From positions 4,800,001 through 4,864,000 of the forward strand of contig OZ245742.1 of the NCBI GenBank assembly GCA_965227295.1: 64,000 bases of DNA, read 5' to 3'. Below the pieces are notes generated by a model. The model had not been told where the DNA came from and did no database searches. It saw only the letters and a list, made by a program, of their open reading frames with translations. Positions 1-64,000 of this stretch are shown here, piece after piece; within the stretch, counting starts at the first letter, position 1; each line of letters starts with the position of its first letter. The DNA comes from Leptonemataceae bacterium. Its GTDB lineage: Bacteria > Spirochaetota > Leptospiria > Leptospirales > Leptonemataceae. The position numbers were made by a program, and so were the translations under genes.

Positions 1-66
1 CGGCGAGGAATTGTTACTGTTCTCCGGGATGAAGTTTCGGAAGCGATAATGCAAAACATCGGCGCA

Positions 67-1950
67 TCACTCAATGCCGTGCAACGAACCGCCCTTCGCG
101 AAGAGCTCATCCACCCGCGCGGTGACCTTCGGATCCTCTTCCAGCGGCCACGCGTGGTGCGGCTTACTGCGGGCGTCGATGATCAGCGGGCCGTGACAGC
201 CCCAGTGTTTGTGCACGATGAATTCGTCCACGCCGTGGACGTCGTGGGAGGGATTCGAGCGCGTGAACGTAACCCACAAAAAGTTGTTCAGCGTACGCGA
301 CGTAAATTCGCTGTCGTCGCAGAGCACGATCAACGCCGTATTGCGCAGAGTTTTCTTTAACTTTGGCTGTCCGGATCTTAAGGCGCGTTTCAGGCGGTCG
401 GCGAACCGGCGCACCAGGGCCGCGGCGGCCCGATCGCTTTCGAACTTCTGGGCCCGCACCGCCACGATGCCCGGCAGCACCAGGCGCGGATCCCGGCAGC
501 CGTTCACCAGGGGAAAGTTTGCCGGCAGTTCATTCACGAGCTCGCGCTTCGGGGCGCCGGCCGCCGCGATCACCAGCTTCGAGCCCTGATTCAAGCCGCT
601 GCCGGAGTAGTCCAGGGTGTCGATGGTGGTCCGCGTCTGGAAGTGCAGATCGCGGCTGAAGTCCGCCCGGGCCAGAACGTGCATCAAAAAACGATCGATA
701 TGATGCAGGTCCAGCCTCGGGTCGTCGCCGTCGGCGGCGATCATGAGGTACTTCGCCAGAGACGCCTGGTTGAATCCTAAGATCGCATTGGCGATGGTTA
801 AGATTTCCTGCGGTCGACGTTGCTTCGGATCGTCCTGGGCGGAAGCGTAGGGCGTGTAGCGTTCTTTGCCGACGGCGAGCAGGAGCGGATGCACGCCGGC
901 GGCGTCCACGGCGTGCATGGCCTTGAGCCCCGGAATGGACACGGGCACCATGGGCGCCGTGAGTTCGTGGATGAGCGCGCCGAAGATCGTGTCCTCCTGG
1001 GGCGGGCGCCCCACGGTGGTGAACGGCCAGACGGCATTCGCGCGATGATACACGCCTTCGACGCGGAGCACCGGGAAATCGTGCTTGAGCGAGTAGTAGC
1101 CCAGGTGGTCCCCGAAGGGCCCTTCCGGTAACGTTTGCGCTTCGACGGTACCGACGATGCAGAAGTCCGCGTCCACGGCGACGGTGTGTCCGCTCTTAAG
1201 TTTTGTGTAGCGCATGTTACGACCGGCAAAGGCGCCGGCGAAGGCCGTCTCGGGCAGGCCCTCGGGCAGAGGCATGACCGCGGCGAAGCTGTGGGCCGGC
1301 GGACCGCCGACGAAGATGCTCACGCGCAACGGTTCCCCGCGTTCTTTCGCGGACGTATGGTGCACGCCGATGCCGCGGTGGATTTGATAGTGCAGGCCGA
1401 TCTGTTCGTTTTGTTTGTAACGGTTGCCGCCTAACTGCACGCGGTACATACCTGAGTTGGCTTTGAGTATGCCCGGCGCGGCCGGGTCCTCGCTGTAGAC
1501 CTGGGGCAGCGTAATGAAAGCGCCGCCGTCCCGCGGCCAGGAGACAATCTGCGGCAGACGATCGATGCTCGTACGGTGTTTCAACACCGGCTTCGAAAAA
1601 ACAGCCGGCAACGGCAGGGCGTGAATACCCGTAAACGGGATGCGCAGCAGATTCGACGGCGGCGCGAACACGGTGGACGGATCGGCCTTCGCGGCGATAA
1701 GCGCTTTTACACCGGCTATCGTTCGTCGAAAGATGAAACGCGCGCGATCGATGTCGCCGAAGAGATTCGACGCGGCGGGAAAATCACTGCCTTTGACGTT
1801 TTCGAAAAAGAGCGCCGGCCCGCCGGCCGCAAAGACCCGCCGTTGGATTTCGCCCATCTCCAGGTACGGGTCCACCGCTTCCGTAACACGGACGAGATAA
1901 CCGTGGCGATCCAGATCTTCAACGACGTCGCGGGTGCTTCGATAGGCCAT
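67..1950 (-). CDS. UbiD-family (prFMN-dependent) decarboxylase
   Basis: 627-aa ORF with family motifs EGPFGDHLGYY, VGRPPQED and N-terminal GPALFFENVKGS. Confidence 0.9.
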   Translation of the reverse strand: MAYRSTRDVVEDLDRHGYLVRVTEAVDPYLEMGEIQRRVFAAGGPALFFENVKGSDFPAASNLFGDIDRARFIFRRTIAGVKALIAAKADPSTVFAPPSNLLRIPFTGIHALPLPAVFSKPVLKHRTSIDRLPQIVSWPRDGGAFITLPQVYSEDPAAPGILKANSGMYRVQLGGNRYKQNEQIGLHYQIHRGIGVHHTSAKERGEPLRVSIFVGGPPAHSFAAVMPLPEGLPETAFAGAFAGRNMRYTKLKSGHTVAVDADFCIVGTVEAQTLPEGPFGDHLGYYSLKHDFPVLRVEGVYHRANAVWPFTTVGRPPQEDTIFGALIHELTAPMVPVSIPGLKAMHAVDAAGVHPLLLAVGKERYTPYASAQDDPKQRRPQEILTIANAILGFNQASLAKYLMIAADGDDPRLDLHHIDRFLMHVLARADFSRDLHFQTRTTIDTLDYSGSGLNQGSKLVIAAAGAPKRELVNELPANFPLVNGCRDPRLVLPGIVAVRAQKFESDRAAAALVRRFADRLKRALRSGQPKLKKTLRNTALIVLCDDSEFTSRTLNNFLWVTFTRSNPSHDVHGVDEFIVHKHWGCHGPLIIDARSKPHHAWPLEEDPKVTARVDELFAKGGSLHGIE

Positions 1951-2057
1951 AACTGATATTACTCTAACGATTCCGGCGGCGACGGGAACGCAACATTTTC
2001 CCGGGAAAATCCGGTTGACCCGGGCCGCTCCACCGCGGGAAAATCGGGAAGCAGATC

Positions 2058-2114
2058 ACTCCGAGGACCGAGGGGGCTCGTGTTTTCTCATCTCGCCCCC
2101 TCGGTCCTCGGAGT
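2058..2114. repeat. 20-bp perfect inverted repeat (ccgagga family)
   Basis: actccgaggaccgagggggc at 2058-2077 and its exact reverse complement at 2095-2114, with a 17-nt loop. Confidence 0.9.
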
Positions 2115-2316
2115 TCAAAAAACCGGAATCTCCCTATGCAAATCGTCAAAATGAAACAGGACAACCAGTTCGCCATCGCGGGGTTGTCGTTCAGCGCGCT
2201 CAAGACCATCAAAGACGCGTGCGCCCTTTACGGAACTCAGGGCTCGGCCCTCGCGAAACAGATCGCCGAGGAACTCGAAAAACGCATGGAAGAAGTAACG
2301 ATTTGAGCAACCCCGC

Positions 2317-3297
2317 ATGCCCCTGATCCCGTTCTCCGATTATAAGCCGCCGCTCTATTTGCGCGGCGCGCACGCCGCGACGATCGTTCCGTCGCTGCTT
2401 CGTTACGTACGTTACATCGGCTATCGTCGCGAACGCATGGAGACGCCGGACGGGGACTTCATCGATCTCGACTGGATGCGCGGACGACCGCCGTCCCATC
2501 AACTGGTGATTTTGTCCCACGGCCTCGAGGGCGACTCGAACGGTCAGTACATTCGCGGCATGGCGCGCGCGTTCTTTCGCAGTAACTGGGACGTGCTGTG
2601 CTGGAATTTTCGCGGTTGCAGCGGCGAACCCAACCGTTTGCTGCGCATGTATCACAGCGGCGTATCCGACGACCTGGACCTGGTCGTACAACGAGCGCTG
2701 CGCGAAAAGATTTATCGGCGCATCGTGCTGATCGGCTTCAGCATGGGCGGCAACATCACGTTGAAATACCTGGGCGAACACGGCAGGCAACTCGACCCGC
2801 GCATCGAACGGGCGGTAACGTTTTCGGTGCCGTGTCATCTGGAAGCGTGCGCGAAGAGCCTCGGTCGATCTTCGAATCGCATCTACATGATGAAATTTCT
2901 ACAGACGTTGCGCGAAAAAATCCGCATCAAGAAAGGCATGTTTCCGGATCAACTCGACGTACGCGGCCTGGATCAAATCAAAACGTTCCAGGAATTCGAC
3001 GATCGTTACACGGCCCCCATGCACGGCTTCGAAGATGCGCGGGACTACTGGACGCGTTCCAGTTCGCTGCACTTTGTTCCGCACATTCGCATCCCCACGT
3101 TGCTCGTGAACGCGAAGAACGATCCCTTTCTCGCGCCGGAATGTTTTCCGTACGACCTGGCGCGCAATCACCGGCACTTTTACTTCGAGGCACCCGACGG
3201 CGGCGGCCACGTCGGCTTCCTGCGCGGGCGCAGCCATCGTGACGGCTTGCTGTGGTCCGAGTTGCGTGCCCTGCGTTTCGTGGAGACCGGCCGCTGA
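2317..3297 (+). CDS. YheT-like alpha/beta hydrolase
   Basis: HGLEG, GFSMGG nucleophile elbow, NAKNDPF and GGHVGF motifs. Confidence 0.9.
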   Translation: MPLIPFSDYKPPLYLRGAHAATIVPSLLRYVRYIGYRRERMETPDGDFIDLDWMRGRPPSHQLVILSHGLEGDSNGQYIRGMARAFFRSNWDVLCWNFRGCSGEPNRLLRMYHSGVSDDLDLVVQRALREKIYRRIVLIGFSMGGNITLKYLGEHGRQLDPRIERAVTFSVPCHLEACAKSLGRSSNRIYMMKFLQTLREKIRIKKGMFPDQLDVRGLDQIKTFQEFDDRYTAPMHGFEDARDYWTRSSSLHFVPHIRIPTLLVNAKNDPFLAPECFPYDLARNHRHFYFEAPDGGGHVGFLRGRSHRDGLLWSELRALRFVETGR

Positions 3298-3298
3298 G

Positions 3299-3721
3299 AT
3301 GAGCGAACGCGAGGTGTACATTCCGCCCGGCGGCCCGCCGCAAAACCCGGCACCGCGACTCTACGATATACTGGGCGAGGAAAAGCTGCGACGGCTTCTA
3401 AGTTTACATTATCAAAACTTAAAAGACACGGCGCTCAGCGAGTGGTTCCCGGACGATCCGCAGAAATTGGAGGCCGCGGCGCAGAGGTCCGCGGATTTTT
3501 TTATTCAAGTTATGGGCGGCCCGCCGCTTTACTCCGAAAAACACGGCCCGCCGCGCATGCGCATGCGGCACATGCCCTTCGAAATCACGAAAGCAGCGCG
3601 GGACCTGTGGCTCATGTGTTTCGAGGAAGCGCTGGACGATCTGCCCTTCCCGCCGGAGCACCGCGAGGCGTTTTGGGAGTTTCTGAGCGGCTTTTCGATG
3701 TGGATGGTGAACGCGCGGTGA
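3299..3721 (+). CDS. Group II-like truncated hemoglobin (globin)
   Basis: ADFFIQVMGGPPLYSEKHGPPRMRMRH motif; ATG 1 nt after the upstream stop. Confidence 0.8.
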   Translation: MSEREVYIPPGGPPQNPAPRLYDILGEEKLRRLLSLHYQNLKDTALSEWFPDDPQKLEAAAQRSADFFIQVMGGPPLYSEKHGPPRMRMRHMPFEITKAARDLWLMCFEEALDDLPFPPEHREAFWEFLSGFSMWMVNAR

Positions 3722-3754
3722 AGAACGTTGACTCCGAGGACCGAGGCACCGAGG

Positions 3755-4141
3755 TCAGCGCCCGTTCTCTTTCAGCGCGCGGATGATTTCCACGCAACAC
3801 ACCACCGCCTGGAACGTGCCGAGCTCCGGCTCGAGACCGCGATAGATTCCCCGCAACTGCCGAATCTCTTCGGCGTTCAATCCCATCTTCAGCAACATCT
3901 CGCGGTTCCAGTTTGCCGTGGCTTTGCCGGGTTTCTTCGGCGCCCGAAAGTGCGCCCACACGATCAAAAAGAAAATCGAACCGCGCTTGCGATGGTCTTT
4001 GATGACGCGCGAGATGATCCACCAGTCCGGGGCAACGCGCCAGTGTCTGCGCATGGGCCGGCGAAAGGCGTACATGACGGCGCCCGCGGGGGCGGCGACG
4101 AATGCCGCGGCGGACAGGGCGACGAGTACGGCGGGCAACAT
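3755..4141 (-). CDS. hypothetical membrane-anchored protein
   Basis: ATG overlaps the DMT gene stop (TGATG); hydrophobic N-terminus. Confidence 0.5.
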   Translation of the reverse strand: MLPAVLVALSAAAFVAAPAGAVMYAFRRPMRRHWRVAPDWWIISRVIKDHRKRGSIFFLIVWAHFRAPKKPGKATANWNREMLLKMGLNAEEIRQLRGIYRGLEPELGTFQAVVCCVEIIRALKENGR

Positions 4142-5046
4142 CAGCGTCTTCCAAGAACGACATTCGCGGCCACGGCAATGACGGTCAACATCATGCCGGC
4201 GAACGCGAGGCGTGGGTAAGTTTCGTTGAACAAAAGATAACCGAAGACCAGCGAAAAGACGATGCTCAGATAACGAATGCCGGCGAGGATCGCGGCGGAG
4301 GTATCTTCGATTTGAAAGGCCCGCGACAACATCCACTCCGCGATCCAGGACAACACCCCCGTGCCGATCAACAACGGCCAATCGAAGGTTGCCGGCCACA
4401 CCCACGCTCCGAAGGGCCCGCCGGGGGCCGCGCCGAAAAACATGGGCAGCGCCAACGCGATCGTCATGATCCCGGTTACCACATGAAAGTACAGCGCCAC
4501 GGCGTCCGGATTCGTTTCGATGCCCGAGGCGTTCCCGGCCGCGCCGGTGCGGAGCATACGGATGAAGACGTGGGCCGCGCCGGAAAAAAACGCCGCGCCG
4601 AGTACGGCGAGCCAGCCGATTATCGAAATGCGCGGATCAAAGCCTTTCATGAGCGCCGCACCCGCGAAGGCGAGAGCGATGAGTACCCAGGATATGCGCG
4701 CCGGAACTTCGCGCAGCAACGGAATCGCGACGATGGTCGTAAACACCGGCGCGAGCAACACGGCGATGGTGGCGCTGGCCAGGGGCATTACGTGCACGCA
4801 GTAATAAAACAACAACACCGCGAGACCGCCGGCCGCGCCCCGGGCGATGAGCAGGCCCGGATACGGCGTGCGCAGGCTGCCGTTCGTTAACCTGACGCCA
4901 GCATAAGTTAACAGGCCGGCGGAAACGGAACGCACGAACGCAATCTCCGCGGCGGGCAGGTGCGAGATCAAACGCACGGCGACGTAGGTCAGCGCGTACG
5001 AAAACACGGAGACGAACATCATGCCGGCGGCGCGGTACTGGTGCAC
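4141..5046 (-). CDS. DMT/EamA family transporter
   Basis: 301 aa with about 10 hydrophobic helices in two EamA-like halves. Confidence 0.85.
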   Translation of the reverse strand: MHQYRAAGMMFVSVFSYALTYVAVRLISHLPAAEIAFVRSVSAGLLTYAGVRLTNGSLRTPYPGLLIARGAAGGLAVLLFYYCVHVMPLASATIAVLLAPVFTTIVAIPLLREVPARISWVLIALAFAGAALMKGFDPRISIIGWLAVLGAAFFSGAAHVFIRMLRTGAAGNASGIETNPDAVALYFHVVTGIMTIALALPMFFGAAPGGPFGAWVWPATFDWPLLIGTGVLSWIAEWMLSRAFQIEDTSAAILAGIRYLSIVFSLVFGYLLFNETYPRLAFAGMMLTVIAVAANVVLGRR

Positions 5047-5112
5047 GGGACAGGTTTTTCCGGGGCGGTGCGGTGGGAAGAAGGAAAAATGACGGGAAAA
5101 CGACGACGCATC

Positions 5113-6927
5113 CTACCCGGGATAGAACGGCTTCAAATCATCAAGGTAGACCCTGTCAAAGAATCCGGGCATTCTTATGCGTTCTTTGCAAATTTCGTCC
5201 GACTGCCATCGAACACCGTCCAGGTCCGCCTTCCTGTAGCGGGCGCCCCGGAGATCTTCCCTGCAAATCCGCGCTCCCTTCAGGTCCGCACCGGATAGAT
5301 CCACCTCGCCCGCCCTTGCTTCGACTGTTCGCCCGGTCTTCGTTCGTATTAGAATCGGGTGGCGCACTCGAAAAAAAGCATTCACAAGATTCGCATCCCG
5401 CAGGTTTGCATTGCGCAGGTCGGCGCCGGAAAGAAATGCCCGGCGAAGATCACAGAAACCGAGGTCCGCGTCCCGTAAATCGGCTCCTACCAGACGAGCT
5501 CCCGCCAGTGTTGTTATCCCACCGGTTCCGAAATCGTCTCGCACGCCCAATTTCGAGGCGACATGGCCGGAAAAGTTCGTCCCGCGCAAGTCGGCATTTA
5601 CCAGGAACGCGCGGCGGAGATCACTGGCGACGATGGAAGCGTCCGGCATCTTCGCTTCGACAAAATGCGCTCTCTGTAGATCGCTGCTTATGAAACGAAT
5701 CCCGCGCATCTCAGAATGTGAAAAATCGGCTCCCGCGAGACCTGTCTTAAAAAAATGCGCATAGGGAAGTCGAGCACTATACAGATCGGCATGGTTCAAC
5801 AGCGTCGCCCGAATCGAAGCGTGCGGTAAATAAGAACCAGCCAGATAAGCCCCGTTCAACGAACGCCCTCTCATCTCAAAACCGCTGTAATCTTCCGGTC
5901 GCGGCTCGCCCACCGGTTCTCCATCCTCGCGATACTCACCCACGGCCGGTTGCACCGCGGGTTTTCGAAGATCAAATACATGGACCCGGGCCGTTACGAG
6001 ATGTCCGGGCATCGAAGCTTCGAACCAGAGAACGCCGCAGGCGAACAATGCAATCAGCAAGCGCATGTAAAAAACGATTCGTTGCCCCATGTAACGAAGG
6101 CGATTGTATCGCGGTCCCGGAACCGGAACGAAGAAAAAGAAAAATACTGACAGGCCCAGCATGAGCAGAATCGTTCCCGGCAGCATCTTCATCAGGATTT
6201 TGGATCCGAACCCCGTCGGCGACTCGATAAAATTTTCATTCGTAGTCGACATCGATAGTAAGACGGCAATGATCAAAACTCCCATGATGAGCCAGATGCT
6301 CCAGTCCCCTCTTCGCACGGATTGGATCGAGTTCTCCGGGGGAAGTATCTGAATTCGGTACAGGATGAACACCATGGCAACAATCGAACCACCGTGTATA
6401 AAATTCAACCAGGGGACCTGGTACGCCGTGGCGCTTAGAAATCCGTACAGCATCACGAGGAGCGGCCCGAGGCTGCAGACCGCCATGAGCACTGCCCGAC
6501 CCGCGATTCTTAAATGCCGCTCTTCCGCATGCAGTAGATAGTTCAGGATGAACGGGTAGACCCGTACACGCAATGGAAGGTTCCCCACGCTCAACGGATG
6601 AAAACGTGCCCGCCAGATTCGCAATTTGATCGCATGTTCGGCCAGAGTAAACATCACATAGAGATGCAGAAGCAACAGACTCACGGGGGCGATCGTAAGG
6701 AAGACATGCGGCGGAACCTCAAGGCGGAGGATCGGCAACTCCATCGACGAGTGATGAATGATCATCTCCGCATGGATCGTCGCGTATGCAAAGAGGAAAT
6801 ACGCAAACAGGGTTAAGTACGCAATCAGGAGCCGAAAGCCGTTTTGCGAAGACCTGGCGACCAGCTCGCGAAATTCTGATTCGGCCGCTCCCGACGTTGC
6901 CGCCGATTCCAAATCCGGTCGCCTCAT
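5113..6927 (-). CDS. membrane protein with C-terminal pentapeptide repeats
   Basis: Multi-TM N-terminus followed by A(D/N)LXX repeats (GADLRDADLGFCDLRRAFLSGADLRNANL); start overlaps nrfA stop (ATGA). Confidence 0.85.
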   Translation of the reverse strand: MRRPDLESAATSGAAESEFRELVARSSQNGFRLLIAYLTLFAYFLFAYATIHAEMIIHHSSMELPILRLEVPPHVFLTIAPVSLLLLHLYVMFTLAEHAIKLRIWRARFHPLSVGNLPLRVRVYPFILNYLLHAEERHLRIAGRAVLMAVCSLGPLLVMLYGFLSATAYQVPWLNFIHGGSIVAMVFILYRIQILPPENSIQSVRRGDWSIWLIMGVLIIAVLLSMSTTNENFIESPTGFGSKILMKMLPGTILLMLGLSVFFFFFVPVPGPRYNRLRYMGQRIVFYMRLLIALFACGVLWFEASMPGHLVTARVHVFDLRKPAVQPAVGEYREDGEPVGEPRPEDYSGFEMRGRSLNGAYLAGSYLPHASIRATLLNHADLYSARLPYAHFFKTGLAGADFSHSEMRGIRFISSDLQRAHFVEAKMPDASIVASDLRRAFLVNADLRGTNFSGHVASKLGVRDDFGTGGITTLAGARLVGADLRDADLGFCDLRRAFLSGADLRNANLRDANLVNAFFRVRHPILIRTKTGRTVEARAGEVDLSGADLKGARICREDLRGARYRKADLDGVRWQSDEICKERIRMPGFFDRVYLDDLKPFYPG

Positions 6928-8312
6928 CGCAGCGCGTTCTGCCCTTTGCGCGCCAGGTCGATGGACAGACCGAGCACCCGGGCCGCTTCCTGAGGGGCGT
7001 GAAATCCGCCGGAGTTCTCCGCTTCCACGAATCCCAACAAGAACTGCGAACGCCGCTGAAAGTTCCGCGCTGCCGTTAACTTTGTTTCCGAAACACCTTG
7101 TGCCTGGGCCGCTTTGATGTCGCGGATCAGGTCCATGAGCGCGTCCAGGGCGACGTCCCGGAGCTGCGCGTGATTGTCCTGGATTACCCGCACCCGATCT
7201 TTCAACTCGTCCTCGGAAAGATTATGGCAGGTACCGCACGCGGCCCGGCTGTCCAGCATGGGACTCTTCACGTGATGATTGCTGACCTTAAAGGCGCCGA
7301 CACGTTCGTAAGGCATGTGGCAGTCGGCGCAGGCCACACCCGAGCGCGCGTGAATGCCCTGCTGCCACATTTCGAACTCCGGATGCTGCGCCTTAAGCGC
7401 CGGCGCTTTCGTTTCCGCGTGAGTCCAGTCCTTGAAGCCGATCGCTTCATAGTAAGCGAGCACGTCGTCGGCCCGCAGTCCCTTCGTCCAGGGAAAGGTC
7501 AGTCGTTTTTCATCGCCCTTAAAGTAATACTCCACGTGGCACTGACCGCAGACGTACGAACGCATCTCCTGGCGCGACGCGTCTTCGTTCACGTCGTAGT
7601 CGCGTACGCCGTGCACGGATGCCATGTACTCGCGCATGCTTTCGATAAAAGCCGGCCGCGTTACGCGCAACGACATGTCCTGGGGGTCGTGGCAGTCGAT
7701 GCAGGATACCGCGTGCTCGACGTGCTCGACTGCTTCTTCGTACTTCATTTGATTCAACTTCGCGAAGCCCGCGAAGAGATTGCCGTTGCCCGCACGTTTG
7801 AACGGAACGTAGACCGAGGCGTGACAGTTGATGCAGGTGCCGGCCTGTTGCACGGCGTGACGACCGGTATAGCGCTGATCCGTCAACATATAGGCGTGGC
7901 CGCGTTCCTCGCGAAAGTCCTTCGAGAACGCGTAGCCCGCCCACATCGTCTTCAGTCGTTCGTCTTCTTCAAGCTTCGATTGGGCGACAATGGAACGCGG
8001 ATCGGCCTCGGTCGGCGTACGCGGGATCGCTTCACTGCCGCCGTAGCGCGTTCGTTTTTGATCGACGGTCTTTAGGTATGATTCGTATTGCAGCGGATAG
8101 TTGCGACCCCACACCGCCGGATCGGTGATATCGTCGTTAAGCTCGACGACCTGAAAGTACGGCCGCTGCGCGTCCGCCTGGTGTCCGGCAATGTTCGCAA
8201 TCAGAGCGGCCAGGCCCGCGCCGACGAGGAGACTCAGCCCGCCGACCAGGCCGGCGAATCGCCGGGGATGTGTTCGATACTCCGCCTTCATCCACTCTAT
8301 GATTCTTCGCAT
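6924..8312 (-). CDS. nrfA: ammonia-forming cytochrome c nitrite reductase, catalytic subunit (CXXCH heme-1 variant)
   Basis: Five heme motifs (CINCH, CIDCH, CGQCH, CADCH, CGTCH), plus WAGYAFSKDF, RGH, KAQHPEFE and AENSGGFHAP. Confidence 0.93.
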   Translation of the reverse strand: MRRIIEWMKAEYRTHPRRFAGLVGGLSLLVGAGLAALIANIAGHQADAQRPYFQVVELNDDITDPAVWGRNYPLQYESYLKTVDQKRTRYGGSEAIPRTPTEADPRSIVAQSKLEEDERLKTMWAGYAFSKDFREERGHAYMLTDQRYTGRHAVQQAGTCINCHASVYVPFKRAGNGNLFAGFAKLNQMKYEEAVEHVEHAVSCIDCHDPQDMSLRVTRPAFIESMREYMASVHGVRDYDVNEDASRQEMRSYVCGQCHVEYYFKGDEKRLTFPWTKGLRADDVLAYYEAIGFKDWTHAETKAPALKAQHPEFEMWQQGIHARSGVACADCHMPYERVGAFKVSNHHVKSPMLDSRAACGTCHNLSEDELKDRVRVIQDNHAQLRDVALDALMDLIRDIKAAQAQGVSETKLTAARNFQRRSQFLLGFVEAENSGGFHAPQEAARVLGLSIDLARKGQNALR

Positions 8313-8354
8313 GTTAAGTCCCTTCTTAATGTGTTCTCGCCGAAGATTAAACGC

Positions 8355-8798
8355 TCACGGGTGCCCCACCGTTTCATGGCAGTGCACGCACTTCCCGCCG
8401 TCTTTGTGCGGGGCCTCGAAGACCTCGCCGTGACAACGCCGGCACGCGCCCTCGGTAATCTCCCGGTTCCAGTCATGAATGCGAATGGGATCTTCAAAGC
8501 TGCCCGCGGTCATGGCCCAGGAGTGATTCCAGCCGTTCAGCGCTTTTGAGCCGTACTTTCCGAAGAAGCCCCCCGCCGTATGACAGTCGTTGCAACCGGC
8601 GACGTTGCGATGGCTCGACTTCACCCAGCCGTCGTACTGCGTATTCATTACGTGGCAGTTCGCACAGGCCTCGCTGTCGTTCATTAGATAGGAATAACCG
8701 CGGGCGTAAACGAACGTATACATGCCGAAGCCCGTCAGCAAGCCGAGGCCGAGGAGCATAACGATTCCTGGTAAGATGTTACGGTCGCGCTGAGACAT
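8355..8798 (-). CDS. nrfH: cytochrome c nitrite reductase small subunit (NapC/NirT family)
   Basis: N-terminal TM helix and four CXXCH motifs; directly upstream of nrfA. Confidence 0.92.
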   Translation of the reverse strand: MSQRDRNILPGIVMLLGLGLLTGFGMYTFVYARGYSYLMNDSEACANCHVMNTQYDGWVKSSHRNVAGCNDCHTAGGFFGKYGSKALNGWNHSWAMTAGSFEDPIRIHDWNREITEGACRRCHGEVFEAPHKDGGKCVHCHETVGHP

Positions 8799-8953
8799 CC
8801 ACGTCCCGGTTATTGTCGAAAGTTTGATTCTGTCAACCGCAACTTCCGCTCCAGGGACGATTCAATCGAAACTGCATTTGGACTCATTCTAATCCCGATG
8901 ATGATCCCCGCGGCATAGACTTGACGCGCGGCGGCCGTCGCCGAGACTCCAGC

Positions 8954-9595
8954 ATGCAACTGCTCTCCGTCCACGTCGGCCGCCCACGCACTGTAACCTG
9001 GCACGGTCGTGAGGTCAGCACCGGCATCTTCAAAGAACCCGTCAGCGGCCCGGTGAAAGTCCGCGCGTTGAACCTGGACGGCGACGGCCAGGCCGATCTG
9101 CGCGTTCACGGCGGCGCCGAAAAGGCCGTCTATGTGTACGCCGCCGGACACTACGAGTACTGGCAAAGCGCCCTGCCCGATCGCGAGTTGCATCACGGCA
9201 TCTTCGGTGAGAACCTTACGATTGCGGGCCTGCCCGGCGAAAACGAGGTCAGCGTCGGCGACGTTTACAGGATCGGCACGGCCGTGTTCATGGTAACGCA
9301 ACCGCGCATGCCGTGTTACAAGCTGGGCATTCGTTTCGGGGACGACGGCATGGTAAAACGTTTCCTCGACGCCCGGCGCATGGGCTTTTACTTTTCCGTC
9401 CGCGAAGAAGGCGAGCTGCAAATCGGCGACGATGTAAAGTTAGTGGATCGTCATGCGCGACGCCTGAGCATTACGGACATTACGCGCATGTATGTCAAAG
9501 AAACTCGGGAGCGCGCGTTGTTCGAAACGGCTGCAAATCACGAGGCGTTGCCGGAAAGCTGGCGCGAGTACTTTCGGGAGCGGATGCCGAATTAA
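8954..9595 (+). CDS. MOSC domain protein (YiiM-like)
   Basis: GDGQADLRVHGG, FGENLT and QPRMPCYKL motifs with a 3-alpha C-terminus. Confidence 0.9.
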   Translation: MQLLSVHVGRPRTVTWHGREVSTGIFKEPVSGPVKVRALNLDGDGQADLRVHGGAEKAVYVYAAGHYEYWQSALPDRELHHGIFGENLTIAGLPGENEVSVGDVYRIGTAVFMVTQPRMPCYKLGIRFGDDGMVKRFLDARRMGFYFSVREEGELQIGDDVKLVDRHARRLSITDITRMYVKETRERALFETAANHEALPESWREYFRERMPN

Positions 9596-9617
9596 GAGCA
9601 GCGTTAACGCCCACAAC

Positions 9618-9732
9618 TCTTCGCGTGAGGGATGTGGAAGGTCGCGCGCAGCGCGAGACTCGCCGCAGGCGAGACCGAAGCGAAGCGGAGCCTGTAGCAG
9701 CCCGACCCCGGCCGAAGGCCGGGGGCACGCCC
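9618..9732 (-). ncRNA. Flavo-1-like structured element, copy 1
   Basis: Reverse complement reads gggcgtg..hairpin..cgggct..gctccgcttcgc..atccctcacgcgaaga; scaffold shared with five other copies; family name from recall only. Confidence 0.6.
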
Positions 9733-9800
9733 AAACTCTACTTTTTATCCATGAGGAAGTTCACGAATTAAGGCACGGTAATTGCGCAAAAACGAGATTC

Positions 9801-9918
9801 GGGCGTTCCCCTCGCTGCGCCCGGGGCGCACTTTCCAGGGCTCCGCTTCGCTTCGGTCCTCCGTGCTTCGGCTCCGGACTCGCGCTACGCGCGACCCTTC
9901 CAATCGCTAACGCGAAGA
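9801..9918 (+). ncRNA. Flavo-1-like structured element, copy 2
   Basis: gggcgtt..gggctccgcttcgcttcggtc..atcgctaacgcgaaga. Confidence 0.55.
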
Positions 9919-9924
9919 AACAGC

Positions 9925-12195
9925 CTAAGAAATTTCCTTTCTCCGCGTAGTGTTTACAAACAAGATGTTACCGATCGCATCATAACCCTCGAAGAACTCC
10001 GTGTTCTTCTTATGCTTGAGCAACTCCCCGCGAAAACCCACGACCGTCAAATCCGCGTCGCCGGAGTGTTCGTTCACGATGTCCTTCGCGGAACGGTCCT
10101 CATCGTGATCCCGCGGAATCAACGTAATGTGCGACGGCGAAATCGGCAGACGGCCCTGGCGTACCAGTTGAGTGAGTCGCTCGCGCTCTTCGCTCATGCG
10201 CTCCGGCGGAGTAATGTAACGAATCTTAATGACGCCGTTTCGCCAGTCCGGGTGGCCCAGGATGATGTAAGCGAGCAGAATCATGAGGTTGGCGTTTTCG
10301 TAGTCGGCCTCGGTGATCCAGACATGGATGTCCCGGTGGTAGCCGAACTTACGCGGCGACGATCCCAGAATGAGAATGTCGAAGTCCGTCGCGTTGATGA
10401 GCTGGTAGTTCGTGATGACGTCTTCGAGCTGGGACGGGTCCTCCTTCGGATACTCAAACAACGTCATGTTGTTGTCTTTGCCGGAGACACCCGGGAGCTG
10501 CAAAATCTGCGCGACGGCGGTGGTGTACGAGGGCGAAACGATCGTATCAAAGAATACGTTGCTTTTTGAAATATTCGCAATGCGCACCAGGCGCGCCAGG
10601 GCGTCGTCGGCGGCCAGGCGCGTGGAACGCGAGAGATAACCGCGGATCAGGTGAATGTACGTCCCGAAACCGTAGGTGTGCGAAATCCAGCGCAGAAGAT
10701 CGAAGGCGTCGAAACGTTCGAAGGAACGCTCCGAAAGGCAGACCACCGCCGGCCGCCAGTTGTCGCGATTCTCGTCCGGCTCCTCGTCCTGCGTGGACTT
10801 TTGCAAAAACACCTGCAAACGCCGGGAAACCTGGAAGATGACGCCCTGGAAAATGTTGGCGATGCCGCGCATGCCTGGATTCGCGTGGGTGATGGCCGCG
10901 TGAATCAACACGCTCACCACCAGCGATACCAGGGCGAAGGCAGCCTGGATCTGGAACATCAACCAGAAGCACAGGATCGCGCTGAAGAGCGAAATGTACC
11001 AACGCGACTGAAACGTGGGCCGGTACGACGGGTCCGCCGCGAAGTGTTCCATAAAAGAGACTAAACACAACGAACCGTACGTTAACATGAAAAACATGGT
11101 GATGATGCCGGCGACGAAGTCGACGTCGCCGATGACGATGAACACCATGGCCACGGCGAACGTGAGTACGAGGGCGTTGCGCGGTTCGTTGTTCCCGCGA
11201 TGCACTTGAGCCAGGGATCGGTTTACCGACGGGTTCACGAAGATTTTGTCGAGGGCCATGGCCTGCAACGTACGCGGCGCCGTCATGATCGCGCCCAGTG
11301 CCGATGAAAGCGTGGCGCACGCGAGGCCGGCCGGGATGATCGGCCCCCACAGCGCGATCTGACTCATGATCAACTGATCGCCGGCCAGTTCTTCGGGCGT
11401 GGCGGACAGCGCGAGTTTCACCGGCACCGCGAGGTAGACGATCATGCCCAGTACCGTCGCGGCGAGCGTGCCCACGGGAATCGCGCGGCCGGGATTCTCG
11501 AGATCGCCGGAAAGGCCGACCCCCGCCGTCATGCCGGTGAACGCCGGGAAGATGATGGCAAAGACCACGAAGAACGAATCCGGGTCGGAGATGCGCCGGT
11601 ACAGTACCTCGTTGAACGCCGTCGTCGACTGCGCCCCCGCAACGGAATCCAGCGGCTGCCCCATGAAGAACAACAGCAACGATGCGAAGAGCACCGCAAT
11701 AATGAAATACAACAGCACCGCCCCGGTCTTTACGCCGCGAAAGTACAACAAAAGAAAGAGCAATACCAGCCCCGGCCCGCTGATCCAGCGCGGGTCCGTA
11801 ACGGCGTAACCAAAGGTTTCTTCAACGTAAGCTAAGAGCGGGACAAAGGCCTCCGCGAAGGCGATCATGTAGAACGCCACCGAGATGGCCCGCGCCAGGT
11901 ACAGCCCCAGGCCGATGGACGCGCCGATGGGAATGCCGAACGATCGCGATACGATGTAGTACTCGCCGCCGCCCTCCACGCGCTGGTTCGTGGCGATTTC
12001 GGCGATGGCCATGGCCGTGGGAATCGTAACGAGGTGACCCAGGATGACGATGGCCCAGGTTTCCAGCAAACCGACGTGCCCCACGGCGTAACCGAAGCGC
12101 AGGAACATGATCGCTCCCAGGATCGTCGTGAAGGCGGTGAGAAATACCGCCGCGACTCCCAGGGATTGCGAAGGGGCTTTGTGTGTACTTACCAA
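9925..12195 (-). CDS. cation-chloride cotransporter (SLC12/CCC)-like APC-superfamily permease
   Basis: ILGAIMFLRFG, GGGEYYIVSRSFG, FPAFTGMTAG, SGDLENP, PSYRPTF and NWRP motifs; large cytoplasmic C-terminal domain. Confidence 0.85.
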   Translation of the reverse strand: MVSTHKAPSQSLGVAAVFLTAFTTILGAIMFLRFGYAVGHVGLLETWAIVILGHLVTIPTAMAIAEIATNQRVEGGGEYYIVSRSFGIPIGASIGLGLYLARAISVAFYMIAFAEAFVPLLAYVEETFGYAVTDPRWISGPGLVLLFLLLYFRGVKTGAVLLYFIIAVLFASLLLFFMGQPLDSVAGAQSTTAFNEVLYRRISDPDSFFVVFAIIFPAFTGMTAGVGLSGDLENPGRAIPVGTLAATVLGMIVYLAVPVKLALSATPEELAGDQLIMSQIALWGPIIPAGLACATLSSALGAIMTAPRTLQAMALDKIFVNPSVNRSLAQVHRGNNEPRNALVLTFAVAMVFIVIGDVDFVAGIITMFFMLTYGSLCLVSFMEHFAADPSYRPTFQSRWYISLFSAILCFWLMFQIQAAFALVSLVVSVLIHAAITHANPGMRGIANIFQGVIFQVSRRLQVFLQKSTQDEEPDENRDNWRPAVVCLSERSFERFDAFDLLRWISHTYGFGTYIHLIRGYLSRSTRLAADDALARLVRIANISKSNVFFDTIVSPSYTTAVAQILQLPGVSGKDNNMTLFEYPKEDPSQLEDVITNYQLINATDFDILILGSSPRKFGYHRDIHVWITEADYENANLMILLAYIILGHPDWRNGVIKIRYITPPERMSEERERLTQLVRQGRLPISPSHITLIPRDHDEDRSAKDIVNEHSGDADLTVVGFRGELLKHKKNTEFFEGYDAIGNILFVNTTRRKEIS

Positions 12196-12228
12196 ACCTG
12201 CGTAGACTCGAACGGTGCCGGGCGGCGG

Positions 12229-12567
12229 TCAAGACGATTTAGCAATGCCGCGACGACGTTCCTGCCGGCGATAGGCCAGTTGCATGAGCAAATGCGAAGC
12301 CACCGGAATCGTAACAAATTGAAAAAAGATCGCGACGAAAATCTTGAGCCCCGCGACCTGCGGCGTCGGCGCGGCCCACAGACCGATCAACAACAACGAG
12401 ATTCCGAGAGTCATGCCCTTGCCCACCGCGTGCGACCGTGTATAAAAATCAGGGAGGCGCGCCATACCGATGCACGACACGAGCATGACCAGGCTGCCGG
12501 TTAAGATTAAACCGGCCGTTACGTAATTCTGCAGGTCCGCCAGGAATAGATGGAGTTGCTCCTGCAT
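12229..12567 (-). CDS. mrpG: Mrp Na+/H+ antiporter subunit G
   Basis: IGMARLPDFYTRSHA motif; operon position. Confidence 0.9.
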   Translation of the reverse strand: MQEQLHLFLADLQNYVTAGLILTGSLVMLVSCIGMARLPDFYTRSHAVGKGMTLGISLLLIGLWAAPTPQVAGLKIFVAIFFQFVTIPVASHLLMQLAYRRQERRRGIAKSS

Positions 12568-12568
12568 T

Positions 12569-12853
12569 CTACTCACCGCCCGCATCGTCGTCGAGATTTT
12601 CCCGGCTCAGGTAAAACACGAACGCCATCGTTCCAAAGAAACCCAGGGCCGCCTGCACCAGAATCAGTTCCACGAACACCGCGGACTCCCAGTAGAGGGA
12701 CAGCAGGACCACCATGGCCACGGCGCAAATCGCCAGGCACTCGAAGGCCATGATCCGGTCGGGAATGCCCGGGCCGCGCAACAGGCGAAACAACGCCAGC
12801 ACGATCGAAACCACCAGCATGCCGAAGCAAACATCGAGCAACAGGCCGCTCAT
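12569..12853 (-). CDS. mrpF: Mrp antiporter subunit F
   Basis: RLLRGPGIPDR motif; 94 aa; three TM helices. Confidence 0.9.
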   Translation of the reverse strand: MSGLLLDVCFGMLVVSIVLALFRLLRGPGIPDRIMAFECLAICAVAMVVLLSLYWESAVFVELILVQAALGFFGTMAFVFYLSRENLDDDAGGE

Positions 12854-13353
12854 GAAGATACCTCCTCCCGCAGCGCGGGACGTGTGAACGCCAGGATGCC
12901 GTCGCGAAACTTAAGCGTTATGTCCCGGCGTGCCGCGTCCGGGTCCGAGGAGTCGAACAGATGCAGGAGCAGCCGGCGAAAGTCCGCGTCGATCTCCACC
13001 GTGGTGGAACCGGGGGTCAGACTGATGACGTGCGAGAGCATCAGGATTTCCGCCGGCGACAGTCCTTCCACGTCGTAGTGAATCATGCCGGGCCGCATGC
13101 GGGACGCGGGTTTCGTGAGCACCAGGACGGTCACGTTCCAGTTCGCGAGCAGATACTCCTTAAGAAATACAAAAACGAACTTAACGAAAGCCAGGCTGCG
13201 CCTCACGTACTCCCGGCAATCCAGGACGTCCCGAAAGAGCGCCATCATTGCAAAGCCGATGCCGAATCCGAAAACGAAGTCCACGATCTGCGCCCCTGGA
13301 ATCAAGAAGAGCCAGAAAACGGCGATCAGAATGTTCATGGCGAAGGCTTTCAC
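12850..13353 (-). CDS. mrpE: Mrp antiporter subunit E
   Basis: ISLTPGSTTV motif; overlapping start and stop with neighbours. Confidence 0.9.
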   Translation of the reverse strand: MKAFAMNILIAVFWLFLIPGAQIVDFVFGFGIGFAMMALFRDVLDCREYVRRSLAFVKFVFVFLKEYLLANWNVTVLVLTKPASRMRPGMIHYDVEGLSPAEILMLSHVISLTPGSTTVEIDADFRRLLLHLFDSSDPDAARRDITLKFRDGILAFTRPALREEVSS

Positions 13354-14930
13354 GGTTCATCCTCCTTGCTCCCGGACGGCGCTTTCACGGACCGCATTTT
13401 GTCGAGAGAATACTTCTTGTCCGCGGAGGCCGACGCCAGGTGCACCGCCCGCACGTAGCTGTCGCGCTGGATCAACTGGGCGGCCGCGCGGTCCGCGCGT
13501 TCGAAGACCGGTCCGGCGCCGAGGCCGATGCACAGCGAAATCGTCACCAGCACTCCGGCGACGGCGGTCATGGACTTCCAGCGTCCGTCCTCGACGCGCA
13601 GTTGGGCCCGGGGATTCTCGTTCCAGAACGCGGCGTTCCAGATTTTGATCATGCTGTACAGAGTCAGAATACTCGCCAGCACCGACACGGCCGTAAGAAA
13701 GTACCAACCGTTGCCCAGGCCTTCCACGATGATCAGATACTTGCCCCAGAAACCGCTGAGCGGCGGGATGCCGGCGAGGGACAGCGCCTGGATCAAGAAC
13801 ACCAACCCCGCGAGCGGCGCCGCCTTCCAGATGCCGCCCATGTCCGCGAGATTATCGGTACGGTTCAGCGTCGCCACGATGCCCGCCGACAAAAAGAGCG
13901 TCGATTTCACGACGATGTGATGCACGATGTAAAAGATCGCGGCGGTGAAGGCCAGCTCCGTTCCGATGCCGATCGCAAACAGCATAAAGCCGATCTGCGA
14001 AATGATGTGAAACGATAAGATGCCGCGCATGCTCTCCCGGGATACGGCGCCGAGAACTCCGAAGAGCATCGTCGCGCCGGCGAGGTACGCAAGCACCGTC
14101 TGCAACTCCGGATGACCGCCGGGTACGATGGTCCCGAAGAGCCGCAGAAAGGCGTAGACGCCGACCTTGGTGAGCATGCCCGAATAGAGCGCGGATACCG
14201 CCGACGGCAGAATCGGATACGTGGCGGGCAACCAGTAGTACAACGGAAAGAGACCCGACTTCACTCCGAAGACGATCATCAACAGCGCCGTAAGCAGCGT
14301 GAGTTCCGGCAGGGCGCCCAGTTCGAACCAACGCACGGAAATCTCCGCCAGGTTCAGCGTGCCGAACATGCCGTAACAATACCCCGCCGCCATGAGAAAG
14401 ATCGTACTGCCGAAGAGATTCAACGTAACGTACGGCAAGGCGAACTTAATGTCATGATCGTCGGCTTCCGCGGTAAGCAAAGCGTACGAGGCGAGCAGCA
14501 TCACCTCGAAAGCGACGAACAGATTGAACAGGTCCCCCGTTACAAAGGCGAGCTGAATGCCGGTTACATGAAACTGCACCAGCGGCAACCGCAGCGGGTG
14601 TTCGCGCTCCGCCGGCGACGTCACGAAACCGAAGACCAGCGACGCGAGGGCCGTGAGCGCTCCCAGGGCGAGCATGATCGCCGAGAGGCCGTCCACAACG
14701 AGGGCGATGCCGAAGCGCGCCGCCCAGTCGCCGGGTACGAGGGCGAACACCGTCGCGTGTTCCGGGCTTGCCGTCGTCGCATAGACGAAGGCACAGGCCA
14801 CCCCGAGCTGGGCGACGGCGGACAACAGTACAAAGCGACGCCGCCAGGGCGACGGGCGACCGAGCAACAGGGCCGCGCCGGCCGTAACGAACGGCAGCAG
14901 GACCGGAAGAACTGTGAGGTTGGAATTCAC
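13350..14930 (-). CDS. mrpD: Mrp antiporter subunit D
   Basis: GDLFNLFVAFEVML, KSGLFPLYYWLP and AGIPPLSGFWGK motifs; GTG start overlapping the mrpC stop. Confidence 0.9.
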   Translation of the reverse strand: MNSNLTVLPVLLPFVTAGAALLLGRPSPWRRRFVLLSAVAQLGVACAFVYATTASPEHATVFALVPGDWAARFGIALVVDGLSAIMLALGALTALASLVFGFVTSPAEREHPLRLPLVQFHVTGIQLAFVTGDLFNLFVAFEVMLLASYALLTAEADDHDIKFALPYVTLNLFGSTIFLMAAGYCYGMFGTLNLAEISVRWFELGALPELTLLTALLMIVFGVKSGLFPLYYWLPATYPILPSAVSALYSGMLTKVGVYAFLRLFGTIVPGGHPELQTVLAYLAGATMLFGVLGAVSRESMRGILSFHIISQIGFMLFAIGIGTELAFTAAIFYIVHHIVVKSTLFLSAGIVATLNRTDNLADMGGIWKAAPLAGLVFLIQALSLAGIPPLSGFWGKYLIIVEGLGNGWYFLTAVSVLASILTLYSMIKIWNAAFWNENPRAQLRVEDGRWKSMTAVAGVLVTISLCIGLGAGPVFERADRAAAQLIQRDSYVRAVHLASASADKKYSLDKMRSVKAPSGSKEDEP

Positions 14931-15301
14931 GACGACTGTTGCTCCGAATCCTCCGCATCCCGGTCGCGCGCGACGTCGTACAGATCTTCCGCGTTCGTCG
15001 CGCCGTAGTCCAGGAAGACCCGATACAAAAGAAAGATCATGTACGTGATCACGCCGAAGCCGATGACGATGGCCGTCAGGATCAAGGCCTGGGGCAGCGG
15101 GTCGACGTAGGCCGCCGTGTCCGCAAGCACCACCGGCGCGTCCCGGCCCTCCGGGGCGCCGGACATCGCGAGAATAAACAAATTGGCCGCGTTCGAAAGA
15201 ACGATGAATCCAAAGAGCACGCGCGCAAAGCTGCTCTCCATAATGAGATACAGGGCGCACGCGGCCAGGATGCCGATGAGAACAATGGTTACGATCTGCA
15301 T
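14927..15301 (-). CDS. mrpC: Mrp antiporter subunit C
   Basis: DPLPQALILTAIVI motif. Confidence 0.92.
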   Translation of the reverse strand: MQIVTIVLIGILAACALYLIMESSFARVLFGFIVLSNAANLFILAMSGAPEGRDAPVVLADTAAYVDPLPQALILTAIVIGFGVITYMIFLLYRVFLDYGATNAEDLYDVARDRDAEDSEQQSS

Positions 15302-15313
15302 AAGGGCTCCCCG

Positions 15314-18300
15314 CTATTCCACGGGCTCGTCTCCCGGCGCCGCGTACATGCGCTCTTCTTCGCTGACCAGGGCCGACAGCCCGGACGTGGACTTCGCCAG
15401 AACGAACAACACCTTGATGGACGCGCCCACCACGAGCAGGTAGACGCCGGCGTCGAACAACAGCGGCGTCCCCAGATACAGTTCGCCGATGAGCGGCACA
15501 TCCTTAAACTTAAAGTTGTACTGAGTTAAGAAAGCCGCGCCCGCGAACAGTGCCGGCAACCCCGCCGCCACGGCGACGAACAAACCCGCGGCGGCCACAC
15601 GCATGGGGTCCACGCGGATCACGGCGTGAAAACGTTCGAGGCCCATCGAAAAACTCAGCAACACCAGGCTCACCGCCGTCAGGAGCCCGCCGATGAAACC
15701 GCCGCCGGGAAAGTTGTGACCGCGCAGCAAAAGATAGATGCTGAAGATCAGCAGCGGGAAAAACAAAAACGATACGACCGTACGATAGATGTACGAGTTC
15801 AGTCGTTCGTCCGGCCGCGTCCGGGAAACCGATGGCACGGACTCGTTCGGCACGCCGGTGCGTCCGAAGCGGCGGCGCTGGTAGCGCATCACGAGACCGA
15901 GACAACCCAGGGCCGCAATCAGAAAGACGCCGACTTCGAGCAACGTATCGAAGCCGCGGAAGTCCACCAGGATCGTGTTCACCGCGTTGGTCCCGGCCGC
16001 CGCGCTCACCGTGTTGTCGATGTAGTATTCCCCGGCCCGCTGCGCCCCATCCTCCAGCGGCGGCGCGCCGTCACGATAATTCACGGCGGTCCAGGCCAGG
16101 AGCGAGACCAGCACCCCGAAGCCGGCGGACACCGCGATCTGCAAAAAGCGACGCGGCGTAAACGCACCACGCATAGCTTCGCCGCGCTGGGCCTGCCCGG
16201 GAAAACGCGCGAGCAAGAGCAACGTAAGAATCAGCGTCACCGCTTCCACCAGGAGTTGCGTCAGCGCCAGGTCCGGTGCGCGATACAGAACGAAATAGAA
16301 CGTCACCAGGAAACCCGCGCCGGCGAGGGCGATCAATTGAATGATCCAACGATACGTCAACGTCACCGTGAGCACGAAGGCCGCGATGAGAACCGCGACG
16401 AATGCACGCAGTGAAGTTTCGCCGTTCAAATCCGTATGCAGGCGATCGTAGAACTGCGCCGGGTCCGGCCACAATCGGCTGAGTTCAGGGAACAGGAGCC
16501 AGAAGATTCCGCCGCCGAAGAGCACCGTAAACGCCGCGATGATCGGCAGGAATCGAAAGGGCCGATGCGATTGCAGGAGGTCCGTAAGGTGGCCGGCGAA
16601 ACGCGGCAGCCCGTTCAGGAGCCGGTCCGCGGCGTAATCAAAGCGCAGAAAATCCGGAATCGTTGCGAAAGACCAGCGCAGTGATCGCGCGAGCACGTAC
16701 AGCCCGGCCCCGGCCAGGATCGCGGAGAGACTCAGCAGCAGCTCCAGATTGAGGCCGTGCCATAACTTCAGCGGACCGGCAGTTAAGTCGGTCACGTCCG
16801 GAACCGCGAGGGCGTATTGAATCTTACCGAACGTTTTCGAAAACACGCCGGCCGACACGGCGGCCAGGGCGAGCAACAACGGCGGAAGCTGCAGCACAAA
16901 ACCCGGCGCATGGTACGAACCTTCGTTGAACTTACGCGCGAGCTCCGGCGCCGCCCGGCCGCCGAAGATCTCGAAGACCAGGCGGGCCGAGAACGCGACC
17001 TTCAAAATCGAAACAAACAACACCGCCGCCAGCGGAGCGTAACCGAGCGCCCCGCCACCCGCGGCGTAGGCCAGGGTATCGGTGAGCAACATCTCTTTGC
17101 TCAAGAAACCCACCGTCGGCGGAAAACCGGCCATGGCCGCGGCGGCCAGGGCGCAACTGAGCGCCGTAAGCGGCATGCGTCGCCACAGCCCGCCGAGTTG
17201 TCGGATGTCTTTGATGCCCGTCGCGTGGTCGACGATGCCCACGACCATGAACAGGCAGCCTTTATAGAAAACATGATTCAGCACGTGCACGAAATCAAAA
17301 CGCGCGCTGGGATCGTCGCCGAGGCTGAGTCCGTAAAAGCCGATCAGATAACCCAACTGTGAGACCGTACTGTGAGCCAGGATCGCCTTGAGTTTGTGCG
17401 AAAGCAGCGCGAAGACGCCGCCGATGATCATCGTACCGAAGCCGATAGAAACGAGCACCGGCGACCACCAATCATGTTCCGCAAACGCGGCGAACACCCG
17501 GGCCGTTAAGAAGACGCCCAGCTTCACCATGGTCGCGGAATGCAGATAGGCGCTGACGGGCGTGGGCGCGGTCATGGCGTTGGGCAACCAGAAGTGAAAC
17601 GGAAACTGCGCGGACTTCGCGAAGGCGCCGATCATGATCAACACGAAGGCCGCGGAAAAAAGCTGCTGCTGTTCGGCGGAGCGTACGTACTCGGCTTTGA
17701 AGATTTCGGAAAACTCGAGGGAACCACTCACCTGGGCGAACAACACCAATCCGGCGAGCAACGCCAGGCCGCCCGAGGCCGTGGTCACGAGGGCCATGCG
17801 CGCGCCGCGCCGGGACTCCGCGTCGCCGTGCAAAAATCCGATCAGCAAAAACGAAGCAAGACCGGTAAGCTCCCAGAATACGAAGAGCAGAATCAGGTTA
17901 TTCGAAAAGACCGCGCCGAGCATGGCGCCCATGAAAACCGTAAGGTACGCAAAAAAGCGGTTACGGTGTTCGTAGTGCTCGTCCAGATACTCCGAAGCGT
18001 AGAGAAAAACCAGAACGCCCGCACACGAGACGATGAGGCCGTAAAACAACGACAGGCCGTCCACCAGAAACGAAAGGTTGATGCCGACACTGCCCGACGG
18101 GCCGCTTATGGCTGAAATCCAGGGCCAGGCGAACACCAAACGGCCGCCGGGATACGCAAAGAACGCGAGGTATACGATGCAGCCCGCCGACACAAGCGGA
18201 ACGAGAACGGCCAGTCGACCGAGCAGGAGCCCGCGACGCAGGGACGCATGCGCTCCAACAACGGCAAGCAACGGCGCCGCAACAAACGGCGCAAAGACGG

Positions 18301-18346
18301 CACACAGGAGCACGTAATCCATAGAAAGCGGCGGAGATTCAGTCAT
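15314..18346 (-). CDS. mrpA: Mrp antiporter fused subunit A/B
   Basis: KSAQFPFHFWLPNAM and NTILVDFRGFDTLLE motifs, with C-terminal MrpB domain RGHNFPGGGFIGGL. Confidence 0.93.
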   Translation of the reverse strand: MTESPPLSMDYVLLCAVFAPFVAAPLLAVVGAHASLRRGLLLGRLAVLVPLVSAGCIVYLAFFAYPGGRLVFAWPWISAISGPSGSVGINLSFLVDGLSLFYGLIVSCAGVLVFLYASEYLDEHYEHRNRFFAYLTVFMGAMLGAVFSNNLILLFVFWELTGLASFLLIGFLHGDAESRRGARMALVTTASGGLALLAGLVLFAQVSGSLEFSEIFKAEYVRSAEQQQLFSAAFVLIMIGAFAKSAQFPFHFWLPNAMTAPTPVSAYLHSATMVKLGVFLTARVFAAFAEHDWWSPVLVSIGFGTMIIGGVFALLSHKLKAILAHSTVSQLGYLIGFYGLSLGDDPSARFDFVHVLNHVFYKGCLFMVVGIVDHATGIKDIRQLGGLWRRMPLTALSCALAAAAMAGFPPTVGFLSKEMLLTDTLAYAAGGGALGYAPLAAVLFVSILKVAFSARLVFEIFGGRAAPELARKFNEGSYHAPGFVLQLPPLLLALAAVSAGVFSKTFGKIQYALAVPDVTDLTAGPLKLWHGLNLELLLSLSAILAGAGLYVLARSLRWSFATIPDFLRFDYAADRLLNGLPRFAGHLTDLLQSHRPFRFLPIIAAFTVLFGGGIFWLLFPELSRLWPDPAQFYDRLHTDLNGETSLRAFVAVLIAAFVLTVTLTYRWIIQLIALAGAGFLVTFYFVLYRAPDLALTQLLVEAVTLILTLLLLARFPGQAQRGEAMRGAFTPRRFLQIAVSAGFGVLVSLLAWTAVNYRDGAPPLEDGAQRAGEYYIDNTVSAAAGTNAVNTILVDFRGFDTLLEVGVFLIAALGCLGLVMRYQRRRFGRTGVPNESVPSVSRTRPDERLNSYIYRTVVSFLFFPLLIFSIYLLLRGHNFPGGGFIGGLLTAVSLVLLSFSMGLERFHAVIRVDPMRVAAAGLFVAVAAGLPALFAGAAFLTQYNFKFKDVPLIGELYLGTPLLFDAGVYLLVVGASIKVLFVLAKSTSGLSALVSEEERMYAAPGDEPVE

Positions 18347-18494
18347 AGATAGTCAGCACCCTGGACGATGCCCACAAGAAATCCGCGGAACGTGAAAGAC
18401 GTTCGAATCCGGCGCATCTTTATATTGGAAGAAACGACCTGTCATAATGTGCAAAAACCGTTGTAGTCCCTCGAACGTCGTGCGAACTGGCAGC

Positions 18495-19796
18495 ATGATG
18501 AGCTATGCCCGCCTGCATTCCCTGGTGCTCTGCCTGGCCGTCGGCCTCGCGGCGCCGGCTGCCTTTGCCCAGGACTCCGGCGACGGAAATCCGCCCGCCG
18601 CGCAAACAAACTCGACGGACCGCGTCCCGGTTCCGGAACCTTCGGACAAAGCCCTTGCGTACTATCACAGCGGGAACGTGCTCTACGTCGTAAACCTCCT
18701 CCTGGGATTCGTCTTGCCCGCGCTGTTTTTATTCACGGGCTGGTCCGCAAAGCTGCGGAACCTGGCGGGGCGTTTCGGTCGGAACTGGTTTTTAACGATC
18801 GCACTCTACTACGTAATGTTCACCGGATTGATCTTTGTGATCGAGCTGCCCCTCGCCTACTACCAGGGGTTTCTCCGGCCCCACGCCTACGATCTTTCCA
18901 ATCAGACGTTTGCGAAGTGGGCCGCCGATACGTTCAAGTCCCTGGGCGTCGGCACGCTGACCGGGGTGCTCACGATCTGGGTACCGTACCTGCTGCTCGC
19001 CCGCTCACCGAAACGCTGGTGGCTCTATACGTCCCTGGCCGCGGCGCCGTTTTACGCGCTCATGCTTTTTATTACGCCGCTCTGGATTTCGCCGCTCTTC
19101 AACGACTTCGGCCCCATGCAAAACAAAGAACTCGAAGCGAAGATCCTCGAACTCGCCGATCGTTCCGACATCGAAGGCGCGCGCGTCTTTGAAGTGGAGA
19201 AGAGCGTCGACACGAAAACCGTGAACGCCTACGTCACGGGCATCGGCGATACGAAACGCATCGTTCTCTGGGACACGTTGATCGCGCGCCTGGACGAAGA
19301 CGAGGTGCTGTTCGTCATGGGGCACGAGATGGGCCACTACGTCCTCGGCCACGTCTATTACATGATGCTGCTCTTGTCGGCGGGTACCTTCGGGGCCCTC
19401 TTTCTCGCGGATCGTCTGGCCCGTTACGTCTTCGCGCGCGGCGGGGATCGCATGAACGTCCGGGAACTCGCCGACATCGCTTCGCTCCCGCTCTTAATGT
19501 TACTTGTGCAGATGTTATCGCTCTTCGCCACGCCGGCGCTATTGGCCTACTCCCGCTACAACGAACACGAGTCGGATCGATTCGGCCTTGAGCTCACGCA
19601 GAACAACCGCGCCTGCGCCCAGGCCTTCGCGAAGTTGCAGGAGCAGAATCTGGCGAATCCCCGCCCCGGTCCGCTGTACAAATTCATGCGCGCGGGACAT
19701 CCGCCGCTCGGCGAGCGCATCGATTACTGCAACGACTACCGGCCGTGGGAAACCGGCGAGCCCCTGGTGTACGGGAAGTTGTTCAGCGATCCGTAG
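18495..19796 (+). CDS. M48 (Ste24/HtpX-like) zinc metallopeptidase
   Basis: Signal peptide, TM segments, NAYVTG, HEMGH and EHESD motifs. Confidence 0.9.
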   Translation: MMSYARLHSLVLCLAVGLAAPAAFAQDSGDGNPPAAQTNSTDRVPVPEPSDKALAYYHSGNVLYVVNLLLGFVLPALFLFTGWSAKLRNLAGRFGRNWFLTIALYYVMFTGLIFVIELPLAYYQGFLRPHAYDLSNQTFAKWAADTFKSLGVGTLTGVLTIWVPYLLLARSPKRWWLYTSLAAAPFYALMLFITPLWISPLFNDFGPMQNKELEAKILELADRSDIEGARVFEVEKSVDTKTVNAYVTGIGDTKRIVLWDTLIARLDEDEVLFVMGHEMGHYVLGHVYYMMLLLSAGTFGALFLADRLARYVFARGGDRMNVRELADIASLPLLMLLVQMLSLFATPALLAYSRYNEHESDRFGLELTQNNRACAQAFAKLQEQNLANPRPGPLYKFMRAGHPPLGERIDYCNDYRPWETGEPLVYGKLFSDP

Positions 19797-19870
19797 TTCG
19801 GAAAGCGCAGCGCCGACACGGCGTTCATTTTTCTGCATGATTTTTGCACGTTCCCGTGCGGAACTGACCC

Positions 19871-20428
19871 ATGCGGAAGACCCACCGTCTCACCATCATC
19901 CTGCTCGGCCTCGCCCTCGCCGCCGGGCTGCCTGCGGCCCCCGTAACCACGCTGGCGCAAATCCGTTCGGCCTACTCCGCCGTCAATACGCGCATCAAAG
20001 CCGGCGAACTATTTACGGTAACGGCGACGATCGATCGCGTGCTTCGCGGGAGCGGGGCGCAGAAGGTCGAGATGCGCTTCTACTACGAAGACAAACTCGA
20101 CGGCGAACTGGCGCCGGAGACGTATCCGCTGTTGCACAAGATCACGGTCCGCTTCAACGTCGCCGCGCCGGAATCGTACCGTGAGTATGTCTTCGTGAAC
20201 AACAGCCCGGTCTTCGCGTACTACAAGGACGAACTCGACGAAAGCGAACGCCGCTTTTACTTTCGGTACAACAAACAACTGCTGCACATCAAACGAACCG
20301 TGGCGACGGCTACCGAAGACCGTTCCGAAAATTTTACGAAACAGGAACTCACCGAAGCAAAGGCGGTGCTGTCCGACATCGGCGATTATCGCAAGGTGTT
20401 TGCGCGCATTCTACAATCGGCGAGATGA
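19871..20428 (+). CDS. hypothetical exported protein
   Basis: 185-aa ORF with a signal-peptide-like N-terminus. Confidence 0.7.
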   Translation: MRKTHRLTIILLGLALAAGLPAAPVTTLAQIRSAYSAVNTRIKAGELFTVTATIDRVLRGSGAQKVEMRFYYEDKLDGELAPETYPLLHKITVRFNVAAPESYREYVFVNNSPVFAYYKDELDESERRFYFRYNKQLLHIKRTVATATEDRSENFTKQELTEAKAVLSDIGDYRKVFARILQSAR

Positions 20429-20438
20429 TCGTCCGCCG

Positions 20439-21554
20439 TCAGGAGGACCTTGCGATAGGACGCGCCGCCCCGCGGTAGGCCGCATGAATCTCCGCGCGAA
20501 TCGCTTCGATGTCGCGCGGAAAGAGCTTCTCAATGCGCGCGAGACTCTTCGAACGCCGACAGGCGTGATACACCGGCGCGACGGTTTCCCGAAAACCACC
20601 GTCCGGATCGCGCAGCAGCAGGCCGATGCCGCGGGCGATCAAACGTTCCAGGTTACGCGGTTTCTCGCGCACCTGCTTCTCGGTTCCGTTCAACACCAGG
20701 TAAACGAAGTTCGCGTACTCGAAGTAGGACTCGGCCTGGGCGATGAACTCTTTACGCAGGTCGGCGCTGTCCTTAACTTCTACCGCGAGTAACTCAATGT
20801 CCGGCAGATTCAGCGCTCCGGTTTCGATGCGCAGACCGGCCAGGTCCGGATTCTCCCAATCGTTCATGCGCGTGCGCCCGTGCAAATGTTCGGCGAAGAG
20901 ATACTTCCAGCCCGCGGTCTCGCGGCCGTCGTCACGCCGATGCTGCCGGCCCGCCGCAAAGAACGCGAGGACCTCCGGATACAGCGCAATCTCCCCACGC
21001 AATTCACGACCCGCTTCGCGGAGTCCCTCGGGCAGGCTCGTGCCGCGCGACGGCGAAGTACTGCGTCCGCCTTCAATGACCACGAGCTCCCCCGGTCGTC
21101 CGGGTGCCGGGCTCCGCCGGGGCGCGATGCCGAGACCGCCGGCACGTTTTTCCGCGATGCCCAGGTGGCGGAGCGTATTGCGCAGGCCGTCGTGCAGAGC
21201 TTCCGGTACCGCGAACAACTTGAGGATCGATTCCAGCGCGGCGCGACTTTCGAAGATGTCGCCGCCCTCGCTGTAGGCCCGGGATGTCACTTCCCAGAGA
21301 TAGACGTGCAGCCCGCGCCACGCCCGGCGAAACTGTGCACGACTGAGTTTCGTTTTGTAGTACTTACGCGCGTCCAGACGCGCGATGCCGAGCCCGGTAA
21401 GAATCTCCCGCGCGGCCTCGGCCGGGAATTCGTTGCGCAGTTCCGGGGGAATGAGCGCGCCGATGCCGACGCCGTCCCCGGCCTTCAGCAAACGCACGGC
21501 GTGATTGATGAGCCGCGCCACGGGACGCAGGCGTTTGTCGGTGTAGAGATTCAT
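20439..21554 (-). CDS. protein with C-terminal PD-(D/E)XK restriction-endonuclease-like domain (COG2958/HrgA-like)
   Basis: WENPDLAG...AVEVK...QAESY..ANFVYLV pattern. Confidence 0.55.
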   Translation of the reverse strand: MNLYTDKRLRPVARLINHAVRLLKAGDGVGIGALIPPELRNEFPAEAAREILTGLGIARLDARKYYKTKLSRAQFRRAWRGLHVYLWEVTSRAYSEGGDIFESRAALESILKLFAVPEALHDGLRNTLRHLGIAEKRAGGLGIAPRRSPAPGRPGELVVIEGGRSTSPSRGTSLPEGLREAGRELRGEIALYPEVLAFFAAGRQHRRDDGRETAGWKYLFAEHLHGRTRMNDWENPDLAGLRIETGALNLPDIELLAVEVKDSADLRKEFIAQAESYFEYANFVYLVLNGTEKQVREKPRNLERLIARGIGLLLRDPDGGFRETVAPVYHACRRSKSLARIEKLFPRDIEAIRAEIHAAYRGAARPIARSS

Positions 21555-21685
21555 AAGCGTGACATAAGTCTCCGGCTAATGCGCCGCGCGCAGATCTTAG
21601 CGCCGGCGTACCATCTGACAAGCGCGATTGTGCATCTTCGCAAAAACCCCTCGCCATACACCCCGCGTCGAAAAAGATCGGAGCC

Positions 21686-22558
21686 GTGACCACCAGGCAA
21701 TCCTCCCGTTCCGTCCTCATCACCGGCGCCTCCACGGGCATCGGTTACGCCGCCGCCAAAGTACTAATCCAGCGCGGCCTGCACGTCTTCGGCAGCGTTC
21801 GAAAACCGGCCGACGGCGATCGACTGGCCGGCGACTTCGGTGAAGCATTCACGCCCCTCGTCTTCGACGTCACCGATCGTCCGTCCATCGACGCGGCGGC
21901 GAAACAAACCGCGGAAGCCCTGAACGGGGCGAACCTGCTCGGCCTTGTGAACAACGCCGGCGTGGCCGTGCCCGGACCCCTCGCTCACATGCCGGTGGAA
22001 GAAGTCTTGCGCCAGCTGGAAATCAACGTCACCGGTGCCCTGCAAGTCACGCAGGCGTTCCTGCCGTATCTCGGCATGGATCGCGGACGTAGCGGCGGCC
22101 CGGGTCGCATCGTAAACATCAGTTCGGTAGCAGGTAAGCGCGGCGCGCCGTTTCTTGGCCCGTACTCCGCATCGAAGCACGCTCTCGAGGGCCTGTCCGA
22201 ATCGTTGCGGCGCGAACTCATGCTGTACGGCATCGACGTCATCATCGTGGCGCCGGGAGCGGTGGCCACGCCCATCTGGGACAAGGCCGAAGAACAGGAG
22301 GTCGCTCCGTATCGCGACACCGACTACGTCGAGGCCCTGCTGAAATTGCAGAAGACCATGGTAGACCGCGGGCGGAAGCGCGGCCTACCCCCGGAAGTCG
22401 TCGGCCGTAAGATCTACGAGGCGCTGACGGTGCGTAAACCGAAGACACGTTACGCCGTGGTCCCGTCGCTGTTGCAGGATGTGATTCTTCCCGCGATCCT
22501 GCCAAAGCGCATCCTCGATCGCATGATTGCAAAGATGTTCGGTCTTCAGCGCAGATAA
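21686..22558 (+). CDS. short-chain dehydrogenase/reductase
   Basis: TGASTGIG, NNAG and YSASK motifs. Confidence 0.93.
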   Translation: MTTRQSSRSVLITGASTGIGYAAAKVLIQRGLHVFGSVRKPADGDRLAGDFGEAFTPLVFDVTDRPSIDAAAKQTAEALNGANLLGLVNNAGVAVPGPLAHMPVEEVLRQLEINVTGALQVTQAFLPYLGMDRGRSGGPGRIVNISSVAGKRGAPFLGPYSASKHALEGLSESLRRELMLYGIDVIIVAPGAVATPIWDKAEEQEVAPYRDTDYVEALLKLQKTMVDRGRKRGLPPEVVGRKIYEALTVRKPKTRYAVVPSLLQDVILPAILPKRILDRMIAKMFGLQRR

Positions 22559-22573
22559 ATGGAAAAACGCGCG

Positions 22574-24076
22574 CCAGCGAATCCGCACCCGCTCCGCCCC
22601 GCGGATAGAGTGGGGCTCCGGGGTGCGGATTCGCTGGATGGATCTTTACGACGAAGACGCCGGGGACTTATGCCTTTCGCCGATGCGGAAAGCCGGCGCT
22701 TCAAAACACCGCGCCTGCGAATGACCGAAAGTTTCAGTAATCCAGGAGCTGTTGCTCGCGGCGTTTGCCGTGAGACACATGAGTTAAGTTGCGCAATGGA
22801 GAGGGGATTGATTTGGCTACGGCGAAGCGGGAGTTGTGGTGATTCGTTTTGCAAAGATTGTCCACCTCGACCCGGACGTCGGTTTGTGACTCAGCGATCG
22901 GAACGTTTCTTACGACGAAGACGCCGTTCCGGTCCGCCTTACCATGCTCCCCGGCACAACCTCCGTTCGTCAGCTGAAACCAGCCGCACCCATAAAAGCC
23001 TTAATGTACACTGGCCGTTACTTACACCACGATTCGGGGCGCCTGCGAACTACCGAAAAGTTTTCGGTAGTTCAAGAGCTGTGGTTCGCGTCGTTTGCCG
23101 TGAGAAACATTAGGCAAGTTGCGCTATGGTAAAGGGGTTGATTTGGCTACGGCGAAGCGGGAGTTGTGGTGATTCGTTTTGCAAAGATTGTCCGCCTCGA
23201 CCCGGACGTCGGTTTGTGACTCAGCGATCGGAACGTTTCCTGAGACGAAGACGCCGTTCCGGTGCGCGCCCCACATTTCCCCGGCATGACCTCCGTTCAT
23301 CTGCTGGACCCAGCCGTGCCCATAAAAGTCTAAATCCAAACTGGCCTCAACTTACATCACGATTCGGGGCGTAATCGAAGGAATCAAACGTTTCCGGTAA
23401 TTCAAGAGCCGCGGTTCGTAACGGTTGCCGCGAAAAACATAAAGTCGGTCGCCGCATCATGCAGGGGTTTTTATGGCTACGGCGAAGCGGGAGTTGTGGA
23501 TTTTCGTTTTGCAAAGCACGCTGAAGTCGACCCGGACGCTGGTTGTGCGACTCAGCTATCGTAACGGTTCCCACGACGAAGACGCCGTTCCGGTGCGCCT
23601 TACCACATTCCCCGGCATGACCTCCGTGGTCGCCTGGAACCAGCCGTACCCATAAAAGGCTCAATGTACACTGGCCGTCACTTACTTCACGATTCGGGGC
23701 GTCCGCGAGCAACACGCGCGTTTCCGGTAATTCAAGATCTGTGGTTCGCAACTATTGCCGTGAGAAACATGAAGTAAGTCGCGGAATTGTGAAGGGATTT
23801 TTTTGGCTACGGCTCTTCGGAGTTGTGGTGATTCGTTTTGCCTGGCACGCTGCCAGTGGGGAACCAACTGCCGCGGCCCCAACAAGTGGGGCCTTGCCGA
23901 CACCGGACGCTGGTTGTGCGACTCAGCGATCGGAACGTTTCTTACGACGAAGACGCCGTTCCGGTGCGCCGTACCACATTCCCCGGCATGACCTCCGCAC
24001 GTCAGCTGGAACCAGCCGTACCCATACAATGCTTAATGCACACTGGCCGTCACTTACACCAAGATTCGGGCGTGTT
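22574..24076 (+). repeat. tandem array A of the ~330-bp unit (about 4 units)
   Basis: Anchor ggctacggc at 22815, 23145, 23475 and 23805 (period exactly 330). Confidence 0.95.
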
Positions 24077-24080
24077 CAAA

Positions 24081-25133
24081 TTACTGCGATTGCGTGATCG
24101 TCGTGTACACGACGCTACGCCAGTCGTTGCTGCCGACGATCGTCGGGGTGTAGGTGGTGAGATCGGCGCTGTATTCGATACGGCCGGATTCCGAAACCAC
24201 GACGACGTTCGCGCCGTCGGTGGCCATGTGATGGGCGACACCGAAGACGGCATCCCCGGTGTCCGTGGCGGCCCCGGTGCCGTTGGAAGTCGTATACATC
24301 GTCCCGTCGTCGCCGCCGAGGGCGAAGAGGCCGGCCCCGGAAACAAACGCGGAACCGTTCAGCTCCGCGGAGACGTGCGTGCCGGTCGCATTCGGAAAAC
24401 CGCCGATGGTGGCCGCGGTGTGAATGCTCCCCGTCGCATCTTCCATTAAATAGACGCCGTTCCCGTAGGCGGCGATCACCCAATCCTGCGCACCCGCGTT
24501 GGCGTTGCTCCAGCTGATGCCGTCCGTGGAAGTCGCCCGCACACCGCCGCGCCCGAACGCCACGAAGCCGCCGTTCAAATACTCCACGCCTTCCAGGCGA
24601 TTCCCGAGGGTCAACGTGCGATCGGTCCAGGTAATGCCGTCCGGAGAACTGAGCATGACATCACTGGTACCGGTGCCGCCGACAGCGACGTAGATACCCG
24701 CGCCGAACGCGACGCCCTCCAGGTCCAGACCGGTGCCCGAGCTCTGCGTGGACCAGGTGCCGGCCTCGCCGTTGGTGGAGGTCACGATGCGCCCGCTCGC
24801 GCCCACGGCCACAAAGCCCGCGTCGCCGTATGTCACGCCCCGGAGATCCGCACCACCGACATCCGCGGATTGCCAGTTCGTCTGTCCGTCCTCGGAGTAG
24901 GCGATGGTGCCGCTGTGCCCCACGGCGAGCCAGCGGTTGACGGTCGTGGTCGTCGGTGTGGTCGTCGGGGCGACGGCAGGATCCACGACACTGCTCAAAT
25001 AAAACGGCAGCAGCGCCGAGTCGCTGCATGTGAGATCGGTGCCGTTGCACTCCGGCGACGGCAGGCAGGCGATGGAAAAACCGGAGAATGCGGCCACCAA
25101 CACCGCGAGGATATGCGAACGTAGAGAGGACAC
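24081..25133 (-). CDS. lipoprotein with beta-propeller-like (BNR/Ycf48-like) repeats
   Basis: Lipobox-like FSIAC, Thr/Pro linker and repeated VAVGxSG.I..S.DG..W; start codon uncertain. Confidence 0.75.
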   Translation of the reverse strand: MSSLRSHILAVLVAAFSGFSIACLPSPECNGTDLTCSDSALLPFYLSSVVDPAVAPTTTPTTTTVNRWLAVGHSGTIAYSEDGQTNWQSADVGGADLRGVTYGDAGFVAVGASGRIVTSTNGEAGTWSTQSSGTGLDLEGVAFGAGIYVAVGGTGTSDVMLSSPDGITWTDRTLTLGNRLEGVEYLNGGFVAFGRGGVRATSTDGISWSNANAGAQDWVIAAYGNGVYLMEDATGSIHTAATIGGFPNATGTHVSAELNGSAFVSGAGLFALGGDDGTMYTTSNGTGAATDTGDAVFGVAHHMATDGANVVVVSESGRIEYSADLTTYTPTIVGSNDWRSVVYTTITQSQ

Positions 25134-25257
25134 CGAACAGTATAGAGTAACGATCTTTAGACGCGCCGCCTGAAGAAAAAGTTCAGCTTCAATACATGCT
25201 GGCTTGATTTTATTCATATATGTTGACCGATCGGCCGGTAGCCGCGAATCGGTCAAC

Positions 25258-25629
25258 ATGGCGGAACCGGTCCTGCTCTTCGGCGAATTTCTCCTGCGCA
25301 ACGGAGTCATTTCCTCCGCCCATTTGCTCGAAGCCCTGGAGTACCAGAAGGAAACCATGCGCGTCCTCTCGGTGATGGGTTTTCTGGAACACGGCCTCGA
25401 AGAAAACGATCGCAAACAACTCTTCGAACGTATTTCCTCCGGCGAAAGTCCCGAGGCCGCCGCCGCGGAACTCGGTTTCCTGAGCGCCGCCGAACTCGAA
25501 GACGTCTTTCGCGCGAACAAGGACTTCCGCCTGCCCGTGGCCGCTACTTACACCACGATTCGGGGCGTGTGCGAACGGACAAAATGTTTTCGGCAGTTCA
25601 AGAGCTGTGGTTCGCGGCGTTTACCGTGA
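25258..25629 (+). CDS. MshEN-like motif protein, apparently truncated by repeat array B
   Basis: LFGEFLLRNGVISSAHLLEALEYQK; the last ~30 codons and the stop lie inside the repeat. Confidence 0.6.
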   Translation: MAEPVLLFGEFLLRNGVISSAHLLEALEYQKETMRVLSVMGFLEHGLEENDRKQLFERISSGESPEAAAAELGFLSAAELEDVFRANKDFRLPVAATYTTIRGVCERTKCFRQFKSCGSRRLP

Positions 25630-26654
25630 GAAACGTAAGGTAAGTTGCAATATGGTGAAGGGATTTTTTGGCTACGGCTCTTCGGAGTTGTGGTGATTCG
25701 TTTTGCAAAGCACGCTGGAGTCGACCCGGACGTCGGATTGCGACTCAGCCATCGCAACGTTTCTCACGACGAAGACGCCGTTCCGGTCCGCGCCCCACAT
25801 TTCCCCGGCATGACCTCCGCTCGTCAGCTGGAACCAGTTGTAACCTTAAAAGGCTTAATTTACACTGGCCGCTACTTACACCACGATTCGGGGCGTGTGC
25901 GAACGGACAAAATGTTTTCGGCAGTTCAAGAGCTGTGGTTCGCGGCGTTTGCCGTGAGAAACGCAAGTTAAGCTGCAATATGGTGAAGAGATTTTTTGGC
26001 TACGGCTCTTCGGAGTTGTGGTGATTCGTTTTGCAAAGCACGCTGGAGTCGACCCGGACGTCGGATTGCGACTCAGCCATCGCAACGTTTCTCACGACGA
26101 AGACGCCGTTCCGGTCCGCGCCCCACATTTCCCCGGCATGACCTCCGCTCGTCAGCTGGAACCAGCCGTACCCACAAAAGGCTTAATATACACTGGCCGC
26201 TACTTACACCACGACTCGGGGCGTGTGCGAACGAACAAAATGTTTCCGGTAGTTCAAGAGCTGTGATTCGCAGCGTTTGCCGTGAGAAACATAATGTAAG
26301 CTGCTCAATCATGAAGCCATTTTTTTGGCTACGGCGAAGCGGGAGTTGTGGTGATTCGTTTTGCCAAGAATGCTGCGTTCGACCCGGACGCTGGTTGTGC
26401 GACTCAGCTATCGTAACGTTTCCCACTACGAAGACGCCGGGGACTTATGCTTTCCGCCGATGCGGAAAGCCGGCGGTTCAGAACTCTCGCTGAAGCGAGA
26501 ATTCTGCCGGTGCGCCCTACCATGCTCCCCGGCGTGACCTCCGTGGTCGCCTGGAACCAGTTGTAACCATAAAAGGCTTAGTATACATCGACCGCCACTT
26601 ACACCACGATTCGGGGCCTACTTGAACTAACAAATGTTTTCCGTAGTTCAAGAG
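25538..26654 (+). repeat. tandem array B of the ~329-bp unit (about 3.3 units)
   Basis: Anchor ggctac at 25670, 25998 and 26327 (periods 328 and 329); the first two units are nearly identical. Confidence 0.95.
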
Positions 26655-27772
26655 TCGAAAAAATCTTCCCGGGCAAAATCGCCGGTACCGCCCGCCAGTT
26701 CATGATCGTAGAGCTCCGGAATCATCAGTTGCACCTTCCAGCGTAAGGCGATGCCGTGGGTCTGTCCGAGGCCCGCCGGCGGATAGAGCGCGCGAAAGAC
26801 CGGGGCAAAGGCGACTTCGCCGTCGAAGTACTCCTCAATGCGGCCTCGGGGTGGAATGCGCTCCACGGACTGCTCGTACAAAACAACAACACGCGATGGA
26901 ACCTCAAAGCCCGAATCGTCCCGGGCCCAACGGCGCAGACTCCCCGCCAGGTCGCCGCGCTGACCGCATTCGATGTTGTAAGCGATGATGCGGAGCGTCG
27001 GGCCGACCAGACCGGCTTCAGTGTATCCTGTAAGTAATTTACGAATCGATGTTACGCTATCCCGGCGGATGCGCGCAGGTCGTTTCCGCCAGGCAATGCT
27101 CGCAAAAGAACGCAACAGCAACCACATCGTTTTCAAGAGTGCGGCGGTAATCATTCCACCGAACCCGAACGTAAAAATGAGGACAAATAACCATTCATCC
27201 GCAGTGTACGATGCCAGGTCCACGAAACGGTAGACGATGGTACCGTAGAGGGACCAGCAAGTGATAAGCACCGTCCCAAGGCCGACCATGCCCCACTTCA
27301 ACCGCGCCGGCACGATCCGAAAGTTTCGCCCCGCATGCGAATCGTCCCGCGGTGCAACGATCGCTTCCGCCGGTCGTTCCACCGCCGGGGCGCGGGGCGG
27401 CAGTTCCAGGCGTACCTCTTCTTCGATGACGTCGTCGGGAGCCGGGCCGGGAGTTTTTATCAACAGCTTCGCATACAAACGCAGGTCGATTTCGCGGCCG
27501 TTATAAGAATAAAACGGCAGGCGCCGCGCGTCGATGCGGCGTTCAAATTCGCCACGACCGTCGAAAGTGAAGTGCAGTCGATATACCGTTTCGCGCCGGT
27601 GCAGTTCCAGGGGCGGCCGGACCTCCACGCGCACGTCCAGTTCCAGTTCCGCACTACGGCCGGCGTAAACCTCTCCGGTCTGGATCTTAAGCACGCAGAG
27701 GACTTTGTCTTTTTCCCGGACGTGCCGGAGTGAAACGGCGCCGCCGGAAATCTCTATCTGACGCGGCCGCAC
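26648..27772 (-). CDS. hypothetical two-TM protein (paralog 1 of a local family)
   Basis: Shares YSYxGxxI, LRIIAYNxExGQ and YFxxExxFxxVFRxLYPP with 31800-32941. Confidence 0.75.
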   Translation of the reverse strand: MRPRQIEISGGAVSLRHVREKDKVLCVLKIQTGEVYAGRSAELELDVRVEVRPPLELHRRETVYRLHFTFDGRGEFERRIDARRLPFYSYNGREIDLRLYAKLLIKTPGPAPDDVIEEEVRLELPPRAPAVERPAEAIVAPRDDSHAGRNFRIVPARLKWGMVGLGTVLITCWSLYGTIVYRFVDLASYTADEWLFVLIFTFGFGGMITAALLKTMWLLLRSFASIAWRKRPARIRRDSVTSIRKLLTGYTEAGLVGPTLRIIAYNIECGQRGDLAGSLRRWARDDSGFEVPSRVVVLYEQSVERIPPRGRIEEYFDGEVAFAPVFRALYPPAGLGQTHGIALRWKVQLMIPELYDHELAGGTGDFAREDFFDS

Positions 27773-27778
27773 GTCCGC

Positions 27779-30169
27779 TTACGCCTTCACCCCCAGCCGC
27801 TCTTCCAGGGCGGCAATGCGCTTGAGCACTTCGATGACGCTGTCGGGGTTCAGCGAAATGCTGTCGATCCCCGCCTCCACCAGGAACTCGGCAAAGTCCG
27901 GGTAGTCCGACGGCCCCTGACCGCAGATGCCCACCTCGCAGCCCTTCGCGTGCGCCTGTTCGATGACCATTCGAATCGCCGCCTTCACGGCGTCGTTGCG
28001 TTCGTCGAAGAGGTACGCTAACTTTCCCGAATCGCGATCTACGCCGAGGGTGAGCTGTGTGAGATCGTTGGACCCGATGGAGAAACCGTCGAAGCGATCG
28101 GCAAACTCCGATGCCAGGAAGACGTTCGCCGGAATCTCGCACATGACGTAAACTTTCAGGCCGTTTTCGCCGCGTTTGAGGCCGTTCTTCTGGAGCTCCT
28201 CGTGTACGTGATCGGCCTCCGTGAGCGTACGGCAGAACGGGATCATGATCCAGACGTTGTCCATGCCGATCTCTTCGCGCACCTTCTTGATGGCCCGACA
28301 TTCCAGGGCAAAGCCTTCCCGGTACTCGTCGCTGTAATAGCGCGACGCGCCGCGCCAGCCGAGCATGGGGTTTTCCTCACCGGGTTCGAACTCCCGCCCG
28401 CCGATCAAGTCGGCGTACTCGTTCGTTTTGAAATCGCTCATGCGCACGAGCACCGGATGCGGATACTGCACCGCGGCGATCTGGGCGATGCCCAGGGCCA
28501 GGCGCTCCACGAAGTACTCGGACTTGTCCGGATAACCGTCCGTGAGCTCGGCGATCGTGGCGATGGCGTCCCGGTCTTCGATGTGCGGCCAGTTGAGCAG
28601 CGCGAGCGGATGGATCTTGATGATGGAGTTGATGATGAACTCCATGCGCGCGAGACCCACGCCTTTCGCGGGCAATCGCCACCAGCGCATGGCGGCCCCC
28701 GGCGAAGCGATGTTTAACTTAATCTGAGTGCGTGTTTGCGGCAGGTCCTCAACGCGGATCTCGTCCTGAGTATACTTTAAGATGCCCTCGTAGATGTAGC
28801 CGATGTTGCCCTCGGCGCACGATGCGGTCACCTCCTGGCCTTCTTTGAGAATGTCCGTGGCGTGCGACACGCCCACGATGGCCGGGATGCCCAGTTCACG
28901 ACTCACGATGGCCGCGTGCGACGTGCGCCCGCCGTGATCCGTAATGATCGCCGCCGCGCGTTTCATGACCGGGACCCAGTCCGGGTCCGTGATCTCCGTT
29001 ACCAGGATGCAGCCGTCCTCGAACTGATCGATCTCTTTCGCCGTGCGTAACACTTTCACCTTACCGGTGGCCACCGCTTCACCGATGGCGATGCCTTCGA
29101 GGAGCGGTGCGCCGTGAGCGCCGCCGAGATGGTACGACTTGAAGACGCCCGCCTCTTGCGAGGACTGCACCGTCTCCGGCCGCGCCTGTACCACGAAGAG
29201 ATCGCCGGACTCGCCGTCCTTGGCCCACTCGATGTCCATGGGCCGCGCGTAGTGTTTTTCGATGGTCGCCGTCCAGCGCGCGAGTTGTAAGATCTCGTCG
29301 TCGCTCAGCACGAACGCACTGCGTTCCGCGCGCGTGCATTCGATGTTGCGCGTCGTCGCCGTGGCGCCGCGGGCGTAGATCATCTTTTGTTCTTTGGCGC
29401 CGATGTCTTTTTGAATGATGGGACGTTTCTTCGGATCATCCAACAACGGCTTGAACACGCGGTACTCGTCCGGCGTGATCGCGCCCTGCACCACGTTTTC
29501 GCCGATGCCCCAGCCCGCGGTGATCACCACGGAGTTACGAAAACCGCTCTCGGTATCGATGGAAAAGATCACCCCGGATCCCGCGAGATCCGAACGCACC
29601 ATCTTCTGAATGCCGATGGACAGCGCCGTATCCATGTGGTCGAAGCCTTTGCTCTGACGATAGATGATGGCACGGTCGGTGTACAGCGACGCGAAACAAC
29701 GCCGGCACGCGAAGAGCAGCTCTTCTTCGCCGACGACGTTCAGAATGGTCTCCTGTTGCCCCGCGAAACTCGCGTCCGGCAAATCCTCGGCGGTGGCCGA
29801 CGAACGCACGGCTACGTCCGCCTCGTCCATCGAGTACATCTTCGATAGTTCGCGGTAGGCCGCGCGCAGTTCGTCGGCGAGCATCGTGGGGAACGCGGCG
29901 TTGAGGATCATGCCGCGCACACTGCGGCCGACGCTTGCTAAGTTGCGTTCACCGCGACTTAGTTCGTCGAGTTTCGCACGCATAGGTTCGGCCAGCTTGT
30001 TGTACTGGAGGATTTCGCGGAAGGCGTCCGAGGTCGTGGCGAAGCCGTTGGGCACGTTCACCCCCTCGATTTTCAGGTGATGGATCATCTCGCCCAGGGA
30101 CGAGTTCTTGCCGCCGACTAACGGGACGTCTTCTTTGCGTAGCGTATCGAACCAGCGTATGTATTGCAT
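27779..30169 (-). CDS. ppsA: phosphoenolpyruvate synthase
   Basis: VGGKNSSLGEM, VAVRSSATAEDLPDASFAGQQET, GGRTSHAAIVSRELG and FSIGSNDLTQL motifs. Confidence 0.97.
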   Translation of the reverse strand: MQYIRWFDTLRKEDVPLVGGKNSSLGEMIHHLKIEGVNVPNGFATTSDAFREILQYNKLAEPMRAKLDELSRGERNLASVGRSVRGMILNAAFPTMLADELRAAYRELSKMYSMDEADVAVRSSATAEDLPDASFAGQQETILNVVGEEELLFACRRCFASLYTDRAIIYRQSKGFDHMDTALSIGIQKMVRSDLAGSGVIFSIDTESGFRNSVVITAGWGIGENVVQGAITPDEYRVFKPLLDDPKKRPIIQKDIGAKEQKMIYARGATATTRNIECTRAERSAFVLSDDEILQLARWTATIEKHYARPMDIEWAKDGESGDLFVVQARPETVQSSQEAGVFKSYHLGGAHGAPLLEGIAIGEAVATGKVKVLRTAKEIDQFEDGCILVTEITDPDWVPVMKRAAAIITDHGGRTSHAAIVSRELGIPAIVGVSHATDILKEGQEVTASCAEGNIGYIYEGILKYTQDEIRVEDLPQTRTQIKLNIASPGAAMRWWRLPAKGVGLARMEFIINSIIKIHPLALLNWPHIEDRDAIATIAELTDGYPDKSEYFVERLALGIAQIAAVQYPHPVLVRMSDFKTNEYADLIGGREFEPGEENPMLGWRGASRYYSDEYREGFALECRAIKKVREEIGMDNVWIMIPFCRTLTEADHVHEELQKNGLKRGENGLKVYVMCEIPANVFLASEFADRFDGFSIGSNDLTQLTLGVDRDSGKLAYLFDERNDAVKAAIRMVIEQAHAKGCEVGICGQGPSDYPDFAEFLVEAGIDSISLNPDSVIEVLKRIAALEERLGVKA

Positions 30170-30392
30170 GGGCGGATTCTCAGGCCTGGCGGCGATGTAA
30201 GCAAGTGAATTGTTAATTTTGCGTGAGGCTCGTGATGTTTGCTGTCCCCATGTTATTCACACGGGTGCGTTTGATTGGTTGATGTTTGTGGGGTTCCGAC
30301 TGCGGGAATGAGCGTATCATGGATGCACTTTTTGGGCGCCTCGCCGCTCTTGCGAAGAGTTGAGCATCCGGCCCATCAAACCAGGTGGTGTT

Positions 30393-31238
30393 TCAGTCCT
30401 GTTTGTTCCAGAAGTCCTGCCAGGCAAAGGCACGCGAATCGAGTCCTAACTCAACGTCCCGGTACAATTTATGAATGAGCACTATTTTCCGTTCGAGAGT
30501 AAGGCCGTTGCCCGGCTGTACGAGACTTGCCGGATACAACCGCTGGAACACCTCGTCGAAATCGAGTTCATCCTCAAAATAGCTTTCCAGGCTGCGTCCC
30601 TTTAATCTCCGCATTCCACGCCAGAATCCGTAGCGTCGCGCCGCCAAGACGAACAAAACTCAACTCCGAGGCCTTGAGCCTTGTCCCTCTCCGAATCATG
30701 CCGACATCCAGAGGACGAGGAAGCCAGCGAATGTATCGATGCAATAAACCGTAGATGAATAAGGTCAATCCGAACAACCCAACGGCCATACTGAGCAATG
30801 CGATGAGAACTACGGCCGGGGACGGGCGAGACAAGACCAGTGCCGCAACGTAGCCGGCAAAGAGCACGCCCAGAATCATCGCAGTGATCGCGGCGGACTT
30901 AATACCAATGGGAAGGGCGAAGAAATTGTGAACGAAACTCAAGTCATCCGGCGACGCGCGACAACGGTCACGTCGAGATGCTTTCCTTTGTAAGAAAAAT
31001 TTGTCAGACTGTTTCGCGGGACCGTGACCTCCCCTGTGCCGTTGTTCATTGCGAGTGACGTGGAAAATACTTCTCGCTCGACATCCACGCAGTAAGGGAT
31101 CCTGCAGTCAGAGATCGCAACGAGGCACAGTTCTATCCTGAGCTGATCTTCGTCGCGAACTTCCGGAATGCGGACCACTATACTCCAGTGTTCCGGATCA
31201 CCCCGGTCTTCTATTTCGACAATCGCCTGCATGCCCAT
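30393..31238 (-). pseudogene. fragmented paralog 2 of the two-TM family
   Basis: Three consecutive ORF fragments carry the family motifs (FSYKGK; TM pair plus LRILAWN; YFEDELDFDEVFQRLYP) with internal segments missing; lower GC. Confidence 0.7.
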
Positions 31239-31252
31239 CTTAGCTCAGTCCA

Positions 31253-31810
31253 TCACTTGATCTGCAACCCGTCGAACCGCAAAAAACGCGCGAGGGCCGC
31301 ATCGAAACTCAGGCCCGGATACCGTTCGAGGATGATGTCGACGTCCGTGTACGCGGCGCCGAAGTTTCTATGAAAAACCGCCACTGCTGCTTCGGAAGAC
31401 GGAACGCGCCGGGCGGCGAGATAACGCGCGATCTTAGCAGGATCCTGGTCGACGTGAAAGATCAGCTTCGGCACGCAGACCAACCGAAACGCCGGCGAAC
31501 GCAAATGACTCGCGGCCAACACCCGCGGATACCGACGCAGGGCGAGCCGCAACACGCGCAGATCCCGCCGCTCGCGCAGTTCGTCGAGGACTATCAATTG
31601 CGTGCCCGATGCGCGCGGAGGAACCTGATCGAGGCGCAGGCCGCCCGCGTCGGAGCGCACGAAGACAAAGTCCTCGCCCGGGCCGACGTGCGTCTTCAAA
31701 AAATGCTGCACCATCGTAGATTTTCCGCTGCCGCTGATGCCACAGAACGCAATAAAGCGCGCCTTCGAAAAATCTTTGCGGCCCAGATCCAGGTAATCGT
31801 CAAACAACAT
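31253..31810 (-). CDS. small P-loop NTPase-like protein
   Basis: Walker A GISGSGKST and Walker B-like IVLDE. Confidence 0.65.
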   Translation of the reverse strand: MLFDDYLDLGRKDFSKARFIAFCGISGSGKSTMVQHFLKTHVGPGEDFVFVRSDAGGLRLDQVPPRASGTQLIVLDELRERRDLRVLRLALRRYPRVLAASHLRSPAFRLVCVPKLIFHVDQDPAKIARYLAARRVPSSEAAVAVFHRNFGAAYTDVDIILERYPGLSFDAALARFLRFDGLQIK

Positions 31811-32890
31811 CCCGGGGCTCCGGCGGAACCGCGAAGAAGTCCTCGTACGCGAAGGCCCGGGGATCGCCCGGGAGTTCGATGTCCTGGTACTCCGGATGCA
31901 GGATCTGGATTTCCCACTCGAACGCCAGGCCGTGCGTAACGGACGTCATGTTCGGCGGATACAAACAGCGAAAGACCCCGGAGAAATCGATCTCGTCCTG
32001 AAAGTACTGATCCACGCGATGATCCGGGGGATGATGTCTAACTTTTTTTCGTACAACTTTAAGACGCGCAGCGGATCGCTGAAGCTTACCGTGCGCACCT
32101 TCGTGCCGGAGCCGCGGCGGTACTGGCCGTGCTCGGTATTGTAGGCGATGATGCGCAAAGTACAGTTCTTCGCGGCGGAAAACGTAAAGCCCTCGAAGAG
32201 ATCGGACGCGCGAAGTTTCGTATCGCGGCGAATCGGTTCGTCGAGACGTTTGAGTTTTAGGTTCACGTAGGCGGCGAGTAAATGCCGCATGTAGCTGTAC
32301 GCGAGAGCGGTCAGGAACAGTCCGACCGCGGTACCGAAGATGCCGAGCTGGATCACGCCCGACTTGAGGTTCAGCAAAACAAGCACCAGCGCGCCCCAGC
32401 CGAGCAGCACCGCACCGCCGACGGCGAAGATCACGTAACGATTCTTCGCGGGAACGGCCTTAATGTTCTTGAGAAAGTCGAAGGCGTCGTGCGGATCGAT
32501 CAGGTCGGGCGAGTCGAAAGGTCCGGGCGGCCGCAGGCCAAGCGCGATTTCCTGGGGCTCCGAAATCGTGGTGTCGAAGATCAGCGCGTCGTCAATGACG
32601 AGCTTCGTGTGGATGAGCATGTTGATGCGTTTGCCGGCGTAGCTGTAGTGCGGCACGCGGACCCGCGGAATGCGAATCTCCCGGTCCAGGCCTTCGATCA
32701 CGAAGTCCTCGCGAAAGAGCTCCTCGCTCTCGTTGACGGGGCGGCTGTCGCGGACCTCGGTCTCCACCGAGAGCGTTACGTAAGCTTCTTTTCCGCGTAC
32801 GTTAGTGTCCCGAAAGTGCAGCCGCAACACGAAGTACTCCGGGTCCGCCGCGCTATCGAGGACGAGTTCCGCCGTGCGTGCGTTATCCAT
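31800..32890 (-). pseudogene. paralog 3 of the two-TM family with a 1-nt frameshift (real or sequencing error)
   Basis: Adding one base to the G5 run at 32026-32030 gives IIPPDHRVDQYFQDEIDF, matching paralog 1 RIPPRGRIEEYFDGEVAF. Confidence 0.7.
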
Positions 32891-32906
32891 GCCGGCAACC
32901 CCGCGC

Positions 32907-33548
32907 TCAGTCCAGTTTATACACCACGCGATACGCCGCATCGGCGCCCGGCGGCGTCTCCGCGATCGCTTCGAACGATACGCCGATCTCCGGGAAGCGT
33001 TCCTCGGCCCGCTCTTTCACGGCGCCGGTGACGAGAATCTCCCAGGCGTTCGCCGTATCTTCGCCGAGTTTACTCGCCGCGTTCACCTCGGCACCGAAGA
33101 CGTCACTGTCGCCGATCTTCAAGACATAACCGAAGCCCAGGCCCACGCACAACAGGATCTGCTCTTCGTCGGATTTGCCGACGTTGTACTCTTTCAACAC
33201 GCGCTGCATGTGAATGGCGCACTGCATGGCCTTCTGCACGTTGCGGAAGATCACCAAAAAGGAATCGCCCTCGACTTTTAACAGGATGCCGTCGTTCTCG
33301 TCGATGAGCGGAATCAGCACACGCTCGGATTCGTGAATCGTCTGTAGAAAATGAATGATGCCGAACTTCGCGACACCGCGCGAAAATCCGGAGAGATCCG
33401 TAAACATGATGCACCATTCTTCGCCGAAGAGGTCCCAGATGCGCTGGTCGATGGTGTCTTTGTCGGCGCCGGGTTTGAGCCGGGCCTCGATGAGTTTGCT
33501 CATTCGATCTTCGGAGGCGCTGGTGGCCACTCTTTGTGTGTGTCGCAT
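32907..33548 (-). CDS. class III adenylate/guanylate cyclase, stand-alone catalytic domain
   Basis: MFTDLSGFS, KVEGDS and DVFGAEVNAASKLGE motifs. Confidence 0.88.
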   Translation of the reverse strand: MRHTQRVATSASEDRMSKLIEARLKPGADKDTIDQRIWDLFGEEWCIMFTDLSGFSRGVAKFGIIHFLQTIHESERVLIPLIDENDGILLKVEGDSFLVIFRNVQKAMQCAIHMQRVLKEYNVGKSDEEQILLCVGLGFGYVLKIGDSDVFGAEVNAASKLGEDTANAWEILVTGAVKERAEERFPEIGVSFEAIAETPPGADAAYRVVYKLD

Positions 33549-33691
33549 GGACGATGATATGACTGCGCTTCGGGAACGGGCAAGTGAAAAACACGAGAAT
33601 ATACACAATCCAGACGATACGGCGAGCGACGTTTCCTTCACTCTATTTCTGAAACTGCTTGCATTTATTTAACATCTATCGAGAGTACGGT

Positions 33692-34786
33692 ATGGAAATC
33701 GTGAACCGCGTCCTCGGTCTGGTGGCCGCCATCATGGAAAGTCTCGGGCGGAAGAGCATCAACTTCATCCCGCTCAATCTCGTCCTCATGTTCGGCGCGC
33801 TCATCGGTGCCCTCGTCGCCGGAACCGGAGCGGAAACGCTCTACAAGAATCTGCAACGCAACAGCGACGAACCGCGCAAACTCAGCCTCGCCGAACTCCT
33901 GGACCATGAAAAAAACGCGATCCCCATCGATGAACCCATCGTCGTCGAGGGCAGCTTCGTGCCGCGCTACGGCATGCAGTACGGCCGGCAAAAGAAGGAC
34001 AGCCCGGAACTGGACGTTACCGACGCCTGGGTTCCGCTGGTGGACTGGCGTGGTCGCCGGGGCATTTTCGTGGAACTGGCCGATGCAGACGAGGACCTGT
34101 CCGGCCGTCCGCGGCAACGCACGTTCACCGGCTGGTTAACCTCTATCGATTCGGAGTTACGTAAGGAACTCGAATCCGTCGGCGGCAAAGTCGAGGGCAT
34201 CGCCATGGATACGGCCGTGCAACTCCACGAGGGTGTGCCCATGACCCTCGAAGCATCGCGCAGTGGTTTTATTGTACTCGTCTCACTGTCGGCGGGGCTC
34301 GGCCTCCTGGGAGGTCTGTGTCTGATTACGATGTTCCGATCCTACATCATCTTCGGTCGCAAATCCTTCGAACCAGGATCGGCAGCCCTGAGCGCGCCGG
34401 CTGGAGATGAGTTACCGAATGCAAAGATCTCGGGTCACTTCAAACTCAACGATCACGGCAAGGTATTTCACAATGTCCCGGTCGCGTGGGGCCTCTCCGA
34501 AGAAGGCGAACTCGTCTTTCTTTCGAACATCGACGCCTCTTCCAGGTTCATGGGATTTACGACATCCAATCGCGCCGGCATCTGGGCTCTGGTCATTCCC
34601 CCGGCGAAGATCGAGTGGGTGCAGTACGGTCGGCACTACTGGGGCGGCCGTGCAAAACCGGCGCTGCGCATCAAAGGTCCGGGCGCGACACCGTCGGTGA
34701 TGATCTTCAAGGACGAGAACACGTTGCAGAAAGCGCTGGGTTATCTACGCGCGAACGGCGGGCCGGCGTTTGCAAAAATAGCGTGA
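33692..34786 (+). CDS. hypothetical membrane protein
   Basis: Long ORF with typical codon usage and two TM segments. Confidence 0.7.
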   Translation: MEIVNRVLGLVAAIMESLGRKSINFIPLNLVLMFGALIGALVAGTGAETLYKNLQRNSDEPRKLSLAELLDHEKNAIPIDEPIVVEGSFVPRYGMQYGRQKKDSPELDVTDAWVPLVDWRGRRGIFVELADADEDLSGRPRQRTFTGWLTSIDSELRKELESVGGKVEGIAMDTAVQLHEGVPMTLEASRSGFIVLVSLSAGLGLLGGLCLITMFRSYIIFGRKSFEPGSAALSAPAGDELPNAKISGHFKLNDHGKVFHNVPVAWGLSEEGELVFLSNIDASSRFMGFTTSNRAGIWALVIPPAKIEWVQYGRHYWGGRAKPALRIKGPGATPSVMIFKDENTLQKALGYLRANGGPAFAKIA

Positions 34787-34860
34787 TGATTTTCGACAGC
34801 GCACTGTAAGATCCAATTTCTTCTCCCCCTCTGTGCCCTCTGTGCCTCTGTGGCCAAAAC

Positions 34861-36789
34861 ATGCCCTCCGAAAACATCCTGTCCGCCGATCGCATCAGCA
34901 AGAGCCACGGCGACCGCAATCTCTTCACCGAACTCACGTTCGGCATCGACGCCGGCGATAAGATCGGCCTCATTGGACCGAACGGCGCCGGCAAGAGTAC
35001 ACTCTTTCGCGGACTCGCCGGGCGCGAGCCGCTGGACGACGGCCGCCTGGCGCTTCGCCGCGGCACGCGCATCGCCTATCTCGAACAGCTTCCGGAGTAC
35101 AATCCCGACGACGACCTGCGCACGCACATTTACAAAAGCGAAAGCGAGTTGGTGCGACTCATTCACGCTTACGAGTCGGCGGCGGAACGCGCGAGTCGGC
35201 ATCAGCAAGATGCGCCGGCCCTGGCCGAACTCGACCGGCTCACGAACGCCATGCACGAGCACGACGCCTGGACCTACGAGGCGGAGATCAAAAGCATCTT
35301 AAGCGAACTGGGACTGGACGATCTGAGCGTAACGATGTCGTCGCTCTCCGGCGGCATGTTGAAAAAAGTCGCGCTCGCCCATACGTTGATCGAGGACGCC
35401 GACCTCTTGTTCCTCGACGAACCCACGAACCACCTGGACGTCGAAAGCATCGTGTGGCTCGAAAAGTATCTGCGCGAAACAAAAAAGGCCGTCTTCTTAA
35501 TAACGCACGATCGTTACTTTCTCGAACGTATTACGAACCGCATCTTCGAACTGGAGCCGCCGGAGTTGCATCGCTACGAGGGCAACTACGAAACCTATCT
35601 CACCAAAAAGGCCGAGCGTGACGAACAGTTCGAACGCAGCGAGGCGAAGGCGCGCAACTTTCTGCGCACGGAGCTGGAGTGGTTGCGACGCCAGCCGAAG
35701 GCGCGCGGCACGAAACAAAAGGCCCGCATCGATCGCATCGACGTCGTGCAGAACCGCAAACAACGCAGCCAGGCCGAAGCGGCGGAGTTTCGCGTGGCCG
35801 GGCGCCGCCAGGGAAAAAAGATCCTGGAGGTCGAGAACATCGGCAAATCGTTCCCGGATGCCGACGGAAACACGCGCACCCTCTTCGAAAACTTCAGCCA
35901 CGTCTTCGGTCCCGGCGAACGCATCGGCGTGGTCGGTCCGAACGGCTCCGGCAAGTCCACGTTTCTAAAGATCCTCACGGGTAAACTCAAGCCGGACGCG
36001 GGCAACATCGACACCGGAACGAACACGCACTTCGGCTACTTCGATCAACAGAGCGATCTTTTCGCCGCCCCGGCGGACGGCGAGCGCCGGCTTATCGAAT
36101 TCGTGAAACGCGAGGCCGGAGAATTCATAAGCACCGCCGACGGCGACCGCATCGACGCCGCGCGTTTGCTGGAACGTTTCGGCTTCGACGGTCGCCTGCA
36201 ACACGGTTTTCTCAAGAATCTCAGCGGCGGCGAACGACGGCGATTGCACCTGGTCTTCGTGCTGCTCGGCAATCCGAACTTTCTGATCCTCGACGAACCC
36301 ACGAACGATCTGGACATCCAGACCCTCTCGCGTCTCGAGGATTTTCTCGGCGGCTTTGCCGGTTGCGTCCTCGTAGTTTCGCACGATCGTTACTTTATGG
36401 ATCGCATCGCCGATCGTCTGTTCGCCTTTACGAAGGACGGCCTGGTGCAATACACCGGCAGTTACTCCGACTACCTGGCCGAGCAGGAGTCGACGTCGCG
36501 CGAGCAAAACAGTGTGCCCGTTACGGAGCAGGAGAAACCGCAGACGCCGGCAAAGGCACCGGGCAAAAAACGCAGGCTATCGAACAAGGAACGGCGCGAG
36601 TACGATTCGCTCCAGGCCGAGATCGAAAAACTCGAAGCGGAGCGCTCGGAATTGGAGACGTTACTCGGTTCCGGCGAGTCGGATCACACCAAACTTGCGG
36701 CGTGGGGAGATCGGCATACGGAACTCGGTGCTTTGATTGAAGAAAAGTATGCGCGCTGGTCGGAGTTGGAAGAGTTCGCGGGAAATTGA
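34861..36789 (+). CDS. ABC-F family ATP-binding protein (Uup-like)
   Basis: Two ABC domains (GPNGAGKST/LSGG/DEPTNHLD and GPNGSGKST/LSGGE/DEPTNDLD), PKARGTK linker and coiled-coil C-terminus. Confidence 0.93.
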   Translation: MPSENILSADRISKSHGDRNLFTELTFGIDAGDKIGLIGPNGAGKSTLFRGLAGREPLDDGRLALRRGTRIAYLEQLPEYNPDDDLRTHIYKSESELVRLIHAYESAAERASRHQQDAPALAELDRLTNAMHEHDAWTYEAEIKSILSELGLDDLSVTMSSLSGGMLKKVALAHTLIEDADLLFLDEPTNHLDVESIVWLEKYLRETKKAVFLITHDRYFLERITNRIFELEPPELHRYEGNYETYLTKKAERDEQFERSEAKARNFLRTELEWLRRQPKARGTKQKARIDRIDVVQNRKQRSQAEAAEFRVAGRRQGKKILEVENIGKSFPDADGNTRTLFENFSHVFGPGERIGVVGPNGSGKSTFLKILTGKLKPDAGNIDTGTNTHFGYFDQQSDLFAAPADGERRLIEFVKREAGEFISTADGDRIDAARLLERFGFDGRLQHGFLKNLSGGERRRLHLVFVLLGNPNFLILDEPTNDLDIQTLSRLEDFLGGFAGCVLVVSHDRYFMDRIADRLFAFTKDGLVQYTGSYSDYLAEQESTSREQNSVPVTEQEKPQTPAKAPGKKRRLSNKERREYDSLQAEIEKLEAERSELETLLGSGESDHTKLAAWGDRHTELGALIEEKYARWSELEEFAGN

Positions 36790-36790
36790 T

Positions 36791-37231
36791 CTATTTGGAC
36801 TCATCCGATTTCTTTTTGTAATACAGTAAGGAACTAACTAAAACTCCTAAACTGGAGAAGAGGGAAGCGAAACCCGAAATTTCCTTTCCAAGAAATACCA
36901 GATAAAGTCCGCCGAGCATCCCTGTCATTATGATCGCAAATCCTAAACCTAAAGATAGGATTCGAATCCTCAGTTCATACTTCGTTTTTCCGATCTCCGC
37001 ATCGTTCGCTTTTTCGGCCATACGAAGAATGCGGTCCGCCGCTCCAGGCAAAACGTTTTCATATTTTGCAAATTGCTCGGCCGGGGGAATCGGCGCATCG
37101 TAGCTTGTCGAGATGATGTGGCGTAGAGCAGCGCGGACTTCCTGGCGCGCCTCCTCCGGAGGAACGACCTCCGGCTCTACGTTCTTTTTCGCTTGCGACT
37201 TTTTTCCTGATCTCGACTTCTTTTTGGCCAT
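36791..37231 (-). CDS. DUF2335-like membrane protein
   Basis: PIPPAEQFAKYENVLPGAADRILRMAEK followed by two TM helices; AT-rich. Confidence 0.8.
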   Translation of the reverse strand: MAKKKSRSGKKSQAKKNVEPEVVPPEEARQEVRAALRHIISTSYDAPIPPAEQFAKYENVLPGAADRILRMAEKANDAEIGKTKYELRIRILSLGLGFAIIMTGMLGGLYLVFLGKEISGFASLFSSLGVLVSSLLYYKKKSDESK

Positions 37232-37626
37232 ACGATCGACTCTTCCCAGGACTGCATTGCCAGCCTTAGATGTTTCCCCGTGTTCATGAATGCATCGCTC
37301 ATGCGTTTCTTTACATTAGTCGCAATATCCGCATCGCGAGACTGAATTAGATCATCAATAATACCGGCGACGTCTACGGCGCGTCCGAGTTCAATCGGCA
37401 CGAATTTGTAGGTATCCGCGAGCGCCTCGCGAAGCAGCCGCGCCGAGGAAGATACTTGTTCGCCGGAAGTAGTTTCCGGGGATGCATCCTGTCTTCCCGC
37501 CAGCATATTACGTAACTCTGCACAAATCAGTTCCGAATAATATTCGATTAAACGCAGATCTTCGTCTGAAACATCCTTACCAGCAACCTCGAAAGGGTCT
37601 GACTTTTTCTTGCTTGCGGAAACCAT
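37177..37626 (-). CDS. hypothetical protein (low-GC islet)
   Basis: 149-aa ORF overlapping the DUF2335-like gene start. Confidence 0.5.
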   Translation of the reverse strand: MVSASKKKSDPFEVAGKDVSDEDLRLIEYYSELICAELRNMLAGRQDASPETTSGEQVSSSARLLREALADTYKFVPIELGRAVDVAGIIDDLIQSRDADIATNVKKRMSDAFMNTGKHLRLAMQSWEESIVWPKRSRDQEKSRKRKRT

Positions 37627-37711
37627 AAAACCTACAATCTACTATACAAAAAACGTCATACCCCTGTCAACTCCCAACTTACACCAAATGGTGAAAATTA
37701 GCAAGGCACGC

Positions 37712-38596
37712 TCACAACCCCGCCATTTCCCGCAACTCCGCGGCGGTTTTCCCCTCGTCCATCAACTTCCGCAGCGCCAGGGAATCGTGGCGTTTGGCCA
37801 GGCGCCGGCCGTCCGCGTCGCGCAGCAGTTCGCAGTGAAAAAACGCCGGCGGTGCAAAACCCAGCGCGCGGTACAGCAACAACTGCCGCGCGGTAGACAG
37901 CAGCAGGTCCGCGCCGCGCACCACTTCGCTGACCCGCATCAACGCGTCGTCGACGACAACGGCGAACTCGTAGGCCGGCGCGTCGACGTCCCGGCGCCAC
38001 ACCAGGAAATCCCCGAAGTCCGCACCGGCCGTAAACTGCACCTTACCGAAACTTAAGTCTGCAAACGCGATCGTCTCACCGTCCGGTACACGAAAGCGCC
38101 AGTTTACACCGCCAGGATCATCCAGGGAAAAACCCGGCACCACGACAGCCGCGCTTTGAAATTCCGGCGGGCGCAGCTCCGGCGGGAACACCGGCTCCCA
38201 CCCTTCGCGGTCCGGCAGCGTACCGTCGTGTTGTTCCAGCAGGCGCGCCTGGATTTCTTTGCGCGAACGTTTGCACGGATAGATCCAGCCGCCCGCGTGC
38301 AGCCTGCGCCACTGCTTTTGATAGATCCCACATGCCAGGCGTTCGCTCTGCGTATACGGCGCAAACTCGCCGCCGACGTCAGGCCCCTCATCCCAATCCA
38401 GGCCGAAGCGTTTTAGATCTTTGACGGCGGCCGCGGCGAACTCGGGCTTGCAACGTTTGCGATCCAGGTCCTCGTCGCGATAGACAAGCGTGCCGTTCCT
38501 TTCGCGGCAGCGATCATACGCGACAGCAAAGGTCCGCGCGTGACCGAGGTGTAAGTATCCCGTAGGTGATGGTGCAACTCTGCCGCGGTAGTTCAT
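37712..38596 (-). CDS. gluQ: glutamyl-queuosine tRNA(Asp) synthetase
   Basis: GRVAPSPTGYLHLGH, VVRGADLL and RLAKR motifs; catalytic domain only, no anticodon domain. Confidence 0.88.
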   Translation of the reverse strand: MNYRGRVAPSPTGYLHLGHARTFAVAYDRCRERNGTLVYRDEDLDRKRCKPEFAAAAVKDLKRFGLDWDEGPDVGGEFAPYTQSERLACGIYQKQWRRLHAGGWIYPCKRSRKEIQARLLEQHDGTLPDREGWEPVFPPELRPPEFQSAAVVVPGFSLDDPGGVNWRFRVPDGETIAFADLSFGKVQFTAGADFGDFLVWRRDVDAPAYEFAVVVDDALMRVSEVVRGADLLLSTARQLLLYRALGFAPPAFFHCELLRDADGRRLAKRHDSLALRKLMDEGKTAAELREMAGL

Positions 38597-38657
38597 GAGA
38601 TGATGTGTTGTACGGGCACGGCCCGAGACAACAAGGTAGTATGTCAGCAAATCTTTT

Positions 38658-38781
38658 GGGCGTCTGCCCCGCCGCGCCGCGGAGGCGGCGGGGCACCGCG
38701 CTGCTCCGGGCTCCGCTTCGCTGCGGTCCGCGCTACACGCGGACTGGCCTTCGGCCACCCTGCACATCGCTGACGCGAAGA
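38658..38781 (+). ncRNA. Flavo-1-like structured element, copy 3
   Basis: gggcgtc..cgcgct..gggctccgcttcgc..atcgctgacgcgaaga. Confidence 0.6.
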
Positions 38782-38790
38782 AGACTCATC

Positions 38791-38900
38791 TCTTCGCGCG
38801 AGGGATACGCAGGGTCGCGAAGCGAGTCTTTGCGCAGCAAAGACCGAAGCCGAAGGCGGAGCCCGTAGTAGCCCGGTCGGCGCGCAGCGCCGACGCGCCC
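38791..38900 (-). ncRNA. Flavo-1-like structured element, copy 4 (tail-to-tail with copy 3)
   Basis: Reverse complement gggcgcg..cgggct..gggctccgc..atccctcgcgcgaaga. Confidence 0.6.
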
Positions 38901-38963
38901 ATACAAACATCCATCCGTTCAAACTTAAGCCGCGAGGCATGTCGGCGTACGGATCGGTTCGTC

Positions 38964-39749
38964 TTACTTATCCAGAAGATTGTCTTCGTTCTGCAATTGC
39001 GATTCCACGAACCAGTAGACGCGGCGTTCCACCAGACGCAGGGCGTCCACGTACCGACGCAGTTGTTCAATGCGACGGCGCGGCTCTCGCACGTCGAGCA
39101 CGGGGATGGCCTGGGTCTCTTCCCCGCCGCGGGGCAGATCAACGGGCACGCCGGGCGGCAGGCCGGGATCGGCGGGCTGATCCAGCTCCCGGGAATCGCG
39201 GCCGGAAAAGAAACGGTAATTATAAAAGTACGTATACAACGAACCCTTGCGCTCACCGGCCACGATGTTTACCATGAGGCCGTCAAACGGCGCGGGTTCG
39301 GCCGGGGCCGGTTCCGCATTCGCCTGTACATTCACCTCACGAACGAACCAGAACTTACGTAACAGATACGTCGTGCCGCGCTGGGCCGTGCGTTCTTCGA
39401 GAATCACATATTCAATGCGCGGTCCGTTCCATTGTAAGTAAGAGGTTTCGGTGAGGATCTTCTGCTCCGGCGAACCGTAACGGGATACGACCTCGGACCG
39501 GAGCGGAATGCGCGAACGTTCCTGTTCGTCGATGAGGTTGCTGCGTTCCAGATAACCGCGATAGGTCTCGATGCGGCGCATGAGATTATACACCTGACGC
39601 TCAAGATATACTATCTGCTCTTTCTGGTCGGCATCCGGCGGAACGTAGGTCCCCACCTGGTCGAGGGGCTGGGCTTCGAGCGCCACGCCGGCGCAGACCG
39701 CGAGCGCAAACGACATGACAAAAGACGACCTGAAACGAACGCGGGACAT
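38964..39749 (-). CDS. hypothetical exported protein
   Basis: Signal peptide (ALEA|Q); RBS-like gaagga upstream. Confidence 0.7.
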   Translation of the reverse strand: MSRVRFRSSFVMSFALAVCAGVALEAQPLDQVGTYVPPDADQKEQIVYLERQVYNLMRRIETYRGYLERSNLIDEQERSRIPLRSEVVSRYGSPEQKILTETSYLQWNGPRIEYVILEERTAQRGTTYLLRKFWFVREVNVQANAEPAPAEPAPFDGLMVNIVAGERKGSLYTYFYNYRFFSGRDSRELDQPADPGLPPGVPVDLPRGGEETQAIPVLDVREPRRRIEQLRRYVDALRLVERRVYWFVESQLQNEDNLLDK

Positions 39750-39807
39750 AAGGTTCCTTCATAGAATCGGTTGAATCGGCGCAGGTCTCCGCAAAAATCC
39801 GTCCCCA

Positions 39808-40647
39808 ATGCTCAAGAAAATCGCCCTCCGGTCTTTGCTGTTCATCGCCGGTCTCCTCCTGGCCGGCCTGATCGTCGTGTTGATCCTGCGCGTCAGCCGG
39901 GACGATCCGGAACCGGCCCGGCGGCCGTTCCTGGAAAATCTGCCGCGCCCGGCCATCTTCGCGCACCGGGGCGCCTCCGGGGACGCCGCCGAAAACACCC
40001 TGAACGCCTTCGCCCTGGCCCTCCGCCAGGGAGCGCACGTCCTGGAACTGGACGTGCATCGCAGCCGGGACGGCCACATCGTCGTCAGCCACGACCGGAC
40101 CCTCGAACGCACCCACGGCGATCCGCGGTCCATTGCGGACCTGAGCCTCGCGGAACTCCAGGAGATTGCCCCGGAGATTCCGTCGCTACGCTCCGTTTTC
40201 GCTCGCTTCCCCGGCATTCCCATCAACATCGAAATCAAGTCCCGCCACGACGAGGCCGCCCTGGATCTCTGGAAGCTGATCCTGGCCAACAATCGCCAGG
40301 ACACGGTCCTGGTGGCCAGCGGCAGCGATGCGATGATTCAACGATTCCGTGAGGTCAGCGGCGGCGCCACCGCCACCAGCGCCGGCCTCTTCGAGGCCCT
40401 GACGTTCTACGGCTGTTTCCTCGTGGACGTGCCGTGCCGGCCCGCCTTCGACGCCCTCCAGATTCCCTTCCGTCCGTTTGCGGGCATCCAGCCGGCGGAC
40501 CCGGCGTTCATTGAGTTCGCTCATCGTCACGGCCGGCCGGTCCACTACTGGACCGTCAACGAAAGTACGGACATGCAACGCCTCATCGAAGCGGGCGCGG
40601 ACGCGATCATGACCGACTACCCCGTCCGGTTTCCGACGGAAAAGTAA
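39808..40647 (+). CDS. glycerophosphodiester phosphodiesterase
   Basis: AHRGAS, ENT, ELDVH, NIEIK, WTVN and IMTDYP motifs. Confidence 0.92.
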   Translation: MLKKIALRSLLFIAGLLLAGLIVVLILRVSRDDPEPARRPFLENLPRPAIFAHRGASGDAAENTLNAFALALRQGAHVLELDVHRSRDGHIVVSHDRTLERTHGDPRSIADLSLAELQEIAPEIPSLRSVFARFPGIPINIEIKSRHDEAALDLWKLILANNRQDTVLVASGSDAMIQRFREVSGGATATSAGLFEALTFYGCFLVDVPCRPAFDALQIPFRPFAGIQPADPAFIEFAHRHGRPVHYWTVNESTDMQRLIEAGADAIMTDYPVRFPTEK

Positions 40648-40765
40648 ACTGTCGCCATTGGACGGCCTCAACCCTTCTAACATTCTTTTACGAAACCTTA
40701 ACACTCCCGCTACGGGAAAGTCAGTTTTTGATTGATTTTGCCAGCCGCCGTGTTACATTGCGGAG

Positions 40766-42048
40766 ATGGGCGCGCCTGCCGTGATCGATTCTCCCGGGAC
40801 TTCCACGCGACTCCGCGACGTTCTGGTCGTGGACGACGATCCCATGACCGCACGACTCATTGCGCACATTCTGCGCGAGACGTGCACGGTGCGCTCCGCT
40901 GAGAACGGCAGCGAGGGCCTCCGTCACATGCGGCATCGGCGTCCGGAACTTATCCTCTGCGATCTCATGATGCCGGGCATGAACGGTCAGGAGTTCTTCG
41001 CCGCCGTCAAGAATCGGCCCGAATGGCGTCAGTGCCGCTCATCTTTCTCACGGCCCGCTCGGATCCCGAGGATCGCGCTGACGGTCTGGAGTTCGGCGCG
41101 GACGACTACATCGTAAAACCATTCTACCCCCGGGAGCTCCGGGCCCGGGTACACTCGCTCTTAAAGTTACGCGAGTATCAGTTAGCCGTCGCCGATCGCA
41201 ATCGGATCATCGAGGAGGAGCTGGACATTGCCGGGCGCATCATGCAGGAACGCATCCTGCCCACCAAAATGCCGGCGTTGCCGTGCATGCGCGCGCATCC
41301 CATCTACCGCCCCATGGACAAGATCGGCGGGGACTTTTACGACGTCATCGACTTCGGTGAACGCCGCGGCCTCATTATTGCCGACGTCTCCGGCCACGGC
41401 ATCCCCGGTGCGTTCATCGCCGCGCTGACGCAAATGGCCTTTCGCCTGTGCACGTCCCGGGGCGGAGAGCCGCATGAAATCTTACAACGAATCAACGAGG
41501 AATTGCTGCAACGCTGCCTGGAAGAATTCTTCGTCACCGCCATTTATCTCGAGTACGATCCCCGGCAACGAACCATCCGCTATTGCAACGCCGGCCATCA
41601 GTGCCGGCCGGTTTTGTACCGCAACGGTGAAGTCCACGTATGGGACGGCGCATCGAGTTATCCTCTGGCCATCGTGGAGGAACTGGATGGGACGACGGAA
41701 ATCGAACAGGTTCAGCCCGGCGATCGATTGTTCTTGTACACCGACGGCATCATCGAGTGCGATGACGGCGAAGAAGTCTACGGCGACGAGCGCTTTCACG
41801 CCTTTCTTCGAGACGAGGGCCACACATCGCCCGAGGATCTTGAAGACCGCCTGCTCGGCGAGTTGCGTAAATACAGCGGCAAGGATTCCTTCTCGGACGA
41901 TCTGACCATGTTGATCCTGGAGTTTCTCGAACGCCCGGCCGGAATCAGGCCCGGCAACACAACGGGAGCGGAGTCGCACAACCAGCGTCCGGGTCCGATT
42001 GAATCACGGCCAAACCTTCACAGCCGCCCCGGACCGCAGGGTAAGTGA
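40766..42048 (+). pseudogene. response regulator receiver plus SpoIIE/PP2C phosphatase (RsbU-like) with a 1-nt frameshift near 41030
   Basis: The receiver domain ([14 protein letters not shown]) continues in another frame as [20 protein letters not shown]2C motifs GGDFYD, DVSGHG, YTDG and DDLT. Confidence 0.8.
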
Positions 42049-42815
42049 CGGCCAGTGCAGCCACAGCTCTTGAACTACGGTATCGTTTTGTTCGTTCGAA
42101 CACGCCCCGAATCGTGGTGTAAGTCGCGGCCAGTGTATATTAAGATCATTTTGGTTACAACTGATTCCAGCTGACGAACGGAGGTCATGCCGGGGGATGT
42201 GGTAAGGCGGACCGGAACGGCGTCTTCATCGTAAAGATCCAGCAAGCGAATCCGCACCCCGGAGCCCCGCTCTATTCGCGGGGCGGAGCGGGTGCGGATT
42301 CGCGCCTTGCAAAACGAATCACCACAACTCCGAAGAGCCGTAGCAAAAATAATCCCTTCATGATTGCACAACTTACTTTACGTTTCTCACGATAGACGCC
42401 GCGAACCACAGCTCTTGAACTACGGTATCGTTTTAGTCGTTCGAACACGCCCCGAATCGAGGTGTAAGTAACGTCCAGTGTACATTAAGCTTTTTTTGGT
42501 TACAACTGATTCCAGGGGCAAGGCCACGCTTGTCGTGGCCGCGGCAGTTGTTCCCCTCCCACGGAGGTCATGCCGGGGAAATGTGGGGTGCGCACCGGAA
42601 CGGCGTCTTCGTCGCAGGAAACGTTACGATAGTTGAGTCGCAAACCGACGCCCGGGTCGACTCCGGCGTGCTTTGCAAAACGAATCACCACAACTCCGAA
42701 GAGCCGTAGCAAAAAAAAATCCCTTCATGATTGCACAACTTACCTTACGTTTCTCACGGTAGACGCCGCGAACAAGGCGCACCGGAACGGCGTCTTCGTC
42801 GCAGGAAACGTTACG
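41971..42815 (-). repeat. array C of the ~329-bp unit, inverted (about 2 units plus fragments)
   Basis: Reverse-complement blocks (ccacaactccgaagagccgtagc, cgccccgaatcg, accggaacggcgtcttc) occur repeatedly. Confidence 0.92.
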
Positions 42816-42878
42816 GAAACGGTTCCCATGCTCCGCTTGGGACTTGACACGCGTCCGGTTCTTCACGATCTTTCCCGT

Positions 42879-43544
42879 ATGCTCGCGCGCCACATCATCG
42901 TCACCGCCCCGCTGATCATCGCCCTGCTCTGGTCCTGCGGTGACGTCGAAGCTCCGCAAGAAAACACGGCCCTCACTGAAACCGACGATCGCCCCGCCAT
43001 CGTTTTTCTCGGCGACAGTCTAACGGCCGGCCGCGGCCTCGCCGCGTCGGAGAGTGCGCCAGCGCTCATCCAGGAAAAAATCGACGCGGCCGATCTGGAG
43101 TATCGCGTCATCAACGCCGGTCGCTCCGGCGATACGACGGCAGGCGGGCTCGCGCGATTGCCCTGGTACCTGCGCCCCGAGGTGAATCCGAAAAAGGTCG
43201 TCATCGGCCTGGGTTCGAACGACGCCATGCGCGGCCTGTCGGTCTCCGAAATCGAAGCCAACCTGCGCAAAATCGTCCAGGCGATTCGAGAGTACGACGC
43301 ATCCATCGACATCTTCCTGTATCAAATGTACATCTTCCCGAACATGGGACCGGAGTACTCCGACAACTACGAGAGCGCGTTTCAAAACGTGGCGCGGGCC
43401 GAGGACATCACCCTGCTGCCCTTCCCGCTGGAAAACGTCGGCGGCGTGGCGGAGCTGAATCAGGACGACGGCATTCACCCGAATGTCGAAGGCACGCAGA
43501 TCGTGGCCGAGAACATCTGGAAGGCCCTGCGCCCGCATCTGTAA
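42879..43544 (+). CDS. SGNH/GDSL arylesterase (TesA-like), probable lipoprotein
   Basis: FLGDSLTAG, NAGRSGDTT, LGSND and DGIHP motifs; LWSC lipobox-like. Confidence 0.9.
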   Translation: MLARHIIVTAPLIIALLWSCGDVEAPQENTALTETDDRPAIVFLGDSLTAGRGLAASESAPALIQEKIDAADLEYRVINAGRSGDTTAGGLARLPWYLRPEVNPKKVVIGLGSNDAMRGLSVSEIEANLRKIVQAIREYDASIDIFLYQMYIFPNMGPEYSDNYESAFQNVARAEDITLLPFPLENVGGVAELNQDDGIHPNVEGTQIVAENIWKALRPHL

Positions 43545-43626
43545 AAAAATTGCATCGGAGCGTTACGTTCGATCGTCTTTTCGACGATGGAAGAAATAAC
43601 GCTCTCCATTTAAGGAAGGTACCGGT

Positions 43627-44352
43627 ATGCGCGCATCTCTCCGGCTCTCCATAATATCCCTGGCATTGATTGCGGCCCTGGCCGTCAGCGCCTGTAATTC
43701 CGCGGACGAACGCGATCAACCGTCCGAACCGCGGCCCGTGGTCCTGGTAACCCCCGGCCACACCGACTCCGGCAGCAAAACAGTCGTCCCGGACGACGGC
43801 CCGTACAAAACCTACACCGACGCCGGCACCCGCGAAGAGCTGGCCGCGCAATTGGCCGCCGCCAATGAATACGTGCGTGAACATCTGCCGGACGGCTGGG
43901 AGGCCGAGTACGATTTCTTCAAAGACCGCCTCCCCTATCAATGGCACGGCAACGAGGGCATCGGCATTCGCGTGCGTTTTTATCGGCCCGGGGACGCGCG
44001 CCGCACTCCGCAGATGACGCGGTACCTCTACTATCGTCTGGACGGCGGCTTCGAACAGGGCAAGGACCGTTACATTCGCCCGGACCGCGTCTACGGCATT
44101 ACCAGAGACTTCGTGGTGATCAAACCGTCCTCCGCCACGAGCGACGCGGACTACCAGAGTGAAAGCATCGCCCCGATCTTCGACGAGGCCTTCGGCATCA
44201 ACGACGCGAACACCCAACGTTACAGCGTGCGCATGAAACAGCGTCCCGATCCGCGCTCGCTACGTTCGGCATATCCGCACAGCAAGGCCGCGGTGGCCAG
44301 CGATACGGATCAGAACGCGCGCTATTGGTTGTGGGTGAAAACGTTGCGGTAA
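43627..44352 (+). CDS. hypothetical lipoprotein
   Basis: VSAC lipobox; aaggaagg RBS. Confidence 0.75.
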   Translation: MRASLRLSIISLALIAALAVSACNSADERDQPSEPRPVVLVTPGHTDSGSKTVVPDDGPYKTYTDAGTREELAAQLAAANEYVREHLPDGWEAEYDFFKDRLPYQWHGNEGIGIRVRFYRPGDARRTPQMTRYLYYRLDGGFEQGKDRYIRPDRVYGITRDFVVIKPSSATSDADYQSESIAPIFDEAFGINDANTQRYSVRMKQRPDPRSLRSAYPHSKAAVASDTDQNARYWLWVKTLR

Positions 44353-44368
44353 ATTGCAAACGCGGCCA

Positions 44369-45154
44369 TTAATCACGGCGGCCGGGCTGCGATTCGGAGC
44401 CCCGGCGATGCTTCGCAAACATTTCCTGAATATAGGTTACGGCCTGGTGATCCTGCCAGCGATCCAACCAGGTGCGCGCGCCTTCGGAAAGCGGCTGCGG
44501 TAATTGTGAGCCGGCCTCTTTCGGAAACGTCACCGGAAAAAAGAGTGCCGCCACGCTTAGATCGGCGGCGGTGAACCGGTCGCCGACCAGGTAACCCGTG
44601 CCGTTCTTTTGAACGGTCTCGGCGATCCAGTCCAGGGCCTCCACGCTGCGCTCCCGGCCCACGGCAGCATCGCGCTCGTTGATCTTCATGTCGAAACACA
44701 TCATCTGTTTAATGATCGGGAACGAAAACTTAAGCCAGGCCTGAGCGCGCTTCGGCGCGATGCTGTCTTCGAGCATGCAGCGCAGCAGGTAACGACTGTC
44801 GCCGACGATGTCCAGAAAGAACGCGCGCCGCGCCTCCGGGCCGTAGTGATCGTCGAAGCGTGCCTGGATTTCCAGCACGCGCGCGCGGGCCGCCGCGTCC
44901 GCGGGCAGGAGCCGCGGTTCCGGAATCTCTTCTTCGCACCAGGCGAGGATGTTCGCCGAACCGCTCAGGACTTTCCCGTCCCCGGAACGCAGGACCGGCA
45001 CGCTCTTCTGACCGCTCAGGGCAAGCATCTTCGGAATGTGCGTGCCCGGCAGGATTTCCCGGTCCACGTACTCCATGCCTTTGTAGTCCAGGACCCAGCG
45101 GATCTTTTCGGAGTACGTGGAGAATCGAAAATGAAACAGTTCCGGCGCCGGCAT
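44369..45154 (-). CDS. glutathione S-transferase family protein
   Basis: STYSEKIRWVLDYKG, VPVL and YLVGDRFTAADL motifs. Confidence 0.88.
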   Translation of the reverse strand: MPAPELFHFRFSTYSEKIRWVLDYKGMEYVDREILPGTHIPKMLALSGQKSVPVLRSGDGKVLSGSANILAWCEEEIPEPRLLPADAAARARVLEIQARFDDHYGPEARRAFFLDIVGDSRYLLRCMLEDSIAPKRAQAWLKFSFPIIKQMMCFDMKINERDAAVGRERSVEALDWIAETVQKNGTGYLVGDRFTAADLSVAALFFPVTFPKEAGSQLPQPLSEGARTWLDRWQDHQAVTYIQEMFAKHRRGSESQPGRRD

Positions 45155-45253
45155 ACGTTCCTGTGTCCGCCGGACGCATAACCGGCAACATTTTTCCGAA
45201 TCCGCGGCAAAAATTTATTTATCTCATTGGTTAAATATTTTTTCGTGGTGCGC

Positions 45254-45916
45254 ATGCAAACCGATACCCTCACCTTCCTGAGTCAACTCCGGGAACACAA
45301 CGACCGCGATTGGTTCCAGGCCCACCGCAAAGACTACGAGGCCGCCGCCGCGGACTTCCGCGAATTCGCGGCACGGCTCATCACCGAGGTGAGCCGGTTC
45401 GATGAGAGCGTGAAGACGCTCACACCGAAGGACGTGGTCTTTCGCATCAACCGTGACGTGCGTTTCTCGAAGGATAAGTCGCCGTACAAAACGCACTTCG
45501 GCGCCTTCCTCGCCCCGGAAGGCCGGACCTCGGGCTACGCCGGTTATTACTTTCATCTCGAACCCGGCGGCAACAGCATGATCGCCGGCGGACTGCACGT
45601 CCCACCGACGCCGGCGCTCTCGAAAATTCGCGCCGCCATCGACGAAAATCCGGAAGCATTAGCAAAGATCATCGGCGCGGCGGCGTTTCGTAAGAGATTT
45701 ACGGCCTTCGAAGGAGCCGAAAGACTGAAGACGGTGCCCCGGGGCTACGCGAAAGATCACCCCGCGGCGGAGTTGCTGCGACTGAAAAGCTTTACTGTAC
45801 GGCAAAATGTTGAAGACAGCGACATCATAAAGAGCGGTTTTCTAAAACAGGCCGTCAAAGACTTCCGCATCATCCAACCCTTCATCGATTTCATCAACAC
45901 GGCGCTGCGCAAATGA
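45254..45916 (+). CDS. DUF2461 family protein
   Basis: NDRDWF and FRINRDVRFSKDKSPYK motifs. Confidence 0.9.
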   Translation: MQTDTLTFLSQLREHNDRDWFQAHRKDYEAAAADFREFAARLITEVSRFDESVKTLTPKDVVFRINRDVRFSKDKSPYKTHFGAFLAPEGRTSGYAGYYFHLEPGGNSMIAGGLHVPPTPALSKIRAAIDENPEALAKIIGAAAFRKRFTAFEGAERLKTVPRGYAKDHPAAELLRLKSFTVRQNVEDSDIIKSGFLKQAVKDFRIIQPFIDFINTALRK

Positions 45917-45983
45917 ACGCCAGTCGTTTGTTTGACTTTTATCTTGACACGGCTCTTTCGAGAGCAACACATCACAGACAAAC

Positions 45984-46376
45984 ATGAGCCGTGTAACGAC
46001 GAAATCCCGAAGACTCGATGCCACGTTCGCGGCCCTGGCCGATCCCACCCGCCGCTCCATTCTCGCGCGCCTGGGCAAAGGCGCAGCCACCGTCGGTGAA
46101 CTCGCCGATCCCTTTGACATGTCGCTCCCGGCCATATCAAAACACATCAAGGTTCTGGAAAGCGCGGGGCTCATCAGCCGCACGCGTTCGGGACGCAACT
46201 ATCATTGCCGTTTGCGCGGCGACTCCATGAAAGAAGCGGCCGAGTGGATCGCCGCGTATCGCGACTTCTGGGATCGCAACCTGCGCGCCCTGGACGAGTA
46301 CCTCCAGGAAAACTACGGTCCGGCGCGGACCGCTTCGAAGAAAAAATCTCCGCGTACCAAAAAAAAGAAACGCTGA
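45984..46376 (+). CDS. ArsR/SmtB family transcriptional regulator
   Basis: FAALADPTRRSIL and SLPAISKHIKVLESAGLI motifs. Confidence 0.92.
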   Translation: MSRVTTKSRRLDATFAALADPTRRSILARLGKGAATVGELADPFDMSLPAISKHIKVLESAGLISRTRSGRNYHCRLRGDSMKEAAEWIAAYRDFWDRNLRALDEYLQENYGPARTASKKKSPRTKKKKR

Positions 46377-46386
46377 GGGACGGGCT

Positions 46387-46812
46387 GTGAAAGTTGAGTT
46401 GAGCGAAACTTACGCCTATCCCCGGGACCTGGTCTTCACCGCCTTCGCGGAGGCCGGCGCCATCGAACGCTGGCTCGGACCCTCGGATGCATTCACCACC
46501 ATCGTTCACGAGCTCGAAGTAAGTCCCGGCGGTCGCTATCGCATCGAGTTCGTCGATCCCGACGGCAATCACAGCATGCTTGTGGGCACGTATCGCGAGG
46601 TGACGCCGCCGGAACGCCTCGTCTTTACCTGGCGTTGGGAGGACAATCCGGAGTTTCCGGACGAAGAGACGTTGGTTCGCGTGGAGTTCCTGGATCAAAA
46701 CGACACCACGCAGGTCGTGCTCGTTCACGAGGGTCTCAGCACACCGCACGCGCGCGAACGCCACACCGCCGGCTGGGGCGGCGCCTTCGAGCGCCTGGGC
46801 CGCTATCTGTGA
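46387..46812 (+). CDS. SRPBCC/AHSA1 domain protein
   Basis: GTYREVTPPERLVFTW and HTAGW motifs; typical ArsR partner. Confidence 0.88.
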   Translation: MKVELSETYAYPRDLVFTAFAEAGAIERWLGPSDAFTTIVHELEVSPGGRYRIEFVDPDGNHSMLVGTYREVTPPERLVFTWRWEDNPEFPDEETLVRVEFLDQNDTTQVVLVHEGLSTPHARERHTAGWGGAFERLGRYL

Positions 46813-46934
46813 TCCTCGGCAACCCGCGCGGCTCCAGAGAAAACGCCCGTGCCCTCCGCCGCAAAAAGTGAACCGCGCAAAAAGATCGTCCTCTAACTCC
46901 GTGAATGCTCAGGACAAGAGCGAGGCTGATCGTT

Positions 46935-47594
46935 ATGAAACTACACCGCATCCTTTTGCTCTCGTTGTTGCCCGTGTTGCTCGCCGGCACCGCATGCCGC
47001 AGCAATCCGGTCGCGCCGGTCGCCGATGCCGGCGTCGTGGGCGTCGGAGTCACGTTGCATCCGCCGTTTTATCCGGGGGATTACTTCGGCAAGACGCCGG
47101 ACGAGGTATACTTCATTCGCCTCAGCGACGAAAGCGACGGCGGCGACTTCGGCTCCCTCGATCTCATGAACCCCGAGAAGGTTTACGTATCCGGGCGCCG
47201 GGACAACGGTCGCCTCTACTTAACCGATGTTCCGCCGGGACGATACGCCGCCGTGGCCGCGCGCTACGAACGTCGACGCAATCCGGGCATCGGCGGGCGG
47301 CCGTCGTCCGGGAGCGGCATGGGCATCGGCCTGGGCCTTCGTTTCGGAACGCCGCCGAACTACACGGTCTTCTTTTCGGAAAACATTGTCCGTTCTTCGG
47401 TACGCACGGTGCGTCGCGGGGAGATCAGCGACCTCGGTTCGTTCGAGATCGACATGGTGGGTGAGATGCAGGAGGCGGACGATGTTCAACGTCATTACAT
47501 GAATCTCATCGCCCCGCAAAAAGAAGGCAACTTCTTCATCAGCACACATCGATTCCTGGGTGTGAGCGAAAAGGTAACGGGTACGTATTCGTAA
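46935..47594 (+). CDS. hypothetical lipoprotein
   Basis: MKLHRILLL..GTAC signal. Confidence 0.7.
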   Translation: MKLHRILLLSLLPVLLAGTACRSNPVAPVADAGVVGVGVTLHPPFYPGDYFGKTPDEVYFIRLSDESDGGDFGSLDLMNPEKVYVSGRRDNGRLYLTDVPPGRYAAVAARYERRRNPGIGGRPSSGSGMGIGLGLRFGTPPNYTVFFSENIVRSSVRTVRRGEISDLGSFEIDMVGEMQEADDVQRHYMNLIAPQKEGNFFISTHRFLGVSEKVTGTYS

Positions 47595-47600
47595 GAGTTT

Positions 47601-47776
47601 GACACCGAGGACCGAGGGGGCGAGGGTTTGGGGAGAGGTTACGTGATTGCGCGTCTTTTGCGCATGAACTGCTTTTATTTTCTGACTTCGCCATGCAAAA
47701 ATAGGCGCGCATGCGCCCGCAGACAATAAGCTTACGCACAGCCTCCACAAACCCCGGCTCCTCGGTCCTCGGTGTC
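47601..47776. repeat. 176-bp element bounded by 17-bp perfect inverted repeats (ccgagga family)
   Basis: gacaccgaggaccgagg at 47601-47617 and cctcggtcctcggtgtc at 47760-47776, between convergent genes. Confidence 0.8.
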
Positions 47777-47796
47777 CGTCTTAATCCCGACTCAGC

Positions 47797-50448
47797 TTAA
47801 CCCGGGTCTCGCAGCACGTGCAACGGCGCGGTGCGGGCGACATCACGGCTGATGAACAAACCGATGGCCGTGTTCAACACCACCACGCCGGCGATCGTGA
47901 GCAGCACCGGCAAATACGGCACCACCGGCGACGCCTCGAAGAACTGCGCGAGCATGGGCCGATTCACCGCCTCGGCGAGCAACCAGCCGCAGAGACAACC
48001 CAGCACCGCTAAGATCGCGTACTCGGCGATTAAGATCTTGCGCAGGTCTCCCCGCGCGGCGCCCAGAACTTTCAGCAGCATCATCTCCCGCAGGCGCGCG
48101 AAACGACCCGCCGCCACCGCCCCGCCGAGAATGACGACGCCGTTCAAAAGCGTAATCACCGCGAGAATGCGGACAATCAACGAAATACGATCCAGGATCA
48201 GGCGAAAGTTCGCCGCGGCCTCGGTAACATCGATTACGCTCAAGTTAGGGAACTGCTTCACCAGGCGTGTTTGAAAGCGGGTGCGCTCTTCCTCGCCGGC
48301 AATGCGAAAGCTCGACACGAAGATACGCGGGGCGTTTTCGATCAAGCCCGGACTGAGAATCAGAATGGAGTTCGGTCGCATGGCCTGCCAGTGAATCTTA
48401 CGAAAGCTCGTAACCCTGGCCGTGAGTGGAATGCCCTGGATGTCCAGCGTCACCCGATCACCCAGGTCGACGTTCATGCGATCGGCCCACTCATCACTCA
48501 CGCTGACCTCCTGCTCGCGGGCGCCGCCCTCCCACCATTCACCGGCGACCAGGTCCTCGGAATCCAATAGTTCGTCGCGGTACGAAACGAAGTACTCCCG
48601 CGTACGCAGGCGATCGTCCCAGGTCCGCTGGACCGCCGATTGTTCGATGTTGCGCCGCTCGATGGCCTGACCGTTGATCGACGCGATGCGCGCGCTCACC
48701 AGCGGCACCAGCGTTACATTTTCCACCGCCTGGTTTTCGATTTGTTTCTGAAAATCAGCGAGCTGGGAAGGCTGCAAGTCCACGACGAACATGTTCGGCA
48801 GATCGGCGCGGTCCTCGACGGCGATCTCGCTCTGGATCGACGCTTCCAGGATCAAGACGCTGGCCACGAGCAACACACCGATGCCCACGGCGGTGATCAC
48901 CGCGGCGGTCTGGTTGCCCGGGCGATACAGATTCGCGATGCCCTGGCGTAGATGATAGTTGCGAATGTGCGGCAGCAGGCGGCGCGTGCCGTAGATCACC
49001 AGGCGGGCCGCGAGAGCCAGGACCAGGATCGCACCGGCGATGGATCCCGTAAATGCGAACGCCATGAACACTGAGTTCGTTTGCGTGACGGTTAACAAAA
49101 GGACGAAACCGAAGATCAGCGCCGCGGCCCCGCCGAAGACGAGAGCGTCACGCCAGTCAAAGCGCGCGAAGGCGCTCTCGGTTTCGTCCACGCGGCGCAG
49201 GACCCGCAGCGGCGAAACCCCGCGAATGCGATACACGGGAAAGAGCGTAAACAACAGCGTCGCCACGATACCCGCCGTGAACCCCTGCACGCACGCGAGC
49301 CAGGAAAAGCCGATGTCCAGTTCGATCGGCAAGAACTCGCCGCCGAGTTCCGACGCTGCGAACTTCGCGCCGAGGACCGGCAGCGCCGAACCGGGAATCA
49401 CGCCGATCAGACTGCCCGCGGCCCCGAGCACCAGAGCGAGCATTAAGTACAATTGAAAGACCTGGCCGGGCCGCATGCCCAGGCTGCGGAGAACGGCGGC
49501 GTGGTCGAGCTTCTCGCGAATGAACACGGTCATGGCGCTGCCGATGCCCAGGCCGCCGAGCAGGAGCGTGATGAGTCCCGCCATCGTAAGAAAGTGCGAG
49601 AGCCGGTACAGAAAACGCTGCACCCGATCGGCGCTTTCGCGAAACGTTTGAATGGTCACGCCGGCATCGATGGCGTCTTCGAAGCTCTGCGTCTTGAGTT
49701 CCTCGGGATCGATCTCCGGAGGCAACGCGAACAATCGCTGGTAACGCACGCGGCTGCCGAAGCCCACGAGTCCGGTGGCGTCCAGGTGATTCGCGTGAAT
49801 GTAGACGGCCGGGGCGAAACCGAAACCCGAGGCGGGACTGCCCGGTTTCTTGAGGAACGCGGCGGCGATCGTAAACTTCTGGCCACCCAATGTTACGGCA
49901 TCGCCGGCCTTCAGGTCCATCATCGACAGCAGCACCGTGTCGGCGATCATGAGCGGCCGTGTGCCTTTCGCGAGTTCCTGCCAGTGATCGGCGGGTTCGG
50001 TTTCGATCTCGCCGTAAAACGGAAAGCCGCCGCCCACCGCCCGCACACGAACCAGGCGCGTGCGTTCATCTTCATCGTTGGCGCTCTCCCCGGCACCGAC
50101 TGCTCCACCCGCCGTTTCGCCGGCGGTGTCGGCGGTCGTGCCGTCGCTGTACAACATGGAATAGAATTCCACGAGCTCGGCCGACTCCGCGCCGGCTTCG
50201 TTTTTCCAGCGTTCGCTCAGTTCGGCGGCGATGCCCTCGTCGAGACTGCGTGACGAGCGCATCATCAAATCCGCGCCCATGAGGTTGCGCGCCTGCTTCT
50301 GGATGCCGTCCTCCAGGCCGAGGACCGCGGTACGCACGGCCGTCAAAGAGGCCACGCCCACGGCGATGGAGAAGATGCAGAACATCAACTTACCACCGGA
50401 GCGACGCGTCTCGGCGAGGGCCAATCGAAACATCGCCGTCAAACTCAT
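47797..50448 (-). CDS. FtsX/MacB-type ABC transporter permease (YbbP-like)
   Basis: Two FtsX-like halves, GADL, LRSLGM, PNMFVVDLQP and LKVLGA motifs. Confidence 0.88.
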   Translation of the reverse strand: MSLTAMFRLALAETRRSGGKLMFCIFSIAVGVASLTAVRTAVLGLEDGIQKQARNLMGADLMMRSSRSLDEGIAAELSERWKNEAGAESAELVEFYSMLYSDGTTADTAGETAGGAVGAGESANDEDERTRLVRVRAVGGGFPFYGEIETEPADHWQELAKGTRPLMIADTVLLSMMDLKAGDAVTLGGQKFTIAAAFLKKPGSPASGFGFAPAVYIHANHLDATGLVGFGSRVRYQRLFALPPEIDPEELKTQSFEDAIDAGVTIQTFRESADRVQRFLYRLSHFLTMAGLITLLLGGLGIGSAMTVFIREKLDHAAVLRSLGMRPGQVFQLYLMLALVLGAAGSLIGVIPGSALPVLGAKFAASELGGEFLPIELDIGFSWLACVQGFTAGIVATLLFTLFPVYRIRGVSPLRVLRRVDETESAFARFDWRDALVFGGAAALIFGFVLLLTVTQTNSVFMAFAFTGSIAGAILVLALAARLVIYGTRRLLPHIRNYHLRQGIANLYRPGNQTAAVITAVGIGVLLVASVLILEASIQSEIAVEDRADLPNMFVVDLQPSQLADFQKQIENQAVENVTLVPLVSARIASINGQAIERRNIEQSAVQRTWDDRLRTREYFVSYRDELLDSEDLVAGEWWEGGAREQEVSVSDEWADRMNVDLGDRVTLDIQGIPLTARVTSFRKIHWQAMRPNSILILSPGLIENAPRIFVSSFRIAGEEERTRFQTRLVKQFPNLSVIDVTEAAANFRLILDRISLIVRILAVITLLNGVVILGGAVAAGRFARLREMMLLKVLGAARGDLRKILIAEYAILAVLGCLCGWLLAEAVNRPMLAQFFEASPVVPYLPVLLTIAGVVVLNTAIGLFISRDVARTAPLHVLRDPG

Positions 50449-51224
50449 GCGCGCGCTCCCCGCGTTGCTTTTGCGCGGCGTTTGCCCTTGCCGGCAGGCC
50501 CGGTCTTTGATTTCGGCTTTGCTCCGGATTTCGATTTTGGTTTTGATTTTGATTTAGGCTTATGTTTCACGATCTCTTCCACGCGGCCGTCTTTCAAACG
50601 CACTTCGCGCGCGGCCATGCCCGCGAGCTGGGGGTTGTGCGTGACGAGCACCAGCGTGCAGGTCTTGTTCATTTCGAGTAAGATGTCCATGACCAGATCG
50701 CCGTTGGAGGAATCCAGGTTGCCGGTGGGTTCGTCGGCGAAGAGGATCTTCGGCCGGGTCACCGACGCCCGGGCGATGGCGACGCGTTGTTGTTCACCGC
50801 CGGAAAGCTGGGACGGGTAATGCCCCTGGCGATCGCCCAGGCCGACCCGTTCCAGCAGTTCCGGCGCGCGGTCGGCCGCGGCGAAGTCGCCGAGGATCTC
50901 CGCCGGCACGCGAACGTTTTCCAGGGCGGTGAGCGTCGGCAGCAACTGGAACGACTGGAAGACAAAACCCATCTCCCGGCCCCGTAGCTCGGAGAGGTCG
51001 TCCTCGGAAAGCGCCGTGATGTCGGTACCGGCGACGAGGATGCGCCCTCGGGTCGGCCGATCCAGGCCGGCGAGCAGGCCCAGCAGGGTCGACTTCCCGC
51101 TCCCGGACTGCCCGGTGATGGCCACGAATTCGTTTTCGGCGATGGTCAGATGGATGTCATTCAGGACGGTGAGCCGCGCGTCACCTTTCACAAAATCGCG
51201 GCCGAGGGATTCTATTTCGATCAT
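50445..51224 (-). CDS. ABC transporter ATP-binding protein (YbbA/LolD-like)
   Basis: GQSGSGKST, LSGGEQQRVAIARA and DEPTGNLD motifs; Lys-rich tail. Confidence 0.93.
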   Translation of the reverse strand: MIEIESLGRDFVKGDARLTVLNDIHLTIAENEFVAITGQSGSGKSTLLGLLAGLDRPTRGRILVAGTDITALSEDDLSELRGREMGFVFQSFQLLPTLTALENVRVPAEILGDFAAADRAPELLERVGLGDRQGHYPSQLSGGEQQRVAIARASVTRPKILFADEPTGNLDSSNGDLVMDILLEMNKTCTLVLVTHNPQLAGMAAREVRLKDGRVEEIVKHKPKSKSKPKSKSGAKPKSKTGPAGKGKRRAKATRGARA

Positions 51225-51315
51225 AGGAGTTCCTACAAAAGTAACCAGCGCCGGGGCAATCAGCCACTACTGTACGTTCGGGATCATGGTTCTGAGATGG
51301 AGGCGGTTTCTATTT

Positions 51316-51436
51316 GGGCGTCTCGGAAGGCGCCAGGCCCAGGCGCCTTCCGACCGCGCTCCTCCGGGCTCCGCTATCGCTTCGGTCGCGCCAGGCGCGA
51401 CGGCCTTCGGCCCCCTCCGGATCGCTGACGCGAAGA
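51316..51436 (+). ncRNA. Flavo-1-like structured element, copy 5
   Basis: gggcgtc..cgcgct..gggctccgc..atcgctgacgcgaaga. Confidence 0.6.
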
Positions 51437-51711
51437 GCTGAGACAGGAGACACCGAGGGGGTGGCGGAGAACCGCGAGCACGCCGAAAGGGCTGCCCGGA
51501 GGGTGGCCCGGTCGCGCGCAGCGCGATTCGGCGTGCGTTCGCGTAGCGACGCGGGTCGGAGCCAGGGGGGCCCTGCCCCCCTCCTGAGAGCCTGCTCTCC
51601 TTTCCGGGACTCTCCAGTTTGCCTCTTTCCTCCGTCCCCGCCGCATTTTTTTGCAACAAATCCAGGGCCAGGGCGTTCGTATTACGCAAATCACTGAAAA
51701 GCGGATATTTC

Positions 51712-52692
51712 ATGCAAGTCACTGAAAGCACACAAGCACCGAAAAAACCCTGGTACGTGATCGTTCAAAACGAGCACGGCACCATCAGCCTGAGCGCGCT
51801 GCCGTTCCTGCTTCTGCAGGCGTCCGTGCTGCTCGTCCTCACCACGCACTTCTCGTGGGCCGGCCTCGGCCTCTGCCTCGTGTCGTGGATTGTACGCCAG
51901 TGGGGCATCACCGGCGGCTATCATCGTTATTTCTCCCACAAGACCTACAAAATGGGTCGGGTCATGCAGTTCATTGTCGCGTTCATCGGCGCGGCGTCCG
52001 TCCAGAAGGGACCGCTCTGGTGGGCCGCCCATCACCGGCAACACCACGCTCACAGCGATACCGAAAAGGATCTGCACACGCCGAAGAAGGGCTGGTGGCA
52101 CTCGCACTGGACCTGGTTCCTCTACGATGAAACCAAGGACTGCGACTATCAGAAGATCGTCGACTTCAGCAAGTATCCGGAACTGCGCTTCCTCGATAAC
52201 TGGTGGATCATTCCCGTGGTTTCCTGGGCCGTGGTCTGCTTCGCCTTCGGTTACTTCACCGGCACGGGCGCCTATCACATGCTCGTCTGGGGCTTCTTCG
52301 TTTCGACGTTCATTTTGCAGAACGCCACGTATATGATCAACTCCCTGGCGCACATCTGGGGCAAGCGTCGCTATCACACCGGCGATACGTCACGGAACAA
52401 CTGGGTCCTCGCGTTCTTCCTGCTCGGCGAAGGCTGGCACAATAATCACCACAAGTACCAGCAGGCCGCGCGCAACGGTTTCTACTGGTATGAGTACGAT
52501 TTCACCTTCTACGGCATCAAGCTTCTGAGCTGGCTCGGCCTCGCCTGGGATCTCAAACCGGTTCCGGAAAAGATTCTGGAAGAAGGCCGCCGCAACGATC
52601 GGGCCCGCAAGCTGGCGCGCCGCCGCGGCGAATCCTGGCTGCCGCCGGTGCCGGCGCCGCGGAGTGTAACTCCGGCTATGGCCGGGAAGTAA
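51712..52692 (+). CDS. acyl-CoA (delta-9 type) fatty acid desaturase
   Basis: His boxes HRYFSH, HRQHH and GEGWHNNHH. Confidence 0.93.
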   Translation: MQVTESTQAPKKPWYVIVQNEHGTISLSALPFLLLQASVLLVLTTHFSWAGLGLCLVSWIVRQWGITGGYHRYFSHKTYKMGRVMQFIVAFIGAASVQKGPLWWAAHHRQHHAHSDTEKDLHTPKKGWWHSHWTWFLYDETKDCDYQKIVDFSKYPELRFLDNWWIIPVVSWAVVCFAFGYFTGTGAYHMLVWGFFVSTFILQNATYMINSLAHIWGKRRYHTGDTSRNNWVLAFFLLGEGWHNNHHKYQQAARNGFYWYEYDFTFYGIKLLSWLGLAWDLKPVPEKILEEGRRNDRARKLARRRGESWLPPVPAPRSVTPAMAGK

Positions 52693-52712
52693 CATCCGTT
52701 AAGTTACAGTTA

Positions 52713-52759
52713 ACACAAAAACGCCTCGCTGCGAAGATCGTAGCGGGGCGTTTTTGTGT
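52713..52759. terminator. probable bidirectional intrinsic terminator
   Basis: acacaaaaacgcctcgctgcga...tcgtagcggggcgtttttgtgt hairpin with A/T tracts, between convergent genes. Confidence 0.75.
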
Positions 52760-52790
52760 ACGGAGGATGAAGTGGATGTGAGATTCTTTT

Positions 52791-52914
52791 GGGCGTCTGC
52801 CCGGCCGCGCCGCGGTTGCGGCCGGGCACCGCGCTTTCCGCGACTCCGCTTCGCTCCGGTCCGCGCTCCGCGCAGACTGGCCTGCGGCCATCGCTCCAAT
52901 CGCTGACGCGAAGA
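52791..52914 (+). ncRNA. Flavo-1-like structured element, copy 6
   Basis: Close relative of copy 3: gggcgtctgccc..gggcaccgcgct..atcgctgacgcgaaga. Confidence 0.6.
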
Positions 52915-52941
52915 ATAAACCTCTCGACCTCCCGGCGGGCT

Positions 52942-53913
52942 TCACCCCCGCCCGTGCGGGATGCTGAAGTCAATCTCCGGCCCCACCGGTACGATGCCCG
53001 TGGGATTCACCGACTCGTGGCTTTGGTAGTAGTGATCCTTGATGTGATCCAGGAACACCGTCTCCGCAACACCGGGCGTTTGATAGATGTCCCGCAAGAA
53101 CGGCCACAGGTTTTCGTAATCGACGATGCGACGAATGTTGCACTTGAAGTGCGAATAATAGACCGCGTCGAAACGCACCAGCGTCGTGAACATACAGACG
53201 TCCGCCTCGGTCATGCGGTCGCCGCACAGATAGCGCTGTTTGCCGAGCACGGCGTCCCAGTGGTCCAGGGCGTCGAAGAGTTCGCGCACGGCCTTTTCGT
53301 AGGCCTGCTGCGTGGTGGCGAAGCCGGAACGATACACGCCGTTGTTGATGGGTTCGTAAACGGCGTCCAGCGCCGCCTCGACGTCCGTCTTAAGATCGTC
53401 CGGGCATAAGTTAACGTCCGGATGCGCGGCAACGGCGTCGAACTCGTGATCCAGCATGCGAATGATTTCCCGGGACTCGTTGTTTACAATCGTGGATTGT
53501 TCTTTGTCCCACAGTACCGGGACCGTCACCCGTCCCGTAAACTTCGCATCCGCCGCTTTGTAGACCTCGCGCATGTACTCCGCGCCGTGGATGGGATCTT
53601 GCGTCGCTCCCGGGTATTCGTCGCCGGGGCCCGGGAAGTGCCAGCCCCCTTCTCCCATGTACGGATGCACCACCGACACGCCGATGACATTTTCCAGGCC
53701 TTTGAGTTGGCGCAGAATCAACGTGCGGTGCGCCCAGGGACAGGCGTAGGATACATACAGATGATAACGATCCTTCGCGGCGGGATGATCACCGGAGCCG
53801 TCGGCAGTAACGCTGTTGCGAAACGTGGTGGGCGGTCGAACGAACGCTCCATCGGTATCCTCGTTCTTACGCTTCGTGCGCCATTCTCCGTCGATCATCA
53901 TTCCCAGGGCCAT
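52942..53913 (-). CDS. glutathionyl-hydroquinone reductase (YqjG-like, Xi-class GST)
   Basis: RYHLYVSYACPWAHR, TVPVLWD, NNES and NNGVYRSGFA motifs. Confidence 0.93.
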   Translation of the reverse strand: MALGMMIDGEWRTKRKNEDTDGAFVRPPTTFRNSVTADGSGDHPAAKDRYHLYVSYACPWAHRTLILRQLKGLENVIGVSVVHPYMGEGGWHFPGPGDEYPGATQDPIHGAEYMREVYKAADAKFTGRVTVPVLWDKEQSTIVNNESREIIRMLDHEFDAVAAHPDVNLCPDDLKTDVEAALDAVYEPINNGVYRSGFATTQQAYEKAVRELFDALDHWDAVLGKQRYLCGDRMTEADVCMFTTLVRFDAVYYSHFKCNIRRIVDYENLWPFLRDIYQTPGVAETVFLDHIKDHYYQSHESVNPTGIVPVGPEIDFSIPHGRG

Positions 53914-54006
53914 AACTCATCTCTCCTTAACATTCTCTGTGTAAAAAATATTGACGACACGGCCCCGCGCCCGTTACAAAAGTCCTTCTCGCCGCGCACC
54001 GCATTC

Positions 54007-54345
54007 ATGGAAATCCTCGAAGAACACAAGCGGGATGCCGTCATCCTGCGACTCGTCGGCGATCTCGACATCTACGAGGCGCCGCTGCTCAAGGCGAAAC
54101 TCATGGTACTGCTCGGCGAAGATCCGGTGCCGGACCGTATCGTCCTCGTACTGAAACAGGTGAAGTACCTCGATAGCTCCGGTCTGGGGACCATCATCGA
54201 CGGACACCGGCGCTTCGCCCGCATTCACTCACGTCTCATTCTTTCCGACGTCCCCGCCAACATTCACGAAGTCTTCCGCTCCTCGCGCTTGCTGAGCTAC
54301 CTGAACATAGCGAAAAGCGAGAACGAGGCCCTCACCGTAAAGTAG
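54007..54345 (+). CDS. STAS-domain anti-sigma factor antagonist
   Basis: GDLDIYEAP and YLDSSGLG motifs. Confidence 0.9.
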   Translation: MEILEEHKRDAVILRLVGDLDIYEAPLLKAKLMVLLGEDPVPDRIVLVLKQVKYLDSSGLGTIIDGHRRFARIHSRLILSDVPANIHEVFRSSRLLSYLNIAKSENEALTVK

Positions 54346-54424
54346 CCGGGCTCACCGGCAACACACGACACGCACGCGAAAGAATTGCTGGTCGTGCCGG
54401 CGTGCGGGATGAGCATGGCCTTCC

Positions 54425-55066
54425 ATGCAACGAACTCTAACCAGATTTCTGCCTGGCCTGGCCGTCGCCGGAATGCTCTGCGTACTCGCGTGCGGGCCGG
54501 ACGCGCGGGCGGAAAGCGACGATGTCGGTCAACCATCGTCCGAACCATCTTCAACCACTCAGGAGGACAACATGCAAGAAGTTGCCGTAATGCAGACCCC
54601 GCACGGCGAAATCGTCATCAAATTCTTTCCGGACCTCGCGCCGAAGCATGTCGAGAGTTTTAAGAAACTCGCCAAAGACGGCTTCTACGACGGCACCGCC
54701 TTCCACCGGGTCATCCCCGGATTCATGATCCAGGGCGGGGATCCGAATTCCAAAAACGCCGATGCCCGGCACAGCCACGGTACGGGCGGCCCCGGCTACT
54801 CCATCCCGGCGGAATTTTCCGATCGCAAACACACCCGCGGCACTCTTTCCGCGGCACGCTCCCAGGATCCCAACAGCGCCGGCTCGCAGTTCTTTCTCTG
54901 CGTCGCCGATTCTCCCTGGCTCGACGGCCAGTACTCCATCTTCGGTGAGGTCGTCTCCGGCATGGAGGCGGCGGACAAAATCGTCGCCGAACCGCGCGAT
55001 GCCCGGGACAATCCGAACAATCGCATGGAAATCACGGTGCGCATCGAAGAACGCGAAGTGAACTGA
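54425..55066 (+). CDS. cyclophilin-type peptidyl-prolyl isomerase
   Basis: FYDGTAFHRVIPGFMIQGGDP, SAGSQFF and LDGQYSIFG motifs; alternative start at 54572. Confidence 0.93.
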   Translation: MQRTLTRFLPGLAVAGMLCVLACGPDARAESDDVGQPSSEPSSTTQEDNMQEVAVMQTPHGEIVIKFFPDLAPKHVESFKKLAKDGFYDGTAFHRVIPGFMIQGGDPNSKNADARHSHGTGGPGYSIPAEFSDRKHTRGTLSAARSQDPNSAGSQFFLCVADSPWLDGQYSIFGEVVSGMEAADKIVAEPRDARDNPNNRMEITVRIEEREVN

Positions 55067-55109
55067 GAAACGAAGCGCCGGGCGGCGGTCTTTCCCGTAT
55101 GTTAACAGC

Positions 55110-56561
55110 GTGAAGACCGTCGCCATCGCCGGCGCGGGCGGTTTCATCGGCCGCACGCTCATCGACAAAGCCCTGCGGGCTAAGTTCCACATCGTCGGGC
55201 TCAGTCGCAGCGCCCCGCCCGGCCACACCGACACCAGCGGCATTGAATGGCGCCGCTGCGACCTCTATTCCCTCCTCGATGCCGAAGCCGCGCTAGAGGG
55301 CGTGGACTACGCCGTGTATCTCGTGCACTCCATGCTGCCGAGCGCGCGGCTCATTCAGGGAAACTTCGCGGATACGGATCTGATCCTCGCCGACAATTTC
55401 GCCCGCGCGGCCCGCAAGAACAAACTGAAACACATCGTATATTTAGGCGGGATCATTCCGAACGAGGGCGAAGCCGAAGATGAAACGAAGTTAAGCGAAC
55501 ACCTGCGCTCGCGACTGGAAGTGGAACGCACGCTGGGCGGCCGCGGGACGCCCCTCACCGCGGTGCGCGCCGGTCTCGTGGTGGGTCCGGGCGGTTCCTC
55601 GTTTTCGATTCTGGAAAAACTGGTGCAACGCCTGCCCATGATGATCTGTCCGGCCTGGACGAACACGCGGTCCCAACCGGTGGCGCTGGAAGATGTGATC
55701 ACCGCCATCGATTACTGCATCGGCCGCAAAGCGAGCTACGGCCGCAGCCTGGATGTCGCCGGCCCGGACGTCCTCACGTACCGCGAAATGATGGAGATTA
55801 CCGCGAAGAGCATGGGACTCCGCCGGTTCTTGTTGACCGTGCCGTTCTTTTCACCGCGTCTTTCAAAACTCTGGGTCTCTTTGTTTTCCGGCGCTTCGAT
55901 GAACCTGGTCTCACCGCTCATCGAAAGCCTGAAGCACGAGATGGTGGCGCGCCCCGATCCTTTAACCGAAAAGATGCCGCTGAAACGAATCGGTTTTCGC
56001 GAGGCCGTGCAGGAATCGGTGCACGCACCGCAAAACAATCCGTCGCCGTTTCGCATCAAACGTCTGCTTCAGAATCGTTATCGCGTTACCAAGTTCGTGC
56101 GTTCTATTCAACGCCTGCCACGTCCGGCCGGTCGCGACGCGCTCTGGATTGCCAGGGAGTACGGACGCTGGCTCCCGCGATTCCTCTGGCCTTTTTTGCG
56201 CGTAACGACGAACGACAACGGGGACTGTGCGTTTTTTATTCGCGGCCTGCCGTTTTCGTTGCTGGAGCTGGAACTCTCGTCGGAACGCAGCAGCCCGGAC
56301 CGTCAGCTCTACTACATTACCGGCGGTATCCTGGCGGAACAAACCCGGCGCGGGCGTCTGGAATTTCGCATTGTGCCCGACGGCGAAAGCGTGCTTGCGG
56401 CCATCCACGACTTCGCTCCGGCTTTGCCGTGGTTCGTGTACAACTACACCCAGGCCCTGGTCCATCTTATGGTCATGCGCCACTTCGGCCGCCACCTGGA
56501 TAAACTGGACCGGCTCGCGGCCGTTACCGTGAAGAAAAGAGAGTATGTCGTGAAACAGTGA
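55110..56561 (+). CDS. NAD(P)-binding epimerase-like protein with C-terminal extension (YbjT-like)
   Basis: AGAGGFIG, YLVHSM and SEHLRSRLEVE motifs. Confidence 0.85.
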   Translation: MKTVAIAGAGGFIGRTLIDKALRAKFHIVGLSRSAPPGHTDTSGIEWRRCDLYSLLDAEAALEGVDYAVYLVHSMLPSARLIQGNFADTDLILADNFARAARKNKLKHIVYLGGIIPNEGEAEDETKLSEHLRSRLEVERTLGGRGTPLTAVRAGLVVGPGGSSFSILEKLVQRLPMMICPAWTNTRSQPVALEDVITAIDYCIGRKASYGRSLDVAGPDVLTYREMMEITAKSMGLRRFLLTVPFFSPRLSKLWVSLFSGASMNLVSPLIESLKHEMVARPDPLTEKMPLKRIGFREAVQESVHAPQNNPSPFRIKRLLQNRYRVTKFVRSIQRLPRPAGRDALWIAREYGRWLPRFLWPFLRVTTNDNGDCAFFIRGLPFSLLELELSSERSSPDRQLYYITGGILAEQTRRGRLEFRIVPDGESVLAAIHDFAPALPWFVYNYTQALVHLMVMRHFGRHLDKLDRLAAVTVKKREYVVKQ

Positions 56562-57917
56562 AGGGTCTTTTTTGGCTACGGCTCGCGGGAGTTGTGGAGT
56601 TTCGTTTTGTTAAGAACGCTTACTTCGACCCGGACGCTGGTTGTGCGACTCAGCTACGATAGCGATTCTTGCGGCAAAGACGCCGGGGACTTATGCTTTC
56701 CGCTGATGCGGAAAGCCGGCGGTTCAGAACTCTCGCTGAAGCGAGAATTCTGCCGGTGCGCCTTACCACATTCCCCGGCATGACCTCCGTGCGTCAGCTG
56801 GAACCAGTTGTACCCGAAAAGGGCTTAATTTACGTTGGCCGCTACTTACATCACGATTCGGGGCGTGTTCGAACGAATCAAACGTTTCCGGTAGTTCAAG
56901 AGCCGCGGTTCGTTCACGTTGCCGTGAGAAACAGAAGGTATGTTGCACAATGTTGAAGGGGTTGATTTCGCTACGGCTCGCGGGAGTTGTGGAATTTCGT
57001 TTTGTTAAGAACACTGCGTTCGACCCGGACGTCGGTTTGCGAGTCAGCTACCGCAGCGTTTCTTACGGCGAAGACGCCGTTCCGGTGCGCGCCCCACATA
57101 TCCCCGGCACAACCTCCGTGGTCGCCTGGAACCAGTTGTGACCATAAAAGTCTTAATCCAGATTGGCCTTAACTTACACCACGAGTCGGGGCGTGCTCGA
57201 ACAAATAAAAACGTTTCCGGTAGCTCAAGAGCTGTGTCTCGCGACGTTTGCCGTGAGACACACAAGGTAAGTTCCGCAATGGTGAAGGGATTGATTTGGC
57301 TACGGCTCTTCGGAGTTGTGGAGTTTCGTTTTACAAAGAACGTTTGCTTCGACCCGGACGTCGGTTTGCGAGTCAGCTACCGCAGCGTTTCTTACGGCGA
57401 AGACGCCGTTCCGGTGCGCGCCCCACATATCCCCGGCACAACCTCCGTGGTCGCCTGGAACCAGTTGTGACCATAAAAGTCTTAATCCAGATTGGCCTTA
57501 ACTTACACCACGAGTCGGGGCGTGCTCGAACAAATAAAAACGTTTCCGGTAGCTCAAGAGTCGCGGTTCGTAGCGGTTGCCGCGAGAAGCATGAAGTACA
57601 TTGCGCAACCGTGAAAGGCCTTTTTTGGCTACAGCGAAGCGGGAGTTGTGGTATGTCGTTTTGCTAAGAACGCGGCATTCGACCCGGACGCTGGTTTGCG
57701 ACTCAGCTACCGCCGGTGTCTCTTGCGGCGAAGACGCCGGGGACTTATGCTTTCCGCCGATGCGGAAAGCCGGCGGTTCAGAACTCTCGCTGAAGCGAGA
57801 ATTCTGCCGGTCCGCCTTACCACATTCCCCGGCATGACCTCCGCCAGTGGGGAACCAACTGCCGCGGCCCCAACAAGCGGGGCCTTGCCGACACCGGACG
57901 TTGGTTTGCGACTCAGC
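56523..57917 (+). repeat. tandem array D of the ~329-bp unit (about 3.7 units)
   Basis: Anchor at 56574, 56969, 57298 and 57627 (395 including an inserted module, then 329 and 329). Confidence 0.95.
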
Positions 57918-57932
57918 TTCCCCCGATGAAAC

Positions 57933-58715
57933 TCAGCGCGCGATCACTTCGCACCAGGCCTGGTGAAAGACGGCATCTTCCTGTCGCGCCCAACGTCGCA
58001 ATGCATCGGCGGAGCGCTTTAAATCATCCGGACTCGCGCCGACCGTTTGGCCGTCCGCCGTTTCGATGCCCCGCGCCAGATAGTCGGCAATGTAGGGCGT
58101 ACGCGCGTACGTTTCGTAACCGGCACCGGGACGAACATAAGCAAAACCCGCACGGCGGACGAGCACGTGCAGCGACTTGCCGCGGGACGTCGCGCCGCCG
58201 TTCGTATCCTGCATGTGCCGGTAGAGAGTGATCGCCCGCGCCGCACCGGCATCGAAGGGCGCCAGTAAAAAACCGTCCCAGTCCGGCAGACGCAAGGCCA
58301 ACACGCCGCCCGGCCGCAGGACACGGCGCAGTTCCCGCAGCGCGGCCTCGGGATCCGCAAGATGTTCGAAGAGCGCGTGGGAAAAGATCGCGTCGAAGGC
58401 GTCGTCCGGAAAAGGCAGGGCATAGACCGATGCGCATTGGGCGACGGCGTTTGCGATACCGCGTGCTTCGAAATACGCCCGGGCCGCGGCGACCTGCGAC
58501 GGTTCGAGGTCCACGGCCGTGAGTCTACCCGGCGCGCACCGCGGCGCAATCCCGGCACTGATCGTTCCCGGCCCGCAACCCGCGTCCAGCACGTCCATAC
58601 CCGGCAGCACGTGCGGTAAAAAAAACGCGGCGCAGGTAAACGCCGTTCGTTCGCCCATGAAGGCCACGGCGTGCTCTCCGTGGCCGGGGGTGTAGTATTC
58701 AGGTACTTGACGCAT
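57933..58715 (-). CDS. class I SAM-dependent methyltransferase
   Basis: VLDAGCGPG, LPFPDDAFD and RVLRPGG motifs. Confidence 0.9.
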   Translation of the reverse strand: MRQVPEYYTPGHGEHAVAFMGERTAFTCAAFFLPHVLPGMDVLDAGCGPGTISAGIAPRCAPGRLTAVDLEPSQVAAARAYFEARGIANAVAQCASVYALPFPDDAFDAIFSHALFEHLADPEAALRELRRVLRPGGVLALRLPDWDGFLLAPFDAGAARAITLYRHMQDTNGGATSRGKSLHVLVRRAGFAYVRPGAGYETYARTPYIADYLARGIETADGQTVGASPDDLKRSADALRRWARQEDAVFHQAWCEVIAR

Positions 58716-58777
58716 AATAGCTTAATGATCATACTGTCTATTATCGCGCAAGCCCGACGCGTCGCACTGAATGCCCT

Positions 58778-59458
58778 ATGAATCCCGTGTCCGATAATAG
58801 ACGGGCGTCTAAAAAGAACGTCGAAGACCGCCGCATCGTACGCACGCGGAACTTGCTGCACGAGGCGTTGATGGATCTCCTCGACGAAACGGACTACGAT
58901 CGCATCTCCGTCCGCGACATCGTGGAGCGCGCGGACGTGGCGCGACCCACGTTCTATCTGCACTTCCGGGACAAACACGAGCTCCTGTGGTCCTGCATGG
59001 AACACGAGTTCGATCGCCTGCGCGAACGCATGGGCCGGCTTTCCGGAGACAGCCTGCTCGTGGACGGTAAGCCCCTCACGTACATCCTCTTCGATCACGT
59101 GCAAAACAACGCGCCGTTCTACCGGACCATGATCAGCGAACGCGGGGCGGCGGAGTTCCTGGTCCGCTTCCTGAAGTACATGGCCCAGGCGTTTCACCAG
59201 AAACACGAGGCCCTGCGCAAACGCGCCACCCGCCGGGATCTGCCCCATGCCATGATGACGCATCATCTCGCCGGTTCGCTATTGGGGTTGATTCTCTGGT
59301 GGCTGGAGAACGATTGCCGGGAGCCCGCGGAAAACATGGCCCACGCCTTCACACGCCTGTGCGCCCCCGGGGTTCTGGGCGCCCTGGGCCTGGAAGATCT
59401 CCTGGGTGACGTGCCGCCCATCGCACAAACTTTTACCGAAGCAGAGTTAAAAGAATGA
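58778..59458 (+). CDS. TetR/AcrR family regulator
   Basis: DRRIVRTR..ISVRDIVERADVARPTFYLHF HTH. Confidence 0.92.
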   Translation: MNPVSDNRRASKKNVEDRRIVRTRNLLHEALMDLLDETDYDRISVRDIVERADVARPTFYLHFRDKHELLWSCMEHEFDRLRERMGRLSGDSLLVDGKPLTYILFDHVQNNAPFYRTMISERGAAEFLVRFLKYMAQAFHQKHEALRKRATRRDLPHAMMTHHLAGSLLGLILWWLENDCREPAENMAHAFTRLCAPGVLGALGLEDLLGDVPPIAQTFTEAELKE

Positions 59459-60171
59459 GTCTGATGTTCGAACGCCGGCGCTTCGCCTCGCTGGATTGCA
59501 TCTATCTTCCGGGAGACCCGTCCGCCGAACAGCGGCGACTCATGGTCATGCTCCACGGCTACGGCGCCAACGCCGCCGATCTTGCCGGCCTGGCAAAAGA
59601 ACTTCAGGGGCCGCCGGGTACACACTGGGTTTTTCCCGAAGGCATTTTGTTTCTCGGCGGGACTCGCGACATGCCGGCCCGGGCCTGGTGGCAAATCGAT
59701 CACGAGGCGCTGGAGCGGGCCATGGCCACCGGAGCGTATCGCGAAATGCGTTCGTTCGTGGTACCCGGAGAACCGCGCGAGGCGATCCGCGAACTTCTTG
59801 AGGCCTGTCACGCGGAGTTCGGCGTCGACTTTTCCGAAACCGTACTCGGCGGCTTCAGCCAGGGCGCCATGCTCGCCACGGACGTGAGCCTGCGTTCCGA
59901 AACTTCGCCCCGGGCCCTGCTCGTTCTATCCGGAACGCTGCTCGACGCGGAACACTGGCGGTTGCTGAGTGCGAATCACGCGGGGCTTCGATATTTCATG
60001 AGTCACGGCCGGGCCGATCCGCTGCTCGACTTTCAGCGCGCGCAGGATCTTAAACACATTTTCGATGCGGCCGGCCTGAACGGAGAGTGGCATGCCTTCG
60101 AAGGTGAACACGAAATTCCGGCATCGCTGCTCGGCCCCCTGCAGGAATTCTTAAACGAGCGGCTGGCATGA
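59455..60171 (+). CDS. phospholipase/carboxylesterase
   Basis: LHGYGA, GGFSQGA and HGRADP motifs. Confidence 0.9.
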   Translation: MSLMFERRRFASLDCIYLPGDPSAEQRRLMVMLHGYGANAADLAGLAKELQGPPGTHWVFPEGILFLGGTRDMPARAWWQIDHEALERAMATGAYREMRSFVVPGEPREAIRELLEACHAEFGVDFSETVLGGFSQGAMLATDVSLRSETSPRALLVLSGTLLDAEHWRLLSANHAGLRYFMSHGRADPLLDFQRAQDLKHIFDAAGLNGEWHAFEGEHEIPASLLGPLQEFLNERLA

Positions 60172-60695
60172 ACTCCTGGATTCTCTTAATATTCGGCGGC
60201 CTATTCTTAGTGACCCTGCTGCTTTTGCCCGTGGTGGTTCGGGAATGGTCTCCGAAGGCCGCGCCGAAGAAGCAGCGCCGTATCTCCGAACGTAGAAAAT
60301 CGGGACCGACCAAAGCGGAAAAACCCGCCGCCCTTCCCCGGGCCGCCGGAGATCGGGTGGCACTGCCGGAGTTGCGCTTTGCCGTGAACTCTCCCCGCCT
60401 GGATCCGGAGTCCTCGGAACAACTGGCGCCCCTGGCCGGTTCGCTGAAAGAAGACCCGGCCATGCGCATTCGCATTGAAGGGCATACGGACGACTTCGGC
60501 TCGCCGGAGGCGAACCTGTGGCTCTCGGAGCGCCGGGCCGAGGCCGTGCGGGATATGCTCATCGAAGTATTTTCGATTGAAGCGCAGCGCATTACGGCCG
60601 TGGGTTTCGGGGCGACGCAGCCTGTACTGCCCAATACCAGCCCCGAGGCGCGCGCCCGGAATCGTCGGGTGGAAATCGTCCGCCTGGACGGTTAG
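60168..60695 (+). CDS. OmpA/MotB C-terminal domain protein
   Basis: IEGHTD, NLWLSERRAEAV and NRRVEI motifs; N-terminal TM helix. Confidence 0.88.
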   Translation: MNSWILLIFGGLFLVTLLLLPVVVREWSPKAAPKKQRRISERRKSGPTKAEKPAALPRAAGDRVALPELRFAVNSPRLDPESSEQLAPLAGSLKEDPAMRIRIEGHTDDFGSPEANLWLSERRAEAVRDMLIEVFSIEAQRITAVGFGATQPVLPNTSPEARARNRRVEIVRLDG

Positions 60696-60720
60696 GACTG
60701 CAAATACGGAGTAACTTACG

Positions 60721-62187
<1,467 letters not shown>

Positions 62188-62206
62188 CAATGACCGACGC
62201 ACCGGG

Positions 62207-63262
62207 GTGTTTCTACTAACATTCACGGCGTTGTTATTAACGACAAACCTGTACGCCGGGCCGAAGGCCGGACCGGGTTTCAAGGACTTCGAACGCGCCT
62301 ATGCACTGGAACAAGAGAATCCCGCCGACGCCCTGAAGCTGTACAAACGTGCGCTGCGTCGCGGCCTCGCCCGGGACCTGCGCGAAACCGCCCGGTGGCG
62401 CATGTTCTATCTGTACCGCCGTGAGCAGGATTATCTGCCCGCCCTGCAATTGTTGCCGAAGATTGCAAAGGGCAAGGCCGGGCGGCAATTAACAAAAGAC
62501 TTTCACGAAGAGGTGCGTCGCGCCTACGCCATCGATGCAGACAGCCTGGACGAGGTTCGCCGCGGTCTCGCGACCGTCTCCGTGCCGGAGGCGAAAGGCG
62601 AGTCTTACTATCTTCACCTGGAGAATGCGCTCCGAAAACATCCGGGCAATTTGAAGTTGCTGGATGCCCTGGTTGCGTATCTCGTCGCCCACGATCGTAG
62701 CGCCTTTGCCCTCCGACTTGTGAATGCCTTTCCGGGAACCGATGCCGCCCTGGCCGGCCGTCGCGCCGCCCTGCTCATCGACCTCGGGCGGCCGCGGGAA
62801 GCCCTCGCCCTGCTCGAAGAAAGTGAATCGCAGATCCGGCCCGCGTGTCTGCTCTGGCCCGTCCGCGAGCCGGAAGATCGCAAACATCTGGCCGTCGTAC
62901 ATTACCAGAAAGGCCGCGCGTACCGGGAACTGGACCGGGAGGACGCGGCCGTCGATGAATTCCTGGAAGCAGCGGAGTACGGCGAACGGGTGCGAAACAT
63001 CGCCCTGGCGGCCTACGTCCTCTATCGCTCCGGTCGCGACGAGGATGCGCGGTCGGTATTGCGCCGGCTGAATGCAAGGGAACTGCGCTCTTCGTGCAAC
63101 GCGGGTGCCCTGCACGGCATTTTGCGCTCCCGGCTCCCGAACGAAGCGGCGGCGGCCCGGCAGGAATTGCAGACCTATGTGATTCCAGAGATCCGTGCCG
63201 GAGCCTGCTCGGGCTATCTCGCCGGGGAAGTGCGTAAGGTTCTGCAAGAGAAACGCCGATAA
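62207..63262 (+). CDS. exported TPR-like helical repeat protein
   Basis: Signal-like N-terminus and TPR-like A/L patterns; start codon uncertain. Confidence 0.6.
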   Translation: MFLLTFTALLLTTNLYAGPKAGPGFKDFERAYALEQENPADALKLYKRALRRGLARDLRETARWRMFYLYRREQDYLPALQLLPKIAKGKAGRQLTKDFHEEVRRAYAIDADSLDEVRRGLATVSVPEAKGESYYLHLENALRKHPGNLKLLDALVAYLVAHDRSAFALRLVNAFPGTDAALAGRRAALLIDLGRPREALALLEESESQIRPACLLWPVREPEDRKHLAVVHYQKGRAYRELDREDAAVDEFLEAAEYGERVRNIALAAYVLYRSGRDEDARSVLRRLNARELRSSCNAGALHGILRSRLPNEAAAARQELQTYVIPEIRAGACSGYLAGEVRKVLQEKRR

Positions 63263-63318
63263 AATCATTGACGATTCGTCGGCGTACTGCTTGCGTGTCT
63301 GCATAGAAGGAGCACCGC

Positions 63319-63432
63319 ATGTTCCCCGCAACATCACATACTCACGGCCCGCGCTTCCGCGCATCCTCTCTCCGCACTCCCGGCGGCCTGAGCCTTCTGC
63401 TACTACCCCTCGCCTTCCTATCACTACTATAA
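63319..63432 (+). CDS. putative leucine-rich leader peptide of leuA (37 aa)
   Basis: RBS agaaggag; MFPATSHTHGPRFRASSLRTPGGLSLLLLPLAFLSLL; 9 Leu in the last 14 codons, 5 of them CTA. Confidence 0.8.
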   Translation: MFPATSHTHGPRFRASSLRTPGGLSLLLLPLAFLSLL

Positions 63433-63536
63433 TTCACCGTAACAACGCGTGAATCCTTAACATTTTTCGGGCGTAAACTACGTCCGGCCGGTCTCTGCAT
63501 ACGCCGGCGCAATTTCACATACCCAGGAGTCTTATC

Positions 63537-64000
63537 ATGAAAGCGCATCACAAATACCGTCCTTACCGTCCCGTCCAGCTCACCGACCGCACCTGGCCGG
63601 ATCGTGGCATTCATCACGCCCCGCGCTGGTGCAGCGTGGATCTGCGCGACGGCAACCAGGCCCTGCCCGTCCCCATGAACCCGGACGAGAAACTGGAACT
63701 CTTTCGCACGCTCACGGCGATCGGCTTTGAGGAGATCGAGGCGGGTTTTCCCTCGGCCTCACAGATGGACTTCGAGTTTATTCGGCGTTTGTTCCAGGGG
63801 CGCGATGAAAACGATGCGCCGCTGTGTCCGGAGCACGTTACGATCCAGGTCATTTCCCAGGCGCGGGAGGCGTTGATTCGGCGCACCTTCGAGGCGTTGC
63901 CCGGTTGCCGACGGGCCATCTTTCATCTTTACAATTCGACGAATCCGGAGCAGCGACGACAGGTCTTTCGCCTGGATCGAGCGGGCATCGTCGACATTGC
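63537..64000 (+). CDS. leuA: 2-isopropylmalate synthase (5' part, runs off the window)
   Basis: aggag RBS; MKAHHKYRPY..RTWPD..PRWCSVDLRDGNQAL, EIEAGFPSAS and HLYNST. Confidence 0.93.
   Translation, partial: MKAHHKYRPYRPVQLTDRTWPDRGIHHAPRWCSVDLRDGNQALPVPMNPDEKLELFRTLTAIGFEEIEAGFPSASQMDFEFIRRLFQGRDENDAPLCPEHVTIQVISQAREALIRRTFEALPGCRRAIFHLYNSTNPEQRRQVFRLDRAGIVDI

Follow-up and report, generated by a model that had tools for sequence, protein, structure and literature searches.

According to a published account of REPs (PMC3733652), these elements are found mainly on the downstream side of ORFs, in gaps between genes that are unidirectional or convergent; one REP superfamily is described there without a dedicated transposase, and loss of the RAYT gene is known in some REP-bearing strains. 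Eukaryotic-type satellite DNA consists of tandem units of about 150–350 bp that evolve in concert. Tandem repetition is also found at small-RNA and type I toxin–antitoxin loci, e.g., as long direct repeats containing a small toxic ORF and an antisense RNA. The intergenic repeats of bacteria (REP, BOX, ERIC, and MITEs) are usually short and occur singly or in small clusters. In contrast, the repeat described here has a composite unit of more than 300 bp, which is arranged head-to-tail at about 119 sites and occupies 1.2% of the chromosome, and it looks more like a bacterial satellite or an overgrown REP/BIME-type element than like an RNA gene. Judging from the sequence, we give about an even chance to the explanation that the arrays are a REP/BIME-like, non-autonomous, non-coding DNA repeat, which would have grown in place by unequal recombination and been homogenised by gene conversion, both processes being read from patterns of identity and not from polymorphism between strains.

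The four arrays of a ~329-bp unit that an earlier note had claimed in the window (the whole 64-kb stretch analysed) were all confirmed by TRF, blastn, and nhmmer (Table 1). TRF detects three of them (22711–23841, period 330, 3.4 copies, 80% matches; 25538–26439, period 328, 2.7 copies, 91% matches; 56766–57739, period 329, 3.0 copies, 84% matches), and the inverted fourth array was added by blastn and nhmmer. Array 1 starts with a GC-rich palindromic module (~22574–22640), followed by a partial unit with an inserted hairpin module, reaching to ~22710, and by 4.2 units in the stretch 22711–24085 (blastn, nhmmer). Units 1 and 2 of array 2 share 97% identity. Together, the arrays amount to about 14 unit-equivalents (4.2 + 3.4 + 2.3 + 4.1), which agrees with the earlier estimate of ~13 units and a period of 328–330 bp, and every conserved block listed at that time corresponds to a high-information stretch in a conservation profile of 75 units. 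The genetic setting had to be corrected. Three of the four arrays had been placed between convergent genes; gene calls and Pfam leave only two, array 1, which separates a convergent pair, and array 4, located between the genes of an NAD-binding protein (plus strand) and a methyltransferase (minus strand). Array 2 has a minus-strand gene on either side and array 3 lies between two plus-strand genes, encoding a SpoIIE phosphatase and a GDSL lipase. The gene bounded by arrays 1 and 2 gave a weak match to DUF6242, below the cut-off. None of the 54 called genes of the window (nine scanned at E<=0.001, 45 at E<=1e-5) matched transposase, reverse transcriptase (RT), integrase, or HUH families, as expected from the remark that no mobilising enzyme is located there.

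Table 1. Coordinates of the arrays, unit parts, and neighbouring genes in the window.
Feature	Position	Strand	Size	Basis or remark
Array 1	22574..24085	+		TRF, sequence, nhmmer clusters
Array 2	25538..26657	+	3.4 units	TRF, blastn, nhmmer
Array 3 (inverted)	42059..42823	-	2.3 units	blastn, nhmmer
Array 4	56511..57861	+	4.1 units	TRF, nhmmer
Reference unit	25866..26193	+	328 bp	Sets register; unit position 1 = 25866
73-nt core in a unit	25994..26064	+		Unit positions ~128-200
Optional hairpin module H2	23838..23905	+		Insertion at unit position ~178 (alignment)
Optional two-hairpin module H4	26428..26500	+		Replaces 5-nt loop at unit position ~245
Short-chain dehydrogenase gene, left of array 1	21686..22558	+		Stop codon ~15 nt before array
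Gene bounded by arrays 1 and 2	24081..25520	-		No clear family

The dispersed amplified element proposed in the earlier note proved to be far larger than the window suggests. A search of the genome, which the note had recommended together with a search of relatives, returned 366 profile matches to the 329-bp unit in ~119 arrays on the 5.94-Mb chromosome, covering 73,216 bp in total (1.2% of the genome, ~222 unit-equivalents). Of these clusters, 83 are at least 300 bp long, the largest measures 2,339 bp, and no array holds more than 7 units. That the arrays result from faulty assembly or from the decay of a repetitive protein gene is extremely improbable, even though no short-read contig spans an entire array and some artificial trimers of single units stay free of stops for more than 110 codons (plus strand, 18 of 68; minus strand, 15 of 68). 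Independent short-read contigs from two runs, which may derive from the source sample, join unique flanks to array edges at 22606, 23997, 25567, and 26561, i.e., at all four flank–array junctions examined, with the repeat at 10–100 times the depth of the unique flanks, and mis-assembly cannot yield 119 arrays with units diverged to 79% identity. Against a coding repeat stand the period of 328–330 bp, which is not a multiple of 3, the frequent 1-nt indels, the arrangement of variable columns in contiguous tracts without a period of 3, and the median stop-free run in the trimers of only 101 codons (plus strand) and 82 codons (minus strand). No shared reading frame was found, in line with the earlier judgement that one was unlikely, and the 329-bp unit is, by these features of its sequence, non-coding.

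The units are more alike within arrays than between them. Two units of one array are on average 87% identical (39 pairs) and two units of different arrays 79% (2,239 pairs), with 94% as the best between-array value, and 37 of 57 units have their nearest neighbour in their own array; these values agree with the head-to-tail arrangement and concerted neighbours of satellite DNA. The repeat also shares with satellites its ~330-bp unit length, the reshuffling of variants among arrays, and the lack of coding capacity. However, the short arrays at 119 gene-flanked sites differ from satellites, and no long centromere or telomere blocks are formed. Nearly all divergence among units consists of variants common to several arrays: 207 of 325 columns are variable and carry minor alleles found in at least two arrays. 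A CRISPR array was considered and rejected, given the period and the variable tracts that recur among arrays in these columns and are not unique spacers, and so the earlier note was right to dismiss it. The remaining 118 columns, without shared variants, lie beside contiguous hypervariable tracts. This strongly blocky conservation counts against the preferred explanation, as it is not predicted by purely neutral DNA, so that some constraint acts on the source copies. Array-private alleles number 0.57 per column in the 118 columns and 0.39 per column in the 207 variable ones (variance-to-mean ratio 0.89), so the conserved blocks show no deficit of private mutations and no selection is detectable in place.

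Only one part of the unit, the 73-nt core, is common to the only two same-genus genomes, which carry it as solo copies; the full unit was found in this genome alone, where the core sits within the larger 329-bp unit, a composite in which optional hairpin modules occupy fixed positions. The core is present in 3 of the 121 genomes of the order that were searched, this one included and all of them in the genus, and was found in none of the other 118. A strict core pattern, run over GTDB species representatives, was found in six contigs only, titled as two MAGs, and in no further species representative. In the three genomes of the genus, solo cores are intergenic and mostly located just downstream of genes, and of 20 cores examined in the relatives, 15 are preceded by a co-oriented gene. 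No ~330-bp tandem repeat was found at the relatives' loci (28 loci, 81 kb), and the part of the window at 18400–30200 shares with the same-genus genomes only scattered genes of 66–76% identity, without synteny. Matches to a unit motif at 13 genome-contig and 21 metagenome loci were set aside as single chance matches covering the motif region only; 19 of the 21 metagenome loci gave any profile match, none of it longer than 63 nt. Rfam returned no match at gathering score over the entire window and none even at E <= 1 on 25400–26800, as the check proposed in the earlier note required, and a generic full-text literature search of limited extent gave no description of such arrays. The claim of a lineage-specific element belonging to no named family is therefore borne out.

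The optional hairpin modules are inserted at fixed unit sites; for at least two modules, the site is a predicted hairpin loop. Counted genome-wide, with the GC-rich palindrome included, optional modules are confined mostly to arrays (41 of 44, 16 of 18, and 23 of 23 copies); the last two ratios refer to H2, found in or near arrays, and to H4, found in arrays. Within the unit, an inverted symmetry was detected between positions 102–144 and the reverse complement of 298–343 (z = 3.6, reached by 2 of 500 shuffles). Under strict scoring, self-complementarity of the whole unit does not exceed that of shuffles in two of three typical units, and an arm comparison over 57 units gave a score of 10.0 vs. 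7.9 for shuffles. No internal sub-repeat was found beyond one 14-of-20 match. A few solo copies are near-perfect long palindromes, e.g., 776341–776527, whose arms are 84% identical over 170 aligned bases.

Compared with the published account of REPs (PMC3733652), the repeat is similar in being high-copy, non-coding, extragenic, and placed downstream of genes, in convergent or co-directional gaps; some REP superfamilies have no dedicated transposase. Further similarities to REP/BIME are the hairpin-capable conserved core, the mosaic or modular build, the clustering of copies, and the narrow host range. There are also differences. The unit measures 329 bp, whereas REPs measure 20–40 bp; the copies are direct and head-to-tail, whereas REP/BIME copies alternate in orientation; and the genome contains no RAYT gene. 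Direct arrays with a repeat unit of more than 300 bp do not belong to the REP/BIME architecture, which also weighs against the preferred explanation. The only REP-like part of the unit is a hairpin of ~24 nt inside the core, with a CTAC word on its 5' side, within the stem. In the REP layout, the tag is located outside the stem and has the opposite polarity. The likeness to MITEs consists of a non-autonomous, intergenic element of a few hundred bp with residual inverted symmetry and palindromic solo copies. However, the arrays lack target-site duplications, the inverted repeats do not end where the arrays end, a search for a partner transposase with matching ends gave none, and tandem arrays are unusual for MITEs.

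The earlier note had offered two alternatives, a non-autonomous DNA element or a tandem structured ncRNA; the first of them fits better, while the second failed every test run. The ncRNA would be transcribed alone or as an upstream gene's transcript continued beyond its 3' end and possibly processed to ~330-nt monomers, and we regard it as rather unlikely. It would account for the alternation of conserved blocks with variable tracts of fixed length and for the fixed-position optional hairpins, which are also found at the matching core position in copies of the two relatives; such hairpins at fixed sites are also typical of structured RNAs and in this respect weigh against the preferred explanation. 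The core blocks are mutually complementary, as 78.9% of cells pair in a three-helix model, vs. 33–47% with slid partners; in shuffles, however, 78.0% pair. Certain variants of the core form a 10-bp hairpin that carries a UUCG loop, or else a 14-bp hairpin (z = -3.5), the latter being the extreme of 16 core segments whose fold z ranges from +0.51 to -3.5 and is mostly within +/-1.5. There are G-U-rich candidate helices on the plus strand, and the best candidate from a scan of all column pairs has 7 bp and varies mostly by wobble transitions. Against such an RNA, the fold z of the whole unit relative to shuffled sequence is only -0.45 (plus strand) and -0.58 (minus strand), and RNAalifold on 68 units gave -15.3 kcal/mol with compensatory change in just 2 of 27 pairs. 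In 35 diverged copies from relatives, covariation in the core does not exceed what column make-up provides (0.142 vs. 0.133, reached by 66 of 500 shuffles), and at a candidate long-range pair, the G/A variants show no association with the C/T variants (Fisher p = 1.0). A scan for sigma-70-type promoters found one site over two arrays vs. 1.7 expected, Rfam is silent, and array orientation in co-directional contexts is random, 19 with the genes and 18 opposed, which speaks against a transcript that acts in a strand-specific way on or with the flanking genes. Tandem small-RNA and type I toxin–antitoxin loci resemble the arrays as intergenic tandem duplications of a non-coding-looking unit of a few hundred bp, but the arrays contain no conserved small ORF, fixed frame, or per-unit promoter signal, and ~222 unit-equivalents are far beyond those loci.

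The placement of the arrays is strongly biased. Convergent gaps contain 39 of the 83 larger arrays, vs. 863 of 4,551 intergenic gaps (19%) in the background (binomial p = 6e-9), and divergent gaps only 7 (p = 0.011), so that convergent and co-directional gaps together account for 76 of 83 arrays, with flanking ORF ends usually ~0–40 nt away. This enrichment at 3' ends, with depletion at divergent promoter regions, might indicate an element that serves the host, either as a terminator or insulator between converging units or as a platform for a nucleoid- or replication-associated protein. Protein-binding sites could underlie the blocky conservation, and the top strand of the unit is on the C-rich replication strand in 54 of 83 arrays (p = 0.008), a modest bias. 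Some core variants consist of a hairpin with a U-rich tail, and they make up three of the six terminator-like sites in 22400–26800; however, six sites are no excess over the 5.2 +/- 2.4 found in shuffles, and a strand-specific terminator is expected to be co-oriented with the upstream gene, but the split of orientations is near-equal. A host-serving role is unlikely also for the reasons that solo cores, with no arrays, suffice in the two same-genus genomes, that conserved blocks are not protected from private mutations, and that plain tolerance of insertions at 3' ends predicts an equal location bias.

The preferred explanation, a DNA repeat that expands in place, leaves its dispersal to be accounted for. 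Mobilisation in trans had been suggested in the earlier note, and of this proposal, the DNA element fits, but neither an adjacent enzyme nor target-site duplications were found, and both negative results count against the preferred explanation as well. That the element is still mobilised in trans, by one of the resident multi-copy RTs or by a new type of transposase working on single-stranded DNA at the replication fork, is something that we infer and consider very doubtful. The more than 100 dispersed sites, the replication-strand bias, and the near-palindromic solo variants such as the one at 776341 are consistent with it, as is the presence of ten RT genes, several in identical copies; the genome also holds a single IS110 gene. 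However, no copy adjoins any of these genes, and no mobilising enzyme was found next to any copy anywhere in the genome. No match in the genome was obtained for Y1_Tnp (RAYT/IS200, PF01797), for which the control was positive in 6 of 14 genomes, for TnpB, or for Y2_Tnp, for which the control genomes were equally silent. Array ends favour unit positions ~40–50 (26 arrays) and ~183 (17 arrays), as might be expected of a mobile element, but are otherwise scattered over many unit positions. The longest common flank word averages 5.16, vs. 5.20 for mispaired flanks (83 arrays), and so gives no target-site duplication, and the between-array identities show no sign of a recent burst.

In the mechanism that we favour for the satellite-like DNA repeat, unequal recombination or replication slippage involving adjacent units would lengthen and shorten the arrays where they stand, and gene conversion would redistribute a restricted set of variant tracts from array to array. 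Copies would persist where promoters and coding sequence stay undisturbed. New sites may have been seeded via a lost or unrecognised trans-acting enzyme, or via array fragments captured at replication forks or through recombination; such routes are suggested by the absence of target-site duplications and by the ragged ends of the arrays. It is improbable, in our estimate, that the arrays instead represent a new kind of functional tandem gene or platform, in which the blocky conservation, the fixed hairpins, and the genus-wide core would reflect function and not history. If they were genes for RNA, a ~329-nt RNA would be produced from concatemeric transcripts, cut or circularised to monomers, comparable, in bacteria, to satellite or retrozyme repeats that bear ribozymes. 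If they were DNA platforms, the satellite would be bound by a genus-specific protein shaping transcription or replication at the 3' ends of genes. The retention of nothing but the solo 73-nt core in sister species provides a natural before-and-after system, suited to the study of the origin and spread of satellite-like DNA in a compact genome, of recombination that homogenises dispersed arrays, and of tolerance vs. use of such DNA at 3' gene ends. On the practical side, the arrays break short-read assemblies and create spurious annotated ORFs. Genes enclosed by close pairs of arrays are ordinary (e.g., an MFS transporter, a histidine kinase, a ferritin-like protein, and a cyclase), with the one exception of an IS transposase, which had inserted into a unit.

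The four arrays of the 329-bp unit that the earlier note had placed in the window were all recovered. TRF detected three of them; array 3, absent from its output, was added by blastn with one unit as a query (window 25866–26193, position 1 being 25866) and by nhmmer with a profile from 75 full-length units. Arrays 1–4 total ~14 unit-equivalents, and a GC-rich palindrome with a partial unit precedes array 1, from ~22574. The conserved blocks named in that note coincide with the high-information stretches of the profile. On the whole chromosome, a single 5,938,550-bp contig including the window, nhmmer gave 366 matches covering 73,216 bp (1.2% of the genome, ~222 unit-equivalents). Of the 119 clusters that they form, 83 reach 300 bp or more and 56 comprise two or more units; the longest spans 2,339 bp. 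An assembly artefact was considered and is ruled out by the 119 arrays with units differing by ~20%. In contigs of two public short-read runs, X1 and X2, possibly of the source sample and none spanning a whole array, the crossing from unique flank to array edge is seen at 22606, 23997, 25567, and 26561, and depth over the repeats is 10–100x that of the flanks. At window 23516–23849, contigs of both runs share a joint that leaves out one unit (332 bases) and adds three letters, which may reflect a unit-number variant or a contig of another array placed here.

Coordinates of repeat arrays, solo copies and mobile-element genes
Feature	TRF interval (period)	Extent	Strand	Remarks
Array 1	22711–23841 (330 bp)	22711–24085	+	window; blastn/nhmmer
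Array 2	25538–26439 (328 bp)	25538–26657	+	window; blastn/nhmmer
Array 3		42059–42823	−	window; inverted; blastn and nhmmer
Array 4	56766–57739 (329 bp)	56511–57861	+	window; blastn/nhmmer
Near-palindromic solo copy		776341–776527		genome; 84% arm identity
Near-palindromic solo copy		1378617–1378802		genome; 76% arm identity
RT ORF examples		40883–41494, 765390–766001, 32821–33507, 3743265–3743951, 3069061–3069648		chromosome contig G000:C1; loci L131–L138
IS transposase gene (HTH_29 + rve_3/rve)		1034861–1035931 (region 1034621–1036075)		G000:C1; locus L227

The unit is non-coding and matches no Rfam family. Its period is not divisible by three, one-base indels are common, and the variable columns form contiguous tracts, not every third position, which supports the earlier opinion that a shared reading frame is unlikely; when each unit was joined into an artificial trimer, the median stop-free stretch was 101 codons (plus strand) or 82 codons (minus strand). 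The Rfam search proposed in the same note gave no match to the whole window at gathering thresholds or to array 2 at E <= 1, and no tRNA or tmRNA was found. Invariant blocks alternate with variable tracts of fixed length, and optional hairpin modules of 40–70 nt occupy at least five fixed unit positions. Three of the modules were counted genome-wide: a palindrome often opening arrays (41 of 44 copies inside or adjoining arrays), H2 (16 of 18), and H4 (all 23). Since nearly all copies are found there, the modules are parts of the family and not independent mobile elements. Array termini are spread over many unit positions, most commonly starting at ~183 (17 arrays) or ~1–10 (12 arrays) and ending at ~40–50 (26 arrays) or ~320–329 (18 arrays), and the array flanks show no target-site duplication (mean longest word common to both flanks 5.16 vs. 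5.20 when flanks are mispaired). There is weak inverted symmetry between positions 102–144 and the reverse complement of 298–343 (z = 3.6). A few of the solo copies form long near-palindromes of ~186 bp, in which the core, a ~73-nt stretch of the unit, is paired with its own inverted copy; such pairing was also seen in one relative's locus, L072 (1501–1568 and 1612–1661).

The blocky conservation and the fixed sites of optional hairpins would suit a structured RNA, as would the complementarity of the core blocks, where 78.9% of cells pair compared with 33–47% when partners are slid. However, the whole-unit fold is at shuffle level on both strands (z = −0.45 and −0.58), and RNAalifold on 68 units yields −15.3 kcal/mol, compensatory change being seen in 2 of 27 pairs. 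The best helix found when all column pairs were scanned changes mostly through wobble transitions, and in a candidate long-range pair the common G/A and C/T variants are independent (27, 22, 11, 8; Fisher p = 1.0). A three-helix core model, suggested by single-sequence folds of relatives' cores and tested on 35 diverged copies, pairs 78.9% of cells vs. 78.0 ± 0.8% in shuffles (88 of 500 reach it), with covariation of 0.142 vs. 0.133 (reached by 66 of 500); thus, there is no covariation beyond column make-up. Together, the RNA tests indicate hairpin potential that is inherited, without visible copy-by-copy maintenance. Some core variants resemble a hairpin followed by a U-rich tail. Terminator-like sites show no excess over shuffles (6 vs. 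5.2 ± 2.4), and one promoter-like site only was found.

Gene context was scored for the 83 arrays that are 300 bp or longer, with genes from a simple ORF caller (4,552 genes, 86% coverage). Convergent gaps, which make up 863 of the 4,551 gaps overall, hold 39 of these arrays (p = 6e-9), divergent gaps hold seven (p = 0.011), and co-directional pairs flank 37; most arrays lie ~0–40 nt from the flanking ORF ends. In the window, convergent genes flank arrays 1 and 4, both neighbours of array 2 are on the minus strand, and both of array 3 are on the plus strand, which corrects the earlier count of three convergent contexts to two. In co-directional contexts, 19 arrays follow the direction of the genes and 18 oppose it; array orientation is therefore independent of surrounding transcription. 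Cumulative GC skew, lowest at ~1.18 Mb and highest at ~4.09 Mb, was used to infer the replication strands; the unit's top strand falls on the C-rich one for 54 of the 83 arrays (p = 0.008), a modest bias that, as one of several tests, has limited weight. Between arrays 1 and 2 a 479-aa protein is encoded (24081–25520, minus strand; DUF6242 below cut-off, no clear family). The upstream distance from its putative start codon to array 2 is 18 nt, and its promoter must therefore be situated inside the array or farther out.

When 40 relatives were searched by BLAST with the unit, matches came from two same-genus genomes alone and were restricted to unit positions ~127–200. Both genus-mates carry the core as scattered solo copies, of which at least 15 and at least 23 were scored. 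They are intergenic. A co-oriented gene lies upstream in 15 of 20 examined; where a gene was called downstream (16 cores), it is opposed in 11. No ~330-bp tandem repeat was found near them (28 loci, 81 kb). A sequence-only covariance model detected the core in three of 121 genomes of the order, namely the source genome and both genus-mates, and in none of 39 other family members or 79 genomes of the second family. In collections that may omit records of this or very near genomes, the strict core pattern matched six contigs, titled as two MAGs, one labelled Leptospirales (GTDB-based, one genome per species), and a unit-specific motif gave chance single matches only (genomes and metagenomes). 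The genus-restricted core without an Rfam match favors the lineage-specific element postulated earlier, whereas the negative fold and covariation tests speak against its structured-ncRNA version.

As the earlier note had observed, the window is devoid of mobilising enzymes (0 of 54 called genes). Genome-wide, Y1 (RAYT/IS200) and TnpB gave no matches, and neither did Y2, for which the controls were equally silent. Neither the single IS110-type gene nor any of the ten RT genes adjoins an array, and the proposed search for a copy beside an RT or RAYT gene was negative. Identical copies of RT ORFs (624 aa x2, 472 aa x2, 456 aa x4; a 341-aa RT is alone) suggest active group II introns. Genes between close array pairs are ordinary, except for one IS transposase located between two fragments of one unit (positions 133–328 and 34–140). 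This IS apparently inserted into a unit, and the ~8-position overlap may be its target duplication.

Mean unit identity is 87% within the same array and 79% between arrays, with an array-mate as the nearest neighbour for 37 of 57 units and 94% identity in the best between-array pair. Variants common to at least two arrays, present in 207 of 325 columns, account for almost all divergence. Array-private alleles are rare and even (0.57 per column in 118 block columns, 0.39 in variable columns; variance-to-mean ratio 0.89). Such a pattern would be expected if copies stem from a shared pool, exchange with it and are duplicated locally; it gives no sign of purifying selection acting on individual resident copies. 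If copies are pooled and exchanging, the blocky conservation reflects constraint on whatever generates or spreads them. A functional RNA or a protein-binding platform, to which blocky conservation and fixed-position hairpins also point, has roughly one chance in three, both taken together. A non-autonomous DNA repeat, REP/BIME-like or satellite-like, is the reading with the best support; it rests on the observed distribution, modular anatomy, genus-restricted core, identity pattern, and negative RNA tests. An old genus-wide core would have joined a 329-bp composite unit in this lineage, and this unit may have spread to 3′ ends of genes, where its presence is tolerated. Unequal recombination or slippage would then have enlarged the arrays locally, with gene conversion homogenising them. 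We infer these recombination mechanisms and, above all, the seeding of new sites. As described in PMC3733652, REPs share the location bias of the arrays, and REP families without a dedicated transposase exist. A limited, generic full-text search found no published description of comparable arrays.

A single core match by a loose regular expression (window 48786–48871, plus strand) lies within an FtsX-like permease gene; it is not reported by nhmmer and is probably due to chance. The window also contains a cytochrome c552 (NrfA-like) gene with a NapC/NirT-type partner (6924–8798, minus strand) and a multi-subunit Mrp-type cation/proton antiporter operon (12229–18346, minus strand), which are ordinary metabolic context unlinked to the repeats.

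What the first reader, a model, noticed from the sequence alone, without database searches (positions are those of the whole stretch)
25625..25870. The ~329-nt unit appears to fold on one strand, with G-U-compatible variation
Seen in array B: hairpin ctacggctc-TTCG-gagttgtgg (25672-25693; cUUCGg loop, three G-U pairs); a perfect 12-bp long-range pair cgtgagaaacgt (25625-25636) with acgtttctcacg (25757-25768); gttccgg/ctggaac (25780-25834); and ccagt/actgg. Variation often preserves pairing. ctacAgc near 57629 turns a G-U into A-U. The 3' arm of the long-range stem varies as ttct(c/t)(a/g)cg(a/g)c, mostly C/T opposite G and A/G opposite T. The hairpin gctgtg-gtt-cgcggc becomes gctgtg-att-cgcagc. 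These wobbles would be A-C mismatches on the other strand. Some copies (e.g. near 23430 and 23570) pair poorly. Inference: selection on a single-stranded structure, probably RNA, in the orientation of arrays A, B and D.
Basis: partly seen in the sequence, partly recalled or inferred. Interest (0 to 1): 0.75.

Follow-up and report, generated by a model that had tools for sequence, protein, structure and literature searches.

The report
Intergenic tandem repeat, one conserved hairpin
A 329-base non-coding unit repeated in four intergenic arrays of a bacterial chromosome carries one hairpin that folds on one strand only, but the larger RNA fold proposed for the unit is not borne out by the thirteen copies that could be compared.

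Summary
Across the 13 units in the window, only one holds up. The hairpin CTACGGC...GTTGTGG (25672-25693) keeps its seven outer pairs in 13 of 13 units under three different loops. It folds at -9 to -14 kcal/mol on the + strand and not on the - strand. A tail with 7-8 U in 12 nt follows it in every unit.

The 12-bp long-range stem is perfect only in B1. Over all units it shows 16 G-U cells and 18 A-C cells, so it favours neither strand. Whole-unit consensus folding equals column shuffles on both strands (z -0.12 and -0.11). No Rfam family matches.

A weaker + strand domain (25580-25705) is suggestive only.

The element is a non-coding tandem repeat seen only in this genome. It has sequence-conserved blocks and optional palindromic modules, and it sits mostly between convergent genes. 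My best reading is a repeat carrying a terminator-like or 3'-end hairpin. No copies outside the window could be obtained, so statistical power is low.

The parts
22570..24080 (+). Array A. It holds a partial first unit (module-Y hairpin plus a truncated 65-nt insert), four units (A1-A4) and a 3' stub that abuts the stop codon at 24081-24083 of the convergent 378-aa gene.
   Evidence: TRF period 330. nhmmer hits 22603-24085. Boundary sequence.
25538..26657 (+). Array B. Units B1, B2 and B3 (B3 with the 65-nt insert) plus a 66-nt stub. The finding lies in B1.
   Evidence: TRF period 328. nhmmer. Sequence.
42059..42822 (-). Array C, in the opposite orientation. It holds a fragment, C1 (with a 45-nt hairpin insert), C2 (with module Y) and a stub. 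Degenerate unit pieces continue to about 41957, inside the 3' end of the SpoIIE-domain ORF.
   Evidence: blastn and nhmmer. Sequence.
56511..57921 (+). Array D. Units D1 (65-nt insert), D2, D3 and D4 (65-nt insert, then the 45-nt hairpin and a unit fragment).
   Evidence: TRF period 329. nhmmer. Sequence.
25672..25693 (+). Hairpin H1 of unit B1 (CTACGGCTC-TTCG-GAGTTGTGG), followed by TGATTCGTTTTG. The homologous hairpin is in all 13 units. Its 3' arm GGAGTTGTGG starts at 22830, 23160, 23490, 23819, 25684, 26012, 26342, 56588, 56983, 57312 and 57642 on +, and runs 42697-42688 and 42331-42322 on -.
   Evidence: Pattern found 13 times against 0.03 expected. Folds. Sliding windows. 8 of 13 are flagged terminator-like by the scan. 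U count in the tail.
25625..25636 (+). The stem is perfect only in B1.
25757..25768 (+).
25580..25705 (+). Suggestive + strand domain, not established. P1 is 25580-25586 with 25699-25705 (an A-rich segment pairing with the U tract after H1). P2 is 25587-25596 with 25621-25631. A small hairpin is 25602-25605 with 25610-25613. H1 completes it.
   Evidence: alifold z -3.03 (0 of 150 shuffles) on + against -0.06 on -, for a region chosen after looking. The unbiased scan's best window gives z -2.26 (2 of 70) among 20 tests. Mapping. No covariation signal.
26439..26508 (.). Optional 65-70-nt two-hairpin insert between GACGCCG and CCGGT in unit B3. The same insert is at 56685-56754 (D1) and 57739-57808 (D4). 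A truncated copy is at 22662-22703 (A0).
   Evidence: Alignment. blastn. Fold -39.8 on + and -45.2 on -.
42244..42306 (.). Optional module Y, a near-perfect long hairpin that replaces unit positions ~175-222 in C2. A second copy is at 22577-22635, at the start of array A.
   Evidence: Fold -49.9 / -49.5 kcal/mol on the two strands.
23860..23905 (.). Optional ~45-nt insert with a 7-bp hairpin, in unit A4. Other copies are at about 42517-42560 (C1, at a different place in the unit) and 57851-57895 (end of D).

Best explanation
The 329-nt unit is a non-coding intergenic tandem repeat, found so far only in this genome. It is a mosaic of sequence-conserved blocks, hypervariable patches and optional palindromic modules. 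It is not a unit-wide folded RNA.

This is hairpin H1 with its U-rich tail.

My reading of how it works has three steps.
1. The arrays are transcribed in the sense direction, mainly by read-through from the co-directional gene upstream. This is inferred.
2. H1 then works as an intrinsic terminator or a protective 3'-end hairpin. This is inferred from its anatomy.
3. The palindromic modules in the units next to genes give hairpins to transcripts arriving from either side. This is also inferred.

The arrays probably grew and diversified by unequal recombination between units. The mosaic sharing of alleles between arrays is shown; the mechanism is inferred.
For: Non-coding nature:
- Periods are 328-330 with 1-nt indels between units.
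- Array ORFs have GC3 of 0.47-0.48, against 0.67-0.81 for the seven flanking genes and ORFs computed with them.
- Array ORFs match no Pfam family.

H1:
- The stem is intact in 13 of 13 units under three loop alleles.
- It is stable on + only.
- 7-8 U follow within 12 nt in 13 of 13 units.
- 8 of 13 are flagged terminator-like.
- The first H1 begins 42 nt after the stop of the upstream + ORF in B (25629) and 14 nt after it in D (56561).

Placement:
- Arrays A and D fill the gap between convergent genes that have Pfam-supported domains.
- A starts 12-19 nt after the SDR stop, with the -50 kcal/mol module-Y hairpin.
- No sigma-70-like promoter sits at a shared unit position in 3 or more units on either strand.

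Modules and constraint:
- Palindromic modules are in 7 of 8 edge units and 0 of 6 internal units (Fisher p = 0.0023; without the partial unit A0, 6 of 8 against 0 of 5, p = 0.016).
- Units are 68-97% identical, and adjacent units are no closer than units of different arrays.
- 131 of 328 columns are invariant and strongly clustered (runs test z -5.8).
Against: - The U tract is interrupted (TGATTCGTTTTG) and starts 1-4 nt after the stem.
- Terminator-like sites are not enriched over shuffles in these regions: 6 against 5.9 and 30 against 24.4.
- If the first H1 terminates efficiently, internal units would not be transcribed. They nevertheless keep the same invariant blocks, which points to a function of every unit.
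- Array C lies between two + genes in antisense orientation, so no co-directional gene feeds it.
- The ORF upstream of B (25258-25629) is annotated in the genome but has no homologue and no family.
- The edge-unit pattern was noticed after the fact.
- There are no transcription data.
- The two longest Watson-Crick consensus helices show G-U 21 against A-C 2. A + strand domain at 25580-25705 scores z -3.0. More RNA structure than H1 alone may therefore exist.
Confidence: 0.4

Rival explanations
1. Each unit is its own small-RNA gene. The first ~170 nt (to the H1 terminator) would be the RNA. The last ~160 nt, conserved in sequence but unstructured, would be its promoter and regulatory region. 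The arrays would then be a multi-copy sRNA family.
For: - Signs of structure on + are confined to the 5' half. For unit positions 40-172, single-unit z averages -1.54 on + against -0.15 on - over 11 units.
- For the same region, alifold gives z -3.03 on + against -0.06 on -. For positions 173-328 it gives z -0.17 and -1.02.
- The block ACGAAGACGCCGTTCCGGTCCGC is invariant yet folds worse than all 200 shuffles.
- Every unit keeps the blocks.
- An AT-rich stretch precedes unit position 1.
Against: - No sigma-70-like promoter at a shared position in 3 or more units, and none in the tool scans.
- The domain signal does not survive correction. The best of 20 window tests is z -2.26, 2 of 70.
- There is no covariation.
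- No Rfam match.
Confidence: 0.22
2. A DNA-level element. It could be a selfish or neutral satellite, or an array of protein-binding sites. The conserved blocks would be read as double-stranded DNA, and the hairpins would be incidental or form cruciforms.
For: - Conservation is at the level of sequence, not of pairing. H1's arms are invariant rather than covarying.
- The optional modules are true palindromes, equally stable on both strands.
- Overall counts of G-U and A-C are balanced.
- The core unit folds no better than shuffles.
- The motif TTCCGGT occurs twice, and CCGG four times, in invariant blocks.
Against: - H1 has three invariant G-T positions. They make it a hairpin on one strand only (z -5.0 against about 0), and its loop is exchanged while its stem is kept.
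- No candidate binding protein or mobile-element gene lies in the window.
Confidence: 0.25
3. The whole ~329-nt unit would fold as one RNA, with the long-range stem plus several helices. It might be processed from tandem transcripts to unit length by self-cleavage or ligation.
For: - All named helices exist in B1, and the 12-bp stem is rare for B1 (2 of 1000 shuffles).
- The + strand has more conserved potential helices than -: 131 against 90 of >=4 bp, and 19 against 8 of >=6 bp.
- RNAalifold on + has 6 pairs with a compensatory sequence, against 0 on -.
- Optional hairpins sit where loops could be.
Against: - The long stem is perfect in 1 of 13 units, with G-U 16 against A-C 18.
- The shuffle control is 453 of 500.
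- alifold z is -0.12.
- The structure conservation index, computed only for sub-regions, is 0.36-0.44 on +.
- Units without optional modules (A2, A3, B1, B2, C1, D2, D3) give z of +0.42 to -2.35.
- The + strand is G+T-rich (52.2%), which favours wobble pairs by composition.
- No ribozyme or other Rfam model matches array B at E up to 10 on either strand.
- Another unit, A2, has its own perfect 13-nt palindrome elsewhere. Unit-specific perfect repeats therefore occur.
Confidence: 0.08

Closest known systems
REP/BIME-type bacterial interspersed mosaic elements (recalled from general knowledge, not from a call)
   Same: Extragenic. Placed at gene 3' ends and between convergent genes. A mosaic of palindromic modules and other motifs in tandem. 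Hairpins that could act on transcripts from either side.
   Different: The unit is ~329 nt rather than tens of nt. Most of the unit is conserved non-palindromic sequence. Units are 68-97% identical. Genome-wide copy number is unknown. No REP-associated transposase gene is in the window.
Intrinsic (Rho-independent) terminators
   Same: A stem-loop of 9-10 pairs with a stable tetraloop, followed by a U-rich tail. Strand-specific. Lies 14-42 nt after an upstream ORF's stop in arrays B and D.
   Different: The stem has three G-U pairs and only 4 G-C pairs. The U tract is interrupted. The structure recurs every 329 nt inside a long conserved unit. Activity is untested.
Tandem arrays of small-RNA genes, such as the cyanobacterial NsiR1 array (recalled, not from a call)
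   Same: Head-to-tail repeats, each ending in a terminator hairpin. The copies have diverged but keep conserved blocks.
   Different: No promoter was recognised in the unit. There is no evidence of transcription. The unit is longer.
Ribozyme-bearing tandem repeats (animal satellite transcripts, retrozymes) (recalled)
   Same: A tandem unit of a few hundred nt.
   Different: No self-cleaving ribozyme model matches. The setting is a bacterial chromosome with no reverse-transcriptase gene nearby.

Membership tests
Structured non-coding RNA with a conserved unit-wide fold | Helices supported by covariation | tested here: not met
All-pairs count: the excess is equal on both strands. Only 13 related copies, so power is low.
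Structured non-coding RNA with a conserved unit-wide fold | Folding energy better than shuffled controls | tested here: not met
   alifold z -0.12 on + and -0.11 on -. B1 z -1.0. Units without optional modules z +0.42 to -2.35. Met locally for H1 only.
Structured non-coding RNA with a conserved unit-wide fold | Match to a described RNA family | tested here: not met
   0 matches at gathering score in the whole window. In array B, only two chance-level matches at E = 3.6.
Structured non-coding RNA with a conserved unit-wide fold | Transcribed from the proposed strand | not testable with these tools
   No expression data were available.
Self-cleaving ribozyme repeats (retrozyme or satellite type) | A recognisable ribozyme core in each unit | tested here: not met
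   The Rfam covariance models found nothing on either strand of array B at E up to 10. That the library includes the self-cleaving ribozyme classes is recalled, not shown by the call.
Intrinsic terminator | Stable stem-loop on the transcribed strand | tested here: met
   -14.0, -9.1, -12.3 and -9.5 kcal/mol on +, z -5.0 to -2.4. The three equivalents folded on - give -1.0 to -4.1.
Intrinsic terminator | Uninterrupted U tract directly after the stem | tested here: inconclusive
   7-8 U in the 12 nt after the stem in 13 of 13 units, but interrupted. 8 of 13 pass the scan's rule. The 5 with a 9-nt loop do not.
Intrinsic terminator | Lies downstream of a co-directional gene | tested here: inconclusive
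   True for A and D. True for B only if the homologue-less 123-aa ORF is real. Not true for C.
REP/BIME-type mosaic intergenic repeats | Extragenic, at gene 3' ends, with palindromic modules combined in tandem | tested here: met
REP/BIME-type mosaic intergenic repeats | Short palindromic unit in high copy number across the genome | tested here: not met
   The unit is 329 nt and mostly non-palindromic. Genome-wide copy number could not be measured, because only the window was available.
Miniature transposable element | Terminal inverted repeats at the unit ends, and a related transposase | tested here: not met
   The inverted repeats in B1 are internal, not terminal. No transposase, integrase or reverse-transcriptase domain was found among the ORFs scanned. 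The outer ends of the arrays were not searched for target duplications.
Protein-coding tandem repeat | Period a multiple of three, open frame, coding base composition | tested here: not met
   Periods 328-330 with 1-nt indels. GC3 of 0.47-0.48. No Pfam family. No protein relatives beyond the window's own ORFs.

The most novel reading that the evidence does not exclude
Every unit is a gene for a ~130-170-nt RNA seen only in this lineage. In B1 it would span about 25580-25705. It would be a three-helix domain, closed by an A-rich segment pairing with the U tract behind H1. About 160 nt of sequence-conserved, unstructured control DNA would drive it. The four arrays would then be a previously unseen multi-copy RNA family parked at gene ends.
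Probability: 0.15. Interest if true: 0.55.

Novelty: new variant of a known kind. Interest (0 to 1): 0.33.

Why it matters
If the units act only as hairpin-bearing filler between genes, this is an ordinary case of bacterial intergenic repeats, though with an unusually long unit. What keeps it from being trivial is the conservation pattern. Units have diverged to 68-89% identity (apart from B1/B2 at 97%), yet they keep 131 invariant, clustered columns. Such constraint on every copy calls for a function that no known family explains here. A deep alignment plus transcript-end mapping would settle whether the element is an RNA family, a terminator cassette or a DNA-binding array.

Tried and rejected
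1. Copies outside the window. My single scan of genome contigs used a 17-base pattern taken from the invariant blocks.
2. Plasmid and phage collections. blastn found no match.
3. Spurious ORFs as a proxy for copies elsewhere. The 165-aa array ORF found only the window's other array ORF. The 184-aa array ORF found only itself among 1.84 billion representatives. These searches cover one reading frame and one length range.
4. Coding repeat. Rejected.
5. Ribozyme or other known RNA. Rejected. tRNA and tmRNA: none.
6. A sigma-70 promoter in each unit. None was found.
7. A terminator/antiterminator switch between GAGCTGTGGT (25602-25611) and H1. The direct repeat exists. By my rough estimate a 10-mer with one mismatch is about what chance gives, and the alternative pairing fails in units with other loop alleles: 24 of 125 cells are mismatched.
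8. Literature. Five searches found nothing on this element (and passages of one preprint).
Full report
WHAT IS THERE

The window looks like an ordinary bacterial chromosome segment of about 60% G+C. It holds housekeeping genes and no transposase, integrase or reverse-transcriptase domains among the ORFs scanned. The window's own proteins sit on a contig of 5,938,550 bp. The nearest named relatives of one flanking protein include Verrucomicrobiae and Limisphaerales records.

A unit of about 329 nt occurs head to tail in four intergenic arrays. In nhmmer coordinates these are A 22603-24085 (+), B 25538-26657 (+), C 42059-42822 (-) and D 56511-57921 (+). By eye, array A begins at about 22570. I aligned 13 units, some of them partial (alignment A1).

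The units are old. Pairwise identity is 68-89%, apart from B1/B2 at 97% and D2/D3 at 88%. Neighbouring units are no more alike than units of different arrays. Even so, 131 of 328 core columns are invariant and strongly clustered (runs test z -5.8). Variant alleles are 127 transitions and 142 transversions.

The unit is not coding:
- Periods are 328-330, with 1-nt indels between units.
- GC3 of the array ORFs is 0.47-0.48, against 0.67-0.81 for the seven flanking genes and ORFs computed with them.
- The array ORFs match no Pfam family.

CHECKING THE OBSERVATION

The question is whether they are more than chance and whether the other units keep them.

- **12-bp stem.** It is unusual for B1: 2 of 1000 shuffles reach 12 bp. 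The consensus unit's longest perfect inverted repeat is 7 bp, which 894 of 1000 shuffles reach. The stem is perfect in 1 of 13 units. Over all units it has 110 Watson-Crick, 16 G-U, 18 A-C and 11 other cells. It therefore pairs as well on the - strand (128 of 155) as on the + strand (126 of 155).
- **ccagt/actgg.** 46 WC, 6 G-U, 5 A-C and 3 other cells over 12 units.
- **Shuffle control.** Dealing the 3' letters out anew gives 87.1 +/- 0.4%, and 453 of 500 shuffles are at least as high. The covariation score is 0.092 against 0.098.
- **Strand balance.** Helices defined by Watson-Crick complementarity alone, which is symmetric between strands, show G-U 170 against A-C 178 (49 helices of >=5 bp, p = 0.71) and 65 against 61 (14 helices of >=6 bp). 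At >=4 bp there are more A-C than G-U cells (590 against 510). The two 7-bp helices go the other way, with G-U 21 against A-C 2. Both involve the A-rich segment at unit positions 43-51.
- **Compensatory pairs.** Column pairs that look compensatory exceed within-column shuffles by the same margin on both strands: 136 against 109 +/- 9 on +, and 112 against 91 +/- 7 on -. Shared descent produces this pattern without any structure.

THERMODYNAMICS

- B1 folds at z -1.0 on + and -0.02 on -.
- Over 12 units, the seven without optional inserts (A2, A3, B1, B2, C1, D2, D3) give z from +0.42 to -2.35 on the sense strand and from +1.47 to -0.56 on the antisense strand. Units with inserts are strongly negative on both strands.
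- Consensus folding of nine full units equals column shuffles: z -0.12 on + and -0.11 on -.
- RNAalifold gives -25.4 kcal/mol on + (covariation term -1.34; 6 of 48 pairs have a compensatory sequence). It gives -23.4 on - (covariation term 0; 0 of 25 pairs).
- These values are far too weak for a conserved 330-nt fold. They give the + strand only a small edge, part of which is composition, since G+T is 52.2%.

WHAT DOES HOLD: HAIRPIN H1

The seven outer pairs CTACGGC/GTTGTGG pair in 91 of 91 cells. The two apical pairs hold in 8 of 13 units. The loop comes in three alleles on the same stem: UUCG in 6 units, GCGG in 2 and GAAGCGGGA in 5.

On the + strand the four H1 segments folded give -14.0 (z -5.0), -9.1 (-2.4), -12.3 (-3.3) and -9.5 (-2.7) kcal/mol. 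The three equivalents folded on the - strand give -1.0 to -4.1 (z -0.03 to -1.1).

In a 50-nt sliding scan of nine units, only the three windows over H1 were consistently stable, and only on + (mean z -1.4 to -2.2; 5-6 of 9 units below -1.5, against 0 of 9 on -).

Every H1 is followed by 7-8 U within 12 nt (13 of 13). The scan tool of 13 terminator-like.

The arms are invariant rather than covarying. The evidence is therefore the exchange of loops plus strand-specific stability, not covariation.

A POSSIBLE LARGER + STRAND DOMAIN

Unit positions 43-169 (B1 25580-25705) can form a closing helix between the A-rich segment and the U tract behind H1. A second stem, a small hairpin and H1 complete the domain.

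- alifold gives z -3.03 (0 of 150 shuffles) on + and -0.06 on -.
- Single-unit z averages -1.54 on + and -0.15 on - over 11 units.
- I chose this region after looking. In an unbiased scan of 133-column windows, its best value was z -2.26 (2 of 70) among 20 tests.
- The pair count is 95.6% of 319 cells, identical to shuffles (369 of 500 as high), because nearly all variation is one-sided.
- In four units the minimum-energy fold replaces H1 with an alternative helix.

I rate this domain as suggestive only.

OPTIONAL MODULES

Three inserts occur only inside arrays.
- A 65-70-nt two-hairpin insert is in B3, D1 and D4, with a truncated copy in A0. It sits between GACGCCG and CCGGT.
- Module Y is a long hairpin that replaces part of the unit in C2 and at the start of array A.
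- A ~45-nt hairpin is in A4, C1 and the end of D.

All three contain palindromic hairpins. The first two are far more stable than shuffles on both strands: module Y at -49.9 and -49.5, and the 65-nt insert at -39.8 on + and -45.2 on -. The insert is better on - because a C-A mismatch becomes a G-U pair there. The 63-66-nt segments holding the 45-nt insert are not significantly stable (z -0.4 to -1.4), although its 7-bp hairpin forms.

The modules occur in 7 of 8 edge units and 0 of 6 internal units (Fisher p = 0.0023). Leaving out the partial unit A0 gives 6 of 8 against 0 of 5 (p = 0.016). This pattern was noticed after the fact.

SETTING

- Arrays A and D fill the space between convergent genes with Pfam-supported domains.
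- Each array's 3' end, in unit orientation, lies within about 12 nt of the stop codon of a convergent ORF: 24081, 26648, 42048 and 57933.
- B follows a 123-aa + strand ORF (25258-25629) that runs 92 nt into the array. The ORF is annotated in the genome but has no homologue or family.
- C lies between two + genes in antisense orientation.
- The first H1 starts 42 nt (B) and 14 nt (D) after the upstream ORF's stop. A opens with the module-Y hairpin 19 nt after the SDR stop.
- No sigma-70-like promoter sits at a shared unit position in three or more units on either strand.

INTERPRETATION

I commit, at 0.4, to a non-coding mosaic tandem repeat seen only in this genome. Its one robust single-stranded feature is a terminator-like or 3'-end hairpin on the sense strand. 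It would be transcribed mainly by read-through, with palindromic modules serving transcripts from either side.

The chief weakness is that internal units keep the invariant blocks. That suggests each unit does something.

The rivals are:
- units as separate sRNA genes (0.22);
- a DNA-level binding array or satellite (0.25);

COMPARISON WITH KNOWN SYSTEMS

No Rfam family matches. The element behaves most like REP/BIME-type mosaic repeats at gene ends and like intrinsic terminators. It differs from both in unit length and in its long non-palindromic conserved blocks. These family descriptions are recalled, not taken from a call.

Five literature searches found nothing on it. For some searches I saw search listings. 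For one preprint on prokaryotic non-coding elements I saw passages on short-period arrays.

LIMITS

All statistics rest on 13 related copies from one 64-kb window. My only genome-collection scan was wasted on a pattern that was too unspecific. Plasmid and phage collections hold no copy. Protein searches with array ORFs found only the window's own ORFs. The global fold is therefore unsupported, not disproved.

Noticed in passing
22577-22703; 23860-23905; 26439-26508; 42244-42306; 42517-42560; 56685-56754; 57739-57895: Optional palindromic modules occur only in the first or last units of arrays: 7 of 8 edge units against 0 of 6 internal units (Fisher p = 0.0023). Edge units are the ones next to gene ends.
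   Followed up: partly
23875-23893; about 42522-42540 (-); about 57866-57884: The 7-bp hairpin in the ~45-nt insert differs between its three copies by changes on both sides that keep pairing (GGCCCCA...TGGGGCC against GGCCACG...CGTGGCC). The third copy has one A-C mismatch. This is the clearest compensatory change in the arrays, but it says nothing about strand.
   Followed up: partly
24081-25217 (-), between arrays A and B: Arrays A and B lie in the same orientation on either side of one 378-aa gene. Its relatives carry PF25852 and sorting or beta-propeller-type annotations. An older single array may have been split, or the two arrays may have arisen separately.
   Followed up: no
25258-25629 (+); 41929-42048 (+); 56511-56561 (+); 26648-26657 (-): Flanking ORFs run into the arrays, so their last codons and stop codons are supplied by repeat sequence. 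The 123-aa ORF takes 92 nt of B1. The last ~40 codons of the SpoIIE-domain ORF overlap degenerate antisense unit pieces. The 483-aa ORF ends 51 nt inside D1. The 374-aa ORF's stop lies in the B stub.
   Followed up: partly
23047-23073: Unit A2 alone has a perfect 13-nt palindrome with a 1-nt centre. The other units are imperfect at this position. Together with B1's 12-bp stem, this shows that unit-specific perfect inverted repeats occur.
   Followed up: partly
25766-25795 and homologous blocks: The invariant block ACGAAGACGCCGTTCCGGTCCGC folds worse than all 200 shuffles (z +1.93). It is conserved and unstructured, as a binding site would be.
   Followed up: no
25602-25611 and 25685-25694: The direct repeat GAGCTGTGGT / GAGTTGTGGT lets the upstream copy pair with the 5' arm of H1 (11 bp in units with the UUCG loop). 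In four units this alternative helix replaces H1 in the minimum-energy fold of the 133-nt domain. It may be chance.
   Followed up: partly
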